Source: Epithemia pelagica
Lineage: Eukaryota > Protista > Bacillariophyta
DNA length: 64,000 bases
Reading direction: 5' to 3'
NCBI GenBank assembly: GCA_946965045.2
Contig: OX337241.1
Span: forward strand, 2,728,001 to 2,792,000
Shown here: positions 1-64,000 of the stretch, in pieces
How positions within the stretch are numbered: the first letter of the stretch is position 1
How the letters are laid out: each line of letters starts with the position of its first letter
Translations under genes and position numbers: made by a program
Notes under the pieces: model-generated
The model's input: only the letters and a program-made list of their open reading frames with translations
Databases searched by the model: none
What the model was told of the DNA's origin: nothing

Positions 1-276
1 GTTCCATTTCCCAATTTCAGTGATGTTGTGTTTGGGGATTTGCAACCGAAAGCGAAGTTGCCCAATCAACTGAGCTGTACGTGGGCAGCGACCGACGCAG
101 AACGAGCCCACCTTAACAAAAGACCAGAAGCTGAAAATGAAGAAAGCACAAACGACAATGAAAAGGAGAATGACCACGACCACTACAACTCGAGCCTAGT
201 TCGCCAAGCGACGTTCGCGTCAAGAACCTTCCACCAAAATATGGTTGCTACCATGCACATGACCCCCGGGTATTAG
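1..276 (+). CDS. 3' end (partial) of unknown protein, upstream tandem copy of the 2277-3508 gene
   Basis: Frame is open from base 1 (VPFPNFSDVVFGDLQPK...MHMTPGY*). It matches the C-terminus of ORF 2804-3508 at offset 3232. Confidence 0.6.
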   Translation, partial: VPFPNFSDVVFGDLQPKAKLPNQLSCTWAATDAERAHLNKRPEAENEESTNDNEKENDHDHYNSSLVRQATFASRTFHQNMVATMHMTPGY

Positions 277-393
277 TGCTTATGATGGGGGCTGTGCAAT
301 GGCCATAACCAGCGTCCAGGGAATGTATGGTGCTGCGGGCACTTCCCGCTTGTCTACTTCCGGAGTCTCTAAATGGCAATTGCCTCTAATGAT

Positions 394-1800
394 TTATTGA
401 TTCTCGTCTTTCAGTGTTTGGGAATATTCAGCAAGCCACGAACGAATGATTGCCGTATAGCGGTCATATTCATCGTGTACCTTTTTGGGAGCCTTCTGGT
501 TACACGACAAGTAAATCTGCGTCCATTTTCCAGATGGAATTTTGCCGTTTATCATGTTCAAGGGTTGGTCAAAAGTGTACATACCCAGCGCGTAGGGTTT
601 GTCGGTGTCAGACTCCTCGTAGTACGCCACAAGGAGGCACTTTCCGGAATTGACTTTGTCCGCGTACATTGCAGCGCAATTCTTCAAAGCAATTCCCATG
701 GCTGCGATTGCATGGGATGTTCGCAGAACCCTGCACTTGCCGGAGTCAGAAAGCTGAAGCAAATGATCATACCTGACTAATGCTTTATGGTTCAGCTGCG
801 CTTGAATAGCCCGATCCCGAATGTAGTTAACCAGCTGACGGACATTCAGACTCTCCCAGTGTTCCGGCCAAGCTTCGTTGTACTCTAGTTCATCAATGGA
901 ACCAAGGTTTTTTAACCATTCGGTGTAGTACTTGATGAGGTGCTGACGCGGAGGGCTGTCCTCTGGGGACTGCAGGATTCTCTCAATTTGTTTCCACTCG
1001 TGGGTATTGGCGGTGGGGAAATATGCTTGTATTCGCAGAGAGGTTGGGTGAGGAAACCAGTATGGACTTTCACCTTTCGTGCCAGCACAGATTCCTCGAT
1101 TGATGTCGCGGCGAATAATATCGAGGCAATCACAACCACGTTCCCGATCTTGGTCCAGAAGAGACTGTTTTAGCCCTGTGGTTCTGGCTATTCTTTCCAA
1201 AAGTCGAGCCGGTGCATCGAACGACTCGTGCACCAAGAGGCGATGAATTAGATCTCCTTTTTTCATGCCTGAAGCCTTGGCACCAATCTCTTTCGAAATT
1301 TTCTTCAAATTTACAGCAGTTATGTAGAAGTCGACCATGCTAAACCAAAAATCCGCTTTCCGGCTTGCTACCCAGTTGCGATAGGTTTCCTCAATGTCGA
1401 AAGAGCCGAGGCCACTGATGAAGAGGTCCTCGCCTCGACTGTATTGCCGCCACTCTTTCAGATGGCAAGACTGGATATTACTTATTTGCATTTCCAAGCA
1501 TACCCGAGGAATGCCACATATCTTCTCCAGCGTGCTGAGCACTTGTTGGTCCTCCTTGTCCACCAGATGATGGACGGGCACAATTGCCTGGTAAAGATCC
1601 GGGGAACTCCAAGGTGGCAGAGCGTGCTCGATGGCATCATCCAGTAGTAAAGTCCGGGGCGACAGTTTGCTCGACGCCGGTGAAGTCTGCGACTGCGACG
1701 CAGCTGAGCTACTAGACAGTGGCCTTAATAATGCGGATACCCTTGTCGCCCGAAAGGAGAGCCCTGCACACGAAGATCGATGCCAAACAAAGGCAGCCAT
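394..1800 (-). CDS. PcfJ-like domain protein with SAP/Rho_N-like HeH motif and putative mitochondrial presequence, copy 1 (~468 aa)
   Basis: Long ORF with probable ATG at 1800 (MAAFVW). The C-terminus RVLRTSHAIAAMGIALKNCAAMYADKVNSGKCLLV...KPYAL...Q...CN resembles the PcfJ-like (PF14284) core. TAVNLKKISKEIGAKASGMKKGDLIHRLL resembles SAP/Rho_N. The N-terminus is R/S-rich and free of acidic residues. Confidence 0.65.
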   Translation of the reverse strand: MAAFVWHRSSCAGLSFRATRVSALLRPLSSSSAASQSQTSPASSKLSPRTLLLDDAIEHALPPWSSPDLYQAIVPVHHLVDKEDQQVLSTLEKICGIPRVCLEMQISNIQSCHLKEWRQYSRGEDLFISGLGSFDIEETYRNWVASRKADFWFSMVDFYITAVNLKKISKEIGAKASGMKKGDLIHRLLVHESFDAPARLLERIARTTGLKQSLLDQDRERGCDCLDIIRRDINRGICAGTKGESPYWFPHPTSLRIQAYFPTANTHEWKQIERILQSPEDSPPRQHLIKYYTEWLKNLGSIDELEYNEAWPEHWESLNVRQLVNYIRDRAIQAQLNHKALVRYDHLLQLSDSGKCRVLRTSHAIAAMGIALKNCAAMYADKVNSGKCLLVAYYEESDTDKPYALGMYTFDQPLNMINGKIPSGKWTQIYLSCNQKAPKKVHDEYDRYTAIIRSWLAEYSQTLKDENQ

Positions 1801-2276
1801 GGCTTTCCATTTATCCGGCAAGATGACTTTGGTCTGCAAGATTACTCGAAAACCTGAAAAAGACACGGTTACTTCAAAACCTGAGATGTGCCCCGCATAA
1901 AAATTGTGCGCGCAGGCTGGGTATTGAGGCGGCATGGCGTGTTAGCGATACACCCCATCATCCACTCATCGACCAAAATGTACTCACTTTTTGTAGCTTC
2001 AACTCTTACAACCCAACATACTTCTCATCGCTCGGGCGTGATCCTTCTCCGTGACAGCGAGAAACTTTCTCGCAGAACGCAGACTTGAAATTTGAAGACG
2101 ACCAGACACAAGAACCGTGTGGTACCACAACAAACGAACCTGGCATTCGCAGATACAAACAAACCCAATCGGTACAAACAATCCGTACCATTGACAACGT
2201 GAAAGCAGAAAGGCAGTAATTCGATGCGATCCAAGTCTGTCGTTCCCGTGCCACAAAACTCATTCTCGTTGGAAAA

Positions 2277-3508
2277 ATGGAGAACAAAGAGAATGACCAG
2301 TCGAACGTAGCCATGACGAATGAAGAGGCCCCAACCGATGCTACCGTCGCTTCCACGCTGTCAGACATGAATGCGGCGCTTGGTGCTCTAACGGAGCAAA
2401 TACAACGGATGGCCGCCAAACAGGATTCAATGTCAGAAACGATGGCTACTCGAGCCGATATGGCCATTACTAGCCGGAAACTGGACCGCCTTTTGGTGGC
2501 CACTCCTGCTGCTGCCATCCCGGAGGGCGATTTTGTTCTATCCCCGCCCCGAGGGGAGTTTGCCCGTGCTGTGTTAAAGGGAGGTCGGTAGACGTTTTCA
2601 CTCGTGAAGCACCGCTCGAGTGAAGACAACGACGAATACAGCTACTTTGTAGTGTGCTGTGCACACTGTTTACTGCGACACTGGTTTGAGGAAGCGGAAG
2701 CCGACAACACTATCAATTCGTTGTTTCTGCAGGTTCAAACCAAAACTGCCAATTCTGTGTTTCTTCACGTACCGAAGTAAATTGTGGATGTTATGCCAAT
2801 TCTGTGTTTCTTCAAGTACCGAAGCAAATTGTGGATGTTGCTAGACAAGTTGGTTTTGTTTTGGGGGAGGATGACAAACTGCGAGACTTTGTCGCATTCG
2901 AAATCGACCTGGACGGTGTAAATCCATTGGAGTTTAACAAGGAAGATGCTCTCGATTGGCCTGATAGCAACCCAGGGCCTGTCAATCTTAGTCTTCCAAA
3001 TTCCACAGCGAGACATTCTCACAGTGGACCCGTTCAAGGGCAAAACGTTGTCCATGGAGAAGATGGTAACTTCTATTTTTCTGCCGAAACCAGAGAGAAA
3101 GGCAACGGCGGTACTGTCATGCTTTTGACAAACATGGCAGTGATAGAAAAGAATCAAGTGTCTGTCATTGGACTCTTCAAGGGGACGAAAGCCACTAGAA
3201 CTTCCGGAGCATATGAAGAAAGAGGTGTTATTGTTCCATTTCCCAATTTCAGTGATGTTGTGTTTGGGGATTTGCAACCGAAAGCGAAGTTGCCCAATCA
3301 ACTGAGCTGTACGTGGGCAGCGACCGACGCAGAACGAGCCCACCTTAACAAAAGACCAGAAGCTGAAAATGAAGAAAGCACAAACGACAATGAAAAGGAG
3401 AATGACCACGACCACTACAACTCGAGCCTAGTTCGCCAAGCGACGTTCGCGTCAAGAACCTTCCACCAAAATATGGTTGCTACCATGCACATGACCCCCG
3501 GGTATTAG
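2277..3508 (+). CDS. Unknown protein, probably two exons (2277-2583, 2733-3508; ~360 aa), N-terminal coiled coil
   Basis: ORFs 2277-2591 and 2804-3508 join in frame through a GT(2584)...ttctgcAG(2732) intron. The C-terminal part is conserved in the tandem copy at 1-276. Confidence 0.5.
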
Positions 3509-3625
3509 TGCTTATGATGGGGGCTGTGCAATGGCCATAACCAGCGTCCAGGGAATGTATGGTGCTGCGGGCACTTCCCGCTTGTCTACTTCCGGAGTCT
3601 CTAAATGGCAATTGCCTCTAATGAT

Positions 3626-5017
3626 TTATTGATTCTCGTCTTTCAGTGTTTGGGAATATTCAGCAAGCCACGAACGAATGATTGCCGTATAGCGGTCATA
3701 TTCATCGTGTACCTTTTTGGGAGCCTTCTGGTTACACGACAAGTAAATCTGCGTCCATTTTCCAGATGGAATTTTGCCGTTTATCATGTTCAAGGGTAGG
3801 TCAAAAGTGTACATACCCAGCGCGTAGGGTTTGTCGGTGTCAGACTCCTCGTAGTACGCCACAAGGAGGCACTTTCCGGAATTGACTTTGTCCGCGTACA
3901 TTGCAGCGCAATTCTTCAAAGCAATTCCCACGGCTGCGATTGCATGGGATGTTCGCAGAACCCTGCACTTGCCGGAGTCAGAAAGCTGAAGCAAATGATC
4001 ATACCTGACTAATGCTTTATGCTTCAGCTGCGCCTGAATAGCCCGATCTCGAATGTAGTTAACCAGCTGACGGACATTCAGACTCTCCCAGTGTTCCGGC
4101 CAAGCCTCGTTGTACTCTAGTTCATCAATGGAACCAAGGTTTTTTAACCATTCGGTGTAGTACTTGATGAGGTGCTGACGCGGAGGGCTGTCCTCTGGGG
4201 ACTGCAGGATTCTCTCAATTTGTTTCCACTCGTGGGTATTGGCGGTGGGGAAATATGCTTGTATTCGCAGAGAGGTTGGGTGAGGAAACCAGTATGGACT
4301 TTCACCTGTCGTGCCAGCACAGATTCCTCGATTGATGTCGCGGCGAATAATATCGAGGCAATCACAACCACGTTCCCGATCTTGGTCCAGAAGAGACTGT
4401 TTTAGCCCTGTGGTTCTGGCTATTTCCAAAAGTCGAGCCGGTGCATCAAACGACTCATGCGCCAAGAGGAAATTAATTAGATCTCCTTTTTTCATGCCTG
4501 AAGCCTTGGCGCCAATCTCTTTCGAAATTTTCTTCAAATCTGCAACAGTTGTGTAGAAGTTAACCATCCTATACCAAAAATCCGCTTTCCGGCTTGCTAC
4601 CCAGTTGCGATAGGTTTCCTCAATGTCGAAAGAACCGAGGCCACTGATGAAGAGGTCCTTGCCTCGACTGTATTGCCGCCACTCTTTCAAATGGCGAGAC
4701 TTGATGTTGCAAATTTGCATTTCCAAGCACACCCGAGGAATGCCACAGATCTTCTCCAGCGTGCTGAGCACTTGTTGGTCCTCCTTGTCCACCAGATGAT
4801 GGACAGGCACGATTGTCTGGTAGAGCTCCGATGAACTCCAAGGTGGCAGCGCGTTTTCAATGGCATCATCCAGGGAAATACGTACCGACAATTTGCTCGA
4901 GGTCCGTGGAGTGTGCAACCGCGCTGAGATACCAGGCAGTTGGCTCAATTGGAATGCGCTTGTTGACCGAAAGGAGAGCCCCCCGCACGAAGATCCATGC
5001 CAAACAAACGTAGCCAT
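3626..5017 (-). CDS. PcfJ-like domain protein, copy 2 (~463 aa)
   Basis: Paralogue of 394-1800 with a near-identical C-terminal two-thirds and a diverged N-terminus. Probable ATG at 5017 (MATFVW). Confidence 0.65.
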   Translation of the reverse strand: MATFVWHGSSCGGLSFRSTSAFQLSQLPGISARLHTPRTSSKLSVRISLDDAIENALPPWSSSELYQTIVPVHHLVDKEDQQVLSTLEKICGIPRVCLEMQICNIKSRHLKEWRQYSRGKDLFISGLGSFDIEETYRNWVASRKADFWYRMVNFYTTVADLKKISKEIGAKASGMKKGDLINFLLAHESFDAPARLLEIARTTGLKQSLLDQDRERGCDCLDIIRRDINRGICAGTTGESPYWFPHPTSLRIQAYFPTANTHEWKQIERILQSPEDSPPRQHLIKYYTEWLKNLGSIDELEYNEAWPEHWESLNVRQLVNYIRDRAIQAQLKHKALVRYDHLLQLSDSGKCRVLRTSHAIAAVGIALKNCAAMYADKVNSGKCLLVAYYEESDTDKPYALGMYTFDLPLNMINGKIPSGKWTQIYLSCNQKAPKKVHDEYDRYTAIIRSWLAEYSQTLKDENQ

Positions 5018-5240
5018 TGATATCCAGATTTGTCGTCCATACATGGTAAGATGACTTTTGTTTTTTAATTTATTGTCTTTTGTTTGCAAGATTGCTCGAA
5101 AACCTGAAGTAGTTTTAAAACCTGAGTCGAGATGGCGCGGGGCAGGGAGCCGAACAAGGTACCACGACCATTGGTGATCTGACGTCATATTGTATACACA
5201 TTTACACATGTGTCTTGCTCCTGCTTTGCAATGGACTCAC

Positions 5241-5402
5241 TCACCCCCACCGATGTGCGGCGTTCCCCTCAAGTCTCAATTCGTCAAGAAAGGCCTGGGC
5301 TAATGTTTGCTTAGTGACTTTTGTTTCGCAGATCTCATGATTCACGGCAGCTTCTGTGGAATTGTGGTAATGGTTGTCTTGCTGTTGTTGTTCCTGTTCT
5401 TC

Positions 5403-5483
<81 letters not shown>

Positions 5484-5860
5484 TTGTGCTTGTTGGATGC
5501 ATTCGACGAATGAATCACCCAAGGCTTGGACATTGACTTGAGATGAATTTCGGCAAAGCCTGCCAAGGTTTGGTTGCTGTTCTTGGTTTGCCGATTCAAC
5601 AAATCATAGCGGGATTGTTTCCATCCAGCCGACGAGGCTCCTGTAGGACTGTAGCCCGTTTGGGTATCCAGTCGCTGGATATGGAATGCCCACGCTTTGG
5701 TACACTTTTGTTCCCGTTGGTGATGCGCCGTGTCTTGCGAAATGGCGGTAAAGAAGACACCATTCACGGGCCAATGTATAGGGTGGTGCGGATCTGGAAT
5801 CGGAGGATCGACTTGATAGAGGAGGCCAACACTGGGTACCTGACACAAACCACAATGCTG
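5241..5860 (-). pseudogene. C-terminal fragment of GT7-family gene, paralogous to 8844-9330
   Basis: The peptides WPVNGVFFTAISQDTAHHQREQKC...QTLAGFAEIH and SFVECIQ...DNHYHNST...TLAQAFLDE match the 8.8-9.3 kb locus. They are split over two frames, and the catalytic DVD/WGGEDDD region is absent. Confidence 0.7.
5405..5483. repeat. (CAT)~26 microsatellite (poly-Asp on the minus strand)
   Basis: Uninterrupted cat repeat; reads as about 26 GAT codons in ORF 5241-5522. Confidence 0.97.
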
Positions 5861-5869
5861 CTACTCTGA

Positions 5870-6690
5870 GGAACGTCCGCGATTCCGACGGCCCTCTTAC
5901 GCTGGAGACACACCATACTTGACAGAAGTCGACTTTGAGCAATTCTACGGGCGTTTCCAATGATTGTAGACGTATCACCAGGTTCTATTCATTCAGTGTT
6001 TTCATTGTGAATGATCAATTCCACAAGAGTTTCAGACGGCTCTGAGCTTCCGTGTCAACCGAGTGGGCCAATCGAGCTGCCGCTTGCACTCAAACGTGAG
6101 ATAAATCGTCGTCGGGGATCCAACCGTTACTGCGAGCATAGCGGTGGGAGGCTACGGAATAATGGGCCACAAGTCTTCGATATGGGGTCCTGCCACTTGT
6201 AAGGAGCAAAGGCGAGCGCCATTGATATCACCAAATGTCTTGGTGGTGGCGATTACTGCTTCTGACAGCTTTGCTGGGTTGAGGACCTTTACAACCATAA
6301 TAGAGTCTTGATCATTTTGTACAAATGCTAGTTCTCGACCATCGCATGCTCGTTCAATATCCTGTTGCAGTCGTAGTACATTTCTTTCATTGTACATGTC
6401 GTCGACACGAATATCGAAGAGGGCCAAGTTTGCGGCTGCATGGGGAGAGTTGACCACACTGGCCTGGTTTGGATCTACAGCTCTGAGCACTTAGAGAATA
6501 TCTCGCCACCAAGACCATTGTATGTCATGGAGGCATTTCTCACACTTTCTGCGTCATCTCTGGAGTCGTGTGTCACACGGATCGCCAGGTACGGATCTGA
6601 TTTGAGACGGCAGGAACCTCTGTGACATTCCAGAAAGTGCTTGTTCGTGATTTGCCATTTCCGCCAAGGCTTGTTCGGTCCGAACCAATG
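5870..6690 (-). pseudogene. Degenerate unidentified coding segment lying between GT7-like 5' and 3' parts
   Basis: Protein-like pieces in successive frames (ORFs 6554-6862, 6475-6759, 6152-6490) are interrupted by shifts and stops. No family was recognised. Confidence 0.3.
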
Positions 6691-7035
6691 CTTGTTGGGT
6701 TGTCTTGTCGTCGTCGTCCACTCCCACCAAACATGAGTGGAACGAGAACAAAACCACAAGCACTGGACGAACTTGGTGCGTCGTCACCTGGCAAGCGGCC
6801 ATTTCGTCCGAATTCCACGGCCACAACCGACCGTTCCACTGTGTCTCTCTCAAAGACAACAAGACATGAGAGATGGCCCGATGTTGTCGTTTGTGTGTGA
6901 ATGTAAGTTAGATTTTCGGACGGTCCGTTGAACGTTTGTTGGCGCTCTTGAGATTGCCCCAATCGCGCGCTTTCTTGTGCTTCCTTTTGTGACTGCGAGC
7001 ACGAGAGATCGCAGCTGGTCGCGGGAAAACAGTTA
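6690..7035 (-). repeat. Copy of the GT7 gene 5'/promoter region (homologous to ~10470-10867)
   Basis: Shared blocks include accgttccactgt, gttgtcgtttgt and gtgactgcga..acgagagatcgcagctggtcgcggg(g)aaaacagtt. Confidence 0.8.
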
Positions 7036-7594
7036 GAGTGGATAGGTAGACTCCGAGTCAAACGGGTGCAACCGCCAATCCAGGCAATTCCCAAACGAAT
7101 ACTCCGTGGAACTACCAGACGATCTTATGTGGAATCAATCAAAACAATATTATAAATTATAATAATTTACAACGCTGAGGATAGTAGAGCTGGCGTGACC
7201 CTTTGCTCGGAGCACGCGCACAACATGACACCAAAATCTGAGTCCCTTCCCGATCACCACACGACTGGCAACCATGCAGGAACGAGACCCTTTCTGGAAG
7301 GTTAGACAAGCACATTTGACAATCTTCTCGCCCAATTATTCGATGGACGTTCCTTCTGCTCCAACGGTGTGTTTGTGGTTGTTGTTGTAAATTGCTTTGG
7401 ATCGCTCCTGCTCCGTTCCTTCCCACGAACCACTCCCTCTGGGTTACTGCAAGAATCAATTCCCAAACGATATTGCATGGTGCTTGGTTACTGGTTGTTG
7501 TGTTGGTTCCATTCCAACTGGATCGGTATCTATCTCGGTCTCTTTCTTACTCACAGTTTTGAATCCTTCCTCCAGAACACAAACAACCGACAGT

Positions 7595-8191
7595 ATGAAG
7601 TCTCAACGTTACACTCCATCCTCCATTGCCCGCCGACGAACCACAGAAACTAATATCACCACCACCATGCCTCCACAATGGGAGCCCTCTTCTTGTTGTT
7701 CCAACAGCAATAACAGCAACGTCCCGAGTTGGTACTACTACAAGACGACGGTACAACGACAAGACAGTCAAGACAGTACCACGACCACGACCAGTAGCGA
7801 TACGACAACGACTGGTGGTAGCAGCGACGACCACCACACCCAAACGAGCGACGCTCCTACACCCACGGACCATTCTTGGATGAAGCAGAACGACTACAAC
7901 ACTGGAACGACATACCACCGCCAACAACAACAACAAGCCATTGTGGCGTCATCGTCGTCATCATCCTGGCGAAATGACGCTGTTTCGGCAGCCACCAAAT
8001 TGCGTCGCTTGAAACGACGACTCTTTTTGCAAGCCGTGGCAGCGGCTCCTCCTCCAACTAGGACTGCGATACGATCCACTACGAGGATTCCCTGGACGGT
8101 CCAGACCACTACAACCTCTTCGTTTCCCACGGACGAGAATCATACTCATGACCAGGCATTTCGGGATCATCCTCATCCCGTCCATCACTGA
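7595..8191 (+). CDS. Possible low-complexity Thr/Ser/Gln-rich protein
   Basis: Open frame from ATG 7595 only; no recognisable domain. Confidence 0.2.
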   Translation: MKSQRYTPSSIARRRTTETNITTTMPPQWEPSSCCSNSNNSNVPSWYYYKTTVQRQDSQDSTTTTTSSDTTTTGGSSDDHHTQTSDAPTPTDHSWMKQNDYNTGTTYHRQQQQQAIVASSSSSSWRNDAVSAATKLRRLKRRLFLQAVAAAPPPTRTAIRSTTRIPWTVQTTTTSSFPTDENHTHDQAFRDHPHPVHH

Positions 8192-8843
8192 ACCTTGTCG
8201 TTGTCGTCGCCCCATGTCCGCGTGAGCAGTGAGAAAGAAGAAAAATTCGAACAAGAAGAGTGAAACTGTCGGTTGCAACAACAAACGAACGAGAAACACC
8301 CGTTGATTCCGACCCTTGTGTGCGTGTGTGTGCGTCTGTGTTTGTTTTCTGTGTGTGAATGTCGATGTGTGGGTCGAGTGACCCTGCTCCAGGAGGCTTT
8401 GTCTTGTTTCTCGGTTGGACATCATTTGGCACGATGATGGTGGGGACTACGGGTCATGTCATGGCATGTGGTTGTTGGTTGGGTATTGCTGGGGTGAGGA
8501 TATCCTCCACCCGCACCCGATTGTGTTTGTGATTTAGAGTTAGATTAAGATATATTATAGAGAGAAATACAAGGATAGAAAAATGTGAATGGATACTTGT
8601 TTTCGATCTCCTCCAGGGTTGGGGGCTTTTTGTTGGTCGTGTAGTAATTACCAAGTAGTAGGGACCAACGGGCAGCAATCTCCTCCGACAACCACAACAA
8701 CAAGGGGACCTCTTGTTGGGCAACACGGTCTGGTGACAAGTGTGATTCATAGTAACCAAAGTCCGACACATGTGTGTAATATATGCTTGCTTCCTCTAAT
8801 AGCCCTCTTTGCTTTACGACTAAACATGGATCAACGGGATCCC

Positions 8844-10504
8844 TTACCCATGGACGACGTTCCCTTTGGCTGAAACGCCATTCGTTAGGAAGGGCCTGAG
8901 CTATTGTTTCGTTTGTGGCTCTGGTTTTGCAGATCCCATGATTCGCGGCTACTTTGTGGAATTGTGGTGATGGTTGTCTTGTTGTTGTTGTTCTTCCTGT
9001 TCTTCTTCTTCTTTCTCCTCCTTTTCTTCGATGCATTCGACGAAGGAACCGCCCAAGGCTTGGACATTGACTTGAATGGCAATGTGATGAATTTCGGCAA
9101 AGCCTGCCAAGGTTTGGTTGTGGTTCCAGGTTTGTCGATTCACCACATGATAGCGGGATTGTTTCCATCCACCCGCCGAGGCTACGGTAGGACTATAGCC
9201 CGTTTGTTTCTCCAGTCGCTTGATATTGGAGGCCTACGCCTTGTTACACTTGCGTTCCCGTTGGTGATGCGCCGTGTCTTGCGAAATGACGAGAAAGACA
9301 CCATTCACGGACCACGGACTGTTTGGGTCGATGGGGTGGTGTTTGCTGCAATCGGCCAACCCCATGTAGGCGACACGTTTGTGCAAATCATCGTCTTCGC
9401 CACCCCATCCTTGAAATTGAAAATCCATACCATTGATACTGGCCCAATATTGAATGTGCATTGTCACGGCACCTCCCATAATGGTGGGATACTGGAGCGC
9501 AAAGTTTAGACTTTCTGGTCGGACCGTCAAATGGGTGGGTCTGGAACACTGGTGATAGGGTACTTGCGCAAAAAATCCCGGAACCAAATCGACGTCGTGT
9601 TGAATGACACAAGCAGTGTCGGTCGGCGACGTGATCCAATCCGGCATTCATCAGCAAGGCTCGGTTAAACAATTGGTTGTCGGCTTGTTCGATAATGTAC
9701 ACAAGGCAAACGAATGATGTTGCATCTTTGGATTGCGGTGATAATGGTACTGCAAATAAGGGGACATGTATTCGAGAAAGCTTTCCAAATGATGGGCACG
9801 ATTGCGGAAGGGCACGACAATGGCATGCCGTTGTGGTTGTGGTTGTGGTCGTGGTCGTTGTTGTTGTGATGGAGACTTTGGCGTGTGCGTAGAGATTTGG
9901 TAGTGCTGTCCTCCTCGTGAATAGTTGTTGTTCTTGTTCTTGTTCTTGTTCTTGTTCTTCTTCTTGTAGTTGGAGTGGTTGGGTGGTGCCAGAGCATGCA
10001 AGACCCAGGAACGTTGTGTTTCTTGAGCCACGTGGCGACAAATTTGTGCCAAGGACTGATGGGATCGGTTTCGAAACATGGTCTTTTGTTGGGTAAACTT
10101 GCCAAGATATGCTCCAGCCATGGTCGACGGTTCAGGACCCGTTGCGTCCAGTTGATGATTGGAGACAAGGTAGTACTGCTACTAATAGTACTACTCCTTG
10201 CTCTTGTGGATTGGGAAGAATTGAAATTTTGAGAGGAGTCGGCAACCCAAGAGTGAGTCGTCCGAGAGCGTTGCAAAAGACGGATTGTGGTTTCGATCGA
10301 ACATCAATCAAGTTGTACCACAACAAGACTGGTCAGTTGAAGTTCAATGACAATCGAAACGAGTACCATTCGTGAGTTTCTTGTGTTTCGACTCTTGTTG
10401 ATGTTCTCTGGTTGCCGCTTGGCTTGGTCCCTGTCGGCCGGCGACGACATGGTAAGGATGAGAGGGTTGTCTTGTCGTCGTCGTGCACTCCCACCACACA
10501 GGAG

Positions 10505-10538
<34 letters not shown>

Positions 10539-10636
10539 ACATGACAAAATTGGACAAACACTTGGTGCATCCTCACCTTGCCAGCGCAAGCGACCATTGT
10601 GGTCCGAATTTCAACGGCAGCAACCGACCGTTCCAC
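8844..10636 (-). pseudogene. Beta-1,4-galactosyltransferase-like (GT7) pseudogene or mis-assembled gene
   Basis: GT7 motifs AIVVPFRNR, YIIEQADNQLFNRALLMNAG, CVIQHDVDLVP, MGGAV and FQGWGGEDDDL are spread over several frames. There is an in-frame TAG at 9234-9236 where the paralogue has TGG. Both ends are approximate. Confidence 0.85.
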
Positions 10637-10885
10637 TGTCTCTCTCCTGCAGACGACAAGAGGCCAGTGTTGTCGTTTGTCGGTATCTGGATTTCATTCT
10701 ATTACACCTCTGTAGTTTCTCGGGGAGGTCCGTTGAACCCCCATGTTGAGAGCTGTTGAGAGATGAGACAGAGGATGCGCCTTCCTTCAAGATCGCGCAC
10801 TCCCTTTTCTTCCCTGTATGTGACTGCGAAGACGAGAGATCGCAGCTGGTCGCGGGGAAAACAGTTTGGTCGCATGGATCGTACA

Positions 10886-11258
10886 ATGTGGTTCTGCCGG
10901 CGAGCCTGTTTGGTCTTGGTCCAAGAGCTCTTCCTACTTCGTATCTGGAGTACCTAGCTCGCCTCTAGCTAGTGCCTCGAGCTAGCTAGAGTAGAGAGGT
11001 CGTCGCTCCGGTCGGATGATGCCCGATCCATGTACTCTCGCTCTATGAATAAAAGGAGGAGGATTAGCACGGAGAGAGCAACGAGGACTAACTGCATGAT
11101 GGAGTGACAATCCTCCATAATAATATATGGATCGGGCATCCTCGACTACCTCTACTATTGTAGATCTACTCTACGAGTAGAGATAGTCGGCATAGCATAG
11201 GGACTCGAGCTCCGAACTCCAGGACCAAGACCAAACAGGTTCGCCGGCAGAGCCACAT
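10886..11258. repeat. Degenerate fold-back (nested inverted repeat), MITE-like
   Basis: 37-nt arms at 10886-10922 and 11222-11258 (35/37). Inner perfect 14-nt arms at 11018-11031 and 11127-11140, and 8-nt arms at 11058-11065 and 11109-11116. Confidence 0.75.
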
Positions 11259-11815
11259 CGGCCGAGCACCGCAGCAAAGAAGCGCCACCATGGTGGTGGC
11301 GGACCAACCAAGAACGACGACCAAGAAGGAGGCGCTTTGGTGATTGTCTTGTTGGGACACACACTCACAACAAGTTGCCATGGCAGCGCGTTTCTCTCTT
11401 GTGTGTGTGTGTGTGAACGAGTATGTATGTGGTTGTCGTTGTCGTCATCCCACAAATCCGCCTCGGGTGGTGGTGGTGCTTGGAGAGAACGGACACACAC
11501 ACATGGACTCGTTCCAAACCTAAAACAACACAAGTGTGTGTTCCAAACCGCGCAACGACGACCCGAATGCGCTTCCTCCCATCCATCCTAATGCCCTCTA
11601 GTGTGTGCGAGGAAGAGCCCTGACAAACACACATACACATACATCACCACAACCATGAAGAAGAATCCCAACCAATACACACACTCGAGAGAAGACATGA
11701 CTAGAGCAACCACAACTACGATTCGAAAAAAAAAGAGTGGTTCACTTTTTTATCCTGACCAGAACCAAACCAACCAACCGTCGGATTGTTGGATCAACAG
11801 CACAAAACCTACACC

Positions 11816-14683
11816 ATGACGACGATGACAACGACTGTGGCGACAAGGCCCACCTCCACGGTTGTGCCAACTCGGTCGATGGGGGTTCCCCGACTGTTGC
11901 GGCTGCTTCCTGGTGGGATGCTTGTGTGGGTTCTTCTTTTTGTTGTTGTTGGTGGTGATGCACCACGTGGAATAGCGCAAGCTGTCGCCGCTCGGACGAG
12001 TCGAATGTCACCATCACCACAGCAGCAACAGCAACACGAACCAGAAGATGGTGGTCGAGTCCTCCAGCTACAGTACGGCAAAAAGAAGATGAAGACGAAG
12101 AGCTGGAGGGATTCGCCCGTTCCCACCATGGCACCACCCACTAGCCCCAATACACCGCCATTTACGAATCCTACTCCCACCCAGGCACCCCTGGTCAATC
12201 CCGGGACCTGGTACACCAGTATCGTCGTGCCCATGGTTCCTCCTCCTGCACCACCATCTCCTCATCATCATCCTCCTCCTCATTCGTTCTTCTCCACCTC
12301 GGTTCGGCCGCACAGGGATCATCCAAACGACAAGCAGCAGCAACCACACGGGAAAAAAGAGTCCGTTCCCACGAATAGTCAAAGGAAGAGTACCAAGGAA
12401 TCCAAGCAATTTTCTTTGCCCAAACGCTCCTCCTCCTTGCCCACAAAAAACAAGAAGCAAGGTCACCCCCAAAAGAGGACCCGCACCCAGAAGCGCCAGG
12501 GCGGCAAAAAGGAGCAGCAGCAAAAGCAGCATCCCCCTGGCAAACACGACGACCGGACACCGTCATTCCTCCAATCGTCTCCCACGCAGCAGCATCGTAC
12601 CACCATGGCTCCTACTAGTACTCCCCCGGTGGTGATTCCAGTCCCCACCACACCGTCTTTTCCTTCGTCTGCTCCTTCTTCTTCTGTTTTGTTGGGGATG
12701 GGAGGAAAACAGGCAGCATCATCTTATTCGGGGGGAAAGAAACAAGAATCCTCGGGTAAAAAACAAGGCGTCCATCATAACCGTGAGAATGGCAAGAACC
12801 TGTCGAGAAAGGGCAAGAAAGGGGACCAGAACCGTAGCAGCGGTTCCTCGAATCGGATCAAGAGTACCAAACAAGTCAAGAGTGGGGGCAAACAACCAGG
12901 TGACAAGGATCATGACGACGACAAGAACCTGTCGAGAAAGGGCAAGAAAGGTGACCAGAGCCGTAGTAGCGGTTCCCCAAACCACCGGATCAAGAGTACC
13001 AAACAAGGCACGAGAGGGGGCCAACAGCAAGGCGACAAGGATAACGACGACGACAACCTGTCGAGTCATGGCAAGAAAGGTGACCAGAGCCGTAGCGGTT
13101 CCCCGAATCGTATCAAGAGTACCAAAGAGCGACAAAAGAGTGGCGGGAAACAGCAAGGCGACAAGGATCATGACGACGACAAGAACCTGTCGAGTCATGG
13201 CAAGAAAGGTGACCAGAGCCGCAGTAGCGGTTCCCCGAATCGTATCAAGAGTACCAAACAAGGCAAGAGAGGGGGCAAACAACAACAAGGTGACAAGGAT
13301 CATGGCGACAACAACCTGTCGAGTCATGGCAAGAAAGGTGACAAGCGCAGCAGTAGCGCTTCCCCGAATCCTATCAAGAGTACCAAACAAGGCAAGAGTG
13401 GGGGCAAACAACAAGGCGACAAGGATAACGACAGCAACAACAAACTGTGGAGAAATGGCAAGAAAGGTGACCAGAGCCGCAGTAGCGGTTCCCCGAATCG
13501 TATCAAGAGTACCAAACAAGGCAAGAGCGGGGGCCACCAGCAAGACGACAAGGATCACGACGACGACAAGAACCTGTCAAGTCATGGCAAGAAAGGTGAC
13601 AAGAGCAGCAGTAGCGGTTCCCCCAACCGTATCAAGAGTACCAAACAAGCCAAAAGTGGGGGCCAACAGAAAGGCGACAAGGATCATGACGACGACAAGA
13701 ACCTGTCAAGTCGTGGCAAGAAAGGTGACAAGAGCAGCAGTAGCGGTTCCCCCAACCGTATCAAGAGTACCAAACAAGGCAAGAGAGGGAGCAAACAACA
13801 ACAAGGTGACAAGGATCATGGCGACAACAACCTGTCGAGTCATGGCAAGAAAGGTGACCAGAGCCGTAGCATTGCTCCGAAGCATATCAAAAGCACCAAA
13901 GAAGCCAAGAGTGGGAAAGGTGGTGTCCCACCACCGCACATTCCACCAAATCGCCCACCAACAACTTCCACTCCCACGGTTCGCACAGTTCCGCCTTTTT
14001 CACTTCCACAGCCAATGGTATCCTCGGCCCCTTCCTCGGCCCCTTCCTCGTCGCCGTCGTCCTTGTGGCCGGTCGCACCTTCCAGGACTGCGGTCGAACG
14101 AACGACCAATCCAACGACAACGACAACGAATTGGCCATCCCGCAGTCCAACGACTTCTCCTCCGCCCTCCTCCACGACGACGACGACAACCACAACAACA
14201 ACAACAAGTCCACCTCCGTCCTCGTTCTTCTTCCAGAGTAGTATCCAGGCAGCTGCATCCCAGGCCCCAGGGTCCCAGAATGTGGAACCGACAACGCTTC
14301 CGACTGCCAATGGCGACCCACAATCGTTGGTTGGTCTGGAGGCGTTGGATTCCGAACCACCGACCGAACAACAACAACAACAACAAGTCGAGAATGTGCC
14401 GGCCGTGACTGCGGCCTCTTCGTTGGATTCGACCGGGGACTGGAGTGATGGTAAAAGTGTGGCCTGGGTGGTTCTTGGCAGTGCCCTTGTCCTGGGTGTC
14501 AGTGTGGCTGCCATTCGTTTCTACTACCAATGGCGTCGTCGTCGTCGTCGTCGACAGGGTCCACAGGGTCGGAACCACCCGTACTTCTACCACCAGCACG
14601 ACACGACACGATTCGAACCATTGAGAGCCGCCTGGGTAGAACCGTTCGAGGACCACGACAATGACGACGACACAGTGTCATGA
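11816..14683 (+). CDS. Silaffin/SAP-like type-I membrane protein 1 (signal peptide, RXL, K/S/G/D-rich repeats, P/T/S stalk, TM, basic tail)
   Basis: ORF of about 955 aa from ATG 11816. Features: hydrophobic MLVWVLLFVVVGG, RVLQ..YGKKK, about 9 repeats of ~43 aa, TM SVAWVVLGSALVLGVSVAAIRFYY, then WRRRRRRR. Confidence 0.75.
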   Translation: MTTMTTTVATRPTSTVVPTRSMGVPRLLRLLPGGMLVWVLLFVVVGGDAPRGIAQAVAARTSRMSPSPQQQQQHEPEDGGRVLQLQYGKKKMKTKSWRDSPVPTMAPPTSPNTPPFTNPTPTQAPLVNPGTWYTSIVVPMVPPPAPPSPHHHPPPHSFFSTSVRPHRDHPNDKQQQPHGKKESVPTNSQRKSTKESKQFSLPKRSSSLPTKNKKQGHPQKRTRTQKRQGGKKEQQQKQHPPGKHDDRTPSFLQSSPTQQHRTTMAPTSTPPVVIPVPTTPSFPSSAPSSSVLLGMGGKQAASSYSGGKKQESSGKKQGVHHNRENGKNLSRKGKKGDQNRSSGSSNRIKSTKQVKSGGKQPGDKDHDDDKNLSRKGKKGDQSRSSGSPNHRIKSTKQGTRGGQQQGDKDNDDDNLSSHGKKGDQSRSGSPNRIKSTKERQKSGGKQQGDKDHDDDKNLSSHGKKGDQSRSSGSPNRIKSTKQGKRGGKQQQGDKDHGDNNLSSHGKKGDKRSSSASPNPIKSTKQGKSGGKQQGDKDNDSNNKLWRNGKKGDQSRSSGSPNRIKSTKQGKSGGHQQDDKDHDDDKNLSSHGKKGDKSSSSGSPNRIKSTKQAKSGGQQKGDKDHDDDKNLSSRGKKGDKSSSSGSPNRIKSTKQGKRGSKQQQGDKDHGDNNLSSHGKKGDQSRSIAPKHIKSTKEAKSGKGGVPPPHIPPNRPPTTSTPTVRTVPPFSLPQPMVSSAPSSAPSSSPSSLWPVAPSRTAVERTTNPTTTTTNWPSRSPTTSPPPSSTTTTTTTTTTTSPPPSSFFFQSSIQAAASQAPGSQNVEPTTLPTANGDPQSLVGLEALDSEPPTEQQQQQQVENVPAVTAASSLDSTGDWSDGKSVAWVVLGSALVLGVSVAAIRFYYQWRRRRRRRQGPQGRNHPYFYHQHDTTRFEPLRAAWVEPFEDHDNDDDTVS
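12794..13920 (+). repeat. Coding tandem repeat, ~129-nt unit x ~9 (NLSSHGKKGDQSRSSGSPNRIKSTKQGKSGGKQQGDKDHDDDK)
   Basis: Eight full units and one partial unit are readable in the translation. Confidence 0.92.
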
Positions 14684-15594
14684 TCACCGCCACAACAACA
14701 AGACGACACGAGGTAAAGACTGCTCCTGTTTCTGGTTGTTTGTCGACTCGTGTGTAGAAAACTCAATCTATAACAAATCAAACAGAAACTCCAATTCTTG
14801 TGTATTTTGAAGAAGAAGAAGAAAAGCCTCCCATTAGGAACAGCAACGTCCGTCTGGAACCGGCCGAAAGACAATACACCAAGGCACCAAGGATCCTCCT
14901 TGGTTCCGTCCTGTCTGCCAGTGAACCAAACGGAACGGTTTGTCCAGCCGGTTTCCCAGTCAGTCACTCACTCACTCGTCATTGACAAACCAACAATGAC
15001 CGAGGACTGTAGTTTCTTCCGAGCGGACTCTTTTCAACGGAACAGAAACCAATAGAATTAAGGTGTCATTCGTTCCAAACAAACGACGACAACAAGATGA
15101 TGATCCATTCCACCAACGGACGTTTGACTTGCCAGGGAGCGTCGGCAGTGTGGACAGGGCAGTTCTCGTTCCGAGCCAGATGGAACAGGCAATGATTTCC
15201 CGAGTCCAGGAACGGTACGACTCTTTGAGAAGTGATTTTGTCCTCCTTTTCATAGTTCATCACGAATGCCAACACCATTGGAGGAGGAGGAGCGCTTGCG
15301 GCTTGCGAATCAAGAACCACGACTCTCTGTGTTGGATGGTACTATGGTTTGCTTCAAAATAAGGACGCCAATCACGATTGCACAACAAACGAGAAACCTT
15401 TGGAGGACAACTCTAAAGGAGGCGAAGTAGTTGGCCTCCGTCCAGCCAACGATTCTACCAGCCAATCACAACATATATCCCAATCTGGACGACCTGAACG
15501 GAACACGAAAGCAGGAAAAACTAGCCCCAAATCAAGAATCGTTGACAAGGTCATTTTTCAAAAATTTCGGTACAACGTCTGGCGTTCCAGCTAC

Positions 15595-15608
15595 TTTGGT
15601 CTTGGTCC
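15595..15608 (+). promoter_or_regulatory. Shared upstream motif TTTGGTCTTG(GTCC)
   Basis: The same 10-mer occurs at 10909-10918, 11226-11235 (minus) and 18172-18181, i.e. upstream of each of the three paralogous membrane-protein genes. Confidence 0.35.
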
Positions 15609-16011
15609 AGCGTGCGGTCCCTAAGTGAGTGTTGGTCGTGATTCACTAAGTAAGCATAGACAAGACCAATGTTCGTCGGTCCCACTTACAAACGGCGCTT
15701 TGGTCCGTTTTGAACGCGGGATCCCGCACGCCCGTCGAGCCTGTGCTTACTGTCCCACAAAACTATCAACGATTCCAACAAAGCAACAACATGAATGAAT
15801 GAATGACATGGAGATCCCTACTCTAGAGCCAAATGCCGCGGCTTTGCCGCAGTCCCGGTCCAATCTTCAAACTCCAAAGCACATACAGAAACTAGGGAAC
15901 CGACCACCAGCCAGGAGGATGAGAGCGTCCCACAATTTCACGAGACCCTCCCTTGGCATTCAACGACGTATCGATTACACTACGAATTTATTTCATCTCT
16001 CCAGGACGACC

Positions 16012-17361
16012 ATGATGAACCGCCACTCTCCATCCGGAACCACCACCAGACATCAATGTGTCGCGGTAGTGTGCTGGATACTGTCGCTGACGACGGTGGT
16101 TTTGACAGTTCATGCTGTTCCACAGTCACCACCACAGCAACAATACGAAGAAGCACCATTGCGGGCGAGAGTCCAGGAGGAACACTCCTCTTACATCCAG
16201 TACAGCAACGACTTCCAAGAGTGGTTGGACGAACGACGACAACAACGACGACACTTGAGTGGCAAAAAGGAGAGCAGCAACGGCAAAAAGGAAGCGCAGT
16301 ACGACTACGACAGTCCTACACCGAAACCAGTGACGACTGCCAAGCCCATTTCCTCTCCGACCGACTATCCTTCCTTTTCCCCCAAGCCAACGGCCATGCC
16401 CGTTGCCAGCAAGTATTCCTCCTCGGGCAAAAAGGAGCCGAGCGGCAAGTCCTACTACCAGCAGGACCACACCACGAGCAAGCCCACGGCCAAACCCCAC
16501 GATGACTCTTCTTATTATCATGATTCGGGCAAGAAAGAATCGGGCAAAAAGGAAGCGGGGTACAGCCCCACGGCCAAACCCACGACCAAACCCACCTCCA
16601 AACCCAATGGCGTTCCGACCCCGTCACCCACCGCAACGGACGACGATTCGTATGATTGTTGGGGCAGTGGCAAAAAAGAAGCGAGTCACTGTCCGAGACG
16701 ACCAACCGGAAAACCGACCTCCAAACCCACGGGCAAAAAAGAGTCGATTCGCCAACCGACACCGCATCCGACCGGCAAACCAACTCCTAAACCCACGCCA
16801 AAGCCGACTCCCAAACCCACGCCAAAGCCAACTCCCAAACCCACATCCAAGCCAACCGCCAAGCCCACTGCCACCACCACAATGGCACCGACGGTACTTG
16901 TACGCACAGGACTGACGGGTTCCACTTCGTCGCCGCCGACGGTGGTCCCCAGTGCAATGCCCAGCGCTCATCCCAGTAGCGTCCCCAGCGAGCGCCCGTC
17001 GCAATCTCCCAGTGCCAAACCCACCACGGCTTCCACCACGTCGTCTCCGACGTTGTCTCCCTCGACCGGTCCCACGTCGGGCAGTACGACAGTCGTGACT
17101 CAAGCCGTGCAAGCGGAACCGACGGAAACGGCGCAAACCGACCGGAGTTCACCCGAGTCGGTCAATCCGGCATCGTCGTCGTCATCGTCCTCGGCATTCA
17201 AGGGGACTCCGTGGTTGATTGCCAGTGCCGGATCCTTGGTGGTGGTGGCCGCCTTGGCCAATGAATGGCGTCGACGACGACAGAGTTGTACCACTGGTAA
17301 CGCGGCCGCCAATTCGACGGAACCCTATCAAGAATTGCCCGAACCGGGCGTCTCGTCGTAA
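16012..17361 (+). CDS. Silaffin/SAP-like type-I membrane protein 2 (~449 aa)
   Basis: ATG 16012 precedes the signal peptide VAVVCWILSLTTVVLTVHA. Then RRHLSGKKES, recurring SGKKE and PTxKP repeats, TM PWLIASAGSLVVVAALA, EWRRRR and PYQEL. An upstream ATG at 15799 is also in frame. Confidence 0.78.
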   Translation: MMNRHSPSGTTTRHQCVAVVCWILSLTTVVLTVHAVPQSPPQQQYEEAPLRARVQEEHSSYIQYSNDFQEWLDERRQQRRHLSGKKESSNGKKEAQYDYDSPTPKPVTTAKPISSPTDYPSFSPKPTAMPVASKYSSSGKKEPSGKSYYQQDHTTSKPTAKPHDDSSYYHDSGKKESGKKEAGYSPTAKPTTKPTSKPNGVPTPSPTATDDDSYDCWGSGKKEASHCPRRPTGKPTSKPTGKKESIRQPTPHPTGKPTPKPTPKPTPKPTPKPTPKPTSKPTAKPTATTTMAPTVLVRTGLTGSTSSPPTVVPSAMPSAHPSSVPSERPSQSPSAKPTTASTTSSPTLSPSTGPTSGSTTVVTQAVQAEPTETAQTDRSSPESVNPASSSSSSSAFKGTPWLIASAGSLVVVAALANEWRRRRQSCTTGNAAANSTEPYQELPEPGVSS

Positions 17362-18567
17362 GAACAGACAGGGCAGCTTGGTCGTTTGGCACAAAAGAGT
17401 GTGCCTACGTCTTGCTTGGGTGACATGTATGCAATTGACCCTGCAAGCAACATTTGGTAGTATAGTAGAATGTAGTTTTTTCTTCAATGTCTCTCTTGTG
17501 TTTGTGGAGGCCACAAGTCACACTTTGGCAACCCGACCAAGTCCTTTTCGTCACCAGTCTTCATGTAATTTTGCAACGAGAAAGACGAGAAAGAGTTCAA
17601 TCCGTCCTGCTGCAGTAGAAACGACTCCGCCATGCTGTTTTGGAAGCAATCATGGTGTTGGTTCATCGTTCATGGAGAGTCACTCTCTTCTCCTAGCTAG
17701 CAACACAGAATGATGATGATGATGTTGTTTGATGCGAGTGTCAAGAATCCATCGATTCGGAAGCATCCACATCATGGTATCCAAAAAAATTGGGAATCGT
17801 GCGTTTTTGGGGTCTATCGTTTTATGGAATGGCAGAGAGATGCCGCTCTGTCTTGTGGTGATGATTGCTGTGTCTTGTTCAATGAAAAACAGCGAGCACT
17901 GCGACCATTGGCTTTGTCGTAGTGTGAAACAATGTATCGTGAAGAACCCGTGCAAGAGTCCCTAGTCCTCGGACACTACGAGTCGCTCCACGAGAGTGAG
18001 AGTGGATCCATATTCGTGTGCATGGACTCCATGGTCCGAGCAGAGGCAGGCACTGTGAAAAAGTAAAGGAACGCAGGGTGTCCATGGTCCGAGATGGGAC
18101 AAGAGATGCACATGGCTCGAGTCCGTTGAAAACGCTAGTGTAGCCGTCATCATGTGTTTTATCCTTAAGTGTTTGGTCTTGTACGGGATCGCGCTCCTGC
18201 ACTCACGATGGACCTTGGATGGTCTTTCGTTGACCCACACGAACGGCACAGACCGGGACTTGCATCAAGACTATCGATATCCGTTGAATCACATTCAAAC
18301 CTATGTGTTTGTAGATAGTAATGTTGAACCAATTAGATCAACGGATGCACGCCTGTCGACTCTGTGTCCAATTCATTCGGACCACAAAAATGACGCGCCA
18401 CCACCAAAGTTGCCATCTTTTGCTTCTACGCGATTGGACCAAGAGGAGGAATTCCTCGCCACCTTCTCGCTTTTACACATTTTCTCTCTCGAGTCTCATA
18501 ATTTTGGTTTCAGCTCTCAGCTCTTGGCCACGGACCGAACAATCACAAACGACCTAAATTTTCAACC

Positions 18568-20301
18568 ATGATGAGACAAACCACCACCACCACAGCCTTG
18601 CTCGTTCAACTCTTCTTTCTGGTACTGGCATGTTCCACTACTCCCACTAGTCAAGCGCGACAACAACTCCAGCAGAAACCCAACCACTATACCAAGGTCG
18701 TGCCCCCAACGACGACGACAATGGTCAATGTTACGGCCTGGTCCTTGGTGGCCGACAACGAGGCACCGACACTGCAGTCTCTCTTGTCCGTGACGACTCG
18801 TCGGCAGTCCACACGAGCCCTTGGTAAGAGCGACAAGAAGCAAAAGAGCAAAAAGAAGGAAAAGAGTAAAAAGGATTCGGACGACGACCATCCTCCCACC
18901 AAGGCCCCGACCAAGGCCCCGACAATGCCCTCGTCCGGATACGCTCCGGAACCAACACACGCTCCCATTTACAAAAAGAGCGAAAAGAAGGATAAGAAGG
19001 ATAAGAAGGATAAGAGTGAAAAGAAGGATAAGAGTGAAAAGAAGGAAAAGAGCGAAAAGAAGGATAAGAGTGAAAAGAAGGAGAAGAGCAAGAAGAGTGA
19101 GAAGAAGGAGAAGAGCAAGAAGAGTGAGAAGAAGGAAAAGGGCAAAAAGAGCGAGAAGAAGGAAAAGAGCAAAAAGAGCGAGAAGAAGGAAAAGAGCAAA
19201 AAGAAGGAAAAGAGCAAAAAGAAGGAAAAGAGCAAGAAGGATTCGGACGACGACCATCCTCCCACCAAGGTCCCGACCAAGGCCCCAACAATGCCCTCGT
19301 CCGGATACGCTCCGGAACCAACACACGCTCCCATTTACAAAAAGAGCGAAAAGAAGGATAAGAAGGATAAGAGTGAAAAGAAGGATAAGAGTGAAAAGAA
19401 GGAAAAGAGCGAAAAGAAGGATAAGAGTGAAAAGAAGGAGAAGAGCAAGAAGAGTGAGAAGAAGGAAAAGAGCAAGAAGAGTGAGAAGAAGGAAAAGAGC
19501 AAGAAGAGTGAGAAGAAGGAAAAGAGCAAAAAGAGCGAGAAGAAGGAAAAGAGCAAAAAGAGCGAGAAGAAGGAAAAGAGCAAAAAGAGTGAGAAGAAGG
19601 ATAAGAGCGAGAAGAAGGAAAAGAAAGAAAAGAGCAAAAAGAGCGAAAAGAAGGAAAAGAAGAGCAAGTACGATCACGACGATTCCAGCAAGAGTCACAA
19701 AATGAAGAAAAAGAGCAAGAGCAGCAAGTATGCCACATATGCTCCCACCTCTTCTCCCACGTCCAAACCCACGTACATGCCGACATTTTCTCCCACGGCC
19801 ACTCCAGAGGATTTGAATCGAGCGGGGTTGACGACCATTATTACCCCCACACCTCCTCCTACGGCTGCTCCCACCACGGCGTCTCCCACGCTCCATCCCA
19901 CAATGACTCCCACCCTGTCTCCCACGGCTTCTCCCACTGTGAAACCCACCATTTCTCCCTCGGAGGTCCAAGACTTGACCGTGACCACCGCCGCTCCCTC
20001 GAGTGCTCCCACTACTCCATCTCCCACCGCAGTCGTGGTCCAGACGGCCGTGGCCGAAACACTTGCCACGTCTCCCAAGGCGAGTCCCTTGTCCTTTGAA
20101 GAATCGGACCGTGATTATTTGCCATGGGTGACCATTGCCGGTGGCATTGTCATTGGTGCGGCCGCCATTGCCTTGGAATGGAGACGGCGAGTGCAACGGC
20201 AACAACCACAATCACCACAAGAGGCTCCGCGTCGCGATCCGTACCAAAACATGGAGGATGACGACATGGTGGATGTCAGTGTCGACGAAGGAACGGCCTA
20301 A
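18568..20301 (+). CDS. Silaffin/SAP-like type-I membrane protein 3 (577 aa)
   Basis: Signal peptide ALLVQLFFLVLACS, RALGKSDKK, long (KSEKKEKSK)n tracts, PT-rich stalk, TM LPWVTIAGGIVIGAAAIAL, EWRRR and PYQNM. Confidence 0.82.
   Translation: MMRQTTTTTALLVQLFFLVLACSTTPTSQARQQLQQKPNHYTKVVPPTTTTMVNVTAWSLVADNEAPTLQSLLSVTTRRQSTRALGKSDKKQKSKKKEKSKKDSDDDHPPTKAPTKAPTMPSSGYAPEPTHAPIYKKSEKKDKKDKKDKSEKKDKSEKKEKSEKKDKSEKKEKSKKSEKKEKSKKSEKKEKGKKSEKKEKSKKSEKKEKSKKKEKSKKKEKSKKDSDDDHPPTKVPTKAPTMPSSGYAPEPTHAPIYKKSEKKDKKDKSEKKDKSEKKEKSEKKDKSEKKEKSKKSEKKEKSKKSEKKEKSKKSEKKEKSKKSEKKEKSKKSEKKEKSKKSEKKDKSEKKEKKEKSKKSEKKEKKSKYDHDDSSKSHKMKKKSKSSKYATYAPTSSPTSKPTYMPTFSPTATPEDLNRAGLTTIITPTPPPTAAPTTASPTLHPTMTPTLSPTASPTVKPTISPSEVQDLTVTTAAPSSAPTTPSPTAVVVQTAVAETLATSPKASPLSFEESDRDYLPWVTIAGGIVIGAAAIALEWRRRVQRQQPQSPQEAPRRDPYQNMEDDDMVDVSVDEGTA
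18830..19670 (+). repeat. Hierarchical coding repeat: K/S/E micro-repeats inside two larger units that each start DSDDDHPPTK.PTKAPTMPSSGYAPEPTHAPIY
   Basis: gattcggacgacgaccatcctcccaccaagg occurs at ~18873 and ~19240, each followed by aagagcgaaaagaaggataag-type arrays. Confidence 0.9.
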
Positions 20302-21490
20302 GACGACCCCAAAAACGCGCAAGAGCCAGCAAAACGATGATAATTCATGCATACCTGCAAGACACACACAAGTTTCATAAACGAAGGACTCCCCAACCGC
20401 CCCTTGATGAGTGGTTTTGAGTGGCAGACTCTCTCCCTTTCTCTCTTTTGTGCGAGGAGGATGCTTAGAGGAGACTTGCGACTATTCTAGGATGGGACGT
20501 TGTTCCCAAAGAGGAGGAACCGCCCAAACAACAAGATTTCTGTAACAGTAGAGAAACCAAACAGTATTGAACCCCGCCTTATCCAGAACTATTAGACTCA
20601 TCGAACAGAATACCACGTTGGAGCAGAGGAGTCGGATCCATCCATGGTGACTCGTTCGAGGCGTGTGTAAAGCCGAAAGAGAACACACTACACTACACTG
20701 CCGCAACCAGACCACCTGAGCGACGTCGAGGTTATTTCCGACAGGGGGTCTCCCGGACCACCTACGCCTAATAGCATGCCAAACATGTGCATGTGTCTCC
20801 TTGTCAGTTCTTGTTTTCGTGGCCATGGACGAATCCATTCGTTTCGAGTCAAGGGTTTTGTTTTCGGTGGGACTGCCAGACATTCATCCATTCTTTTCTT
20901 GTCGACCAGGAGAGAGAAAAGTGTGTATCTAGTTTGTTCTTTTTCGAGGAGGAGATCCACTCTCTACTACTAGAGCTACCTAGTAAGGAGAACGACTGTC
21001 GCGACTCTTGAAGTCATCATTCCTTCTGGTATCATGGTCCAATCGAGAGCGTGTTGTGTTTCTGTTCTCCCTCTGGACAAAAGGTTGTACTCCTACATGA
21101 TGGTCGGTGGTAGCTAGACGGGTAGACGTCCTTTGCAGGGGTAGAGTGTGTTTGATCGCCCATTCCGTCCGTCCTTCGATGCGTATCATTTGACCGTTGG
21201 AACGGCCGGCGCGAGCGTACGTACGTCGCGACCACCCTGTTATTGGATAATAATATTTCGTCGCTGCTTCCTGTAGTACATTTTAGAGGATAGTATCTTC
21301 ACCAAAGACGACACTCTTCCAAAGTGTAGGATCCTCCGAGCGAAGAGCCAAAGTCAACGCATCCACCAAGCAAACAACAACACGTTGTGGCAGACCTTGT
21401 TGTTGTGGTTGTCCTTGTTGCAACAACTCTCCTTGTTTCCCTCTCCTTGTCTACGAATAGTCTCTGTTTCCTAATCTATAATCTATCATC

Positions 21491-23005
21491 ATGGCGGAAG
21501 TGGAACGTGCAATTCCGAAACGCCAAGTGTTGGATCCCATGGCCGTGGTAAAGGAGTATGCCGCCTTGCCGCGGTTGGAATATCGAACGATTGCCGGTGT
21601 GAATGGTCCCTTGGTGATTTTGGATCACGTCAAATTGCCCAAATTTGCCGAAATTGTCAATTTGCGTCTCGGCGATGGCACTTTGCGGTCGGGTCAAGTG
21701 TTGGAAGTGGCCGGTCACCGTGCCGTCGTGCAAGTCTTTGAAGGGACGGCCGGCATTGACAATCGCAAAACCGTGTGTGAATTTACCGGCGATGTGTTGA
21801 AAATGGGTGTGAGTGAAGAAATGTTGGGTCGTTCCTTTAATGGTTCCGGAAAGGTGATTGATTCGGCACCCAAGGTGTTGGCCGAAGCCTATTTGGACAT
21901 TAACGGCCAACCCATTAATCCCAGCAGTCGCGATTACCCCAAGGCCATGATTCAAACGGGAATTTCGGCCATTGATGTCATGAACAGTATTGCGCGGGGA
22001 CAAAAAATCCCCATTTTTTCCGCCGCCGGCTTGCCCCACAATGAAGTGGCGGCCCAAATTGCCCGTCAAGCCAGTTTGGTCCAACAAAAGGATACCATGG
22101 ATGGCCATGAAGAAAACTTTGCCATTGTCTTTGGCGCCATGGGGGTCAATATGGAAACGGCCCGCTTTTTCCGTTCCGACTTTGAAGAATCGGGGGCCAT
22201 GCAACGGACGGCTCTCTTTTTGAACTTGGCCAATGATCCCACCATTGAACGTATCATTACGCCCCGCTTGGCCTTGACCACGGCCGAGTATTTGGCCTAC
22301 GAACGCGATTTGCATGTCTTGGTCATTTTGACCGACATGAGTTCCTATGCCGATGCCCTGCGCGAAGTGTCGGCCGCTCGTGAAGAAGTCCCCGGTCGTC
22401 GTGGTTACCCCGGATACATGTATACCGATTTGAGTACCATTTACGAACGGGCCGGTCGTGTCGTGGGCCGCAATGGGAGTATTACCCAATTGCCCATTTT
22501 GACCATGCCCAATGACGATATTACCCATCCCATTCCCGATTTGACGGGCTACATTACCGAAGGTCAAATTTATTTGGATCGACAATTGCATACCAAAGGT
22601 ATTTTCCCGCCCATTAATGTGTTGCCCAGTTTGAGTCGATTAATGAAGTCCGCCATTGGCGAAGGCATGACCCGATCCGATCATGGCGCCGTGAGTAATC
22701 AATTGTATGCCAGTTATGCCATGGGCAAGGATGTCATGGCCATGAAGGCCGTCGTTGGAGAAGAAGCCCTTAGTATGGAAGATCACTTGTACCTCAACTT
22801 TTTGGAACGCTTTGAAGGCAAGTTTGTCAGTCAAGGTCCCTACCAGGCGCGTACTATTTTTGAATCCCTCGATTTGGCCTGGTCCATTTTGCGAGCCTTT
22901 CCCAAGGAACTGCTCAAAAAGATTCCCAAAAAGACCCTCGACAAGTTTTATGCCCGTCGTCGGGAAGCCGCTGAAGATCGCAACCAAGCCGATGGATCGG
23001 CCTAA
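21491..23005 (+). CDS. VHA-B: V-type proton ATPase subunit B
   Basis: Intronless 504-aa ORF with hallmark motifs [61 protein letters not shown] and [16 protein letters not shown]. Confidence 0.98.
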
Positions 23006-23417
23006 ACCACCGTGGTGGAGGACGCACCGAGGACCAAACCAGAAGAACAAGATATGGAGGAACCAAAGAAGAAGAAGAAGAAGAAGGACAGGGTGGACAT
23101 GGTAGGAACCCTGTCCAATCGTACAACACCCCCAAGATTCAAACACACACTCTCACACGCACCAAATGACAAGGAAACTATATTATACTAGTAGGAAGAG
23201 CCTAACCATTATAACACACGTATCACATTCTTTGTGATGCCGATATATTCTGTTGCTACGTTGTATATATACAGACAGTTGGACTGTGATGGGACACAAC
23301 GCGTGTCCCACCATCCCGTCTAGGTAGAGAGATCCTCGAGCAAACTCTTGTCCACGGCGAGAGGGAGACTCCTGGGGTCTTGTGTGTTCAGTGTGTACAT
23401 AAGAGCGTGTGGCTTTG

Positions 23418-25100
23418 TTATACTCCTTGCAGAATACATTCACAGGGAGTGGTGCCAGAAACTGTACCACTCGAAGCATGACGATGATGATGATAACGAG
23501 TGTTCTGTTGGTTGCCTCGAAAACACAACAAGTCGGTACACAGAACCAACGTTAACAAGGGTGAAGATGTGGAGGCGGCCGCTTCGGCCGCAGCAAACGA
23601 CCAATCCTCTTTGACCAGAATGGGATTGGGGTGCCACTCGTCGTCATCGTCCTCGTGTTGGTCACAATGATGATGTGGCACCAGGGCCAGACGAGGGGGA
23701 CAGGGTACGAGCAACAAGACGGCATGGGCTCGGCCGGACGACTCCTCGTCTGTTTCTTCAATCAGTCGCCATTCACTGGACTGAACAAAGGTATCCAGCA
23801 AGGGCGTATGACGTGTCGATGCAATCGATCCCAACCGCAAGCGTGGACGACGACGACCATGTCCACCCAAACGCCTCGAATAGGAATCCACCTGGAGCGG
23901 CTCTTGTGGCTCATGCATGGGCTGGAGAATTCGATCCAGTTCGGGAATATACGGTCTCGTCCCCGAAGACGACACCAAGGATGTGGAGGACGAGGAACTT
24001 CCGTCCTCCAGCAACCACAACAATCCTTTGCAACCACAAAGTGACACTTCTTTCATGAAAGGACAGTGATCCAACAATCGAATCAAACTAACCAGGGCGG
24101 GGACACCCAACAAAGGGTTGTCGGACACGTCCAGGAAATGCAAAGCCACATCTTGTCGCTTGTCATTCGTACCCTTGGAATCTTCGGGAATCAAGGCCTC
24201 CACCAAGCCTTGAAACTGGATATTGGTCAAATTCCATCCGCCCATGTTCAAGTAACAGAGTTTGTTCAGAAATGAGGGCTTCATTTCTGGTGTTGCTGGA
24301 GGGCGACAGGCCATTTCCATATCCTTGAGCATTTCGTCATCAATTTTGCATTGGTACAATTGCAAAACTTCAAGCTCGGAACTCATGTGGAGTAGACTGC
24401 GCAATTGGTAACCATGACGATTTCCTCGTAAATCGGCGCCTTCCAGTTCCAAGCACTTGAGTGGAAGTGGCATGGAAGTGGCCATGCTTTCCAAAAAGAC
24501 ACTGACAATACATGGCAAGGGAGAAGGTCTTCGATAAGGCATCCTTCTGTGGTCCTGGGAGGAGACGGAAGCCAATGGAATCCTTCTCACACTATTCGAA
24601 GAAGAAAACTCTGTGATAATGGAAACTTCTTGCAAACCGGGGGAGAGTTGGTGCAGGAACAAGGCCATGAGCCGCACGGAAGTTGGATCGTAAAACGAGC
24701 ACCGGTCGAGGACGAGCTTGTGGATCGGTGCTTTGTTTGTCGAGGTTTCCACACCGGATAAAGTTGCTGATGGTAGAGTGTCTTCCTTCCACTTGTGCCA
24801 CAATTGCTGAAGGGCATCTGGGTGTAAAGTCACATCTTTCAATATCAGAGAACCATTTTCTTCTACCACTTCCCATGCTTCCTCAATTATATCCATGATT
24901 TCGCAACTTTCGATTTCCGACATGTCCAAAAAGCTATCTGTGCTTTTCGATTCAGTGGAACTTTCGTCATCATCGTTTTCGTCGCCCAACAGATGAATGT
25001 CACTAGGAAGGTTGCGATTCTCCACTGATATCGAAGGCAAGCAAGGGAGGATCATTGTACTTGGTGGCCCAGAAGTCATTCTCTTGCATCCGTTGTTCAC
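23418..25100 (-). CDS. RNI-like leucine-rich-repeat protein
   Basis: 560 aa with LRR-type segments: LKCLELEGADL, LEVLQLYQCKIDD, LCYLNMGGWNLT, LHFLDVSDNPLLG and MKEVSLCGCKGL. Confidence 0.7.
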   Translation of the reverse strand: MNNGCKRMTSGPPSTMILPCLPSISVENRNLPSDIHLLGDENDDDESSTESKSTDSFLDMSEIESCEIMDIIEEAWEVVEENGSLILKDVTLHPDALQQLWHKWKEDTLPSATLSGVETSTNKAPIHKLVLDRCSFYDPTSVRLMALFLHQLSPGLQEVSIITEFSSSNSVRRIPLASVSSQDHRRMPYRRPSPLPCIVSVFLESMATSMPLPLKCLELEGADLRGNRHGYQLRSLLHMSSELEVLQLYQCKIDDEMLKDMEMACRPPATPEMKPSFLNKLCYLNMGGWNLTNIQFQGLVEALIPEDSKGTNDKRQDVALHFLDVSDNPLLGVPALVSLIRLLDHCPFMKEVSLCGCKGLLWLLEDGSSSSSTSLVSSSGTRPYIPELDRILQPMHEPQEPLQVDSYSRRLGGHGRRRPRLRLGSIASTRHTPLLDTFVQSSEWRLIEETDEESSGRAHAVLLLVPCPPRLALVPHHHCDQHEDDDDEWHPNPILVKEDWSFAAAEAAASTSSPLLTLVLCTDLLCFRGNQQNTRYHHHRHASSGTVSGTTPCECILQGV

Positions 25101-26629
25101 ACTTGTTGTTTGCCTACGGTATGGGAAGAAGGTTTGACTTTATGACAGAAAACAGCAAAAAAGAACCAGTTGTCCAAGGCTCGTGCTCTCGTAGGAAAAA
25201 GATAAACATTCTGGAGGTTGTGGGCACGGGTCATCCAATAATGTGAGAGCAAAATCCAAAAGACACAAAATTTCAAACAATTGCCCATGTCACAAGGTTC
25301 TCTCCACTTCCGCACAGGTTTCCTACACCAACAAAGAATTTCTCACGTGCTTCTCGGTAGGGAAGTGCGCAGGGCATATATAAGGAATCCTCTCCACGAG
25401 TAAGTCCTCCTTACTTCCATCCAAGTCGACCCATGGCCGATACAACAGGGACAACAACAAGGCTCCATCCACCAAACACCAAAAACCAGTGTTGTTGTCG
25501 TCCTGTCTGGCCACGAATCATGGCCACGAATGAATGACGGCAGTGACCACCACGCCAGAAACTACGACAGGAAATCGTGGTTGGTCCGAATCGGTGCAGT
25601 CTTTCTAAAAAAAGCCTTGTGAGTGTTGACTCCCCAATATTTTGGCATTGTCATTGTTGCGGAGCTGCGGCTGAGACAGCGGGATTCTGAATTCACAAAT
25701 CCGTGTCAATGAGTCATACTGTTCCAGTGAGGAAGGTTTGCTGTGCGTTCTACAGTCTTTCATACCGCTTGTTCAGATCTCTCTGCGCAGTAACATGTGT
25801 CGTGAGCTCTCTCAGGCTGCCGAAAGTCATGAACCACAATCCGAGGAATCCAGATCATGACAGGTACGCTCATAGCAATCTGGATCTATTGGGAAAGACA
25901 CTTTGTGCTCCTCCACCAAAAAGAGAGCTATACAGGCCCAATTTTGTCAATTCTGGTTCTTTGGAAACCACGAAACTCTCAGTCATTCGTAGTGGAGAAG
26001 AACGAAAACCGCAACCAACAACATAAACTCCAGCTTCACCGACTGCTGACACCAAGAAGCACACTGGCACTGCCACAAAACACATTCCAACGAACAAAAA
26101 GCGAAATCAAGCAAGGTCGATAAGGAAAACCATGTCCATTCAATTTCATCTTTAATACGATCCCAGTGCCACACTGACGGCACAGTGGTTCAATCCTCTT
26201 CATGCAGTTGCAAGCCACTTTGGACCTTGCGTCACATTCCTTCACGGACGAGATCTCAGTCATGCCCATAATAGGGTGGAGGATATACCACGAGACTCTT
26301 CCACCCGCCGCAGCCAACTTGGAGACGTCTTCACCTTCCCACAAGACAAAGGCAACGACCACCCAAGCGGGTTATTGCCAGACATGAACGTTCCACCCTT
26401 TGTGGGTCGCTACCACTCCGCAAAATGCCGTACGCCGTAAAACATGATTTCATTTTCTATTGTTCGGTTTCACATCATATCTCAATAGTTCACAATATCA
26501 TTATAAGACAAGTGCTTGAGAAAAAAATGACAATGCTATAGTTTCGACATTGTAGGACATTCAATACTGCCAGACTATCCTTTCCTTTATCACCACCGCA
26601 CGTATTGGTCGTGCTTCATTCAGATTTTA

Positions 26630-27724
26630 TCATGTCGAGGTGGAGAAGCAATTCGAATCAGCATCTCGGGTCCCCATTCCTTCCAGTGAATGAAAACATC
26701 CGTTTGGATGCTGCTCGCAGAGTCGCTGAAAACACCATGTATTCTTGTCCATCAGTGGTAATGTCGCACAGGATGGATTGACAACTCCACCAATCACGGC
26801 AACTTGATTGGCAACAGTCACCATAGAGCAGTTTTCATGGCGATTTTCGAATGGTGGGAGATTCCACGTGCGGTTGCGGTGCGTGTCCCAGACTTCCACG
26901 GTTTGATGGCTTCCACCCGCCACCACCAGACAGGATCCCATGGTAGTCATTGTACATGAACCCCGAGGGGCAGAAAACACCAGATCAGAGTGAGTCGTCC
27001 AGCTAGACAAGGAGGAAATGAATGTAGACAGAGTGTTGTTTCTCTTCTCATTGTCACTAGGCGTTCCAAAGTCCAAATACTCTACTGTCGAGCCTCCAAC
27101 GACAAAGATGCGGTGGTCAACGACCGCACTGGCACAAAATAATCGAGGAACAGTCATATTTGGCCCCGCAATGACAGTTTGGTTGCTAGTATCAAGAATA
27201 TCCACCGACGACAAGCTTTGCTCTCCATCCCATCCACCCATGACTACAAGGTATCTATTGTGAACCACAACAGCACAACATCCGTTTCTTCTTATTGATA
27301 GTCGACAATTCAAAGTTGTCCAATGACTCTCATGCGTGCTGCTTGATGTCGAAGATTGTTGTAGCAAATCGCTGGCATTAATTTGTTCGATACAATCCAG
27401 AGTGTTTCCATTATATCCTCCCATCACGTATATGCCTCCATTGCACCCAACAGCGGCAAGTCCGTTACGGCTCTTGTTCATGGGTGGTCCTACGCGCCAC
27501 TGCTTGTTTCGTTCTGCTAAATTCAATATAAGCACGGAATTGGTGGCACCTTCTTGTTTCACTCCTCCCATCACGACGACCGTATGATCGAGTACAACCG
27601 ACGCATGAAACGCACGAAATCCTCCCTCAAGTCCCTCAAGAGAAGGCCAATCGTTTTCATTCCATTCTACTCTCTCTTCCGAAAGGAAAAGTCCCGACTT
27701 GTGTGCTTGTTCTTTCAGTGTCAT
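26630..27724 (-). CDS. Kelch-repeat-only protein, paralogue 1
   Basis: Kelch blades GG..-W..GPPMNKSR, YVMGGYNG..LDCIE, VVMGGWDG..LSSVDILD and IFVVGG. ATG at 27724. Confidence 0.9.
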   Translation of the reverse strand: MTLKEQAHKSGLFLSEERVEWNENDWPSLEGLEGGFRAFHASVVLDHTVVVMGGVKQEGATNSVLILNLAERNKQWRVGPPMNKSRNGLAAVGCNGGIYVMGGYNGNTLDCIEQINASDLLQQSSTSSSTHESHWTTLNCRLSIRRNGCCAVVVHNRYLVVMGGWDGEQSLSSVDILDTSNQTVIAGPNMTVPRLFCASAVVDHRIFVVGGSTVEYLDFGTPSDNEKRNNTLSTFISSLSSWTTHSDLVFSAPRGSCTMTTMGSCLVVAGGSHQTVEVWDTHRNRTWNLPPFENRHENCSMVTVANQVAVIGGVVNPSCATLPLMDKNTWCFQRLCEQHPNGCFHSLEGMGTRDADSNCFSTST

Positions 27725-30336
27725 GTTCACGGTTCCAAACGTTGACTGCAGAATTTATGAGGATCGAGACACTGTATTGTTAGAGGTTCTTGGGTTTGCT
27801 GCTGCTCTGATGGGTGTGGACTGGAATCACGACTGACTTGACGAAATGTGGATGGATCGAAACACGAGCGATGGGTACTCGTAGCTTTCGTCGCGAGGCA
27901 AATCGTGACCGAAATACACCTCACGCGAGACAGGCAACAAATGGCAGGATTGGTGCGATTCGTTTCCGTCAATTGAAATTGTACTTGCTTCTTCTTGTGC
28001 TGCATCTCTTGGCCTGTATCGGAGCGAACGAATGCCTTGCTGTTGGAATGGTATTCGATACTTGAGTTGGTGGTGTTGGGTTTCTTCAGAGCAGGAGCAT
28101 TAACACACGATGTCAGTGGTAATTCGTTGTCCGTAGTATGATTCGTCCTGTGTTCTCATGTCTGTTATTTTGACCAGGACCTCTGTCTCTGCTTCTTCTT
28201 CTCTTCATCGTCTCTTCTTCGTCGTCGTCTCATCTCCTTCTTGTCATTCCTGTCGGGTCTATCGAAGATACACCCAGCACAACGTCGAAACAGGCAAAAT
28301 ATTTTCCCGATGCATGCAAAGGGTGCGCGATTGCAAGGTGGTTCGGTGTCTGTTACTAGAAGCAACGGCAGGTCGAGACAGACGAAAATGTAGTGATGGA
28401 ATCCATGATGCGGCCTTGCAATCTGCATGCTTTGGTTGGAAACTTGAGACTCGAGAGATACGGATGAGCACACCAAAACATTCATCGTCCATTGTCGATT
28501 GTCGTCGACGACGGTCTGGCCCGACGTCGTCTGCCCGTTGAACAATCACCAGAACGTCTTGTCCACATCAGGCTCTGCTGCTTTCTGTCTCGTCTTGTTT
28601 CACATTTACAACGATCACTCGATACGAAAAGCCCCGACTTCCATGCTTGTTCTTTTGCCCCGTGTCATGGCCATGGTGAACTTTTTCATGCGTCCGCCAC
28701 GTACGGAGGACGGACGGTCGATCAAAACGTTGATGAAAGGCGAGCGCTGGGGGGGGGCAAACAATAAGCGACGAAACACCCTTTTTTGCGTTCACCCCCA
28801 AATCCCAATATCAGTTTGTATCTTTTGCATCACTCTTTGTGTGATTATACATCCTCACAGCTCGACGCATCATCTGTCAATGGTGGAGAAGAAGGTGGTA
28901 TGGTTTTGCGTTGGAGGAACCAGAGTGGCGTGAAAAAGCCACCTGCAATCGTGGAGTAGAAATGTGTCCATCTGCAGCATGACAGCACTCTCCTTTTGTG
29001 GGGAGAGGCAAGACAAAGAAGCTGCAACGACTGTGTGGGTCCAACCGTCCACCATTGTGGCCACTGGGCCGTTTGGACCGCTGGAAAGAACCGCCGACAA
29101 CTTTTTTTTCACCACCAAACGATGCCACGCTCTCGATTCTAATGACTTTCGACAACAAGGAACTGCGGTGATGGTATGGCGATTGTTGCTCCACAGTAAG
29201 GGTTCGTGCTCTTGACTTGGTCACGGTGGCCATCGTTTCATGGATGCATCAGACTTGTGCCATGCTTGGTGGACACCCATACGAATGAGTGAACAAGTCA
29301 CCTAGTTTGTCGGCCCCTATCACGTTCCAGACAAATCCTCTCGATTTGTACTTGCCGTCGCAGCCGCCATATGCTTGATCAGGACCCGTTGGCCACCACT
29401 GTCACTGGTCCCAAAATTCACCATGAATGGCACCACCACACCAGTACCAAGTCGTCATTCCTGTCGGATCTGTCGGATTCGGGGAGCATCCCCTGCCACA
29501 TGGATTTTCCGTTGTACGGTCCACCTTTTGGATTGATGACTGACTGAAACGATGCATGGGTTGTGCGGTAATATGAATCTTCCATTGACCATTTCGTATG
29601 ATGCATGTATATCATGACTGTCGTACTGACAAGGAGAGATCAGGAGGTTCCACAACGACGAGAGAGCTACAGCAACAACAGGCTTGGCGGTGGGTCGAGC
29701 GACTTGTGTAGCACCACTACCACGATCCATCGCAACAAAACACGCCGCGTCAAGAGCGAGGTAGTTTGGCGGAGGATATCACGACGACTCTTTCACCTTA
29801 GGTCGCCCTTTTGAAGGCGGCGGTGTCACCTTCCCACACGAAAAGAGACAATCATACCATGCGTTGCACTGCGGCCATCGTGTATAGGACACACGATGAC
29901 GACCAGCTCATGTCTGGGCAACCACACCGAATAGCCCTCGTCTGCGACGACCGGACAAAGCTCTTGTATTCTTGAATGCACTACAAGATAATCACAATCA
30001 GTCTTTCTTGACACTTGTTCTCTTCGCTCAGTAACATTCGGCGTGAGCTCTCATAGCTTGCCAAAAGCCATGATCTACTGATGATTGAGGAACCTAGATC
30101 ATGGCAGTTCCTCTATACAACCACGGACATGCTTCAAAAGTTGTCCCAACCTTTGACAGATTGTGTTGCTGAAGTTGATTTCCAATTTGAGATTAGATTA
30201 ACTACTAGGATATTCACGATCTCAATAGCTTAGCGATTCCATATCCTTTGTTCGAGAGTTTACTTTCCATGCTATTAGTGTTTCCACGGTCTTGGACATG
30301 CAACCTGTTGTCCGATTTCAAGTGCCATCCTTTTCT

Positions 30337-31527
30337 TTATGACAATGGAATGCGTGAATTGGTCCTCACACGTTTACCGGTTGATACCGAGGTGGAGCAG
30401 GATGTAACATTGATTTCCCGGATACCCATATCTTCCAGAGAATGGAACCATTCGTTGGGATTCTGCTTACAGAGTTGACGAAAGCACCACGTATTCTTGT
30501 CCATCAGTGGTACTGTCGCGCAGGTAGGATTGCCACTTCCACCAATCACGGCAATTTGATTGGCAACACTCACCATAGTACAGACATTGCGGTGATGACG
30601 GAATGGTGGGAGATTCCACATGCGGTTGTGATGTGTGTCCAAGATTTCCACAGTTCCATTGTTTTCCGCCACCACCAGACAGAATCCCACGGTAACCACT
30701 GCACAACAATGCCGTGGGTCGGAAAGTACCAGATCAGAGTGAGTCGTCCAGCCAGACAAGGAGAAAATGAATGTAGACAGAGTACCGTTTCTCTCCTCAT
30801 TGTAGCAGGGCTTTGCAAAGTCGAAAATTTCCACCGAGTCAAGATCGCCGCCCTCGTTAAAGCCTCCAACGACAAAGATGCGGTGACCAATGACCGCACT
30901 GGCACACCATAGTCGTGGAACAGTCATATTTGGTCCCTCTATGACCGTGTGGTTGCTGGTATTAACAATATCCACCGACGGCAAAAAACGACCGTTGTGT
31001 CCACCCATGACAACAATATATCGATTGTGAACCGCAACAGCACAAACTCCTTCTCGAACCGTTGATAAGCAACATGTCAATGTCGTCCAGTGACTCCCAT
31101 GTGTGGTACTGTTTGTCAACGAAGATTGCACGACATCATTGGCATCAATTCGTTCCACACAATCCAACAACGAATAGTAGTTATTGCGTCCTCCCATAGC
31201 GTAGATGCCTCCATTACACACAACAGCAGCATGTCTATAACGTTTCTGGTTCATAGGCGGTCCTTCTCGCCATTGCTTGTTTGATTGTGCTAAGTTCAAT
31301 AACAAAACGGAGTTGACAAAGCCTTTGTGTTGTTGTCTTCCTCCCAACACCACGACCGTCTGTCCATTGTTGTTATTGTCCTGATCGGGATGATCCAGTA
31401 CGACTGACGCATGATCGTGACGCCATCCACCCTCGAGAGGAGGCCAGTCGTTTTCATTCCATTCTGCTCTGTCGTCCGATAGAACAAGGCCCGACTGCCA
31501 TGCTTGGTCTTTCAGTGTCAAATTCAT
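30337..31527 (-). CDS. Kelch-repeat-only protein, paralogue 2
   Basis: 396-aa ORF collinear with paralogue 1; kelch GG..W motifs. Confidence 0.9.
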   Translation of the reverse strand: MNLTLKDQAWQSGLVLSDDRAEWNENDWPPLEGGWRHDHASVVLDHPDQDNNNNGQTVVVLGGRQQHKGFVNSVLLLNLAQSNKQWREGPPMNQKRYRHAAVVCNGGIYAMGGRNNYYSLLDCVERIDANDVVQSSLTNSTTHGSHWTTLTCCLSTVREGVCAVAVHNRYIVVMGGHNGRFLPSVDIVNTSNHTVIEGPNMTVPRLWCASAVIGHRIFVVGGFNEGGDLDSVEIFDFAKPCYNEERNGTLSTFIFSLSGWTTHSDLVLSDPRHCCAVVTVGFCLVVAENNGTVEILDTHHNRMWNLPPFRHHRNVCTMVSVANQIAVIGGSGNPTCATVPLMDKNTWCFRQLCKQNPNEWFHSLEDMGIREINVTSCSTSVSTGKRVRTNSRIPLS

Positions 31528-33173
31528 GGTTCCAAACGGTGACTGCAGACCATGGTCGGTGAACTCGAGTTACAATATATCTATATATATGCGGGCAGGA
31601 ACGTCCACCACGTACAGAGGACGGACGGTCGATCGTTGGCGGTGAGGGGGGGGCGCACACCCCTGTTTTGAGTTAACCCCCAAATCCCAATATCTTTGTT
31701 CGGGTGGGTATATCTTTTCACAAGAGAAAAGCTCACGGTCGGTGCAATGAACAGCTCGACCGATCATCTGTCCATGGTGGAGAAGAAGGTTTGGTTTTAC
31801 GTTGGAGGAACCAGATGTCGAAACCCATGGTTTGTGGCGGACAGGAGCAAACCATGTAGTCACTCGATTGCACTACGATTATGACGACTACACCCAACAG
31901 CAACAACAACCACAAACTGGCCCAGCTTCTACCCATAAAAACAACAACAACAACAATCGTCACATGCACAACAGGCATTCTGTTTTGTCCTCCTTCTTGC
32001 TATTTCCGATATCAGTGAATGAATGGTTTCGATCGACGCATCAATAACTTGTAGTCCAAATGACAACAACCACAACCATCAGTCGGTTATGGTTATTTGG
32101 AACAAGGGCCACCACCAGCACAGCCTTGGGAATCGTAACATCACCATATATTAATAACCGCGTCGACAGGTTTGGGGCTCCGCAAAGACATTGGCACCAA
32201 GAAAGAGGAACCAACAACGACCCTTCATAACGACAAAACACGAGTCAAAAACGACAATGGCACCACTACAACGACATCTACAATGCTCATTTGGTATGAT
32301 GCATCAGCATCGGACCTTTGGATCCCCTTGTTTCGTCATTTTTGTCGGAGTCATCGAACATGACCATGAACCACACGACAAAACAAGGCACGGACAGATA
32401 CAGAGACTCATGGTGCGTGGTGGAAGCGAGCAAAGTTCAAGTATCCAAGGAGCAAAGACCACGCAGTCCTTCGATTGCCCTACAATGATGACAACAACAC
32501 CCAAAAACTCTTTCATCAAGGAGAGCACGGCAAGAGCTGAAAACTCAGGATTCTTTATCCACCAACAGCACCAATACAACAATCGTCGTAAACACAACAG
32601 GCATCCCGTTTTGTCCTCCTTCTCGCAATTTCCAGAAATTGGAAGGAATGAATGCTTTCGATGGAGACACAATTCAGGCCGTTCCTTCCACGTCCAAAAG
32701 ATGCAGCGAGACCATCAAAGACCGTCGTCATTAATCGAAAGATGAGTCATTCTATTCCAGACCAGAGAGTATTCAACACCAAAGAGAGGAGCGGGACCAT
32801 GGTCATCCACCCAAGAGTGATTGCCAGAAATCCGCTAGGTAGTTTGCAGAGGACAGCAGACGCTGTAACATCTCATTACGGATAGCTTACCATGGCCAGA
32901 GGGGTGCGACTGCCGCAGACGCCATCGCATCAGAAAGAAATTCATGTGCGGTCATATGCTATAAGGCGGTGCTTCGAACATGCTAGGAGTTTCTCTCTAA
33001 TCCCTGAACCTAAAACTATACGATTAATAATGTAATTAAGAACTGCCACGATGTCCTGTTTTGTATGAGAGTATAATGACCATGATACAGTTTCCGGGCT
33101 CTTGGACGTGTAACGTGTTGGACATTTCAACTGCCATGCTTCCCTTTGTCGCAATCACAATCATCTAAGGTCC

Positions 33174-34343
33174 TCAATCGTTTAAGAGTCGACGACGAGA
33201 TGGTGCAGGATCTCCGTTGCCCGATCTTTCATGACAATGATACCATTCAATCCAAGGCTGCTGGCAGAGTTGACGAAAACACCATGTATTCTTGTCCATT
33301 AGTGGTAATGTCGCAGAGGACGGATTGCCCATTCCACCAATCACTGCCATTTGATCCGCCAGAGTCACTGCACTGCAGCCATCGCGCCTTTTCTTTCCCA
33401 ATAGCGGGAGATTCCACACGCAGTTGCGGTTCGTATCCAAGACATCCACAGTTTGATTGGCTACCCCTCCCGCCACCACCAGACAGGATCCCACAGTCAC
33501 CACGGCACAAGAACTTCGTGCTCTGGAAAGCACCACCTCAGAATGAGTGATCCACGTGGACGAGAAAGAAATGAATGTTGAACCACTCTCCTCCTTTGTA
33601 TCCTCATTGTCACAAGGTGTTGCATAGTCCAAATACTCCACCGAGTCAAGAAAGGCGCCCTCGTTATAGCCTCCAACGACAAAGATGCGGTGGCCAGCGA
33701 CTGCACTGGCACAAAATGATCGGGGAACATTCATGGATGGCCCGGCAGTGACAGTATGATTGCTGGTGTCAATAATCTCAACCGAGGACAACCAGTGTGA
33801 GTTCCATCCCCCCAGTACAACAATGTATTGATTGTTTACCGCCACAGCACAACAACCACATCGTCGCGTTGATAACCGGCATGTCAATGTCGTCCAATGA
33901 CTCTCATGTGTGCTCCTTGTTGTGGAAAGTGATTTCAGCAAATTGTTGGCATCCATTCGTTCCATACAATCTAACACTGGATTTTCACGATTCCATCCTC
34001 CCATCACGTAGATGCCTCCGTTGCACACAACAGCGGCATGTTCCTCACGGCTCTTGTTCATGGTCGGCCCTTCTCGCCACTGCTTGTTTGATTCAGATAA
34101 GTTCAATACTAGAACGGAACTGGTGGGCCCTTGGCCTTGCTGATTTCCGCCCATCACGACAACCGTTTGTCCCTTGTGGTTGCGATTGTCGTCCTTATTA
34201 TCGCGATGATCGAGTACGACTGACGCATGAAAGTCTCGCGCTCCACCCTCGAGAGGAGGCCAATCGTTTTCGTCCCATTCTACTCTCTCGTCCGATAAAA
34301 CAAGGCCCGACTGCCATGCTTGTTGTTTCAGAGTCATGGTCAT
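33174..34343 (-). CDS. Kelch-repeat-only protein, paralogue 3
   Basis: ATG 34343 (MTMTLKQQAW); kelch motifs as in the other paralogues. Confidence 0.9.
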   Translation of the reverse strand: MTMTLKQQAWQSGLVLSDERVEWDENDWPPLEGGARDFHASVVLDHRDNKDDNRNHKGQTVVVMGGNQQGQGPTSSVLVLNLSESNKQWREGPTMNKSREEHAAVVCNGGIYVMGGWNRENPVLDCMERMDANNLLKSLSTTRSTHESHWTTLTCRLSTRRCGCCAVAVNNQYIVVLGGWNSHWLSSVEIIDTSNHTVTAGPSMNVPRSFCASAVAGHRIFVVGGYNEGAFLDSVEYLDYATPCDNEDTKEESGSTFISFSSTWITHSEVVLSRARSSCAVVTVGSCLVVAGGVANQTVDVLDTNRNCVWNLPLLGKKRRDGCSAVTLADQMAVIGGMGNPSSATLPLMDKNTWCFRQLCQQPWIEWYHCHERSGNGDPAPSRRRLLND

Positions 34344-35190
34344 GGTTCCAAACGGTGACTGTAGATTAATGAGGATCAAGACACACTGTACTGTGAGAGG
34401 TTCTTAGGTTGGCTGCTGCTCTGATGGGTGCGGACTGGAAGCACGACTGACTTGCCGAAATGGATGGATCTTATCACGAGCGATGGGTAGCTTTCGTCAC
34501 GAGACAAACTGTGACAGTAATAGTCACACCAAAGGAAGAACCCCACGCGGAAGGTGTTGGATGATATCGAAATAATCTGCTCGCGGCGAGACAAACAACT
34601 AATCCTTTCAAAATTCGCAGATCAAGAAAGTATTGGTGCGATTCGTTTGCATCATTTTGTGGTTGTGGTAAAGCTCCACAGTCTGTCTGGTTGTTGGTTC
34701 CCAACGAATAAGCAACAACACTGCAGAGGCCGTGGATGGAGAGACATGGGTAGTTTTGCACGTCGGGGAAGGAATTTGCTTGAATGAGACGGTGATTCAA
34801 CCGGTTGTTGTTGGCGCTGCTCTTGTTGTTTCATCCTGCAAGTACTGCTGGTCGTGAGTTCAATATCGTAGTGTTGTACAAGGTGATTCGACCTGTTGTT
34901 GTTCCATCCTGTGATTAGTACTGCTGGCGGTCGGTGCAATGCCTCAGCATTCCAGATGACTATGGCTGTCTATCATTGTCGTAATACGACTTGTCCGGTC
35001 ATTGTTGTTTGCCAGTCCCTCCCAGCGAGTTTCAATTTGTAGAACCCCAGCGGCGCAATACAAAGGACTAGGGCCCTGCTGCTACCGGGTCACGACATGG
35101 CTTGCTAATACGATGCATGCAAACGGTAACAGGACGACGGTTTGTTTGTCTCTCGTTGCTGCTGTTGCTGTTGTTGTTGTGTGGTGTTCG

Positions 35191-35276
35191 TGTTGTGCTT
35201 AGTATCGGAATGATTGAGTACGACCGTAGTCGTCATGCTAGGGTCGTACTTAATCATCCCGATAATAAGGACGACA
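35191..35276. other. Kelch-derived hairpin A (40-nt arms, 6-nt loop), candidate small-RNA precursor
   Basis: Arms 35191-35230 and 35237-35276 pair with 33 WC, 3 G:U and 4 mismatches on the + transcript. The right arm matches kelch-3 sense sequence (34182-34229). Confidence 0.6.
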
Positions 35277-35909
35277 ATCATTGCGCTACATTTCAGTAAA
35301 GCGGTAAAAGGACCGTAGCCATCGTAGCTATTATACTCCAATGAACACAAAACTCACAAGAACGCGTGGAAGCTGTTTGACCTTTTGTGGTGTCTGTCAT
35401 GCGTCCACAGAAAGGAGATCGCACATAAACTACATGACAGAAAGCAGATCTTTTTTGTGTCCATCCAAAGCTTTCTCGCTCTATAAAATCAATGGTTCTC
35501 CCCTCTATGTATGCATGGAGATGGTAGATTCATGTCCCTCTTTACAAAGACAACGTTGTGCCGGAGGTATCCTTCTTCCTGACACAACAACACAACAGTA
35601 ACAACAAGTCCAAAAGGTCACAGCCGCTCGGTACGTTGAAAAACAAGAGTTGAATCGTTCTCTGTCTCGTTCTACTATTAGTTTTACAAGGAAACCTACA
35701 TTGGATACTCATCTCTCGTCTCTTTCACAGGATTGTCCTTCTCTTGTTTAACAAAAACAGACTGCAGTATGATTCGTTGGGAACGGAACATGGTCAGATC
35801 CGATCCAGTCCTGGTATTGGTTGCTACACAGGGTGATGTTGTCTGATGCTGCACACAGGGATAGTAGCGTTGTCGTGGTGGTGGTGGTTGATGGTATACC
35901 GAATGCACA

Positions 35910-38900
35910 CTAGGTCGAAACGACCCAGACACCACCCAATCCGTGCGAGAGGAGAGCGAGACTTTCGGGCGATTCCACGACAAACAAGAAACAGACACGC
36001 GAATTGCGCCATTCCGACTGCGCCGAACAAAACCATTCGGCCACAACTGCTTCCGTCGACCACTGCTCCAATACGACCAACCATTCATGGGGCGTCGGTG
36101 GCAAGGCTTCCAAGACGGCCAAGACATGATCGGAGGCATTCGTAGTCTTGTGGTTGTTGGTGGTGCTGCTGCAGAGTTCCGTACGCGGCACAAAGGTGGT
36201 TGTGGTGGACGTCCAACACTCTTGGACGACCGTGTTGTAATCGTGCAACAAGGTTTCGGCGGAACTGGCATTGAGGGGCAAGACATCGCGATGGGGAGCG
36301 GCTTGTTTCCAGGCATGGGCAATGGAGCGAGCAATGCTGCGACACGAAGTAGTCGTGGTGGACGTGTCCTGACTTGTTGTCAATGCCACGGGAAAGCCCA
36401 CAAAGTCCAACTTTTCCAAGACGGAATTCAACACGGTCGGTTCCACGGCAATGACACCATTGGTTTCATCCAATTGAGGAATGCCGGGAGGAGGAAAGAC
36501 GACGGCCTTCTTTTGTGTAAGTTGCCGTGATGGTTCGGGAACAGGTACTGTCATGGTTGTGGTGGCAACAAGACTTGGTTCCTTGTTGTTGTTGTTGTCC
36601 TTGTCGTCGTTCTTGTCCAGTGGCACGATCGGGTCCGATTGATGGGTGGGTTCCTCTGGGACTTGGTTTGGGGGCACAGCACTGTCCTTGTTGCTAACGT
36701 CATTCTCAGACGAAATGTCCTTTGGTGACGACGTTGCCGGGGTCGGTGTCGTGGGCTGTTCCACTTGCAAGGTATCGTAGCCCAGAGGGTCTTGCAAAAA
36801 GTGTTGCGGCGTCTGACCCTGGCCATCGGCTTCCGTCAAGAGAGCGGGAAACTTGGTGGTCAAGAATTGAACGCATCCCGTCGCATGGGCTTGACAGGCC
36901 AAATGAATCGGCAAGATACCCTGCGCATTGCATTGCTGCGCCAATTCGGGAGCCAATTCGACCAACAATCGTACCACCTCCAAGGACGAGGCGACATCCT
37001 CCTCCTCGGCCGTCTCCTCCTCCATGACGGGTGCTTGAACTGCCGACCGTGTCGATTTGTCATCGTCGTCGTCATCTTCCTTGGGCCATTCCGGTTTGAC
37101 GTCACACTCCAAGTGCAACAAGGTATTGCGATTGACATGCGTCAGCAGGTAGAGGAAGGCATTGCGATTGGTGCGTGAAGATGACTCCTCCACAATGGAC
37201 AAAGTGTTGTTGGTGGTCGTCATGCCAGAATTGGACGCCGCCTCGGTCTTGTCAATCAAGAATTCCACAACATCAAGCGACGCGCGATGAGCACAGGCCG
37301 AATGCAAGGGCAACCACCCTTGATGATTGGCAATCACTTGGGGAGGTGGTGTACAATCGGCCAAGGCGACAAAGAGTTGGACCGCTTGGAGGGATGGTTT
37401 GTGACTGCACAAGACATGAAGGGGACGATTGCCAATGGCATCGACCGGCTCTTGCAAGATCCATGGTACGCTTTGCAGGGTTTCTTGGGTGCGACGCAAA
37501 TTTAGGGCTTGCGCATCACGGCAGGTGCGATGAAATTGATGCAACTCTTCTTCCTTGTCTTCCCAGGACTCGGATGCCGATAGCAATTTGTCTTGTGTGG
37601 GTTTCTGGGACGAGGTTCCCGGCTGTCCAGGAGTACCACCACCACCCGATGCTGGTGTGGTGGCAGTGCTGGCCCCGGTTCCTCGTGGTGTCGTCGTCAT
37701 GGAAGCGGAATTGGAATGATTGGCCATGGACAAGTTGTAATTTTGCTTGTGTCGAGAGGATCCGAGCACCAAGGTTCGCGGCATGTGCGATCGTGGTGTC
37801 GGTCCCTTTCCTGCTCCTCCGGCAGGAGTCCCACGTCGGCTGCTGCTGCCACGAAAGAGACGTTTGAGCAAGCTCTTTTTGCGTCCTCCTTCCGATGCTC
37901 CTCCTCGTGTTTCGGTATGATAGGACGATACCTCGTCCTCGACGGGTGCGGCGGGGGAAAACAACCGACGACCACTACTACTCTTTTCCCGTCCTACACT
38001 GCGTCCTCGACTGTAACTGGCTTCGCGCTGTCGACGACTCGTGGTACTTGTTGTGTTGGCCGTTTGGATACTGCGCGTGCTGCTTTTGCGACTGCGCGTA
38101 CTTCGAGTACTGCGCGTACTTTTGGTGCTTCGGGAACTCCGATTGCTCTTGTTGATGCCCACGGACCAATCGTCGTCGCCACCACCCGTCAAGAAGCCAC
38201 TCAAGGACCGATTGCTGAAGCGACGCAAAAATTGTCGACCTCCACCAGTCGGAGCAGCATCCTCCGAGGAATCCAGAACGACGGGGGCCGAAATGCCAAA
38301 GGATTCGCAAATGTCCAAGCCACTGCCCCCGGAAACGAGGAGCATGGAAAGTTGGGGAATGGTCACGAGGGAACAGCCACATTGGACATGAGCCAGATCC
38401 GGCAAGCTCCAGACGACGTTGCGTTGGGGATCACCACTTGGACGGACGACAAGTGCGAATGGCCATTGTCTTCTCCACCGGCCACCACCAAACAGTGTCC
38501 CAAGACGGTCAGTCCGTGTCCACACCGTGCCACTGGCAAGGACAAGTCCGGTCGTTCCTTCCAGGCAAAGGAGGCAAAGAGCGCGCGAAAGGGATCCTTG
38601 TTTCGTTTGGGAGGCGGTGTGGCATGAAATTCCAAACTGGCCACGGAATTGGTGCACGTGTTATCCTCCCGGCGGCCCCCGACAATCCAAATTTCGTTCC
38701 CCACCACAGCGGCGCCAAACCGACGACGATCAATCGACATGGGGGGACCCGGTACAACGGCTGCCAAATTGCTCGTGCCACCGGACGACAATTCTTGGTC
38801 TCGGGCCAGGTGGGTATCGACAATGTCGACCGAACAATCATTTTGCGCTCCACCGCCCATGACAATAATATAGCGGTTGTGAACCGAGACGGCGGCACAT

Positions 38901-39982
38901 CCGGACCGGGGCATGGACAAGCGGCAGAACAAGCGGGTCCACACGGGTGTCGCTGCGGACGACGACAAGGACGGATCGTGGGCTGTCGTTGTGCCGGTAC
39001 TCTTGTGAGAGGCGACGGATTGATCGTCGCTCATCATGGCAGAAGAATTCAGTACCATGGCATCCGTCATGGCACCACCCGTCACCAAGGCGGTATAATC
39101 GACCGTGAGGTATTCCAGCGTATCCAAACTGGCCGTCCCATTCATGCCTCCAATGGCATAGAGGGCAGCGGCAGCAGCACCACCACCACACCGAACCGTG
39201 GCAAAGTTGGTACGGGCCTGCGTCATGCTCGGACCGGCTCGCACAAATTGACGCTTGGCCGGATCCAAGACCACGGTCGAAGCCGTGGCGGCGCCTTCTT
39301 GGTATCCACCGAGCAAGAGGACCAAAGTGTCGGGAAAGTTGGTATAGGGACGTTGTTTGGTATTGGTCGTGCCGGCTGGCACGGGTGGAGATGTGTCGTA
39401 CTCGTCGTCTGGTTCCATGTCGTACAGGTAATCGGATCGATGCAAGACGAGGGAGGAATGGTACCAGCGCCATCCCCCCAAAATGGGCGGCCAGGCATCA
39501 ATGTTCCATTCGGCCGCCGCCGCCGCATCCCGTCCTCCTCGTGACGAAGAGTTTCGGGGGGATGGTACGGTCATGCCCGACAAGGCGGCATGTTCCCGCC
39601 ACGACAAGGAACTCGGCGGAATGGGGGCAGTGACCATGCCTTCGCCCATGCCACCGGTATCTCCGTAGCCGTAGGGATTGCAATCGTCTTGCAGTGCTGG
39701 TTCTTTGTCTGGTCGTTGTTGTGGTGGTGGTTGGTGGGCCACCACTCCTGGATTGGGTTGCACTTCTCCTGGATACAATTGCAACGAATTGGGTCGTTGC
39801 AATTCGCCGGGCACCACGTGCCGAATTTCTTGTTTTTCCTCTGGTTCGTGGGTGAGATGGCCCGAGGGATGATGATCACTCCAATTGTCCTCTCCCTGTT
39901 CCAATTCCTCACTCATGTCAAACGTCAAGGCACTGTCGTGCATGGGGTGGTGATTCGGATGCGGATCTTGAACCGACAACAT
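35910..39982 (-). CDS. Kelch - disordered linker - ankyrin repeats - degenerate NB-ARC-like protein (~1357 aa), one -1 frameshift at ~38433
   Basis: The kelch ORF 38363-39982 continues as (V)DPQRNVVWSLPDL...CSLV in ORF 35910-38657. Ankyrin motifs GNRPLHVLC, GWLPLHSAC and GILPIHLAC at ~36800-37450. The C-terminus has LNASSAETLLHDY...EWLVVLEQW...GGVWVVST. Confidence 0.7.
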
Positions 39983-40790
39983 GATGATAATGATGGAACA
40001 CTGTCACGAAAGTCAAAGCGTTTCGTGGTTGGACTGTTGGTTCGACCGCACCGAAACTGAGAACCGAAACGCCAAACTTTGTATCTCTAGAAAAGAGCTC
40101 CTGAATTTTGTGGGAGTGTGTGTTCGACGACGAACCGACCACACACACACACACCTCTTCTCTGTGAGTTTGACAGGGACACATCCGGACAAGACACACG
40201 GAGTTGACAAACAAGGTCGTCGCTGGATTGGGAATCCGCAGTTCGACGACGAGGACGAGAGGAGTGTCTTGGGGGCGGAGGGTTCTTTCGGCACTCGTTG
40301 TTCCAGTTCTCGAGCAAGGTTCGAGTCGAACTCCCCCACCAATCGTTCGACAGGAGCGGTTCCGGATGGACCTGCCCAAAAGATTCGTTTCGTCATTTTG
40401 TGAGAATCTTTCTCAGCGTTGAAACTTGAAACACAGTTTTGTGGCCGGATTGTTCGGGAATACACAATGCTGGGTCGGTTTGTATTGCCTGGGGGTTCTC
40501 CATCTCATTGAGTTTTGCCTCTTGTCTATAGCCCGTTCGATGGGCAATGATTCAAGCTTGCGCAAGTCGCGACGGGCAGACGGAAAAGGAACCCTCTACG
40601 AGCGACCCCAAGGCGTCTCATCTGCTGGCGAATTTGAAAACTACCCCTCCCAAGGATCAAAACTAGGATAGCTAGAGGAGTACCGACCAACGATGGTTAC
40701 GGTCCTTTTACCGGTTTACTGAAACCAGGACCATAACACAAGCAGGGGAGTCGGGCCTTGTCGTCCTTTTGTGCGAGACACCGCAATGAT

Positions 40791-40890
40791 TGTCGTCCTT
40801 CTAGTATCGGGATGATTGAGTACGACTGTATCATGGCGAGAGAGGCATGCTACAATCGTACTCAATCATTTCGATACTAGAAGGACGACA
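40791..40890. other. Kelch-derived hairpin B (45-nt arms, 10-nt loop), candidate small-RNA precursor
   Basis: Arms 40791-40835 and 40846-40890 pair with 41 WC, 2 G:U and 2 mismatches on the + transcript. The sequence matches the kelch ASVVLDH.D..DDN coding segment. Confidence 0.65.
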
Positions 40891-41726
40891 CTCACAACAA
40901 CAACAGCAACAGGCAACAGCAGCAACAAGAGACAAACCGTCGTCGAGTTACCATGTACATGCACCGTATGAGCAAGCCATGTCGCAACACGGCAGCAACA
41001 GCAGGGCCCTAGTCCTTTGGATTGCTGGGGTTCTATTATTTGAAACTCGCTGGGAGGCACACCACGACGCTAATAGGACGACCCATGACGAGAATTGTAG
41101 GATGACGAGGAATCGGAGGAAATGGAATGCCCGGACCAGTAGTACTACGACAATGGCAGACAGCACAGTCATTCAGAACACTGAGGCATTGTGATCACAT
41201 TGCACCGAGGACCAGCAGTACTATAATCACAGGATGGAACAACAACAGGTCGAATCACAATCCCTCCACAGTGTTGCTTATTCGTTGCGAACCAACAACC
41301 AGACAGACTGTGAAGCCTTTTCAATGCATGGTTGGAACACGACACTATACAGTACTCTACTGCCCATTGCAAGTGGCATGCGCACCCACCACAAACTGAC
41401 TGGAACGAATCGCACCAATCCTGCCATTTCTGTTCTGAGACTCGTGCAAGGATACCAGTGGTTGTCTCTCTCGCCGTAAGAATTTTATTTCGATATCCAG
41501 TCACTTCCACGGTCTTTGGAATTCATAGGATGCGTGGTCTTCTTCAGTGCGTGACTATATACGGTCACGAGTTGTCTCGTGACGAACCTCTTTTCTAGAT
41601 CCATCCATTTCGTCAAGTCAGTCCGTACCCATCAGAGCATTACCGCAGCAAGCAGCAGCAAACCCAAAACCCTCTCACAATACAGCTTCTCGATCCTCAT
41701 CAGCTCTGCAGTCAACGCTTGGAACC

Positions 41727-42884
41727 ATGACCATGACACTGAAAGATCAAGCATGGGAGTCGGGGCTTATTTTATCGGACCAGACACCTGAATGGAATGA
41801 AAACGATTGGCCCCCTCTTGTAGGTGGATGGCGTTCGCATCATGCATCGGTTGTACTCGATCATACGGTCGTCGTGTTGGGTGGATACAAACATTTGCAA
41901 CATAATGTCAATTCCGTTCTTGTATTGAATTTAGCTAAACCAGACAAGCAGTGGCGACAAGGGCCATCCATGAACAAGAAACGTTCTGGACATGCCGCTG
42001 TTGTGTGCAACGGAGGTATATACGTGATGGGAGGATTCAATGGATATTCAAAGTTGGATTGTATGGAGCAAATTGATGCCAACGATTTGCTACAACCATT
42101 GTCGACATCAAGCATCACGCATGAGAGTCATTGGACGAAATTGAAATGCCGATTATCAACGGGACGGAATGGATGTTGTGCCGTTACGGTGAAGAATCGA
42201 TACATTGTTGTACTGGGGGGATGGGATGGAGGGCACAGGTTGTCGTCGGTGGATATCATTGATACCAGCAATCACACTGTCATTGCGGGACCAAATATGA
42301 ACGTTCCACGTAAATGGTGTGCCAGTGCGGTCGTTGGCCACCGCATCTTTGTCGTTGGAGGCTCGACAGTAGAGTATTTGGACTTTGCAAGGCCTAGTGA
42401 CAATGCGGAGAGAAACGACACTCTGTCTACATTCATTTCCTCCTTGTCTGGTTGGACGACTCACTCTGATCTGGTACTTTCGGCCTCGCGAGATTCTTGT
42501 GCAGTGGTTACCGTGGGATCCTGTCTGGTGGTGGCGGGAGACGATCAAACTGTGGAAATCTTGGATACGCATCACAGCCGAATGTGGAATCTTCCACCAT
42601 TCAAGAATGGTCGTGCAGACTGCTCTATGGTGACTGTAGCCGATCAAGTTGCGGTCATTGGTGGATGGCATAATCCATCCTGTGCGACATTACGACTCAT
42701 GGACAACAATACGTGGTGCTTTCGTCAACTCTGTGACCAGCCTCGGATTGAATGGTATCATGGTCTGGAACGATCGGGCAACGATGATGTCAATGATACA
42801 TTCTCCACCATCTCGTCGTCGACTTTTAAACGATTGAGGACCTTTGATTATTGTGATTGTGACAAAGGGAAGGATGACAGTTGA
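41727..42884 (+). CDS. Kelch-repeat-only protein, paralogue 4
   Basis: 385-aa ORF starting MTMTLKDQAWESGL; inverted counterpart of paralogue 3. Confidence 0.9.
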   Translation: MTMTLKDQAWESGLILSDQTPEWNENDWPPLVGGWRSHHASVVLDHTVVVLGGYKHLQHNVNSVLVLNLAKPDKQWRQGPSMNKKRSGHAAVVCNGGIYVMGGFNGYSKLDCMEQIDANDLLQPLSTSSITHESHWTKLKCRLSTGRNGCCAVTVKNRYIVVLGGWDGGHRLSSVDIIDTSNHTVIAGPNMNVPRKWCASAVVGHRIFVVGGSTVEYLDFARPSDNAERNDTLSTFISSLSGWTTHSDLVLSASRDSCAVVTVGSCLVVAGDDQTVEILDTHHSRMWNLPPFKNGRADCSMVTVADQVAVIGGWHNPSCATLRLMDNNTWCFRQLCDQPRIEWYHGLERSGNDDVNDTFSTISSSTFKRLRTFDYCDCDKGKDDS

Positions 42885-44412
42885 AATGTGCAACAGCTTA
42901 CACGGCCAAGAGCCCGGAAACTAGATCATGGGCCATTATACTCTCATACAAAAGAGGAGATCGTGGCAGTTCTTAATTACATTATGACTCATATATTTTT
43001 AGGTTAAGTAATTCGACAGCAAGTCCTTACATGTTTGAAGCACCACCTTATAGCATATGACCGCACATGAATTTCTTTCCGATGCGATGGCGTCTGTGAC
43101 AGTCGAACCCATCCGCCATGGTCAGCTATCCTTGTAGCAAATAATGAGATTTTACAGCGTCTGCTGTCATTTCTGGCAATCACACTTGGGTGGATGGCCA
43201 TGGTACCGCTCCTCTCTTTGGTGTTGAACACTCTCTGGTCTTGAATAGAATGAATCATCTTTCGACGGTTTTTGATGGTCTCGTTGCATCTTTGGGACGT
43301 GGAAGGAACGGCCTGAATTGTGTCTCGATCGAAAGCATTCATTCGTTCCAATTTCTGGAAATTGCCAGAAAGAGAACCAAACGGGATGCCTCTTCAAACG
43401 GGATGCCTCTTGTGCATGCGAGGATTTTGTTGTTTTGGTGCTGCTGGTGGATAGAGAATCCTGATTTTACAGCTCTTGCCGTGCTCTCCTTCATGATAGA
43501 GTTTTTGGGTGTTGTTGTCATTATTGTAGCGCAATCGAAGGACTGTGTGGTCTTTACTCCTTGGCTCCATGAACTTTGCTCGCTTCCACCGCGCACCATG
43601 AGAGTCTCCATATCTGTCCGTGCCTTGGTTTGGCGTGTGGCTCCTATGTTCGATGAATCGCGGACAAAATGACGAAACGGGCGGATCCAAAGGTCCGATG
43701 CTGATGCATCATACCAAATGGGCATTGTAGATGTCGTTGTAGTGGTGCCATTGTCGCTTTTGACTCGTGTTTTGTTCTTATGAAGGGTCATCGTTGGTTC
43801 CTCTTTCTTGGTGTCAATGTCTTTGCGGAGCCCCAAATCTGTCGACGCGGTAAATATAAGGCGATGCTACAATTCCCAAGGCCGTGCTGGTGGTGGCCCT
43901 TGTTCCAAATAACCGACTGGTTGTGGTTGTTGTCATTTGGTCTACAAGTTATTGATGCGTCGATCGAAACCATTCATTTGCTAATATTGAAAATAGCAAG
44001 AAGGAGGACAAAAAGGATGCCTGTTGTGCATGTGACGTTTGTTGTTGTTGTCGTTGCTGGTGGGTGTAGTCGTCATCATCGTAGTGCAATCGAGTGACTA
44101 CACGGTTTGCACCTGTCCGCCACAAACCATGGGTTTTGACATTTGTTGGTGTTCCTTATTTTGGCTTGGTTCATGGTCGTGTCCGATGAATCCGACAAAA
44201 GAACGTCTCCACACTTCTCCTCCCCTTGCAATCAACATTGCCATTGAACGATCATGTGTGGGGAAACCGAAGTGCATGGTTGGTGTGTAGAGGACGGATC
44301 ATCACCACTGCACTTTTGTGTTGATGATTGAGTAAGGTACTTGCGGAGGATTCTGGTTATCATGATGGCTTTTCGCGGTCCGTGCAAGGGTGCTTCTTCT
44401 TGGAAATCCTGG

Positions 44413-44692
44413 TGTTGGAACCTATTGTGGCCTGACTGATGGTCGCCCTTATAACGGTCGGGATTAGCGCTGTGGCCTCTATAACGGTCGGGATTAGCGC
44501 CTTGGGATTCGACTACTGGGGAAACTATGTACGGGATCAGGTCATATGAATGGGAGTCGAAATAGGTCTTACTCCCACGGGGACACAAACAAACACAGAA
44601 TACGATTAGGATAACGAAAACAAAATATTAGTAATGAGATCATAAGTTTGGGAAAAGAAAACCTAATAGGCCAGTCTTAAAGTGTTCTAGCA
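44413..44692 (+). repeat. 5' LTR
   Basis: tgttggaacc...gttctagca. No difference from the 3' LTR by eye. Contains an internal tandem tataacggtcgggattagcgc x2. Confidence 0.97.
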
Positions 44693-44727
44693 CGCTTCGA
44701 AGCGAAAGGAGATCGCTCGAGACAACA

Positions 44728-47700
44728 ATGGCTACGGTAGACGACTTATCATTAAAGCATCTACGTTTGCAGACGTTCGATGGAAAGCATGAAAATTTCC
44801 AAGTTTGGTTCATGAACTTTCGTTCATATGCAGTGGCGCATGGATTCAAGTCGGCGATCAGCAAAGATGGGCCTGACACTGACTTGCCTTTGCGGGATGA
44901 TTCACCTCTCGATACCGATGCAACAGTGGCGGGAAAACAAGCTTTGGCCAAGAAGAAGAATGCGGCAGCCTTTTGTGCCTTGAACCTTGCGATGACAAGC
45001 CCTCAGATGATCCGAATGTTGACCGAAGCTCAGACGGATGAATGGCCCGATGGTTTGGCCTGGAAGGTGATTGCTGCATTGCACAAGAGATTTAAGCCGA
45101 CAGACACTGTATCGAAGATCGAGATGCGAAGGTTGTTGGGTAAAGTGGCCATGACCAAGAAAGAAGATCCGACTACTCTGTTCAGCCAAATTGGGCAGAT
45201 TGAAAATATGTTCAACGTGACGGTTGATGATGAGGAGAAAATTGCGATCGCAATTGAGGCAGCTCCGCGAGAATACCAGTCGATTATTGTGTCCGAGCAA
45301 CGCCAGCGGGGTGCGACATTGACGTCGGACCACATTGAAGACGTTATGCGGTTGCACTGGCGTGCACTTTATGGTCAGCGCACCAAGAATTTCCTGCAAG
45401 ACGACGGAGACGAAGACAACGAAATTGGTCTCGCAGCTGGAGACAAACAAGGTTCAACGTCAGGAAAGTCAAAATCAAGCAAGAAAAGTGGGAAAGGAGA
45501 CGGCAAGAAGACTTACAAATTCAAGGGCAAGTGCCATCATTGCGGAAAGGTCGGGCACAAGGCAGCAGACTGCTGGATAAAACCCGAAAACAAAGATAAG
45601 AGGCCCGAATGGTACAAGGTCGAGGAGCATGGCAAAGTAGCAAAGGACAGTGGTGAGACGGATGTCGAAGGCAGCGTCGAAATCATCACTTGTGCGGTCG
45701 ACTTACCTCCACGGAACATGGTATGGTTAGATACCGATGACGAGGACGATCACAACGAATACGAAGAACTCCCTGACTCGGTACTCGATCACGAGATCGT
45801 GAGCGACACCGACGACGAAGAGACAAGAGGCGACGACGAAGACCTCGATTGGATCAGTTTGTTGGGTGAAGAGGACGATGAAAGCATCCACGACTCGTTG
45901 ATTGTTGTATCAGATGACGACGAAGAAGAAGTGGACAGGGAGATTTGTTGTGCTGGTATGGCGAAGGAAATGGAATTCCCAGCCATCCAAAGTCTCCTGA
46001 CAGATCCGAATGTATGGATCGCAGACACAGGAGCGACGACGCATATGACTCCGTTTCGCGTCGGAATGGTTAATGTGAAGAAACAACATGATGAGAAAGG
46101 GATCACCATGGGCAACAATAAAACAGAAAAGGTCGTGGAAGTTGGCAACTTACCTGGAGTGTTGCACGACAAGAATGGGAACGCGCTCAACCGTGTGAAG
46201 ATGCAAGATGTCAGCGTGGTTCCAAGCGGTGGATTCAACCTGTTCAGCATCACGAAAATGCAGATGAGTGGATGGAAATTGGAAGGAGACAAACAGTCAA
46301 TCCGACTTACCAAGAATGGGCAGGAGATCATCTTCGATATCAAGATCCAAACGCCCAAGGGAGTGATTTTCGCCGCGTATTTTGAAAGGACCGAGTTGGG
46401 AAACGCAGCGACAAGTGAAGAGCAAATCAAAATGACAATGGAACAGGCTCATGAGAAACTGGGTCACATCGGAGAGAAAGCAGTAATCGAAACAGCCAAG
46501 AAACTTGGATGGAAACTTACCAAGACAACGATGCCAAAATGTGCAGCTTGCGCAGCTGGAAAGGCAAAACAGAAGAACTTGCCGCGAAATGAGAATGGAG
46601 AAGATGACAGGGAACACGATGACGAGAAACAACTTCGTGCTTACCTCGACATGGCCTCGATCAAGAAGAAGCAAGACATGCCAATTCCGTCGAAGCCGCA
46701 GTGGAGGATCTTGGTGGTCCACCCAAAAGTCCAGCTCAAGCTTTCCGAGTTCTATGATGCGAAAGATGAGATGCCAGAGGACACATGTGAGAAAATGGCA
46801 TTGATGAAACAACATGGTGTGTCCATCACTCACCTTCGGTTGGACAATGCAGGCGAGAACAAGGCCTTGCAGAAACGGTGTCAAAATGAAAAGTGGCAAC
46901 TTGGAATCCATTTCGAGTTCACTGCCCGTGATACACCCCAGCAGAACTCTATCGCTGAGGTGGGATTTGCTACCGTGATGAATCGAGCACGTGCGATGAT
47001 GCACCGCGCTAATATTCACATCGAAATCCGCTTCAAGTTGTGGCACGAGGCTTGCATGACGGCAACGCTTTTGGACGGCTTGGTTGTTGTGGATCATGGG
47101 GGAAGATCTGCGACTCGATACGAACACATTTGGGGGAAAGTGCCAACGTTCGCGAAACACTTGCGAATTTGGGGGGAAGCCGGAACGGTCAAGATCAAGA
47201 CTAAAACTTCCCCGAAATTAATGGACAAAGGTGTACATTGTTTCTTCGTTGGGTATGCACGTAATCATCCGGGTGACTGTTATCGGATGTTTGATCCCAA
47301 AACGGGTCGTGTTCGGGAATCACGCGACGTGACTTGGCTAAAGCGGCTATACTACAAGAAACCTCCTAATGCCAAGGAACTACAAACCAATCCAGTCGTG
47401 GATGCTGAGGCTGCATCGAATCACGGGGAGAGTCGCGGAAGTGGTCGCGAAAACGATGGCCAAGACGACCATGGCGGAAACGACAGCAATGTGAACGACA
47501 ACAACTCCAACAATGAATATGAACCGGATGATCCGATGCCTGAGGTCAACATGAGCACAGGCAATGACGAATCCACGGCTCCAGTGCGGAATATTGTGAT
47601 TCCGGAGCCTGATGAAACAACGACGACGCGAACAGGTCGTACCATACGAGCACCACAACGGTTGATTGCTGAAATTGGACAAGCCGTGTTGTCCAAGGCC

Positions 47701-49389
47701 GAACAGAATTACTACCATGCCCTTCAGGCATTGGACTCTGATGCCGACAGCTTCCTGGATGAAGAATTGGCCATGGTGGGTGCCGGATTGGGGCAAGGCA
47801 TCACGAATACAAAAGAGCTCAAGGTGATGACCTTTGATGAAGCAATGGCCCAAGCCGACAAGGATGCATGGGTGAAGTCAGTCGATGAAGAACACCAACG
47901 CATGATTGATTGTGGCGTTTGGGTGCCCATTCGGAAAGAAGATTTGCCTCCCAATTGCGACATCATCGATTCGACTTGGTCTATGAAGAAAAAGGCCAGT
48001 GGGAAGTATCGTGCTCGTTTGGCAGCTCGGGGTTTCAAACAACGCGAAGGAGTGTCATACGATCGTGATGATTTATTCGCACCGGTGGTCAACGAACTCA
48101 CCGTGAAAATTGCCTTTGTGATGATGATTTTGGCTGGGTGGTACGCCCATTTAATGGACGTAAAAGGGGCTTTTCTAAAATGTGGTTTTCGCACGCAACA
48201 CAAAGTGGCAATGGAAGTCCCAAGAGGTTTTGAAAAATTCTATCCCTACGGTTGGTTGTTGCTTCTGTTGAAGACGCTCTACGGATGCAAGCAAGCCGCT
48301 AAGATGTTTTGGGAATTTCTGTTGAAGTTGATGCAGAGTATGGGCTTTGATCGAAGCAAAGCCGACCCTTGTTTGTATTTTGCTTGGACGCAATTTGGGC
48401 TTATCTTGTTTCTGTCCTACATTGACGATATGATTCTGATGGGGAATAAAGACGGAGTTATGCATTTCCGTGAAATCTTCAAGGGAAAGGTTGATGTTGA
48501 TGATATTGGACCGTTGGATGAATATTTGGGGGCCAAGATTGAATTTTGTACTGAACAACGCACAGTCAAAATTACCCAACCAGTTCTTCTTCGCAGCTTT
48601 GGGGACGAATTTGGAGTGGGGGAGGGTACATCGAAAACACCTGCTGTACCGCACAGCACACTACAACCTGGTGATGAGAGTTCGCGTTTGGATGCTAAGG
48701 GCACATTTCGGGTTCGGTCTGGGATTGGAAAACTGTTGTACTTAATGAAATGGAGTCGCCCTGACATTTCAAATGCCGTTCGAGATTTGAGTCGGTTCAT
48801 GCAGGAACCTTCTCTTGCGCATGACAAGGCAATGCGCCGCTTGATGGAATACTGCGTCTCAACCAAACAGCGCGGTCTTTTGCTAAAACCAGAGGGACAG
48901 TGGGATGGAACAGCCGATTACGAGTTTGAGATCAGCGGCCGTTCTGACAGTGACTACGCGAAACAGCACGATCGCAAGAGTGTTAGCGGAATTTCGGTGT
49001 TTCTCAACGGTGCACCTATCCAAACGAAAAGCAAGACTCAGAGCATCATAACCCTGAGCGTTACGGAAGCCAAATTGGTGGCTGCTGTGGACTGTGTGCA
49101 AACGATGTTGTTCGCTCGGCAAATTATTCTCAGTATGGGGCTTAAGGTGAAACTACCTATGCTACTTGAAATGGACAACAAAGGGGGGAAAGATATCATC
49201 AATTCGTGGGCAGTTGGTGGACGGACACGTCACATAGATGTCCGAATGTTCTTCCTTCGAGAACTCAAGGAAGAAGGAATTCTCAAATGCAACTGGATCA
49301 GCACTGACGACAATTCTGCGGACCTCTTTACCAAGAATCTTGATGGTCCCACCTTTCTTCGTCATGGGTTGGTCTTTGTGGCCGATTGA
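44728..49389 (+). CDS. Copia gag-pol polyprotein (gag zinc knuckle, protease, integrase, RT, RNase H)
   Basis: CHHCGKVGHKAADC; WIADTGAT; HEKLGH..CAAC; YLDM..LDNAGE..NSIAE; YRARLAARGF, LYGCKQA, YIDD; SDSDYA..DN..ADLFTK. The domain order PR-IN-RT-RH is that of copia. Confidence 0.98.
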   Translation: MATVDDLSLKHLRLQTFDGKHENFQVWFMNFRSYAVAHGFKSAISKDGPDTDLPLRDDSPLDTDATVAGKQALAKKKNAAAFCALNLAMTSPQMIRMLTEAQTDEWPDGLAWKVIAALHKRFKPTDTVSKIEMRRLLGKVAMTKKEDPTTLFSQIGQIENMFNVTVDDEEKIAIAIEAAPREYQSIIVSEQRQRGATLTSDHIEDVMRLHWRALYGQRTKNFLQDDGDEDNEIGLAAGDKQGSTSGKSKSSKKSGKGDGKKTYKFKGKCHHCGKVGHKAADCWIKPENKDKRPEWYKVEEHGKVAKDSGETDVEGSVEIITCAVDLPPRNMVWLDTDDEDDHNEYEELPDSVLDHEIVSDTDDEETRGDDEDLDWISLLGEEDDESIHDSLIVVSDDDEEEVDREICCAGMAKEMEFPAIQSLLTDPNVWIADTGATTHMTPFRVGMVNVKKQHDEKGITMGNNKTEKVVEVGNLPGVLHDKNGNALNRVKMQDVSVVPSGGFNLFSITKMQMSGWKLEGDKQSIRLTKNGQEIIFDIKIQTPKGVIFAAYFERTELGNAATSEEQIKMTMEQAHEKLGHIGEKAVIETAKKLGWKLTKTTMPKCAACAAGKAKQKNLPRNENGEDDREHDDEKQLRAYLDMASIKKKQDMPIPSKPQWRILVVHPKVQLKLSEFYDAKDEMPEDTCEKMALMKQHGVSITHLRLDNAGENKALQKRCQNEKWQLGIHFEFTARDTPQQNSIAEVGFATVMNRARAMMHRANIHIEIRFKLWHEACMTATLLDGLVVVDHGGRSATRYEHIWGKVPTFAKHLRIWGEAGTVKIKTKTSPKLMDKGVHCFFVGYARNHPGDCYRMFDPKTGRVRESRDVTWLKRLYYKKPPNAKELQTNPVVDAEAASNHGESRGSGRENDGQDDHGGNDSNVNDNNSNNEYEPDDPMPEVNMSTGNDESTAPVRNIVIPEPDETTTTRTGRTIRAPQRLIAEIGQAVLSKAEQNYYHALQALDSDADSFLDEELAMVGAGLGQGITNTKELKVMTFDEAMAQADKDAWVKSVDEEHQRMIDCGVWVPIRKEDLPPNCDIIDSTWSMKKKASGKYRARLAARGFKQREGVSYDRDDLFAPVVNELTVKIAFVMMILAGWYAHLMDVKGAFLKCGFRTQHKVAMEVPRGFEKFYPYGWLLLLLKTLYGCKQAAKMFWEFLLKLMQSMGFDRSKADPCLYFAWTQFGLILFLSYIDDMILMGNKDGVMHFREIFKGKVDVDDIGPLDEYLGAKIEFCTEQRTVKITQPVLLRSFGDEFGVGEGTSKTPAVPHSTLQPGDESSRLDAKGTFRVRSGIGKLLYLMKWSRPDISNAVRDLSRFMQEPSLAHDKAMRRLMEYCVSTKQRGLLLKPEGQWDGTADYEFEISGRSDSDYAKQHDRKSVSGISVFLNGAPIQTKSKTQSIITLSVTEAKLVAAVDCVQTMLFARQIILSMGLKVKLPMLLEMDNKGGKDIINSWAVGGRTRHIDVRMFFLRELKEEGILKCNWISTDDNSADLFTKNLDGPTFLRHGLVFVAD

Positions 49390-49409
49390 AGTCAGCCACA
49401 AGGGGAGGG

Positions 49410-49689
49410 TGTTGGAACCTATTGTGGCCTGACTGATGGTCGCCCTTATAACGGTCGGGATTAGCGCTGTGGCCTCTATAACGGTCGGGATTAGCGCCTT
49501 GGGATTCGACTACTGGGGAAACTATGTACGGGATCAGGTCATATGAATGGGAGTCGAAATAGGTCTTACTCCCACGGGGACACAAACAAACACAGAATAC
49601 GATTAGGATAACGAAAACAAAATATTAGTAATGAGATCATAAGTTTGGGAAAAGAAAACCTAATAGGCCAGTCTTAAAGTGTTCTAGCA
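49410..49689 (+). repeat. 3' LTR
   Basis: Copy of 44413-44692, directly after the PPT. Confidence 0.97.
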
Positions 49690-50049
49690 CCTGGGGCGAC
49701 AACGCGATCCTTTTCTTTGATTCATTCTTCAGTACTCCAATCGGACGAGGAGGGAGTGGAACTGTGCTCGGTACTTCGATCCGTAGCGTTGCGTTCCTCG
49801 TCATCGGCGCGATTCAATCCTAGGTCCGACTTGAAGCCTCTTGGAGCATTCGATGCGAACATGACGTCGCCATTCATCGGAAAATTTGTCGCTCTCCCCC
49901 AAGCAGTGCCGTCATAGATATTTCGGCTCCCCGCAAGGCGATTGCAGGTGGCTTTTCCACGCCATTCTGGTTTCGTCAACGCAAATTCAAACCTTCTTCT
50001 TCACCATTGACGGGTGATCCGTCGAGATGATTCTTTGCACCGACCGTGC

Positions 50050-51745
50050 AAAAGATACGCACAGAGCGCAAAAAGATATTGGGATTTGGGGGGGGGTGAA
50101 CTCAAAAGAGGGCATGTTCGCCCCCCTTTCATGAACGGCGCGATCAATGATCGACCGTCCGTCCTCCGTACGTGGTGGAGTGGATATAACTCGAGTTCAC
50201 CATGACCATGACACTGAAAGAAAAACCAGGAGAGTCGTCGTGGCTTTTCGTATCGAGTGATCGTTACATATGAAACAAGACGAGACAGAAAAGAGCAGAG
50301 CCTGTGGATCTGGACAAGACGTTCTGGTGATTGTTCGACAGGAAGACGACGTCGGACCAGAACCGTCGTCAAAAAGACAATTTACGATGATGAATGTTGC
50401 TGTGCTCGTCCCTATGTCTCGAGTTTCCAACCAAAGCATGCAGATTGCAAGGCTGAATCATGGGTTCCTTCACTACATGCTCGTCCGTCTCAACCTGCCG
50501 GTGCTTCTAGTAAAACACACCGAACCAGCTTGCAATGGCCACCGTTTGCATGGCATGCACGGTAGCAAACCATGTCAGCAGCATGAAACAGACCTGGTTT
50601 TTGTATTGAAGCTTGCTGAGAGGCACCACAACGGACAGTACTGACAGTACGAACATTTTAGGGCGACAAAACTGTGCCAGTATCACGACAACGACAGGCA
50701 CCACAATCATGCTCGACTCGGATGCGTTTCACCATTGATGGAAGAAGAGCCATGTCAACAAAAGCGGCAACAACAATGTCCTTTTCATGGTGTGCATTCA
50801 TTCATCAAGTGCAAGAAGAAGGGAGAAGAAAGGTCCAAGCATTGGAAGAATCGTCTCTCAAGTGGCAGATTCACCAGTGAGACCACAGCATGATGACAGG
50901 ATCATGTTGTCTGAATCTAAGGGCAACGCACAATGTTGTGGAAGAAGCCATGAAGGTCAATGTGGAATCAAATAGGTGGACATTTTGTCAATGTTGCAGA
51001 ACCAACAAGGCCAATGGCCTCTGGCCAAGTACCATCCACAAGTAGCAGGATGGAACAACACCAGGTCGAATCACCTAGTCCAACACTGAGGCCTTTAACT
51101 GACGACCAGCAGTACTCACAGGATGGAACAACACGACACTGCCAACAACAATCGATCGAATCACCGTCGAATTCAAGCGACTTCCTTCCCCGACTTGCAA
51201 TACTACCCATGTCTCTCTTAATCCACGGCCTCTGCAGTCTTGTTGCTTTTTTGTTGGGAACCAACAACCAGACAGACTGTGGAGCGTTTTCATTGCATAA
51301 TTTTAACACGACACTACAGTACTCTACTGCTCATTGCAAGTGGCATCCGCAACCACCTCAAACTGACGGAAACAAATCGCACCACAATTCTGTCATTCTT
51401 GTTCTGCGAGTCGTGTGAGGATACCAGAACGTGGATGTCTGTTTCGCCGTGAGGTGTATTATTTTCGTATCCAAAAACCTCCACGGTGGTATTTCAAATG
51501 AATTGGAGGCGTGGTCTTCTTCGTTTTGTGGGACGATTGCGGTCCATATTTGTCTCGACCGCTGGCATCCGCAACAACCTCAAACTGACGGAAACAAATC
51601 TCACCAATTCTGTCATTCTTGTTCTGGGGGTCGTGTGAGGATACCAGAACGTGGATGTCTGTTTCGCCGTGAGGTGTATTATTTCGGTATCCAAAAACCT
51701 CCACGGGGGTCTTCTGAGTTCATAAGGATGCGTCGTCTTCTTCCA
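50050..51745. repeat. Patchwork of further copies of kelch-flanking non-coding modules, including a ~222-bp-period tandem duplication (51340-51487 / 51562-51707)
   Basis: 50050-50560 is the reverse complement of ~28300-28810. 50940-51400 resembles 41170-41450 and, inverted, 34620-34930. 51650-51745 resembles 41450-41550. Confidence 0.75.
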
Positions 51746-52772
51746 ATTCACCGGCAATAGAAGGGTGGATTGGAATCAGACCCATAAATTCGAAGTCCGT
51801 AGACTTCTTCTTGGAATTCCTCTTCTTGCCTTGATCAGTATCATCATCTTCCTCGGGGATAGAGAACTCCTCAAACTTGGACGAATCAAGGCGGAAATCA
51901 GGAAGAACATTGCCAGGACGGTCTCCATCAGAGTCTTCGGGAATGTTACAATCAACGACGCAAGCATCAAAGATCATCTGGGCAGAGGGAATGTCAGGGT
52001 AATCCGTGCTGATCAGGAGATTCTTCAATTCGTCTGAGACCAAAGAAACTGGGGGGCTATCGAAACCTTCTTGAGTCAAGCATATGAAGGAAGGAACCGG
52101 ATTTACGATCGAACCAGAATCGGGTGCAAGGAGCACACTATGAATCATTCGAAGCTTTTTATCGTGATCAACTCCCAAGAAGGCCAACGGCATACCATTC
52201 AAGTCGCATGAAAGAAAGTGCTGGAGGTCTTTTAGGCAAGTAACTTTGTTGAAACTTGCACACAGTTTCGACCAAACCTTCGAGTCACCATCAAGTGCTA
52301 GGTGGAAGTCTGAACAAAAGGAGTCAGCCCAACCCGCGGGACGACAAGACATGAGACGGGTCTTCTCGGAAGAGGACACCGGGAACTTCGACTTGAACAT
52401 GTCAGCACGGCGGAATGGAAGAACAGGAACGGTAGAGGGGTGTTCAGCATTGGAAGAAGGAGCCAATTTCATCGGTAAGGTTACATCCTGATCGAATCCC
52501 GAACCGGTTTTGGATCCACCAATCTCATCGTCAAGCGAGAGCGAAGAAAGGGCATGAATACCGGCAGTGCCCGTAGCAGGCAAAACAGTCCCTTTGCGAT
52601 TATCCAATCCACCAGTAAGAGCAGAAGCGTCAGAAGCATTAGGAGAGGAATCATCAGTAGTCCCGTTCTTCGAACCTGTCCCGAGGATTTCCTGCGGGGG
52701 AGTCTCATCATCAGTCATCGGGAACAAATCGTCAACCTCCTCAAAGAAAGGAGAAGTCGAAGACAACACCAT
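51720..52772 (-). CDS. 3'-truncated unknown ORF (350 aa), possibly ORF1 of a retroelement
   Basis: Clean ATG-started ORF with a disordered N-terminus and a globular-looking core (LAFLGVDHDKKLRMIHSVLL...FMGLIPIHPSIA). Its last codons are read from the flanking repeat module. Confidence 0.45.
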   Translation of the reverse strand: MVLSSTSPFFEEVDDLFPMTDDETPPQEILGTGSKNGTTDDSSPNASDASALTGGLDNRKGTVLPATGTAGIHALSSLSLDDEIGGSKTGSGFDQDVTLPMKLAPSSNAEHPSTVPVLPFRRADMFKSKFPVSSSEKTRLMSCRPAGWADSFCSDFHLALDGDSKVWSKLCASFNKVTCLKDLQHFLSCDLNGMPLAFLGVDHDKKLRMIHSVLLAPDSGSIVNPVPSFICLTQEGFDSPPVSLVSDELKNLLISTDYPDIPSAQMIFDACVVDCNIPEDSDGDRPGNVLPDFRLDSSKFEEFSIPEEDDDTDQGKKRNSKKKSTDFEFMGLIPIHPSIAGELEEDDASL

Positions 52773-53209
52773 CGTAGCAACAAGTTTTGAAAAGTCTTAG
52801 GAACTATCTAGTCTGATGACCTCCACTTGAGTAGGCAGTGTTCTCGTGTCGCTGCTCACTATCTCAAGATTGTGAGCTCGACTCTGATGCAGACTTCCAT
52901 CCAGCTCCAACCAAAGTTGTGCGCGCCGTCGCGCTCTGCGCGCTTGTAGCGCGTGCTCGACTGATGTCTGAACATCTGCTCCCGAACTCCTGCCGCGTCA
53001 CGACGTACGCACGACAGACAATGCCTACGTTGAAGGTTGTAGGGAAAGATCGTACTTTCGAACTTCGCCTGCGTTGAAGGTATCAGGAAAACATAGCACT
53101 TTTGAAGAAGGGTCATTGATCAAAGATCGAAACGAAAATACATTAGTATTCATTTCGAAAGTCATACCATATACTGTCCTATCAGAAAGAAGAAAGAATA
53201 ATCGAAAAT

Positions 53210-55068
53210 ATGTCGAAACAAAACAACGAGAGAATCGGTCTCTCTCTCAATGGAGGGATTCTTGTAGCTGCAGCAGGAAACGCGGCAATCATGCGGGGCT
53301 TCCAGCAGAACAAAATCAAGGTGGACGGTAAGGAAAGACCAGCTTTGGAAGCTTTCCACTATATGTCTGGCCTCAGCGGAGGGATAATTCCCACCGTACT
53401 GTATAGCTATTCCCAGGACGTCGACTCTTCGGAACTCTTGGATGCAGATAATCGCATCGACGACCCCTCCAAAATCACTCCCGAAGTATTGGAAAGAAGA
53501 GCTGAAAATTCAATCTTCGAAAAATTGGTGTCGAGTTTGAGTCTTAGGGCGATTCCGATGATCATATACGGACTATTTTCCATGAATCTTGATGCGATTT
53601 GGACATTGACGCTTTGGTACGGATTACTGAGACCGTATGGTATCCAGAGGAACAAACATATTTTGACCAGCTCGGACGAGGCGAAGGACGACTCGATTCG
53701 CCCTCGAGAAGGAATCAAGGCGATTCCATTGGTCAACTTTTCTTTGGCTGGTGATGCTGAAGACAATGGGAGATCTGGAATTCAGGCTTTTCTAAAAATT
53801 TCCTGGAAACTTACCAATTATTTTGGGTTTGGAAAAGATTTTAAAAACTACCCAAAAGATGACGAATGGCCTGAATACACCAACACTTTTGTTTCTCCCG
53901 AGATTATCAGAGACACTGTAGAGGAGTACGGTGGTAGCTTCTTAATGCCTTTCGTCGCAAGCCCTACCGAGGTCACCAATTCATGTCTCAAGTCTTCGCC
54001 AGGTCCTGACGGAAAAACCTTCGAAGTCAATTCGGTACCCCTCAAAGAATGGGGCGGCAGCGAAAAGCCCTGCAGCCTCGAGTTCTTGACGGGTATGGGA
54101 ACGAATTTTCTATCGATGGGGTACGGGATCAACATGGGCGAATTAGAAGAGACTGAAAATACAGCATTTTTTATGAGAGCTGCTCAAACTCGAAAGGCTC
54201 GATTAACACCCGGTGGGGAGGAGAAGGATAGACTATTTTTCGACGGAGGATATGTCGATGGCCTTGGTGTGCCGGCTTTGGTTCAGAGAAAGGTCGGCAC
54301 AATCATTTCCACAATTTGGCCCCACGAAGGCATCAGATCGTACGCGGAGCATTACAAGGCAGCGCCCCCGAATGTACCTCTTAAGGAATGGTTGGAGAAG
54401 TGCCAAGGCATTGCTCTTGCGGAAATAGCGTCATACTTCGGCTACTTTTCCAAGAATGCGTCAAATCTTATTTTGAATCGAATGTTCGAAGATGGCACGT
54501 ATCATCTTGGCAAGTTGAGGGAGAAACTGGACCTGTTGTACGAGGCGGGATTGCCGCTTGTGGTGACCATGAAAGGTCTCAAGACTGTCGATAATCCATA
54601 CTGGGGAATTACTGCAGGCGAAACGTTAGATCTCACCATTATCTATGTCACTCTCCCGACAAAATTTTCCAAAGATATTCCCGTGGAAAGCGTCCCTCCA
54701 GGAAAGAACGAGGATGGAACTTCCAAAGAGATGCTTGACGAAGACGGAAACTTTACCAACGACGAGTTCAAGCATTTCCCAAACTTGGAAGGCATCAATA
54801 ACTTCACCTCCAAAACTAAGTTTTGGTCTTATCTCAGATATGCAGCACTAAGTCGCCGTCAGGCTAACATGACAGGTATGTATAGTCGATCTTTATTCAT
54901 TTCATTTTATGAATTCTTGTCGCTCACACATGTCTTGAATCGTTGTTTCCCCTATGTGTCCTATCAGCACACCTTGGTTCGTGGATCGTCAACGAAGCAT
55001 GGGACGGCCTCACCGTTGATGGAAAGAAGGTGTTCGGGGGATTCAAGGAAATTCTCGAAAAGGAGTAG
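53210..55068 (+). CDS. cPLA2/lysophospholipase-patatin-fold lipase, two exons (53210-54875, 54968-55068; 588 aa)
   Basis: Nucleophile elbow YMSGLSGG, catalytic Asp motif FFDGGYVD, and N-terminal IGLSLNGG strand. A GTATGT...CTATCAG intron restores the frame AHLGSWIVNEAWDGL...EKE*. Confidence 0.8.
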
Positions 55069-56421
55069 GTTCCAAGATTGCCAATCTTAGTAAGAAAAGA
55101 AAACACGGATTCCACGGATTTCGTGTTTACGTTCACATAGATGTATTGCCATGAAGAGAATCGGAAAAGTCGGGAGTCAAGCGTCGCCTCGCATTATCCA
55201 CAAGCAATAACCGCGATGTTTCGATCGCTAGGAGGCACGTTAAATTCAGTTCGTAGACACACCCTAACTCTAAAAAAGACCCCTTTTCTGCAATGTCGTT
55301 TTTTCGTGTAACCCCCCCTTCTAGTTCTAAAACGTAGGTCGTGAACATGACCAAAGGCATTGGTGGCACACCAAAATCAACTGTATCCATAATCGTGTAG
55401 AAGTCCACGGAAAGCACGCCTTTCGCAACGAAACAGCTTTCAAATATTGCTACCACGGGGAACCTACTCCAATAGCTACCCCAACCCCAACGATTAGATG
55501 TCCACGAAATATGAGAAAAATGAACGAACGAACCGTTGGATGCCAATTGTCAATTGTATCCACTATCCACTATCCACACAAAGTCACAAAGAGAGAAAGA
55601 GAATTGAATGTAAAAAAATCTATGAAGGATGATGGATGAGCGAGACGGTCCTAGCAAGTAATGCCATTACGGCATGCACAGTGTTCTGGGAGTTGGCATG
55701 CCCGGCAGTAGGGACAATGAGAAGAGTCGATGACAACAAGCTCGATTCAAATTACGGCATTTTTGTACCTTACTCTACGTCTGCTACCAAAGTGCAATCG
55801 AATCATTCTTCTGTTCAAAACAAGTTACTCCTAAGGCATTATATTCTGGGGGATTCCAAAAATGCGGAATGTTTGGGGGCTGGTCTCAGAATGTGACAAC
55901 AATGGCTTGGTGCTCGATCTGTGCTTTTTGTGTTGTAGGAGTACGTGAGTTACAAGAAGTTACAAGCCTCCCTTCTCTTCTTCTGATCTCCGTTCTGCAA
56001 ATACTCGTCCAACTTGCAACCACACCATGTTCGCAACTTGTTGCAAGGGACTTGCAACTTGCAAGAGCGATGCGGGCGCGAGTGCGTCGACTATTGTATG
56101 TATACTACCCTACTCGACGTTCGGGATTAACCGAATTGCTAGTACTGCTAGCTACCGGCAATCGGAGATAAGCTTATACTCTGGTCCATAGGACATGTAC
56201 TCATACTCTCCGTGATAAAATCAACAGGCTTGACGAAGAACAACAAACTTGAGAGTCACGAGGAACGCGAATCATGATGATGTGTTACCTCTTTCGCTCA
56301 TCGCTCCGTCGGTCCTAGTTTCCGCAACCTCTCTCCTACCTAGTCGATTGGGACCAAGTACTTGCCACAAGACGAATGACTACTGTTGTCACACTGAGTC
56401 ATGTGCGAGTGAGAATGATCA

Positions 56422-57849
56422 ATGATGAGGACAAACAAGCCCTCCTATTCGCGCGCGATCATTGTCGCAAGTCCCAACCGTAAGAAACTTCCTCAGTCGA
56501 GGGACCACATATTAGAAAACAGCCAAGAAGAAGTCCCAAGACGTCCCCGTTTTCGTACCCTCAGTCGTGACCGAGTAACGATGATGATGAGGAGGACGAC
56601 CCAGACGACAGCGGTGCACGTCGCAAGTGGTGGGAATAACGGATTTGACTTTTATCGATCCAATCGCAAGAACGACTGTAGCGCCGACTATGCGGGTTTC
56701 AAGAGAGCAACAGCGGTGCACATCGCAAGTGGTGCGAACGGATTTGACTCCTATGGATCCAATCGCAAGGAGGACGGCAGCGCCGATCATGCGGGTTTCA
56801 AGAGAGCAACCGGATTGGCTGTCGGCTTCACCCTGGGGACAAGTGCTTGGTTCAGCAAACGTGGGCAACTGCCAAAATGGAACAAGGAGAACCCGTTCCG
56901 TCCGATCCTTGCACTGATCTCAGTGTTACTTAAGAATCCTCTGATTCTTCTATTCTTGCTGGTTTTCCACCAGTCTTGCATGTCACGCCCACAGTTATGC
57001 AACTGGTCGAGCAACCGTATTTTGTGGTGGAACCCCCAGTACCATTATGTGCTTCCTCCGAAAACGACACTCGGACACGATCTGGCTCCCATCCTTGCCC
57101 TCGCAATGTTTGTGGCCAACAACAAGAAACAACACACTGGGCTTCTCGTACAGAATGAACCTAGTTCACTGGACAAAACTACCCAAGTTGTCATGCACAA
57201 CGACACGTTCTCAAGACAAGTGGTAAAAGAAGCAAGAGTTGTCTTCGTTCGAGATGCTACTACTACTACTTCGCGCCACATCAAGGACATTCGCCATTCC
57301 AAAAGAAACCCCATGGTTCGAATCCCTTCTCAACAGGCGGTACAAACCGCCGCCGGACGACGAATGGTCTGGATCAAGCCCATCCTTCGCAAGGTGTTTT
57401 GGATCACCAACGTGGTGATATTGATCCACAACAAGGCACGCCCCATGTTCCAGGCCGTGTCCTTGTATCATCGAACCCTTTCCCGTGTCGGATGGCGCAA
57501 GGTCTTGGGTGCCTTGACACTGGTGGGACGATTTTTAGATGCCACGGCCTGGATCTCCAATGTCGTGGCCATGATCCCGTTTGGAGCATCGGCATGGTGG
57601 TCGTGGCCTCTGGTTGTTTGGAAGAACGGCGCCAGTCTTGTTGTGGTGGTTTGTCGACAAGGACGGATGCGTGTCCCGGGTGTTGGGTGGGGGTCCCTGT
57701 TGACAATGACGGCACGACGACAATCACCAGTAGCACTGGGGAGGATGCCTCGTCTACTGCGACAATTCTCATGTTTCAACCTTGTCACGAGAATCTCCAA
57801 GCTTGCCAACAGTATTGCGGCGTTGCAGGGACTTGTTCGGCGTGCCTGA
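56422..57849 (+). CDS. Unknown basic membrane protein (475 aa)
   Basis: Long ORF with hydrophobic segments (ILALISVLLKNPLILLFLLVF; AWISNVVAMIPFG). No domain recognised. Confidence 0.45.
   Translation: MMRTNKPSYSRAIIVASPNRKKLPQSRDHILENSQEEVPRRPRFRTLSRDRVTMMMRRTTQTTAVHVASGGNNGFDFYRSNRKNDCSADYAGFKRATAVHIASGANGFDSYGSNRKEDGSADHAGFKRATGLAVGFTLGTSAWFSKRGQLPKWNKENPFRPILALISVLLKNPLILLFLLVFHQSCMSRPQLCNWSSNRILWWNPQYHYVLPPKTTLGHDLAPILALAMFVANNKKQHTGLLVQNEPSSLDKTTQVVMHNDTFSRQVVKEARVVFVRDATTTTSRHIKDIRHSKRNPMVRIPSQQAVQTAAGRRMVWIKPILRKVFWITNVVILIHNKARPMFQAVSLYHRTLSRVGWRKVLGALTLVGRFLDATAWISNVVAMIPFGASAWWSWPLVVWKNGASLVVVVCRQGRMRVPGVGWGSLLTMTARRQSPVALGRMPRLLRQFSCFNLVTRISKLANSIAALQGLVRRA
56608..56810 (+). repeat. 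In-frame ~102-nt tandem duplication (TAVH.ASG..NGFD.Y.SNRK.D.SAD.AGFKRA x2)
   Basis: Two adjacent diverged copies starting at 56608 and 56710. Confidence 0.9.
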
Positions 57850-58453
57850 AAACCACGGTCCGTTGTCGAAGCGGTCCCTGCGTTGTGACGATAGATCTAG
57901 GGAAGGTTTTACTGCATAATAACAATGTATCACTGCAAGTATGTCTGTGTATTGTAGTCCCAGTGACTGTACGGACGAGGATGGACACAACCGGATTGGA
58001 ACAGTCGGTAAACTAGAGCTAGGCCGGTACTGTTTTGGAATGTGGTGGGGAGGATTCTCTTTTGCCATGGCGGTTTGCTCACTCTCACCGGTTTGCGTCC
58101 TTTCCTCCTACCCTCCCACAATCACGTAATCGGCATGATTGTTCTTGGGCAAGATCTCGTACCTCAATGGGTGCTGCCAGTGCCAGGGGGGGGGGGGTGA
58201 CATGTATTAAGTAGTCGCTTGTTGGGAGCGGGGTGTTTGGAGTTTCCACAGTTTGTGTGAGGGTGCCCCGCCGAGACACGACGGTCGTCCTGCGGGAACG
58301 CCGGGCTCTCTCTCTATAATAGATACGGGGTCAACGCGCCCAGCGCAACGTTCGTTCTTGGAAGTCTTTGCCCCGATGACGACGGCGAAGTGACAACCAA
58401 ATTCCAAATCGTGCGAAGAAAAAAAAAGGTCTTGAGAAAGTGACAGGCAGTAC

Positions 58454-61400
58454 CAAGGTTGCTACTACGTCACGTCACGGGCCACAACCGTGACGTGACG
58501 CCGTCAAATAGTGACGGGAATATGTTCCCGTCTGGTTTTTCCCGTCACTCCCGTCACCTTTGGGAAATTGATAAAGACAACATGGATGTATGATGGAAAT
58601 AACATGTATTGACTAACTTGGTGCATGAATATAATATAGAATGGTCTCTGGTGTCTGCTAATGGTGTTTGAATGCTCCCATAATGGACGGAAGCTTCATT
58701 CCGTCTCTCCCGAGGATAAATTCTGCAAGCAAATACTTATCCCGCCTCACATAGTCTTTCCGACTAAAGTATCGCTTGTCCTCCTGAGCAAAGTTCTTAA
58801 GATTTTCACTGGGCAAAGGCTCCAATGTATCTGAGCGTGTCTCTGGTGGGTCTTCGTCGTATCCAGGCTGTAGTTGTTCTGTTGCAGCTGCAGCTGCCCG
58901 TTGCGCAGCACGACCAGCCCGAGTCGGAGAATGTTCCGTTCGTAGACGAGCTGCGTTCTCACGGGCCATTGCAGCAAAATCAACAACACTTCCAGCATCA
59001 CTGTCACCATCCAATTCTTCTATGTCGATGGGATCATGCATTTCATTTTCATAGCCCGTACCGTCATTAGGATCCTCATCGTACAGGGATTCATCATCAG
59101 GAAACGACGACTGGATTGCATCTAACAATTGTTGCATCTCTGGTCCCAATTGTGTATCGCTTGTATTGGCATTCCCACTGGCATTATTGTTGTCATCCAT
59201 ATCTGTCACTGTCTCTGTAGTTTCTGTTGTAGTTCCAGTTCCAGTTCTAGTGTCTTGTTGTTGCGACGTTCTTGCCATGTTGATGGGCAGAAACTCGTCG
59301 TTGCTGTCATATTCTTCTTCATCATTATGCTGGCCGCCTGTGCTTCTCTCTACACGCTGCTCACTGCGTAGCTGTTCATTTGGTATTTCCTGGACATCCT
59401 CTTCTTCATTGTTGTTTGCTGCGCCTGCTGTTTTGTCACGATTCCCAGCAGCCTCTCCAGTACTCTCCTCTGTTGTCTTTGGGTACTCCGTCGTGGATAC
59501 AATGCGATTACGATGTTGGTTAGTTGTTTTGAATCGCTTTTTCTTCTTTCCACCTCCATGGCCAGTAGTATCTGTGTCATCACTGCCATACACAACTTGC
59601 ATGTCGTGCTTTATCAGCGTCGACTTCTCCATTTTAGCCTGTGAAAGTCGATTTCTGGACTTGGTATTGAAAAGAGCAAAGTCTTTGAAAAGACGCTCAC
59701 ATGAAGCACTCTGAACGGGAGCGCCCAAGATCCATGCGGCAAACCTGCAGAAAGCTTCGCCACAGGCTCTGTTCTCAAGATACCAGTCCACAATGCTCGG
59801 GAACATCTCCGGATCATATGGTAGAGTAAATTTAATACGCAAAGGGTGGTTCGTGAGGTACCTGTGCACTGCAACGACCAGGTTGTTTCGTTCGATGCGC
59901 AGCTTGCGAACACTGGTCGGGTCACTCTTACCACTGTATGCGCTGAGCTCGTGCTTCTCCCAATAGAAACCTGCTGCCCACGCCAATCGCATACTCGACA
60001 GCACTGCTATTCGGTTTGCAGGCCATGAGCCCCTGGAATACTCGTTGAACGCAATGACATGAACGGCATACTCCTTGTAAGCTGGGTGAAGCGCAAAGGC
60101 AAGAACATAAAGTGGCTGTTCACATTGCGCCCATCGTTCTCCCAAATCCAGGGTAAGATGCCCAATTTGATCCTCACTTCCAACAAAGTCAAGTACATGC
60201 AAATACAAGTTTAGAAGCATCAGGAAAACGTCGGCAAGGGTGTTGCATTCACGTTGCATCAGGAATGATGCATCACAAAATGGGCGCACGAGGTACTCTG
60301 CTTCCTCAAGAGAGTGGAAGAAATCTGTTGTTTCCCATGCCTTGCAAGCCTTGGGGAATTCATCATCATCTCCATACTCTGCCACGAAGAGTATGCAAGC
60401 CTTGCGAATGCGAAGCTGTGATGCAAAACACCCCTGAATGGTGTTCCAACGGGTGTCGCCAACTGTCATGATGGTTGTTGCGACTTTGCTTCCATATGTT
60501 CGACGACAGATTTGTTGGAGCCGCACCAACCATTTGGACAACGACTTAGAAACCTTTGCTGCTGCGGTTATGGCCTTGTTCGCCACATCCTTGAATTGAG
60601 GAGTCTGAACAAGATGGCCCACCATCAGATTCACTTGGTGAGCCCAGCATTTGTGGAAGAGAATATATGGGTGGCGCAAAGATAGGATGCGGCGCGCTCT
60701 GGCACACTGTCCTGCGTTGTCGGACACAAAGTATTTCACCTTGTGGGCATAAGGTCGTAGAGTATCCGTTCGCAGGATATCTTCCTCCCATACCTTAGCG
60801 ATTGCCAATGCATGGTGAGTGTCGCCTTCTTTGTAGGTTGATAGCAAGAATGACTTTGGTCCTGCCTTGACCATTACACCTTGTATGTGTACCTTGTTTA
60901 TCATTTCCCAGCCATCGACCACGATGCCGAAGTGGTGGCCTTGCATAAAGGCTTCAAGGATGGACTTGTTGCGATTCTCCAAGGCCTTGTTGTATCGATC
61001 ATTTAATATCTTTTCCGACAGCCACCATCGCCCTTTCAGAGCTCGTGATGACTGTGGACGAAGAAAATCAAGAAGACGATGGAAAGACGGTCGTTCAACT
61101 ACGGAAAAGCCAGTTGACAAGTCGATAACAAGTTCCAGGACCAACTTGTTGAGTTCTTTCTGCTCGGCTTCTGAAAGAGGCGGAGAAGCATTGAAGTATT
61201 CTTCCATCCTGCTCCTGAGAGCAGGCTTTTTCATGCCCAGTGACAACGATGAAGAAGATGGGTGGGGTGGTGGTCGCTTGAGATTCGATGTGGCCTCTGC
61301 TTCTGCTGGACTTGTAGTGAGGTAGCTACTGATGGAACCTCCCTGTACACTTCTCCTTGCAATAGTATCAATAGGTGGCTGTGGTTGTGCTTGCACTTCT

Positions 61401-62110
61401 GTACTTCGCGATGCCTTGATGTGGTTTTGAAAGGCTCGACACTTGTTGAGGTGCTGTTTGCACTTATCGGGGCGCTTTTGCGCATCTCTTTTGGTTTTGG
61501 TGGCATACCAATGGATTGATGGCTCTTGAACTTTTCAAGTTCTCTTTCGTAGTGCAACTTGCAATGGCAGCAGACTACGTACAAGTTGCCGCCACTTCGT
61601 CGCCCAACTTCTACGAAGTTTTTGTAAATTTCTTCGTTGGCCTTGTGGGCTCGGCTTTTGCCTCCTCTTGAACCCCCCTTCCTTTGCTCTGTTGTTGTCT
61701 CTGTCGCTTCTTCTTCCCCCGTAGCTTCATTGTTGTTGTCGTCGTCGTCGTCATCTCCTCCTCCTGATTCCGGCACGTACTCGTAGGGCTCGTCGTCATC
61801 GTCCGAATCCGAAGGCATCTTGGTCGTGGTCTCCTTCCTGCTCTCTTATTCTTGGCTTCTGAGGGAATGATCATTCATGATCATCAATGGTTGATTGTTG
61901 TGTATTCCTTGGATCATGTTTTTATGCCATTTTTGTGCGTTTCTCGCCATTTCTGTTTGACGACAAGATCCAAAAAAGATTTTTTGTTTCCCGTCACATT
62001 TTTTCATTCCCGTCATTTGTCACCGCCTGATGGCCGGACGTGACGTCGTCAATTTTACGTCTCGTCACGTGACGTGCGTCAATCGTGACGTCGTCACAGT
62101 AGCATCCTTG
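58454..62110 (-). mobile_element. Complete hAT-superfamily DNA transposon
   Basis: 13-bp TIRs CAAGG(T/A)TGCTACT (12/13) at 58454-58466 and 62098-62110, flanking direct repeat GCAGTAC, subterminal CGTCAC/GTGACG arrays, and an internal transposase. Confidence 0.92.
58658..61818 (-). CDS. hAT transposase (BED finger, DUF659/RNase H-like DDE, dimerisation domain), one -1 frameshift at 61476-61479
   Basis: VVCCHC...(shift)...KQHLNKC; IVVDGW; SDNAGQC; CWAHQVNL; TRWNT; SASCERLF; long acidic C-terminal tail. Confidence 0.88.
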
Positions 62111-62286
62111 GCAGTACGAGTTTCGTTCCAGACAATCGACAGTGTGATTTCAATTCCAATATACAAGAAGTGCTCATTGGTAGAGAGGTCGTGATCGTTC
62201 CTCCTTCTCCTTCTCCTCCTCGTTCTCCCTCTCGTCCTCATCCTTTTCTGTGGCACCGTACCAACCAAGCCCCACCAACAGGAACA

Positions 62287-63930
62287 ATGATCAAGCCAAA
62301 CCACCCTTCCAATGCTTCCGTATCGTCCTTGTCGTCGTCGTCGTCGTCTTTTACAATCCCCCCTTGTCGACGGTGGTTCTTGTGCTTGTTCGCACCCCTC
62401 TTGGTGTGCATGGAACTGATTCAATGGAAGCTTTTCCTTGCCATGAATGATAGTATCTTGTCGTCGTCGTCGTCGGTGTCGTCCAGGCAGGTCCAATCCT
62501 CGTCGTCGTCGTTGTCGTCGTCTGTTCCCCCAACAACAACAACCACCACAACAAAACCAGACATTGTGGTGGACATGTTGAGCATTGGCAGTATTCATCA
62601 AGCCGACTTGCAACAAGCCCAATACGAAACCTTTGGAAGCCAGGCCCGACAGTTTTATGCCGCCACCGGAGCGGACGATGTCGAACACGCCTGTCACACC
62701 AACCTGACCTGGACGCAGGTCGAACGCATTGTCCAACAGTGCCGTTCGGCCCGACGAAAAGCGTATCCCTTGCATTCCATCTTCAAACGCTTTTATGCCC
62801 GTCGACAGTGGTTGCAGAAAAAAGCCAATCCTACCGCCTGGATGTGTGCCCAAAAACGACCCTTACAAGCCTTGCGCAACATGGTACTTCAATACTATTC
62901 CTTGTCTTCTTCTCATGATGATGAGTCTACCGATTCGAACCAGCCACGGTCGACGCACGGTCTGGAGGTGAATGCATCCTTGTTACCCGACTATTTGATT
63001 GTGGGAGACGATGATACCTGGATGAATTGGCCAGCCGTTCAAGCCACCTTGCCGCAACTCTATCCCTCCCATGAACCACGAGCTGTGGCGGCCTGTTTGG
63101 TTCGATGGGGACCCCATTCCGATCATTTTACCTTCCCCTTTGGAGGCTATGGCATTGTCCTGACACGGCCCGTCTTGTGGAATTTACTCCGGCCCCTGAA
63201 TTGTTCAAAGTTCCATGCATCATCATCATCATCACCCAGGGAATCCAAACCACCCTTTTCCCACCCAGATGACTTTGAAGCCTTGGTGTGTTGGAGATTG
63301 CAGCAAAATGGAATTGGCGAACAAGCCTTTTATCGTCCCGGATCCAGTTTGTTGGACATTTTATACGACTATTCCGTGGTGGCACCCTACTTGTCACAAA
63401 AACGTCAACATTCCTTTTGTTTGCACAGCGATTGGGTTTGGGGATACTTGTTCAATTATCATCACATGGCCTGGCATTCCAATCATCATCATCATTCAGA
63501 ACAAAAACAAGATGGCGACATGCACAGCCACAACCACCACCACAACACGAATACAAAGACTCCCGCACTGCCCGACAGTTACAATCGTACCGTCCTGTCT
63601 TTGGTCCTGCACGACCGCCTGGAGGGCTACAATCAGTCCCAATATTTGACCCTGCCTGGTTCCCAAAGTGACGGGACCCTACAATGGTTGAGGGAATGTC
63701 GTCATTCCCCCGATTTTGGGTCTCTGTTCCCCCCACCCACAGTCACACCCCAGCAAACGGCGTCGTGGCAACAATTTTGGCAACAGCAACCGACCAACCA
63801 CACCACGAAGAGCAACCGCAGTCCGGGAGATGTCTATTGCACTCCAGAGGCTCATTTTTGTCATCGCGTCTCTCCCTCGTATATGCGATATTTGCATCAC
63901 TTGCAGCAGCAGCAGCTGCCGCCGCAATGA
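62287..63930 (+). CDS. Type-II membrane glycosyltransferase, GT31/fringe-like
   Basis: N-terminal TM WFLCLFAPLLVCMELI, then LPDYLIVGDDDTWMN (DxD), FPFGGYGIVLT and HSDWVWGY. Probable ATG at 62287. Confidence 0.6.
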   Translation: MIKPNHPSNASVSSLSSSSSSFTIPPCRRWFLCLFAPLLVCMELIQWKLFLAMNDSILSSSSSVSSRQVQSSSSSLSSSVPPTTTTTTTKPDIVVDMLSIGSIHQADLQQAQYETFGSQARQFYAATGADDVEHACHTNLTWTQVERIVQQCRSARRKAYPLHSIFKRFYARRQWLQKKANPTAWMCAQKRPLQALRNMVLQYYSLSSSHDDESTDSNQPRSTHGLEVNASLLPDYLIVGDDDTWMNWPAVQATLPQLYPSHEPRAVAACLVRWGPHSDHFTFPFGGYGIVLTRPVLWNLLRPLNCSKFHASSSSSPRESKPPFSHPDDFEALVCWRLQQNGIGEQAFYRPGSSLLDILYDYSVVAPYLSQKRQHSFCLHSDWVWGYLFNYHHMAWHSNHHHHSEQKQDGDMHSHNHHHNTNTKTPALPDSYNRTVLSLVLHDRLEGYNQSQYLTLPGSQSDGTLQWLRECRHSPDFGSLFPPPTVTPQQTASWQQFWQQQPTNHTTKSNRSPGDVYCTPEAHFCHRVSPSYMRYLHHLQQQQLPPQ

Positions 63931-64000
63931 GTTGCCCGAAGAACACGTACTACCGAAAGAAAACAATGACTGGGTGTGTGTGCCTTTTTGCGGGGGTGCG

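Follow-up and report, generated by a model that had tools for sequence, protein, structure and literature searches.

Several proteins at work in mitochondria are derived from phages, among them the T7-like RNA polymerase, the Twinkle protein and DNA polymerase gamma, which are nearly universal in eukaryotes and whose activities are known. PcfJ-like proteins, a frequent component of conjugative plasmids and large phages, are a different case. Our literature searches returned no described function for PcfJ and nothing on eukaryotic PcfJ proteins; the few real mentions were annotation lists, and most matches to the name referred to the pCFJ plasmids of C. elegans. In the protein encoded on the Enterococcus faecalis plasmid pCF10, which is roughly 450 residues long, the conserved core occupies the C-terminal end and consists of the motif L-x-[HN]-C-[VA]..Y, a hydrophobic strand, P..[AT]L and QI..(C)N..P. 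Here, we describe two genes from the diatom Epithemia pelagica, located in a 64-kb stretch of DNA (the window), whose products share this architecture.

The gene pair and its start codons

Both genes lie on the minus strand, as do all features described below unless stated otherwise, in open reading frames at 394–1935 (513 aa) and 3626–5209 (527 aa), both of which are intact. An ORF scan and an alignment of the duplicated segments recovered, in each copy, the motifs quoted for two minus-strand paralogues in a first-pass annotation of this DNA, including LRTSHAIA..G.ALKNCAAMYADKVNSGKCLLV...KPYALG...SCN and LKKISKEIGAKASGMKKGDLI; one string quoted as EELEYNEAW actually reads DELEYNEAW. The two proteins are 85% identical across the long reading frames and 90% identical when counted from a shared Met. 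The longer starts at ATG 1935 and ATG 5209 were rejected, as the parts upstream of this Met are unlike between the paralogues and a stop is found there in a third copy from another assembly (L001). By contrast, translation from ATG 1800 and ATG 5017 is supported because this third paralogue keeps the sequence MAAFVWH... behind its upstream stop, with a different sequence 5' of the Met; it also retains the leader described below. From these starts, the coding sequence of paralogue 1 spans 394–1800 (468 aa; stop at 394–396) and that of paralogue 2 spans 3626–5017 (463 aa), and both are intact nuclear genes, probably with a single exon.

Relationship to PcfJ and to tailed-phage proteins

Taken singly, both proteins match the Pfam PcfJ domain (PF14284) at 16.6–16.8 bits (E 0.006–0.007), under the gathering cut-off of 25 bits. 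Homology to PcfJ is supported once the whole family rather than a single sequence is used, and it follows not from the direct Pfam match but from the relatives found with HMMER, their own Pfam matches, a profile-profile match to Enterococcus PcfJ and fold matches to phage proteins. An exhaustive HMMER search returned 123 relatives at E<=1e-3 (56 at E<=1e-10). PF14284 was matched at E<=0.01 by 52 of 126 relatives, with a best value of 1.6e-8, and one relative (P0015) exceeded its gathering score (26.7 vs 25). In hhalign, the family aligned with Enterococcus PcfJ (pCF10 and relatives) over 187 columns of the segments termed blocks B and C below (Prob 83.5, E 8.3e-6), and with the single pCF10 sequence at E 2.5e-4. 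LKNCAAMY and SCNQKAP of the diatom proteins are aligned with LRHCVGSQHY and KCNRQEVP of pCF10 PcfJ, so that both elements of the signature tested are present, namely L-x-[HN]-C-[VA]..Y and a (C)N..P right at the C-terminal end; its N, C and Y are invariant in the alignment of family and phage proteins. Unlike the plasmid-borne PcfJ, the diatom genes are nuclear, eukaryotic and under the Pfam gathering score; moreover, the stretch aligned with the Enterococcus proteins comprises blocks B and C, and their insert and leader are extra.

Structural comparisons point in the same direction. An AlphaFold model (pLDDT 81.7, pTM 0.75; an earlier one from five close paralogues had a pLDDT of 38) found its best matches in BFVD, itself composed of predicted models, nearly all among phage entries named 'PcfJ-like protein' (E 1e-5 to 6e-4, 230–450 columns). 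Shape matches to PcfJ clusters of the ESM Atlas, likewise predicted models, reached TM 0.46–0.48 over model residues 1–415, and in a language-model feature search 29 of the 30 nearest clusters shared the top-match family set (PF14284 PcfJ), with those shown being mostly viral. No solved PcfJ structure was found, as a PDB sequence search returned nothing meaningful and Foldseek against the PDB nothing at E<=1e-3, and searches of PHROGs and NCBIfam with both proteins yielded at most a weak match (1e-4), to a PHROG family without a name. A profile or structure match to PcfJ had been set beforehand as the test of the proposed PcfJ-like identity, which is upheld by these matches. Block C (model residues 304–410) also matches, in superposition, the N-terminal ~110 residues of many GNAT enzymes (Z <= 7.5; Foldseek probabilities up to 0.87 at E ~0.5). 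However, the Z values stay under the tool's caution line of 8, the alignment covers the N-terminal half of the GNAT fold alone (GNAT residues 1 to ~115) at 4–15% sequence identity, and no acetyl-CoA-binding motif follows the aligned strand. Membership of the GNAT family was rejected on the grounds of this partial, weak match, which lacks the complete topology with its acetyl-CoA-binding loop, and the likeness of the models is best regarded as a resemblance.

The alignments further indicate, as a new observation, that the similarity spans a scaffold of three blocks, A-B-C, and thus reaches beyond the C-terminal domain alone. The consensus reads W..i.RG.DLFI.GLG.FDI for block A, GYF...RQHL...W...DEL for block B and L.NCA..Y...LV.L..KP.ALG...W.QI..CN for block C, the Pfam PcfJ core. 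In paralogue 1, block A (1345–1554; residues 83–152) includes W..Y.RG.DLFISGLGSFDI and is common to the tailed-phage proteins; block B (793–1068; residues 245–336; ..AYF..P.RQHLIKY..W....IDEL...WPE.W) pairs with a segment of Enterococcus PcfJ that precedes the Pfam domain; and block C (421–771; residues 344–460; RVLRT...LKNCA..Y...LVA...KPYALG...W.QI..SCN) is modelled with a pLDDT > 90. The equivalent blocks of paralogue 2 are located at 4574–4783, 4025–4300 and 3653–4003, respectively.

Judging from these sequences, tailed phages supply the closest relatives outside the eukaryotes, a relationship newly recognized here; block A is almost letter-for-letter the same in their proteins. These proteins (P0095, P0107, P0120, L010–L012 and the BFVD entries) are colinear with the diatom proteins over the whole of A-B-C and include the best fold matches of the diatom model. 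The contig of P0095 carries a terminase (2e-91) and a portal protein (1.5e-79); the IMG/VR loci L010–L012, found with an alignment led by phage proteins, are colinear with the algal profile (E 1e-20 to 1e-23), and a terminase of the same family occurs in two of them (L011 and L012). A tblastn search of GenBank phages with the C-terminal half gave no significant match. In contrast to the diatom proteins, the phage proteins comprise 340–410 residues, lack an insert of ~100 residues that holds a SAP-like motif, and begin with an unrelated N-terminal region of ~120 residues where the diatom proteins have their presequence-like leader. Instead of a PcfJ domain fused to other parts, as initially proposed, the algal proteins would represent a whole phage-type A-B-C protein that gained an insert with a SAP-like motif and a new N-terminus. 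Because tailed-phage proteins share the whole scaffold, a phage or bacterial origin is plausible, and the algal family probably descends from a PcfJ-like protein of the kind found on tailed bacteriophages and conjugative plasmids. The tree obtained, a phylogeny as recommended in the first-pass annotation, is poorly resolved and unrooted and thus does not fix the direction of transfer.

The algal insert and the N-terminal leader

Two elements appear to be algal additions, again newly recognized here: the insert between blocks A and B, and a different, acid-free and Arg/Ser-rich N-terminus of 50–100 residues. The insert contains a SAP/Rho_N-like helix-loop-helix at 1198–1308 in paralogue 1 (residues 165–201) and at 4427–4537 in paralogue 2. 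Its sequence follows the pattern L.K....iG.......KK.dLI..L of the SAP, Rho_N and HeH motifs (PF02037, PF07498), and the model places a helix-loop-helix at residues 115–140 (model numbering; helices at 115–122 and 131–140), in a stretch of low confidence (pLDDT 52–59). The SAP/Rho_N motif seen at first pass is thus present as a pattern, but its scores fall under the gathering cut-offs, with 21.2 bits for Rho_N (E 2.9e-4, cut-off 24.9) and 14.6 bits for SAP (E 0.026, cut-off 23.9) in paralogue 2 and 15.8 bits for Rho_N in the paralogue 1 type. Conservation is weak beyond the closest paralogues: matches were obtained for the two local paralogue types, and of seven remoter relatives examined one gave a partial SAP match. 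Other family members may use a DUF4332 helix-hairpin-helix module instead, as detected in P0039 (37.4 bits) and P0051, which is an indirect hint that the family binds nucleic acid.

The leaders, at 1645–1800 in paralogue 1 (residues 1–52) and 4874–5017 in paralogue 2 (residues 1–48), are acid-free, as noted earlier: counting from the Met at 1800 and 5017, the first Asp or Glu comes at positions 54 and 50, respectively, after stretches of 53 and 49 residues. The leader evolves fast (dS 0.71 and dN 0.37 over the first 60 codons). Its composition agrees with that expected of a presequence, for which 20–60 N-terminal residues should be acid-free, rich in Arg, Ser and Ala and devoid of a hydrophobic signal-peptide core; the top Kyte-Doolittle window is 0.74 in paralogue 1 and 0.58 in paralogue 2. 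The maximum hydrophobic moment, examined for signs of an amphipathic helix, is 0.50 in paralogue 1 and low, at 0.28, in paralogue 2. Among the 52 homologues with a complete N-terminus, 28 were classed as mitochondrial-presequence-like by a crude rule, and a transcript-derived protein from Stauroneis has a presequence-like N-terminus by eye. From this composition, we consider it somewhat probable that the leader mediates mitochondrial import. In some members (P0049 and P0045), the N-terminus is instead a signal peptide with an A|F motif behind it, the ochrophyte plastid import leader, which suggests organelles as the common destination of the family.

The same homology could also belong to a protein that stays outside the organelles, its acid-free N-terminus being a disordered region and its role nuclear or cytosolic, for instance that of a chromatin-associated SAP-type factor. 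SAP motifs are typical of nuclear proteins, the low hydrophobic moment of the paralogue 2 leader goes along with a single Arg in its first 30 residues, and the crude rule left 19 of the 52 homologues unclassified. However, an acid-free, Arg/Ser-rich N-terminus recurs in most complete homologues even though its sequence is not conserved, and the plastid leaders of two relatives likewise argue for organelle import, so that we regard a non-organellar role as unlikely.

As the literature searched gives PcfJ no function, we infer the mechanism of the putative organellar protein as follows. The leader would direct it into the mitochondrion, the inserted helix-loop-helix would attach it to organellar DNA or RNA, and the PcfJ activity would be exerted on this nucleic acid by the conserved core, in which Asp/Glu, Asn-Cys, Tyr, Gln and Asn residues are invariant. 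This last step, in which the core acts on nucleic acid through its PcfJ activity, is a tentative proposal with the balance tilted against it.

Duplication, genomic setting and spread in algae

The first-pass description of the genes as tandem holds in that both lie in a direct duplication (1–1800 vs 3233–5017; 95% nucleotide identity) with a unit of 3.2 kb, but they are not strictly adjacent, being separated by a convergent ORF on the plus strand (2804–3508; 234 aa; no Pfam match). The duplication of the PcfJ-like gene took in this neighbour as well, whose final 276 nt are found again at 1–276, and it is also co-duplicated in the other assembly, which shows a tandem amplification with a 9.6-kb period. 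Tandem segmental duplication has amplified the PcfJ-like gene and its neighbour in this genome, and gene conversion probably keeps the 3' halves of the copies alike. A word-index protein search found just near-identical copies from two assemblies, and the family alignment as query added almost nothing new; the locus is also present in four sequencing runs of one study, as contigs of unrecorded type, none of them RNA. The window further contains a V-ATPase subunit B gene and a Copia-type polyprotein (44728–49389), and its GC content is uniform. The locus is eukaryotic and nuclear, without a plasmid, ICE or phage setting.

Members of the family were identified in ochrophyte algae (diatoms and a pelagophyte), where they form > 100 clusters at 50% identity; the named representatives come from Stauroneis, Cyclophora and Aureoumbra, and neighbouring genes are of eukaryotic type. 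By sequence, this is a previously undescribed algal protein family that is old in ochrophytes and has so far been seen only there. The acquisition envisaged at first pass is plausible in kind, but given this spread any transfer and retargeting would be ancient and not specific to Epithemia pelagica. Tandem amplification in both assemblies, the co-duplicated neighbour and the Copia-type polyprotein could alternatively suggest that the genes travel within a selfish or mobile cassette that multiplied in a transposon-rich region, and that they serve no host function. This explanation appears improbable, since no transposase, integrase or terminal repeats flank the duplicated unit, members in other algae adjoin ordinary host genes without the neighbour ORF as a partner, the family is old and diverse, and the copies are under purifying selection (dN/dS = 0.41 between paralogues 1 and 2 and 0.08 between two L001 copies). 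The sub-threshold Pfam matches and the empty Foldseek search of the PDB might suggest a chance likeness to PcfJ or pseudogenes in decay. Such a reading is already disfavoured and highly improbable, because profile-profile, fold and transitive Pfam matches and the shared block A agree independently and no fewer than four copies have an intact ORF, with dN/dS < 1.

Collectively, we consider it probable that the two paralogues are intact nuclear algal genes that descend from a phage-type PcfJ protein and have a putative role on organelle nucleic acid. They may represent one more phage gene recruited for organelle work, conceptually analogous to the T7-like RNA polymerase, Twinkle and DNA polymerase gamma in that a phage gene would have been placed behind a presequence, whereas there is no sequence relationship and the algal family is ochrophyte-only so far. 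A broader proposal, that ochrophytes (diatoms, pelagophytes and probably others) keep a phage-derived family that is sent to mitochondria, and in some lineages to plastids, and acts on organellar DNA or RNA, is rather doubtful at this stage. If true, it would extend the small set of phage genes co-opted to maintain organelle genomes, and would open a first route to the function of PcfJ proteins, which are widespread on plasmids and phages. With its purifying selection, probable organelle leader and motif of a nucleic-acid-binding type, the eukaryotic branch would offer a tractable system, as diatoms can be transformed and imaged, as well as an evolutionary clue to the role of the PcfJ domain. 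Confirmed targeting would make the family a further example of phage genes taken into the service of a eukaryotic organelle, in this case restricted to one algal lineage.

The PcfJ-like protein family

When scanned directly with Pfam, the two diatom proteins yield 16.6-16.8 bits for PF14284 (PcfJ), under its cut-off of 25, and Rho_N is matched in just one of the two paralogues (E 0.029), likewise under threshold. A word-index protein search retrieved near-identical copies only, whereas an exhaustive HMMER search with the alignment of the two paralogues returned 123 proteins at E ≤ 1e-3, including 56 at E ≤ 1e-10. These matches delineate a scaffold of three conserved stretches, namely block A (profile positions ~70-160; W..i.RG.DLFI.GLG.FDI), block B (~240-330; GYF...P.RQHLI.Y..W....DEL..WPE) and block C (~335-455; L.VLRS...L.NCA..Y...LV.L..KP.ALG...W.QI...N..PS), the last of which corresponds to the PF14284 core. 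Scanned singly, 52 of the 126 members match PF14284 at E ≤ 0.01 (best 1.6e-8), with the relative P0015 exceeding the gathering score (26.7 bits). Profile-profile comparison of the algal family with reference PcfJ, represented by the 447-residue protein of plasmid pCF10 and its Enterococcus and Vagococcus relatives, gave a match of 187 columns (Prob 83.5, E 8.3e-6) that spans blocks B and C and thus extends beyond the 147-position Pfam model.

An AlphaFold model based on a 125-sequence alignment (pLDDT 81.7, pTM 0.75; pLDDT >90 across blocks B and C) retrieved almost solely phage entries named 'PcfJ-like protein' when compared with BFVD using Foldseek (E 1e-5 to 6e-4, 230-450 aligned columns). 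Over model residues 1-415, a shape search of the ESM Atlas reached TM scores of 0.46-0.48 with bacterial and phage PcfJ clusters, and 29 of the 30 nearest clusters in a language-model feature search belong to the family set of the top matches (PF14284, PcfJ). Together, the Pfam matches in relatives and the profile-profile, fold and feature searches make the PcfJ assignment proposed by the first-pass annotation sound for the family, although the two proteins individually stay under the Pfam cut-off. We regard PcfJ homology and the affinity to phage proteins as strongly supported.

Block C (model residues 304-410) also superposes on the N-terminal ~110 residues of many GNAT acetyltransferases; an exhaustive structural comparison gave Z scores of up to 7.5, a range (Z <8) in which the tool warns that a common arrangement may be reflected; Foldseek listed the same families at E ~0.5. 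Since the match leaves half of the GNAT fold uncovered and an acetyl-CoA loop is not evident in the model of block C, we treat this likeness as an apparent resemblance rather than membership.

In the papers searched, mentions of PcfJ are confined to annotation lists, in which no function is described. On pCF10 (15874-17984 of the locus), pcfJ overlaps a gene annotated as an AcrIIA9-family Cas9 inhibitor by 10 bases, while the transfer genes occupy the other strand. This arrangement hints that bacterial PcfJ may belong to an establishment or anti-defence context.

Phage relatives and the insert in the diatom proteins

The weak tail of the HMMER search (E 4e-7 to 4e-4) comprises proteins of 344-416 residues in which block A plus either B or C is matched. 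The 62-kb contig encoding the relative P0095 carries genes for a large terminase (phrog_675, 2e-91) and a portal protein (1.5e-79), and the neighbours of P0120 and P0107 are small, tightly spaced genes that share a single strand. Searching IMG/VR for the block A pattern identified three viral contigs, whose proteins are colinear with the algal family profile (E 1e-20 to 1e-23 in a small search); one of them contains WKDIKRGKDLFIKGLGSFDI, identical to the algal consensus. Two of these three contigs (L011 and L012) encode, a few kilobases from the PcfJ-like gene, the terminase family of the P0095 contig. In three independent tailed-phage contigs (L003, L011 and L012), the PcfJ-like gene is found 4-5 kb from the phrog_675 large terminase gene and on the opposite strand, so that, judged by gene order, the two form a conserved neighbourhood.

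In a phage-led family alignment, the tailed-phage proteins share the scaffold of the diatom proteins, whereas the latter add an insert of ~100 residues between blocks A and B and differ in their N-terminus. What the first-pass annotation described as a PcfJ domain joined to a SAP-like motif is thus better viewed as a phage-type protein, complete in itself, that has received an insertion. In a quick tree built from blocks B and C, nine phage-type rows group together (SH-aLRT 91) and the diatom copies group separately (95), with P0110 on a long branch elsewhere. Because this tree is unrooted and weakly resolved, a transfer from phage to alga is the direction we infer rather than demonstrate.

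A duplicated locus in a nuclear setting

Both genes lie on the minus strand, in open reading frames at 394-1935 (513 aa; 468 residues from the shared methionine at ATG 1800) and 3626-5209 (527 aa; 463 residues from ATG 5017). Counted from this methionine, the proteins are 90% identical, and all motifs quoted in the first-pass annotation were recovered, except that its EELEYNEAW correctly reads DELEYNEAW. The proposed starts are supported by a third paralogue type at locus L001, which has two copies 9.6 kb apart and belongs to a further assembly, either of this organism or of a sister one. There, the gene caller had set a false GTG start, and read-through retains the leader MAAFVWH... behind an upstream stop codon; moreover, the sequence upstream of the shared methionine differs between the copies. 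Given the colinear protein alignment with all relatives, both genes appear to lack introns. All sequencing runs containing the locus come from one study and consist of contigs whose type is unrecorded; none of them is an RNA run.

Self-comparison of the window revealed a direct duplication (1-1800 versus 3233-5017, 95% nucleotide identity), with identical 3' flanks (1-300 and 3233-3532, 100%). A convergent plus-strand reading frame of 234 aa (2804-3508; also 28-276), without a match in a Pfam scan, was co-duplicated with the PcfJ-like gene, and 60%-identical relatives of it adjoin both L001 copies (4755-5240 and 15460-15963). The dN/dS ratio is 0.41 between the window copies, ~0.6 relative to the L001 type and 0.08 between the L001 copies. 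Between the paralogues of the window, synonymous divergence is highest over the first 60 codons (0.71), lower in the middle (0.15) and lowest over the last 238 codons (0.02). An identical 3' part may reflect assembly collapse, but this gradient, typical of gene conversion, together with the identical 3' flank indicates a probable conversion of the 3' part of the paralogues.

A plus-strand gene for V-type ATPase subunit B (21491-23005; ATP-synt_ab, E 1.6e-78) and a plus-strand Copia-type polyprotein (44728-49389; RVT_2, E 3.8e-32) confirm, at the level of sequence, a eukaryotic nuclear setting. The window also contains a long (GAT)n/(ATC)n microsatellite at 5346-5483 and 8946-9029, which yields poly-Asp and poly-Met reading frames and whose surroundings (400 bases) recur as a diverged copy 3.5 kb further on (5279-5773 versus 8880-9314, 83-84% identical), as well as a tandem-repeat array (12793-13916; period ~129 bases, 84-87% identical) inside a long reading frame.

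The named members of the family, all transcriptomic, stem from the diatoms Stauroneis constricta and Cyclophora tenuis and the pelagophyte Aureoumbra lagunensis, and contigs of other members carry sparse eukaryotic-type gene calls, among them a triose-phosphate translocator and a cyclophilin. This spread makes the family an old one among ochrophytes. A broad eukaryotic distribution had been named as an argument against foreign origin; the family is wider than one diatom, yet not broad across eukaryotes.

Nucleic-acid-binding modules and organelle targeting

As isolated 70-residue segments, the paralogue 2-type motif matches Rho_N at E 2.9e-4 (21.2 bits, cut-off 24.9) and SAP at E 0.026, the paralogue 1-type motif matches Rho_N at E 0.013, and one distant member matches SAP at E 0.025; the isolated segments of the remaining members matched neither SAP nor Rho_N. 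The region is modelled as a helix-loop-helix with a pLDDT of only 52-59, and a looser pattern (hK...LRK......K..L) follows block A in many relatives. With Rho_N under its cut-off and low model confidence, the SAP/Rho_N assignment of the first-pass annotation stands as a weak one. In P0039, residues 303-428, between blocks B and C, instead form a DUF4332 helix-hairpin-helix module (37.4 bits). DUF4332 is also present in P0051, and the extra modules listed for these two members and P0056 (169-229) include a Mind-bomb-type SH3 repeat (43.6 bits). The SAP/Rho_N-like motif and DUF4332 are suggestive of nucleic-acid binding.

Counted from the conserved methionine, acidic residues first occur at position 54 in paralogue 1 and position 50 in paralogue 2. 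Both leaders are enriched in Arg and Ser and lack a hydrophobic core (top Kyte-Doolittle window 0.74 and 0.58, respectively), and their hydrophobic moment is moderate in paralogue 1 (0.50) and low in paralogue 2 (0.28). By a crude rule, 28 of the 52 relatives with a complete N-terminus begin with a mitochondrial-presequence-like segment, and that of the transcript-derived Stauroneis protein looks presequence-like by eye. The recurrence of this property without a conserved sequence is the best evidence at hand for organelle targeting. A mitochondrial destination of the diatom proteins is plausible and, in our estimate, slightly favoured. Five relatives, including P0049, possess a signal-peptide-like core, and P0049 (CLA|FAP) and P0045 (SAAAFVP) resemble the bipartite leaders of ochrophyte plastid proteins. 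The metagenome relatives P0049, P0045, P0035 and P0067 are listed as starting with a hydrophobic signal peptide and then A|F.

It is tempting to speculate that the diatom proteins act on organellar nucleic acid, a conjecture that we advance tentatively. The diatom genes are a new eukaryotic variant of the known, uncharacterised PcfJ family, and the algal family, as far as its N-terminal sequences suggest, may comprise mitochondrial and plastid branches.

Follow-up and report, generated by a model that had tools for sequence, protein, structure and literature searches.

To explain how the diatom wall takes shape, models call for silicalemma-spanning proteins, with silica-interacting chemistry on the inside and sorting or cytoskeletal contacts on the outside. 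Classical silaffins have lysine clusters but are soluble; to our knowledge, the validated silicalemma-spanning proteins Sin1 and SAP1/3 are without KXXK-type lysine clusters. The question raised by this locus of Epithemia pelagica is whether three neighboring genes (hereafter g1, g2, and g3), located in the 64,000-nucleotide stretch of DNA analysed here (the window), could encode silaffin-like proteins tethered to a membrane. The coordinates of the genes and of their features are reported in Table 1.

Table 1. Positions of g1, g2, and g3 and of their features, counted from the first letter of the window
Feature	Position	Strand	Basis or remarks
g1	11816..14683	+	long ORF; 955 aa from first ATG; likely signal-peptide Met at 11879
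g1 signal-peptide-like segment (MGVPRLLRLLPGGMLVWVLLFVVVGG...GIAQA)	11879..11983	+	hydropathy peak; cleavage site by eye
g1 RXL (RVL), the sole one in the ectodomain, just before QLQYGKKK	12056..12064	+	conserved on second contig
g1 tandem array, 129 bp x 8.7	12793..13915	+	43-aa zwitterionic unit NLSSHGKKGDQSRSSGSPNRIKSTKQGKSGGKQQGDKDHDDDK; one N-L-S sequon per unit
g1 Pro/Thr/Ser stalk	13883..14395	+	P+T density up to 28 per 40 residues
g1 TM helix (VAWVV...RFYY) and QWRRRRRRR	14459..14554	+	hydropathy, alignment
g1 predicted cytosolic tail	14555..14680	+	Lys-free; VEPFED; acidic end DHDNDDDTVS
g2	15799..17361	+	long ORF; 520 aa from first in-frame ATG; 517 from 15808; 449 from Met 16012
g2 (ATGA)4 microsatellite, 5' end	15791..15806	+	contains in-frame ATG 15799
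g2 N-proximal hydrophobic segment (CVAVVCWILSLTTVVLTVHA)	16051..16116	+	hydropathy; AlphaFold helix 80-102
g2 predicted Lys-free propeptide ending in RHL (16249-16257)	16117..16257	+	predicted helix stopping at RXL
g2 Ser/Tyr/Lys-rich region	16258..16698	+	most of the nine GKKE motifs; no KxxK
g2 Pro/Thr stalk including KPTPKPT repeats	16699..17208	+	weak sub-threshold Pfam PT match
g2 TM (PWLIASAGSLVVVAALAN) and EWRRRR	17209..17280	+	hydropathy, alignment
g2 tail	17281..17358	+	EPYQEL (17320-17337), YxxPhi-type motif
g3	18568..20301	+	long ORF; 577 aa
g3 predicted signal peptide (MMRQTTTTTALLVQLFFLVLACSTTPTSQA)	18568..18657	+	hydropathy; cleavage by eye
g3 predicted propeptide ending in RAL (18814-18822)	18658..18822	+	resemblance to g2 junction
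g3 polycationic arrays (KSEKKEKSKK)	18823..19707	+	357-bp unit x2, 27-bp units
g3 Pro/Thr/Ser stalk	19708..20121	+	weak sub-threshold Pfam PT match
g3 TM (PWVTIAGGIVIGAAAIAL) and EWRRR	20122..20190	+	hydropathy, alignment
g3 tail	20191..20298	+	DPYQNM (20236-20253); acidic end EDDDMVDVSVDEGTA

The three ORFs are real coding genes, and they are tandem paralogues. The assembly contains a second contig that is syntenic with this one but diverged, and on it all three ORFs are still open, with a dS between the two contigs of 0.06–0.19 and a dN/dS of 0.55 for g1, 0.27 for g2, and 0.23 for g3. Counted at codon positions 1/2/3, the differences between the contigs (42/35/76 in g1, 20/10/55 in g2, and 11/3/19 in g3) show a third-position excess, which falls in the plus-strand frames of the three genes. 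The number of repeats also differs between the contigs, and the reading frame is kept in every case; the g1 protein of the second contig has 731 aa, 224 fewer than that of the window, and its alignment has 229 gap columns within the Lys-rich part. RNA-like contigs span g1–g3, and the contig coverage of run X4 is zero in both intergenic spacers. For g2, these contigs extend from 15749/15756 to ~18030 without an intron joint, and for g3, one begins at ~18492.

Long ORFs can arise by chance in low-complexity DNA, and here the opposite strand is also ORF-rich: antisense ORFs of 279–549 aa overlap g1 and g3, and the automated gene calls in the public record picked them. Non-functional ORFs are nevertheless highly improbable as an explanation, since dN/dS values below 1 with a third-position excess in the plus frames, in-frame changes of repeat number, RNA-like coverage, and a signal/TM/tail plan common to the three genes all contradict it, as does the 100% identity between contigs of the g2 TM and tail vs 89–93% in the rest of g2. 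The initial annotation had described three same-strand genes with one architecture and different repeats, and this description is borne out by the ORFs and by their common plan. The exact-sequence look-up found g1, g2, and g3 absent from the protein collection, although for this assembly such an absence says little because, over g1 and g3, the public gene calls favor antisense ORFs. Only a GACCAA core is common to the upstream regions of g1–g3, and it is too weak to be used as a shared promoter motif. The neighboring V-ATPase B gene has 94–98% identity to many diatoms, pennate and centric alike.

The hydropathy analysis placed two hydrophobic segments in each protein, one N-proximal and one 32–51 residues from the C-terminus. 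Signal cleavage sites were read by eye, following the −3/−1 rule, and the N-terminal segments of g1 and g3 carry small residues at these positions. In g2, the (ATGA)4 microsatellite, which has one additional ATGA in other reads, makes two mini-uORFs of three codons (15791 and 15795) and one of seven codons (15803). The transcript-like contigs of g2 start at ~15749–15756, and the in-frame ATGs at 15799/15808 sit ~85 residues before the hydrophobic segment; because of this distance from the first in-frame ATG, the segment is perhaps a signal anchor. More precisely, translation from 16012 would make it a signal peptide, and translation from 15799/15808 a signal anchor. The signal peptide previously proposed for all three proteins is putative in g1 and g3, and in g2 it depends on the start codon.

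At the other end of the proteins, the earlier reading of a Pro/Thr stalk followed by a TM that opens with W, then (E/Q)WRRR and a short tail, agrees with our results. A Pro/Thr-dense stretch lies ahead of the TM in g1–g3, and both the W opening the TM and the WRRR closing it are invariant in an alignment of six sequences, taken from both contigs. The TM is followed by three to seven Arg, and the short tails are Arg-only, with no Lys. No further ORF within the 64-kb window has a TM followed by WRRR. An HMM of the g2 and g3 tails gave the g1 tail 15–24 bits vs a maximum of 10.7 across 2000 shuffles. From the sequence features, we infer that g1–g3 enter the secretory pathway and are held by one C-terminal TM anchor, with the short tail in the cytosol.

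Then, we considered the junction between the N-terminal part and the Lys-rich part. Each ectodomain contains one RXL (RVL-QLQYGKKK in g1, RHL-SGKKE in g2, and RAL-GKSDKK in g3), placed 0–3 residues ahead of the first Lys-dense 10-mer; an RXL just before a Lys-rich block had already been noticed from the sequence. Of the 38–138 lysines, only 0–2 are located upstream of the RXL (for the second contig, 0–3), and both contigs show this pattern. Since composition alone predicts 0.14–1.2 RXL per ectodomain, it is the position of the motif, and not its presence, that exceeds chance. AlphaFold predicted the g2 propeptide as a helix (residues 116–151), with pLDDT means of 10-residue blocks peaking at 89–91. 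The g3 junction (RRQSTRALGK) resembles that of g2 (RRQQRRHLSGK), and from its N-terminus to the end of the RXL, g3 has 100% identity between the contigs. According to PMC5647440, RXL cleavage sites had until then been known only from biosilica-associated proteins.

The Lys-rich parts differ among the three proteins. The KxxK/Ser-rich repeats that the initial annotation attributed to the whole trio are present in g1 and g3, with 28 and 79 KxxK motifs, respectively; g2 has none, and in their place it contains nine scattered GKKE motifs, along with KPTPKPT repeats. In g3, the repeats consist of a duplicated 357-bp stretch made of 27-bp KSEKKEKSK arrays, and Lys accounts for 31% of the mature ectodomain. 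Ser makes up 15–18% of the mature ectodomains, the pI of the lumenal domains is 9.7–10.3, and g1 has 10 N-x-S/T sequons. The single-sequence AlphaFold model of g2 has a mean pLDDT of 47, with only the hydrophobic helices and the propeptide helix modeled and the remainder below 50. The ectodomains are intrinsically disordered and polycationic, and they are probably glycosylated. Overall, g1–g3 are fast-evolving, disordered, Lys-rich surface or vesicle proteins with a one-helix membrane anchor.

Three published composition patterns were applied to the six sequences. The Scheffel screen (as quoted in PMC3478156) looks for 100-residue windows in which Ser reaches 18% or more and Lys 10% or more, and such windows number 202 in g1, 37 in g2, and 89 in g3 (31, 10, and 114 on the second contig). 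The pentalysine pattern K..K..K.{1,2}K..K, i.e., five Lys in 12–14 aa, was reported in 29% of soluble silica proteins vs 1.5% in background proteomes (bioRxiv 10.1101/2021.09.18.460806). It matched 63 times in g3 (61 on the second contig), once in g1 (0 on the second contig), and never in g2; the g3 matches can be ascribed to sheer Lys density because 49% of composition-matched shuffles also have at least one. The KXXK-motif screen of PMC5501833 uses K[S/G][S/G]K repeats spaced by 1–6 residues, and none of the six sequences contains such repeats; a lone K[SG][SG]K occurs no more than once per sequence.

The exhaustive protein and metagenome searches found no relatives outside this assembly. 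Among 1.84 billion representatives, the TM+tail profile, which could miss distant members because it spans only 64 positions, retrieved only the second-contig g1 and two unrelated proteins: a kelch protein, rejected as a generic Ser-run/TM/RRR segment, and a 58-aa peptide, judged unrelated on inspection. With the whole g1, the word-based search matched solely the counterpart on the second contig. The whole g2 gave 102 matches, all due to KPTPKPT/PT low complexity in unrelated bacterial and eukaryotic proteins and not to homology. For the g3 tail region, none of the 83 word-based candidates reached E ≤10. The metagenome scans with the single g2 and g3 tails returned ~600 pattern matches each, 0 of which were confirmed by tblastn. 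The Pfam scan of the three proteins gave sub-threshold noise only (Trp_oprn_chp and PT), and we found no homology to any validated silica protein. As no relative was found in other organisms, the new protein family that had been proposed reduces to three paralogues and their second-contig copies.

Missing homologues and variation in repeat number are typical of silica proteins, and composition-based silaffin-like candidates are plentiful in diatom genomes. Species-specific silica proteins have also been reported, 21 in number (bioRxiv 10.1101/2021.09.18.460806).

The comparison with silaffins and silaffin-like proteins (TpSil1-4; SFLPs, Scheffel et al. 2011; KXXK proteins, Brembu et al. 2017, PMC5501833) gave both likenesses and differences. 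Shared features are the RXL propeptide site, the Lys/Ser-rich low complexity passing 18% Ser/10% Lys, the absence of sequence homologues, and the PT repeats, which go with many silaffin-like proteins, TpSil1 included (PMC5501833); putative ones are the ER-signal-type N-terminus and, for g3, the pentalysine-type clusters. Unlike silaffins, the trio is membrane-anchored and has a conserved common tail, its inter-Lys residues are E/K/D/T/Q and not S/G, repeated K[SG][SG]K is absent, and g2 has GKKE and no KxxK. Cingulins CinW/CinY (PMC9650480) are similar in their clustered K(X)2K, found in g1 and g3 as possible lysine-enriched targeting regions, and g2 has some Tyr; however, the trio does not show the W-/Y-rich domain alternation, X is not S/G, and the proteins have a TM, whereas the candidate screen of PMC9650480 demanded none.

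Sin1, SAP1/3, and 18 single-TM silica-proteome proteins are earlier examples of type I anchoring (PMC5525289, PMC5647440, and bioRxiv 10.1101/2021.09.18.460806). SAP1-3 of Thalassiosira pseudonana (PMC5647440) resemble the trio in the signal peptide (putative in the trio), the N-terminal RXL, the Ser-rich lumenal region, the single TM, the short cytoplasmic part opening with a basic cluster, and the presence of several paralogues with low overall similarity. The SAP family is defined by a 28-aa cytoplasmic domain (RRK..HPL.G..KR.KLF; PMC5647440 supplementary sequences), and its strings HPL.G and K[RK].[KR]LF occur in none of the six sequences, where the tail instead reads (E/Q)WRRR...[ED]P[YF]. 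Moreover, KXXK is absent from SAPs but abundant in g1 and g3, and the trio proteins are two to four times as long. Silicanin-1/SiMat7-like proteins (PMC5525289, PMC5501833) share the type I topology, a short cytosolic tail without known motifs, and a short RXL domain placed behind the signal (30 aa long in Sin1 vs 27–55 aa in the trio). Sin1, however, has a folded, conserved, NQ-rich domain containing 18 Cys, and its homologues extend across the diatoms at E <1e-50, while g1, g2, and g3 have 0, 5, and 1 Cys, are disordered, and have no homologue outside the assembly. The presence in the trio of the general plan of silica-associated type I proteins is thus supported at the level of predicted architecture.

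The same architecture suits a generic membrane-mucin or adhesion role equally well. The proteins could be plasma-membrane mucin-like glycoproteins without a silica role, in which a cationic brush on a glycosylated stalk holds or arranges anionic mucilage/EPS, brings about adhesion, or shields the cell surface, and the YxxPhi and acidic signals of the tails serve ordinary endocytic recycling. Membrane mucins (MUC21/22, Mucin15, and fungal Mid2) have the same succession of signal, disordered repeat ectodomain, Pro/Thr/Ser stalk, single TM, and short tail. The nearest ESM-Atlas feature neighbors are indeed MUC21/22, Mucin15, Mid2-type, and arabinogalactan-like proteins, with scores up to 0.78; in the calibration, however, one third of the shuffled proteins also attained scores below 0.8. 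Coherently with a mucin-like nature, the Pro/Thr stalk, the TM, and the basic stop-transfer block are generic features, g1 has its sequons, and the strict K[SG][SG]K repeats of silaffins and cingulins are missing. The likeness is nonetheless architectural only, with no Pfam domain match to those families, and neither such an extreme Lys content nor an RXL junction is a mucin feature. A mucin-like role leaves unexplained why the lone, conserved RXL stands exactly where the Lys-rich part starts, and why lysines are nearly absent (0–2) upstream of it and absent from the tail. We regard this explanation as possible, though rather doubtful.

The tails and the charge of the lumenal domains could also point to proteins that reside in the membrane of a different acidic or secretory organelle, such as the endosome, the vacuole, or a secretory granule, without a structural role in the wall. 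There, polycationic lumenal domains could condense or carry polyanions, e.g., polyphosphate, sulphated polysaccharides, or long-chain-polyamine counter-ions. YxxPhi motifs (YQEL and YQNM) and acidic clusters are typical of TGN/endosome cycling, and the lumenal pI is favorable. Nevertheless, this explanation is purely inferential: only the sorting motifs distinguish it from the silaffin-like and mucin-like readings, and they also fit traffic to the silica deposition vesicle (SDV). We consider it quite unlikely.

The reading that we prefer, with a probability of about 0.5, is that g1–g3 are lineage-specific, membrane-tethered silaffin-like cell-wall protein candidates; as such they are plausible, with a putative role at the silicalemma. 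As in silaffins, cingulins, and Sin1, a Lys-free propeptide would be cut off at the single RXL. The exposed Lys/Ser-rich part, in the SDV lumen or on the side of the plasma membrane facing the frustule, would then bind to polyanionic silica, or to the organic matrix of the silica, through electrostatic interactions; its lysines may first be alkylated and its serines phosphorylated. The Pro/Thr stalk could act as a spacer. On the cytosolic side, the Arg-only juxtamembrane block, the [ED]PYQ[EN][LM] motif of g2 and g3, and the acidic ends of g1 and g3 may steer adaptor-dependent trafficking. The anchor could perhaps be shed, leaving the lumenal part in the silica, as for Sin1 and SAP3.

A bolder version of the silaffin-like reading is that these are the first true membrane-spanning silaffins, in which polyamine-bearing Lys clusters in the SDV lumen are joined covalently via the helix to a conserved Arg-only/[ED]PYQ tail read by adaptors or the cytoskeleton, and in which the allelic number of repeats tunes the dimensions of the nanopattern. 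We hold this version to be unlikely.

The trio is a well-defined candidate list and not a discovery. Among its members, g3, and less so g1, appear to combine lysine clusters with a membrane anchor, which makes them direct candidates for tethered templating. The allelic differences in repeat number would offer a natural test of the relation between domain length and silica pattern. If membrane-spanning silaffins proved true, they would provide the long-postulated physical link between cytoplasmic patterning and the position of silica-nucleating peptides.

The three neighbouring plus-strand genes g1, g2 and g3, which encode membrane-anchored Lys-rich proteins, are coding genes under purifying selection. 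All three frames are open both in the window (contig ctg1341l of the ENA assembly ERZ21939226) and on a second, syntenic and diverged contig (ctg1277l, 245778-267292, compared with window positions 11491-33005). Between the contigs, dS was 0.19, 0.15 and 0.06, and dN/dS 0.55, 0.27 and 0.23, for g1, g2 and g3, respectively, with large in-frame differences in repeat number (g1 has 955 vs 731 aa). Single-nucleotide differences at codon positions 1/2/3 of the plus frames were 42/35/76 in g1, 20/10/55 in g2 and 11/3/19 in g3, and this third-position excess settles the coding strand as plus. The automatic caller chose antisense ORFs over g1 and g3, so the real proteins are absent from protein collections.

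Coordinates of the three genes and of associated features in the window
Feature	Position	Strand	Remark
g1	11816-14683	+	ORF, 955 aa from first ATG
g2	15799-17361	+	ORF, 520 aa
g3	18568-20301	+	ORF, 577 aa
V-type H+-ATPase subunit B	21491-23005	+	directly downstream of the trio
(ATGA)4 microsatellite	15791-15806	+	5' end of g2 transcript-like contigs
Antisense automatic call over g1	12719-14681	-	prokaryote-style caller of the public record, low-complexity ORF
Antisense automatic call over g3	18562-20069	-	prokaryote-style caller of the public record, low-complexity ORF

Four public sequencing runs hold the stretch, two of them at a flat, DNA-like depth. In run X4, and less clearly in run X3, depth is zero in the spacers 15254-15742 and 18188-18350 and the genes are covered, a profile that looks RNA-like. 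The g2 contigs start at 15756 in X4, where they reach about 18030, and at 15749 in X3; for g3, coverage returns from about 18514 in X4 and the X3 contig starts at about 18492. No joint with adequate flanks suggested an intron in g2. Given the open frames and the substitution pattern, it is very improbable that the three loci are not genes.

The three proteins share one order of parts, in outline as the initial annotation had proposed: hydrophobic N-proximal segment, propeptide (27-55 residues, Lys absent or nearly so), RXL (the propeptide processing site of silaffins and cingulins), Lys block, an extended repeat region rich in Lys and Ser, a stalk dense in Pro, Thr and Ser, a transmembrane helix (TM) starting with (A/P)W and followed by (Q/E)WRRR, and a tail of 32-51 residues with [ED]P[YF]. 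Each whole ectodomain holds exactly one RXL, directly followed by the first Lys-dense block (RVL-QLQYGKKK in g1, RHL-SGKKE in g2, RAL-GKSDKK in g3). A single RXL is unremarkable, because composition predicts 0.14-1.2 per ectodomain; what stands out is its position, which is alike in all three genes and in both contig copies. The repeats show no sequence kinship among the genes, again as first described: in g1 a zwitterionic unit of 43 aa is repeated 8.7 times, g2 has nine GKKE motifs within Tyr/Ser/Thr/Pro-rich sequence plus KPTPKPT, and g3 KSEKKEKSK arrays including a 357-bp duplication. The mature ectodomains, 11-31% Lys with a pI of 9.7-10.3, are disordered and polycationic. The topology signals are consistent with an ectodomain that is lumenal or extracellular and a tail in the cytosol. 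Among the 121 residues of the three tails (14528-14680, 17263-17358 and 20176-20298), 20 are Arg and none is Lys, possibly so that the cytosolic part offers no acceptor for ubiquitin or no target for enzymes that modify Lys.

Sequence comparison indicates that g1, g2 and g3 are paralogues. The TM segments of g2 and g3 align (E = 2e-4), the two genes share an RRQxxRxL(S)GK junction, and an HMM of their tails scores the g1 tails of the two contigs at 15 and 24 bits (maximum of 2000 shuffles, 10.7). WRRR after a TM occurs in no further ORF of the 64-kb window. Constraint peaks where the plan is common: between contigs, the TM and tail of g2 are 100% identical (rest of g2, 89-93%), as is the g3 N-terminus through RXL. 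Upstream of the genes lies a GACCAA(GA) core (11222-11236, 15661-15669 and 18436-18444), at a distance from the start codon of about 590 nt in g1 and about 130-140 nt in g2 and g3; the upstream regions have three common 9-mers vs 0.035 expected from shuffles, with only six invariant bases.

A signal peptide had been annotated in all three proteins; the hydrophobic segment is present in each, and in g2 its nature depends on the start. The g2 frame is open for 71 codons upstream of Met 16012 on both contigs, and translation may begin 71 residues before this Met (68 from ATG 15808). With an earlier start, the hydrophobic segment, about 85 residues in, would be a signal anchor instead of a cleaved N-terminal signal, and the Lys-rich part would still face the lumen. 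The transcript-like contigs begin about 45 nt upstream of (ATGA)4, which contains the first in-frame ATG (15799) and creates mini-uORFs of 3 codons (from 15791 and 15795) and 7 codons (from 15803); the next ATG, 15808, is in good context. In other reads the microsatellite is longer by one ATGA, and it could switch translation between a long and a short N-terminus. Single-sequence AlphaFold modelling of g2 gave four helices, three of them confident: the two hydrophobic segments and a 36-residue propeptide helix (16144-16257; 10-residue-block pLDDT means peaking at 89-91). The latter, the only confident non-membrane element (most remaining residues have pLDDT <50), ends exactly at RHL and may present the cleavage site.

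The initial annotation had also proposed a candidate new protein family, which the searches did not bear out: it consists so far of three paralogues. Pfam and two metagenome scans gave no relatives, nor did the g3 tail region; whole g1 found only its second-contig copy, and whole g2 only PT-repeat artefacts. A 64-position TM+tail profile, run exhaustively with HMMER against 1.84 billion representatives, returned second-contig g1 and two proteins, both rejected as unrelated. Nothing was thus detectable outside the assembly, with a short profile and low-complexity proteins that are hard to match; since even g2 and g3 of this assembly are missing from protein collections, the search in effect covered annotated diatom genomes only. 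The ESM-Atlas feature neighbours were membrane mucins, Mid2 and similar proteins (scores <=0.78, rated by the tool as leads only). A silica-independent role as membrane mucins or adhesion proteins is possible, though less likely than a silica-associated one.

Then, we compared the trio with known silica proteins. All three pass, on both contigs, the composition thresholds of the Scheffel screen as quoted in PMC3478156 (>=18% Ser and >=10% Lys per 100 aa), and each has a hydrophobic N-proximal segment that may provide the signal which this screen also requires; none has the repeated K[S/G][S/G]K, 1-6 residues apart, of the Brembu screen (PMC5501833). The pentalysine pattern K..K..K.{1,2}K..K, found in 29% of soluble silica proteins vs 1.5% of background proteomes (bioRxiv 10.1101/2021.09.18.460806), has 63 matches in g3, one in g1 (0 in the second-contig copy) and none in g2; the g3 matches follow from Lys density alone, since half of the shuffles match too. 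The KxxK-rich repeats originally ascribed to all three are not a feature of g2, which has neither KxxK nor a pentalysine cluster. In SAP1-3 the parts follow one another as in the trio. These proteins lack KXXK, and their defining feature is a cytoplasmic domain of 28 aa adjoining the TM (PMC5647440), whose core strings, read from the supplement sequences, are absent in the trio. Sin1 combines a 30-aa RXL domain with an NQ-rich domain (18 Cys), a TM and a 20-aa tail, and has strong diatom-wide homologues (PMC5525289), whereas the trio proteins contain 0-5 Cys and searches found no homologues of them. Low-complexity proteins that are associated with silica and anchored in a membrane are already known: a single TM is present in 18 proteins of a three-species silica proteome (bioRxiv 10.1101/2021.09.18.460806). 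The combination of dense KxxK/pentalysine-type arrays, type I anchor and conserved tail is not described in the silica-protein papers compared.

V-ATPase is required for acidification of the silica deposition vesicle (SDV) in diatoms, and its subunit B gene lies next to the trio; in a eukaryote, being neighbours does not by itself show that genes are functionally linked. The subunit is 94-98% identical to Nitzschia, Entomoneis, Trieres and further unnamed diatom sequences, which identifies the window as DNA of a diatom. The order of g1-g3 and the ATPase is kept on the second contig, with identical ATPase proteins despite the divergence of the trio; the two contigs represent haplotypes that have diverged strongly, or else homeologous copies. 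Further along, kelch-repeat genes with a single exon form a cluster of four or more (26630-27730, 30337-31527, 33174-34379 and 41727-42884). Beyond it lies the 1553-aa ORF of a Ty1/copia-type retroelement (RVT_2, gag pre-integrase; 44728-49389).

We give a probability of about 0.5 to a frustule- or SDV-associated, membrane-tethered, silaffin-like role. The propeptide would be removed at RXL, the Lys/Ser region would bind silica or wall matrix electrostatically and may carry modifications, and the stalk would be glycosylated. Trafficking would proceed through YQEL/YQNM (g2 and g3) and acidic clusters (g1 and g3); action in another compartment seems improbable. Genes like the trio in similarly annotated diatom assemblies are invisible to protein-level searches. 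To a specialist, the trio would be good composition-based candidates rather than a surprise.

Follow-up and report, generated by a model that had tools for sequence, protein, structure and literature searches.

How two hairpins of pre-miRNA size came to be built from kelch coding sequence, and whether they serve to silence the kelch family, is the question raised by the window (the whole 64,000-nt stretch of DNA analysed here). We found that both are real palindromes of the template-switch type. They were probably formed by local inverted duplication within a dead kelch 5′ fragment, with replication template switching as the most likely route, and on their sequence they are candidate sources of small RNA only.

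Structure and setting of the hairpins

The original prediction had placed hairpins at 35191–35276 (hairpin A) and 40791–40890 (hairpin B), and near-perfect hairpins were recovered at both positions on either strand. Hairpin A consists of two 39-nt arms (35191–35229 and 35238–35276, 85% complementary) around an 8-nt centre, as seen in its fold and arm alignment, while hairpin B extends over 40787–40894, with 49-nt arms (40787–40835 and 40846–40894, 90% complementary) and a 10-nt loop (40836–40845). RNA folding, which had been proposed as a check, confirmed that both fold strongly: minimum free energies on the plus strand were −51.7 kcal/mol for A (z −10.5) and −71.8 kcal/mol for B (z −15.6), those on the minus strand were −40.9 and −67.3 kcal/mol, z ranged from −9.4 to −16.4 over both hairpins and both strands, and none of 200 shuffles folded as well. 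The minimum-free-energy structures hold 36 pairs (A) and 44 pairs (B) in a single stem-loop with few mismatches, the form of a canonical precursor. These are the longest local palindromes in the 242 kb scanned (the 64-kb window and 35 other loci), and no other local palindrome there exceeded 46 nt.

Short-read contigs from three public DNA runs crossed hairpin A unchanged and covered both arms of B, with a break only at 40819/40821, inside the left arm. The runs are genomic-DNA-like by their even depth, their kind not being on record, and serve only to confirm that the sequence exists; they differ from the assembly at about 20 fixed positions, none of them within either hairpin. Compact inverted repeats at more than one genomic place could indicate miniature inverted-repeat or fold-back transposons, or assembly artefacts, but we consider this extremely improbable. 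Only five related loci were found, two of them single-armed, the arms are gene-derived and collinear with host coding sequence, and no target-site duplication is visible at the ends, all of which led us to reject a transposon; an artefact was likewise rejected, since the arms have diverged and independent read contigs confirm the sequence.

An inverted segmental duplication of about 3.5 kb (inverted pairs I2–I24) holds the two hairpins at mirror-image sites and flanks a G+C-richer gene with kelch and ankyrin repeats (35910–39982, minus strand; from Pfam and composition), which is context and no part of either hairpin. The left side of the duplication (31812–35325) holds the kelch 3 unit, a kelch relic and hairpin A, and the right side (40690–44145) holds hairpin B, its relic and the kelch 4 unit. 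Some 800 bp downstream of each relic there is an intact kelch gene: kelch 3 on the side of hairpin A (33174–34379, minus strand, 401 aa, Pfam Kelch_1 at 1.4e-35) and kelch 4 on that of hairpin B (41727–42884, plus strand, 385 aa, Kelch_1 at 5.6e-33). Between relic and gene lies an upstream module common to many kelch paralogues (blastn, 30 paralogue loci), found at 41076–41726 on the plus strand before kelch 4 and at 34380–35015 on the minus strand before kelch 3. No Pfam families were found in the open frames beside the hairpins (40847–41194, 39918–40465, 35696–36334 and 34474–34800).

Kelch relics and the origin of the palindromes

Collinear alignments place each hairpin inside a degenerate remnant, or relic, of the opening ~170 nt of a kelch gene. 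The relic around hairpin B (40724–40950, plus strand) is interrupted by the inverted insert that forms the hairpin: in alignments to kelch 3 and two paralogues (L048 and L036), the right arm together with its 3′ flank runs collinearly with nucleotides ~1–170 of the kelch coding sequence (CDS), and the relic matches CDS nucleotides 21–45 and 147–169 of many paralogues. In hairpin B the left arm, antisense to kelch, is the inverted copy; the right arm is the original coding-sense arm. The relic around hairpin A is a mirror copy (35125–35300, minus strand), in whose orientation 35276–35238 is the inverted, antisense copy and 35229–35191 the original sense arm; compared with relic B, it is missing about 45 nt from the relic's 5′ part and 10 nt from the loop.

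The structural premise of the original prediction, an inverted duplication of a kelch gene fragment, is upheld in that the arms derive from the family's conserved 5′ coding sequence. The match first noticed between the right arm of A and kelch 3, at 26 of 27 positions, lies within a longer match of 34/37 (35243–35279 against 34220–34184), and the resemblance of both hairpins to kelch 2 (30337–31527, minus strand, 396 aa) was also recovered, the arms sharing a repeat family with 31380–31413 in kelch 2 and 34196–34229 in kelch 3. In kelch 3, the coding homologue of the hairpin arms is formed by the codons at 34184–34229 (HASVVLDHRDNKDDN), which contain an intrinsic quasi-inverted repeat; coding paralogues carry a single arm only.

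Paralogous relics on contigs C1 and C4 also carry one arm, which lies between the halves of a perfect 10-nt inverted repeat (TGTCGTCCTT / AAGGACGACA) that bounds the arms at A and B as well and has an 11/14 precursor in the kelch 3 CDS. Exact copies of the junction CAATGATTGTCGTCCTT occur at these four loci only, and the four form one clade in the upstream-module tree (support 97/96). The reverse complement of the left arm of B agrees with the single-arm spacers of C4 and C1 at 37/40 positions each, and the right arm at 29/40. The presence of one arm between the 10-nt inverted repeat at C1 and C4 suggests that replication template switching, also called fold-back copying, is the most likely origin of the hairpins, primed by the pre-existing coding quasi-palindrome. 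As expected of a template switch, the left arm of B is an inverted stretch of 15 nt or more next to its source, and it accounts for a clustered set of differences from the unmodified homologue; the 10-nt repeat at A, B, C1 and C4 provides the short inverted repeats expected at switch points. Published cases show perfect hairpins being generated and extended by template switching in a single step (PMC10710096, PMC13100816). The coding sequence contains several short inverted repeats, so the exact switch points are ambiguous and two parses fit. Upstream-module trees conflict, one grouping A with B (support 85/78) and another B with C (76/68), and the AU test gives p 0.30 for the order of A, B and C1/C4; the single-arm state could therefore reflect the loss of one arm rather than the ancestor. 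An exact-pattern scan of metagenome contigs found no relatives in other organisms.

We suggest that events started from the coding quasi-inverted repeat of this kelch subtype, in which the DWPP codons lie about 56 nt from the KDDN codons and are complementary to them at 11/14 positions. This repeat would first have been perfected by strand switching, giving the state seen in the C1 and C4 relics; the 35–45 nt between the repeats would then have been copied inverted to give a stem of 45–49 bp; and the whole kelch unit would later have undergone inverted segmental duplication, leaving A and B on opposite sides of the ankyrin–kelch gene, after which both copies would have decayed at about the neutral rate. 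The kelch family, with at least 107 and up to ~939 copies, many of them broken, offers ample raw material for such events.

Divergence of A and B and further copies

The two copies had been described as diverged in sequence yet both still folding, partly through G:U pairs, and this agrees with what we observed: A and B differ at 14/86 aligned positions, the same rate as in the adjacent flank (30/175). Watson–Crick pairs were retained at 41/45 in B (0.826 expected, P 0.088) and at 33/39 in A (0.733 expected, P 0.073), neither of them significantly more than neutral decay would leave; the pooled 74/84 retained pairs, judged by a rough normal approximation, are somewhat above the ~66 of neutrality. 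A single compensatory pair was seen. G:U pairs favour the plus strand in both hairpins, which amounts to opposite intrinsic strands because the copies are mirror images. Selection on a structure would show as compensatory changes together with a stem that evolves more slowly than the flanking DNA, and this combination was not found for A and B; these indirect tests do not support constraint, and the two appear to have decayed at about the neutral rate since their duplication.

We detected a second, independent pair of kelch-derived hairpins, made from the same coding segment, on contig C11 (363940–364023 and 364604–364687). Conservation of the hairpin there is much stronger than that of its flanks (1/88 mismatches vs 54/448, p 8e-4); no part of its tandem unit is better conserved, and it forms a near-identity patch between tandem units. 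A half-copy on contig C16 is identical to B over 61 nt, with a flank that is only ~87% identical, and terminates 5 nt beyond the palindrome centre. The C11 conservation and the C16 identity to B fit gene conversion, but they also fit constraint. The kelch-derived hairpins found total 2 + 2, against hundreds of family members, and their recurrence at this kelch segment is a biased observation because the pattern searches covered palindromes of that one segment only.

The same patterns bear on whether the palindromes act as DNA, that is, as cruciform-forming fragile sites that promote breakage, conversion, rearrangement and shuffling of the kelch family. Both fold strongly as DNA (−27.9 kcal/mol for A and −44.3 kcal/mol for B), they lie within ~50–100 nt of the inner ends of the inverted duplication, the C16 copy, with its end near the palindrome centre and its long identity to B, has the look of a break or conversion tract, and the C11 patch points the same way. 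Such by-products, however, are expected of any palindrome and do not require a selected role; moreover, the duplication ends and palindrome centres do not coincide, and such sites are few in a family of hundreds. We regard a role as DNA as improbable.

Candidate small RNAs and known systems

If transcribed, the hairpins would give double-stranded RNA of Dicer size, though no function is needed to explain them. As hpRNA or proto-miRNA genes, the form that the originally proposed silencing switch would take, the relics would be transcribed in their own orientation (plus for B, minus for A) and the 40–49 bp stem diced, and small RNAs from the inverted arm might pair with the conserved HASVVLDH-coding segment of many kelch mRNAs, reducing their expression or guiding their methylation. 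We consider this possible but doubtful. The stem length and shape suit Dicer, the genome has a Piwi-domain gene (C6:1493144–1494130), a double-RNase III gene (C4:1022134–1023027) and several RdRP genes, and the arms of both hairpins are homologous to their would-be targets, as in hpRNA or endo-siRNA loci. Antisense 21-mers come within two mismatches of 19/33 kelch genes for A on the minus strand and 10/33 for B on the plus strand, one 27-mer of A is complementary to the neighbouring kelch 3 at 26/27 positions, and the well-conserved C11 palindrome arose independently from the same segment. Inverted-repeat constructs silence genes in a diatom (PMC2724275), and plant MIR genes and Drosophila hpRNAs are born from inverted copies of their targets (PMC3237417, PMC10292708). 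Arm homology to the family, however, is an automatic consequence of the arms' origin, A and B evolve like their flanks with a single compensatory pair and a G:U asymmetry that is inconsistent between copies, and the hairpins are very few beside the hundreds of kelch members. Small-RNA sequencing of three diatoms detected no canonical miRNAs (PMC4156623, PMC4247016), and Rfam placed neither hairpin in a described miRNA family, giving only sub-threshold matches to generic long hairpins (25.6 bits with a cut-off of 90, and 20.5 bits with a cut-off of 180).

A broader reading would have the diatom repeatedly building hpRNA genes by template switching in dead kelch copies, each time from the most conserved 5′ coding segment of the hypervariable kelch family, with small RNAs that dose or silence hundreds of kelch genes. 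This seems unlikely to us. If silencing does occur, the hairpins would be a diatom counterpart of the miRNA control of plant NLR genes or of the Drosophila hpRNAs that act against amplified selfish genes; we know of no miRNA-like regulators in the diatom lineage. The matter bears on how a fast-evolving kelch family, hundreds strong, is kept in check, for which the four defined hairpins, complementary to the conserved kelch 5′ segment, are concrete small-RNA candidates. Even if silent, they would offer a clear natural example of a coding quasi-palindrome turned into a pre-miRNA-sized hairpin by template switching, with paralogous loci that keep the intermediate state and a second independent event in the same gene segment.

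Diatom repeat-associated small RNAs (PMC4247016) resemble the present case in that the diatom possesses RNAi genes and the DNA of origin is repeated and possibly methylated, but they are 25–30 nt long and derive mainly from transposable elements rather than from short gene-derived hairpins. Plant MIRNA genes born by inverted duplication, some of which target NLR families (PMC3237417), likewise have arms homologous to a large, fast-evolving family and can lie inside its cluster, whereas the candidate loci here have a local inverted copy of only ~45 nt that does not duplicate a larger gene fragment, and diatoms are without detectable canonical miRNAs (PMC4156623, PMC4247016). The Drosophila hpRNA loci that silence young amplified families (PMC10292708, PMC10317233) are also family-derived, recurrent and lineage-specific in a genome with an RNAi pathway, though their stems usually reach hundreds of base pairs, with abundant siRNAs and proven targets, compared with 39–49 bp in the candidate hairpins here. 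Further parallels come from hairpins created or enlarged by template switching (quasi-palindrome correction) in primate miRNAs (PMC10710096) and yeast promoters (PMC13100816). The primate cases were chosen as annotated miRNAs, and in contrast to both sets the substrate here is a pseudogene relic of a diatom multigene family in which the direction of change is not firmly rooted. As in those systems, an inverted copy of a neighbouring 35–50-nt segment stands next to its source, flanked by short inverted repeats that were there beforehand; a single event yields a near-perfect stem in the pre-miRNA size range; and a paralogous state that lacks the long arms can serve for comparison.

Two hairpins in decayed kelch sequence

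The two hairpins of the original prediction, A (35191-35276) and B (core 40791-40890), are real, and no other long local palindrome was present in the 64-kb window; across 242 kb, comprising the window and 35 other loci, the next-best palindrome spanned just 46 nt. Repeat finding delimited arms of 39 nt with 85% complementarity in A, and of 49 nt with 90% complementarity in B (40787-40835 and 40846-40894), the latter around a 10-nt loop. Both form long near-perfect hairpins whichever strand is folded, with RNA folding energies of -51.7 (+ strand) and -40.9 kcal/mol (- strand) for A and -71.8 (+) and -67.3 kcal/mol (-) for B, z-scores of -9.4 to -16.4, and equally good folds in 0/200 shuffles; DNA folding energies were -27.9 (A) and -44.3 kcal/mol (B). 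An assembly artefact was excluded with three public runs, which appear to be genomic DNA (the kind is not on record): their contigs span A unaltered and cover both arms of B, with a sole break within the left arm at 40819/40821, and the ~20 positions at which these contigs differ from the assembly all lie outside the two hairpins. At 40714-40756, in the 5' part of the decayed kelch fragment (relic) that holds B, the public contigs differ at five close positions through indels and substitutions, leaving the hairpin unaltered; the cluster could stem from a conversion patch or from a difference between strains. GACGTC and CACGTG motifs abound in a further, overlapping palindrome at 62040-62097, whose 32-nt arms are 72% complementary.

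As had been proposed, the material of both hairpins is kelch coding sequence; more exactly, given the collinearity with kelch coding sequences, each is part of a kelch pseudogene relic that was turned into a palindrome. The stretch at 40724-40950 aligns collinearly with kelch coding sequences over their first ~170 nt at ~65% identity with gaps, beginning near the start codon and continuing through codons for LLDETPEW, DWPP, RE, HASVVLDH, and QTVVV, and is a decayed 5' kelch gene fragment oriented like the intact gene downstream. This collinear relic includes the right arm of B plus all sequence 3' of that arm, and the left arm is an additional inverted copy of the right-arm segment. Hairpin A has the layout of B on the opposite strand, without 10 nt of the loop and ~45 nt of the 5' part of the relic. 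The claimed likeness to neighbouring genes was borne out as well, with 35243-35279 in A matching kelch 3 at 34/37 positions and the left arms forming a single repeat family with 31380-31413 (kelch 2) and 34196-34229 (kelch 3).

The surrounding row of small kelch genes comprises 26630-27730, kelch 2 (30337-31527), and kelch 3 (33174-34379), all on the - strand, and kelch 4 (41727-42884, +), with a larger kelch-ankyrin gene (35910-39982, -) between A and B. In the latter, two long open frames overlap, one with kelch motifs (38363-39982) and the other with ankyrin repeats (35910-38657); they are probably a single gene with an intron or frameshift, and their G+C content is 55-58% versus ~48% in the surroundings. 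We found that 31812-35325 duplicates 40690-44145 in inverted orientation, and that the hairpins occupy mirror positions within this segmental duplication, A 810 bp upstream of kelch 3 and B 840 bp upstream of kelch 4; the 650 nt adjoining each kelch start (the upstream module) are common to many paralogues. Just outside the right arm of the duplication lies an intact-looking Copia-type element (44728-49389, +) encoding a 1553-aa polyprotein, with RVT_2, SH3_retrovirus, and Pol_BBD domains above Pfam cut-offs and a weak gag-pre-integrase match below cut-off; for A and B themselves, a transposon identity was excluded.

Related loci across the genome

Searching the genome (60.5 Mb, 23 contigs), we detected three related loci besides A and B. 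Two of them, C4:1725778-1725860 and C1:5264207-5264289, hold this relic, equally far upstream of a kelch gene, but with a single arm, which a perfect 10-nt inverted repeat (TGTCGTCCTT / AAGGACGACA) encloses. Exact matches to the left junction, CAATGATTGTCGTCCTT, are confined to four genome sites, namely A, B, C1, and C4, and these four form one clade in the upstream-module tree (support 97/96). Compared with the C4 and C1 spacers, the reverse complement of the left arm of B agrees at 37/40 positions each, whereas the right arm of B, which has three transitions not shared by the left arm, agrees at just 29/40. The C4 and C1 relics lie in inverted copies of one kelch segment (C4:1716000-1735000 and C1:5255000-5274000), 98.3% identical across the ~920 nt of relic plus upstream module that align. 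An intact kelch gene is present in each segment, together with a truncated kelch copy joined at DKNT to the 5' relic, and a fragment that shares 91-96% identity with 36303-36480 of the ankyrin-kelch gene. The third locus, a half-hairpin at C16:2903560-2903620 (L003:1501-1561), consists of left flank, left arm, and loop, 61 nt identical to B, and stops 5 nt into the right arm, past the palindrome centre, beside a CAG repeat; no kelch genes were detected in the surrounding 19 kb. This half-copy has the appearance of a break or conversion tract formed at the palindrome. We regard the idea that A and B are fragile or conversion-prone sites at the DNA level as a minor and quite improbable alternative.

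Stand-alone kelch genes make up a very large family, with 939 first-look candidates, 107 scored copies (all E below 1e-141), long arrays on contigs C6, C8, C9, C11, C13, C17, and C20, and many copies with stop codons. When the genome was searched for palindromic forms of the conserved core of the arms, two hairpins on C11 emerged besides A and B (C11:363940-364023, L053:1488-1583, and C11:364604-364687, L053:2158-2241), likewise derived from the kelch 5' coding segment, with arms of 41-47 nt, a 2-nt loop, RNA MFE of -60 to -69 kcal/mol, and z-scores of -9 to -12. Their centre lies ~30 nt further 5' than in A and B, at GGW codons, and they are housed in a ~660-nt tandem unit, so that the kelch 5' segment was palindromised here in a separate, independent event. 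Because the search patterns target this coding segment alone, its recurrence is partly ascertainment. The hairpin is the best-conserved part of the C11 unit (1/88 mismatches between units versus 54/448 in the remainder, Fisher p 8e-4), a near-identity that would fit either a conversion patch or constraint.

Pairing and a possible small-RNA role

The two copies have diverged and both still fold, as originally predicted: 14/86 aligned positions differ within the hairpin, a rate equal to that of the adjacent well-aligned flank (30/175), and through G:U pairs the + strand folds better in A and B alike. Because the two copies mirror each other, this preference falls on the opposite relic strand in each copy, which is not as predicted for one functional RNA strand. 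Against the neutral expectation for an initially perfect stem, with branch lengths from the upstream module, B kept 41/45 Watson-Crick pairs (~83% expected, P 0.088) and A kept 33/39 (~73% expected, P 0.073), a modest pooled excess by a rough normal approximation, which could equally arise from conversion between the arms or from fast, misaligned flanks. One compensatory change was found, a T-A pair in B and the single-arm consensus that is a C-G pair in A. Given the equal divergence, the pair retention, the single compensatory change, and the G:U strand pattern, we see nothing in A and B that convincingly points to selection on pairing at the level of sequence comparison.

The original prediction had proposed a locus-encoded silencing switch for the kelch family. 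Consistent with A and B as a candidate source of hairpin RNA, the genome encodes a Piwi-domain gene, a gene with two adjacent RNase III domains, and several RdRP genes, and inverted-repeat constructs cause gene silencing in Phaeodactylum (PMC2724275). Read as its relic is oriented, each hairpin has a 5' arm antisense to kelch mRNAs, with 21-mers matching 19/33 (A) and 10/33 (B) tested kelch genes at <=2 mismatches and one A 27-mer 26/27 complementary to neighbouring kelch 3, as predicted; these matches are a consequence of homology, not independent evidence. However, exhaustive small-RNA studies of three diatoms found no canonical miRNAs, with small RNAs arising mostly from repeats and tRNAs (PMC4156623, PMC4247016). 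An Rfam search gave sub-threshold generic matches only, placing A and B in no described miRNA family. We rate a hairpin-RNA role as possible but rather improbable.

Template switching as a putative origin

The best explanation, which we hold to be reasonably probable, is that A and B are template-switch palindromes in a kelch pseudogene relic that were duplicated with the gene unit and are drifting neutrally. Kelch 3-type coding sequence contains a quasi-inverted repeat (34150-34260, - strand) in which DWPP and KDDN codons are 11/14 complementary, with halves ~56 nt apart, and this is a likely primer for template switching. We infer that strand switching from this site would initially make the short repeat perfect, giving the C1/C4 state, and that the segment between the repeats would next be copied in inverted orientation, giving the A/B state. 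The exact switch points are ambiguous, as the loop of B fits two parses, either original coding sequence, with a 10-nt exact run shared with paralogue L048, or the reverse complement of sequence adjoining the left repeat. The palindrome would be older than the inverted segmental duplication because its junctions are common to A and B and the centre of A equals that of B minus 10 nt.

The coding paralogues, taken as outgroup, do show one arm as the primitive state. The single-arm state may alternatively reflect loss of one arm in the C1/C4 lineage, since the trees do not fix the order of the three lineages: A and B group together with one outgroup set (support 85/78), B groups with C1/C4 with another (76/68), and the AU test gives p 0.30. 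The preferred template-switch route would resemble processes described elsewhere, in which template switching homogenises and enlarges imperfect inverted repeats and can create whole pre-miRNA-sized hairpins in one event (PMC13100816, PMC10710096).

Follow-up and report, generated by a model that had tools for sequence, protein, structure and literature searches.

NLR proteins have a tripartite order, in which an N-terminal effector domain is followed by a central NOD and by C-terminal repeats. In NB-ARC proteins, the NB-ARC domain (PF00931) lies ahead of the repeats and carries a GxxxxGK[ST] motif, a DD pair, a sensor-1 arginine, and the ARC1 (GLPL) and ARC2 (MHD) subdomains. Such domains are found in Apaf-1, CED-4, and Dark and in the plant NLRs NRC2, ZAR1, and MLA13. 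NLR-like proteins that join NB-ARC to TPR repeats occur in fungi, actinobacteria, and brown algae, the brown-algal proteins being represented by the Ectocarpus NB-ARC-TPR family (PMC3341825).

We analyzed a 64,000-nucleotide stretch of the Epithemia pelagica genome (contig OX337241.1; referred to here as the window). The best explanation of its minus strand at 35910-39982 is a single former gene, ~1,360 codons long, in the nuclear genome of this diatom. Such a gene would have encoded a disordered N terminus, a kelch propeller, a Ser/Thr/Arg linker, ankyrin repeats, a spacer, and a C-terminal domain (the tail) of 150 to 170 residues. We consider it probable that this was a kelch-ankyrin-pseudo-NTPase gene that was split by 1 nt and is now decaying, and that its ankyrin-plus-tail module is conserved elsewhere. 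The NOD-like domain sits at the C-terminal end, behind the repeats rather than ahead of them, and the order kelch, ankyrin, NOD-like domain is unlike the NLR tripartite architecture, as a preliminary description of the sequence had proposed. Two overlapping minus-strand open reading frames (ORFs) in different frames now occupy the locus, exactly at the coordinates given in that description. The features are as follows:

38363..39982, minus strand: ORF A (539 aa), a disordered His/Pro/Gln-rich N terminus and then most of a kelch beta-propeller
38283..39520, minus strand: kelch beta-propeller, spanning the frameshift (EWNIDAWPP to ...SAPVVLD, from Pfam and a paralog alignment)
38432..38434, minus strand: 1-nt deletion site within the last kelch blade (GTGGTGAT in the window, GTGGTGGAT in copy L001)
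35910..38657, minus strand: ORF B (915 aa), the remainder of the last blade, a Ser/Thr/Arg-rich linker, ankyrin repeats, and the C-terminal NB-ARC-like domain
37533..38282, minus strand: low-complexity Ser/Thr/Arg/Gly-rich linker of ~250 aa, without a family match
36708..37532, minus strand: ankyrin-repeat region in two blocks, collinear with proteins P0020 and P0027
36417..36707, minus strand: acidic/Pro/Asn-rich spacer that separates the ankyrin repeats from the C-terminal domain
35913..36416, minus strand: C-terminal P-loop-less NB-ARC/STAND-like domain (predicted fold) of ~168 aa
36153..36303, minus strand: multicopy core of the C-terminal domain, from summed contig depth
35910..35912, minus strand: TAG stop, where the family naturally ends

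In Pfam searches, ORF A matched Kelch_1 (E = 3.4e-19; 68.5 bits against a gathering cutoff of 20.1), and ORF B matched Ank_2 (E = 1.9e-10; 41.6 bits against 27.3) and Ank_5 (E = 1.5e-9; 38.4 bits against 27). The propeller has lineage-specific inserts in two of its blades, and ORF A ends in 22 out-of-frame residues past the frameshift. The gene caller reported only an 811-aa piece of ORF B (P0001), starting at an internal Met. The kelch-only paralogs of the same genome include two at neighboring positions of the window (33174-34379 and 41727-42884); their propellers share the same blade order and are 36 to 39% identical to that of the window gene. The paralogs stop ~60 residues past the last blade, whereas the window gene goes on into the linker, the ankyrin repeats, and the pseudo-NTPase domain.

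The two ORFs are joined by a single missing base, as had been proposed. The sense strand of the window reads GTGGTGAT at 38440-38433. At the same site, a 98%-identical copy from the same species' assembly (L001; ERZ21939226 ctg1139c) reads GTGGTGGAT, a 1-nt insertion at ~38433 relative to the window that supplies the predicted extra G. The ORF of L001 passes through the site without interruption (...LSSVQVVDPQRNVVWSLPDLAH...), so that the restored base completes the last kelch blade. This reading agrees with the kelch paralog consensus VEVLDTxRNRVWNLP, and the blade could be aligned across the junction with seven paralogs. A second contig, L006, matches the window at 99.6% identity with 0 gaps over 4,801 nt, and the deletion is common to both. 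Contigs from three public runs (X1 to X3) cover 37608-39118, 37830-39118, and 38037-39003, again with 0 gaps and with the same deletion. Because L006 and the contigs from three runs carry it, the deletion at 38433 is real DNA and not an assembly slip.

Four copies of the gene were found in the assembly, and none of them is intact: sister copies share the deletion or are damaged in other ways. In L001, nonsense codons interrupt the frame at window positions 39422 and 37994, one nucleotide is missing at each of ~37512 and ~36708, and 63 nt are missing at 39582. L007 breaks off at window position 37473, next to a Copia element. Between the window and L006, 14 differences are nonsynonymous and 4 are synonymous. 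In ORF B, the distinct differences among the close copies comprise 11 nonsynonymous changes versus 1 synonymous change, against a neutral site ratio of ~3.2:1, the counts behind this comparison being small. Mismatches between the window and L001 number 25, 23, and 28 over the three codon positions. Recent substitutions look neutral, changing amino acids as often as expected without selection, and the locus is thus a decaying pseudogene in a birth-and-death cluster of kelch genes. A polymorphic retrotransposon adjoins the locus.

Parts of the gene have also multiplied. Tens of relics of the tail are present at other loci of the genome, on the downstream side of kelch genes. They are backed by paralog fragments that lie ~500 nt beyond such genes in L002, L003, and L005; several of these fragments are frameshifted relative to each other. 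The summed contig depth at 36153..36303 is ~35 to 70 times that of the flanks, a value that we used only as "tens of copies," the region being partly Thr-codon low-complexity sequence. Inside the window, we found no tail paralog at the DNA level; a tblastn match at 11187-11327 (E = 0.01) was weak and was taken as chance. The cluster bears the customary traces of gene turnover: fusion, amplification together with kelch genes, internal deletions, and independent lesions on haplotypes. In annotation, we recommend that both gene calls made here be handled as one pseudogene.

We weighed three other accounts of the split frame. A sequencing or assembly error in an intact gene might be suspected from the short GTG/GG context of the deletion site. 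However, the identical state recurs, with no indel, in two assembly contigs and in the contigs of three runs, and the G-bearing copy L001 is a sequence in its own right, set apart by 81 further differences; we give this account almost no credence. The frame could also be repaired in the RNA, through splicing of a short intron or through programmed frameshifting, so that a full-length protein is still made. Indeed, the ORF overlap contains 17 GT..AG pairs of 41 to 251 nt whose excision would connect the two frames with no intervening stop, but each would take out 14 to 84 blade residues that are conserved in all paralogs. None of the RNA runs searched contains the locus. The uninterrupted ancestral sequence in L001 differs at the junction by one G, and no slippery-site evidence accompanies the frameshifting variant, which leaves RNA-level repair very improbable. 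Finally, the gene may have undergone fission into a 539-aa kelch protein and an ankyrin/pseudo-NTPase protein starting from the internal Met of the 811-aa call. Both the window and L006 keep the ORFs open over 539 and 915 codons, and the ankyrin-plus-tail module stands alone in Epithemia (P0020; 493 aa), so it is workable without kelch. Against this, ORF A lacks most of the last blade and has gained the out-of-frame residues, the 811-aa start falls within the blade remnant, recent substitutions are 14:4 nonsynonymous to synonymous overall and 11:1 in ORF B, and all other copies are damaged as well. We therefore regard fission as unlikely and favor the split and decaying single gene.

The module itself has intact relatives. 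A phmmer search against 1.84 billion representatives returned 17 matches, including P0020 and P0027. The tail is 40% identical to that of P0020 and 35% identical to that of P0027, where it forms the C terminus of an intact 1373-aa protein from the same assembly. The ankyrin region is collinear with both proteins (36% identity and E = 2e-32 for P0020; 27% identity for P0027), as are the alignments of ankyrin repeats and tail taken together (E = 2e-32 and 2e-26, respectively). Judged from these alignments, the ankyrin-plus-pseudo-NTPase module predates the window gene and is conserved, with intact forms in Epithemia clementina and in P0027. The order in P0027 is HET-like/TPR, ankyrin, and NOD-like domain. 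A HET identity of its N-terminal modules was considered and set aside: the Pfam match was subthreshold (E = 0.006), and the Atlas feature search gave unnamed algal clusters. In a word search for 503- to 1601-aa proteins containing the tail, the window's own product was the sole match. The corresponding search with the ankyrin region gave generic ankyrin proteins and no kelch-ankyrin fusion among the matches listed, and no full-length intact kelch-ankyrin-tail gene was seen among the matches listed. A metagenome scan with the tail alignment gave 198 pattern matches, 0 of which were confirmed.

The preliminary description had likened the C-terminal peptides to NB-ARC motifs, and all of the quoted peptides (SCRSIARSIAH, LNASSAETLLHDY, EWLVVLEQW, and GGVWVVST) are present in ORF B (residues 771-915). 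The domain runs from strand 1 through a degenerate P-loop region, which contains a Thr-rich insert, and the helix IARSIAHAW to strands 2 to 5. The last ~170 residues had no match in Pfam, NCBIfam, or the PDB, even at an E value of 10. The NB-ARC, NACHT, and AAA_16 profiles likewise gave 0 matches up to an E value of 10 with the window tail, P0020:290-493, or P0027:1190-1373, and a profile of alignment A4 gave 0 matches to PDB sequences at the same value. By profile membership, the protein thus falls outside Pfam NB-ARC.

Motifs that handle nucleotides are also missing. The tail contains no GK[ST] P-loop, and at the Walker A position (strand 1/helix 1) the window has TTSQDTSTTTTSCRS, P0020 has SCETAKDASG, and P0027 has TAESTLDAAKT; none of the three fits GxxxxGK[ST], although P0027 retains AAKT at the expected GK[ST] place. 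The absence of the P-loop GKT that had been pointed out in the window thus extends to every family member. A Walker-B-like strand is conserved (WLVVLEQW, WLVLFQNC, and WLVLFENC, with the window reading EWLVVLEQW); two lineages have a single Glu there, Epithemia has Gln, and an acidic pair is lacking. This hydrophobic strand, which ends in an acidic or amide residue (WLVLFEN/WLVVLEQ), lies at the position of Walker B in NB-ARC domains. The proposed equivalence of GGVWVVST with the G.ILITSR motif did not survive: this peptide is strand beta-5, and the RNBS-B/sensor-1 strand is instead RVCFLFVVES (FLFVVES, FLFAIS, and FLFAAS in the family), which lacks the Arg. The ARC1 and ARC2 subdomains are absent because the protein ends past strand 5. 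The TAG at which the domain had been described as stopping is present, and it is not a truncation: P0020, P0030, P0031, and P0027 all end 4 to 25 residues past the same strand, and no same-strand ORF follows the TAG. Since all members lack the Walker A motif, the sensor-1 Arg, and ARC1/ARC2, we take this stop as the family's natural end. The best explanation of the motif comparison would be a loss, from this domain, of the Walker A loop, of the acidic pair of Walker B, and of the arginine of sensor 1, with ARC1 and ARC2 either lost or never present.

At the level of predicted fold, the likeness to NB-ARC held, in contrast to the sequence profiles. The AF2 model of P0020:318-470 (pLDDT 75.5; pTM 0.75) has the order b-a-b-a-a-b-a-b-a-b, the AlphaFold input alignments being shallow (11 to 12 rows, mostly close paralogs). 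Foldseek matched the model to ORC/Cdc6, NRC3/2/1, Apaf-1 (TM 0.57 to 0.60), ZAR1, Dark, and CED-4. The VIA Z scores were 10.1 for NRC2 (root mean square deviation [rmsd], 3.2 Å; 134 of 153 residues), 9.3 for Apaf-1, and 8.9 for both MLA13 and CED-4, values of 8 to 10 exceeding the background of 7 to 8 stated for this tool by only a modest margin. In the ESM Atlas, the best matches were fungal and bacterial NB-ARC-TPR proteins (TM 0.67 to 0.72; rmsd 2.7 to 3.5 Å over 133 to 140 residues). A language-model feature search returned AAA_16, nSTAND, NB-ARC, and NACHT clusters only, and the window's own tail model (pLDDT 56) matched solely AAA+/STAND proteins. The models thus predict for the tail the beta-alpha core fold of NB-ARC/STAND NTPases, an ASCE-type nucleotide-binding-domain fold, and the predicted nucleotide-binding subdomain and its element order are like those of Apaf-1, CED-4, Dark, and the plant NLRs.

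The same matches could instead reflect a lineage-specific alpha/beta domain (Rossmann- or flavodoxin-like) that is not derived from an NTPase and shares only a common three-layer arrangement with NB-ARC. The lack of profile matches to any P-loop family and of any retained catalytic motif would fit such a domain, as would the shallow alignment and the middling VIA Z scores that are common for alpha/beta folds. Yet in the feature search, as in the three structure searches, every top match belongs to the STAND/ORC AAA+ clade, NB-ARC ranks first with 128 to 140 of the 153 residues aligned, and P0027 carries, besides its AAKT, TPR_10/TPR_12, repeats typical of NB-ARC-TPR proteins. A non-NTPase origin is therefore improbable in our judgment. 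Within the clade, ORC/Cdc6 AAA+ proteins score comparably (ORC2, Z = 9.0; Cdc6, Z = 8.2 to 8.8; Foldseek E = 3e-4), but the window tail has neither their lid and winged-helix domains nor a replication context, and an origin from a clade other than ORC/Cdc6 is more likely. The NB-ARC-TPR proteins offer further likenesses: P0027 combines TPR_10/TPR_12 with a weak HET-like motif in the manner of fungal HET-NB-ARC-TPR proteins, and the window family is also fast-evolving, duplicated, and partly decayed. It differs from them in its kelch and ankyrin repeats, its reversed order, the loss of NTPase motifs in all members, and a sequence similarity too low to be detected.

We infer from its motifs that the NB-ARC-like domain could not bind or hydrolyze nucleotide canonically. 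For this reason, it would most likely act as a nucleotide-independent interaction or oligomerization surface, by analogy with the AAA+ subunits of ORC that lack catalytic activity, which are a precedent for AAA+-type folds that have a structural role without hydrolysis. Ligand-binding surfaces would come from the kelch and ankyrin repeats. Of the two possibilities raised in the preliminary description, a pseudo-NTPase scaffold fits the intact relatives, and decay is seen at this locus; a link of the putative receptor to NLR-type defense or cell death is purely hypothetical.

Diatoms face viruses, oomycetes, and chytrids, and, to our knowledge, their intracellular surveillance proteins are almost unknown; our literature search found no paper on a diatom NB-ARC or NLR-like family. 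A broader reading, which we put forward tentatively and hold to be doubtful, is that the ankyrin module with its P-loop-less and ARC-less NB-ARC-like domain is an undescribed diatom family that arose from NB-ARC-TPR NLRs and forms a reversed-order receptor system for defense or cell death. In such a family, the NOD would have turned into a nucleotide-independent assembly domain, and the front ends would vary (HET-like/TPR in P0027, kelch in the window gene, and none in Epithemia). The kelch-fused branch would have expanded and then decayed in clusters, in the birth-and-death style of resistance genes. The conserved module, in which ankyrin repeats are joined to an NB-ARC-like fold stripped of its nucleotide-handling motifs and ARC subdomains, offers a concrete and testable candidate for the reuse of STAND domains as pure assembly modules.

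Within a cluster of kelch genes, the split kelch-ankyrin gene occupies two minus-strand open reading frames whose 295-nt overlap is read in a different frame by each.

Features of the window
38363-39982 (-): ORF A, 539 aa, kelch repeats (Pfam Kelch_1, E 3.4e-19)
35910-38657 (-): ORF B, 915 aa, ankyrin repeats (Pfam Ank_2, 1.9e-10; Ank_5, 1.5e-9); no Pfam match in the last ~230 residues
~26630-27860, ~30280-31540, 33174-34379 (-) and 41727-42884 (+): kelch-only propeller genes, about 385 to 400 aa
44411-49690: Copia-type LTR retrotransposon, two 283-nt LTRs, 100% identical

Where the two frames meet, frame A loses register after ...HLSSVQVV, frame B resumes with DPQRNVVWSLPDLAHVQCGCSLVTIP...LLVSGG, and together they form the last kelch blade as in the neighboring paralogues (consensus VEVLDTxRNRVWNLP...GCSMVTVA..AVIGG). 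A word search with the tail (the last ~170 residues of ORF B) recovered a 95%-identical protein encoded on contig ctg1139c of ENA assembly ERZ21939226 (L001), which matches window 34287-44412 collinearly (98% identity). In a global alignment, L001 has a single extra G opposite window ~38433 (GTGGTGGAT against GTGGTGAT), and the L001 ORF runs through the blade into the linker. The preliminary description, which had predicted one missing base at ~38433, was therefore exactly right.

The single-base deletion in the window is real. Another copy in the same assembly (L006) matches the window at 99.6% identity with no gaps over 4,801 nt and has gene calls split in the same way (526 aa and 811 aa), and the site shows no indel in the contigs spanning it from three public runs of this organism. 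Variant letters in the run contigs are those of L001 or L006, and L001-type variants (the 63-nt deletion joint and the nonsense change at 37994) occur in the runs as minor contigs. L001-type variants at window 39119-39199 and 39771-39856 made up about one quarter of the total run depth, as expected if the locus is present in three to four copies or haplotypes both in the sequenced strain and in the assembly (the window contig, ctg1194l, ctg1139c, and partial ctg1303l). At window 35945-36107, a minor contig present in all four runs (depth, 15 to 99) had 161 nt swapped for an unrelated 39-nt stretch and is probably another diverged tail copy.

No intact copy of the window gene was present among the copies found. 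L001 is interrupted by nonsense codons at two positions (window 39422 and 37994) and has lost single nucleotides at two others (~37512 and ~36708) as well as a 63-nt stretch; L007, which adjoins a Copia element, lacks everything upstream of window 37473. Mismatches between the window and L001 fell across codon positions as 25/23/28, the comparison with L006 gave 14 nonsynonymous to 4 synonymous changes, and distinct ORF B differences among close copies stood at 11:1 (neutral site ratio, about 3.2:1). The counts are small, but their pattern is a pseudogene's, and the earlier suggestion of a decaying gene is borne out.

The broken gene's propeller and the kelch-only genes are related, and every paralogous locus fetched had a similar cluster (two to four kelch genes per 16 kb). 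Four of these loci also carry relics of the ankyrin repeats and tail, 75 to 87% identical to the window.

Ankyrin/tail relics
L002: 3935-4296, 7940-8546, 16229-16492
L003: 7940-8644, 13992-15096
L004: 8016-8374
L005: 8046-8790

Each relic lies on the same strand as a kelch gene, a few hundred bases downstream of it, and several lack the same internal segment, from window 37069 to 36374. Position and common deletion together point to amplification of a unit, "kelch gene plus decayed tail." The Copia element, which has an intact 1,553-aa ORF (RVT_2, E 3.8e-32), is missing from the 98%-identical L001, so it inserted very recently and its presence is polymorphic.

Searched exhaustively with phmmer, 1.84 billion representatives yielded only 17 proteins matching the tail. 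These are mostly short fragments of the same assembly; several are mutually frameshifted, and they lie ~500 nt downstream of kelch genes and share an internal deletion. The two informative ones are P0020 of Epithemia clementina (493 aa, 40% identity) and P0027 of the same assembly, an intact 1,373-aa ORF (L008, ctg1357l, 4001-8122) with the tail domain at its extreme C terminus, after ankyrin repeats. A pattern scan of metagenomes with the tail alignment gave no confirmed match. The ankyrin-plus-tail unit is collinear in the window gene, P0020, and P0027 (E 2e-32 and 2e-26). The tail is thus a real, conserved domain, and the unit (ANK-pseudoNBD) is an older, conserved module. The domain does stop at the TAG at 35910, as first described; this is its normal end, because all three proteins terminate 4 to 25 residues past the same final strand.

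The predicted model of the window tail was poor (pLDDT 56) and matched AAA+/STAND domains exclusively (Foldseek, VIA). The P0020 domain, also modeled from a shallow alignment, was better (pLDDT 75.5, pTM 0.75), with the order b1-a1-b2-a2-a3-b3-a4-b4-a5-b5. Its Foldseek matches in the PDB were ORC/Cdc6, NRC3/2/1, Apaf-1 (TM 0.57 to 0.60), ZAR1, Sr35, Dark, and CED-4 (E 3e-4 to 1e-2). VIA ranked NRC2 highest (Z 10.1; 134 aligned; 3.2 A), with Apaf-1 at 9.3, Sir3/ORC2 at 9.0, and MLA13 and CED-4 at 8.9; in the ESM Atlas, fungal and actinobacterial NB-ARC-TPR clusters reached TM 0.67 to 0.72. A language-model feature search returned AAA_16, nSTAND, NB-ARC, and NACHT clusters only. The proposed resemblance to NB-ARC thus holds for the predicted fold and fails at the level of sequence criteria for membership.

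Motif correspondences (tail alignment placed on the P0020 model)
P-loop position: no glycine or lysine, AAKT kept in P0027 alone; Thr-rich insert in the window
Strand 2-helix 2 (RNBS-A region): LNASSAETLLHDY, picked out in the preliminary description
Strand 3 (Walker B position): EWLVVLEQW, degenerate
Strand 4: RVCFLFVVES, sensor-1 Arg absent
Strand 5: GGVWVVST

The reported loss of the P-loop GKT is therefore correct. EWLVVLEQW occupies the Walker B position with a degenerate motif, and GGVWVVST, read earlier as RNBS-B, maps instead to strand 5.

P0027 begins with two repeats of a ~300-aa module bearing a HET-like motif (YFWMDIFCVDQ/YVWIDFLCMDQ; Pfam HET E 0.006, below the cutoff), followed by TPR_10/TPR_12, ankyrin repeats, and the P-loop-less, NB-ARC-like tail. 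The nearest Atlas clusters to this module were unnamed proteins of diatoms, green algae, and haptophytes, and the Atlas search did not confirm the HET-like character. Our literature search on diatom NB-ARC or NLR-like families found no description.

A kelch-linker-ANK-pseudoNBD gene once stood at this locus; what is left is probably a pseudogene, in a kelch gene cluster that has been through repeated duplication and decay. Judged from the models, the ANK-pseudoNBD module appears to have an NB-ARC fold despite failing the sequence criteria for NB-ARC membership, with a degenerate Walker B strand. We infer that the module acts as a scaffold or in assembly without depending on nucleotide; the only hints of a role in defense are its ancestry and, in P0027, the TPR and weak HET-like features.
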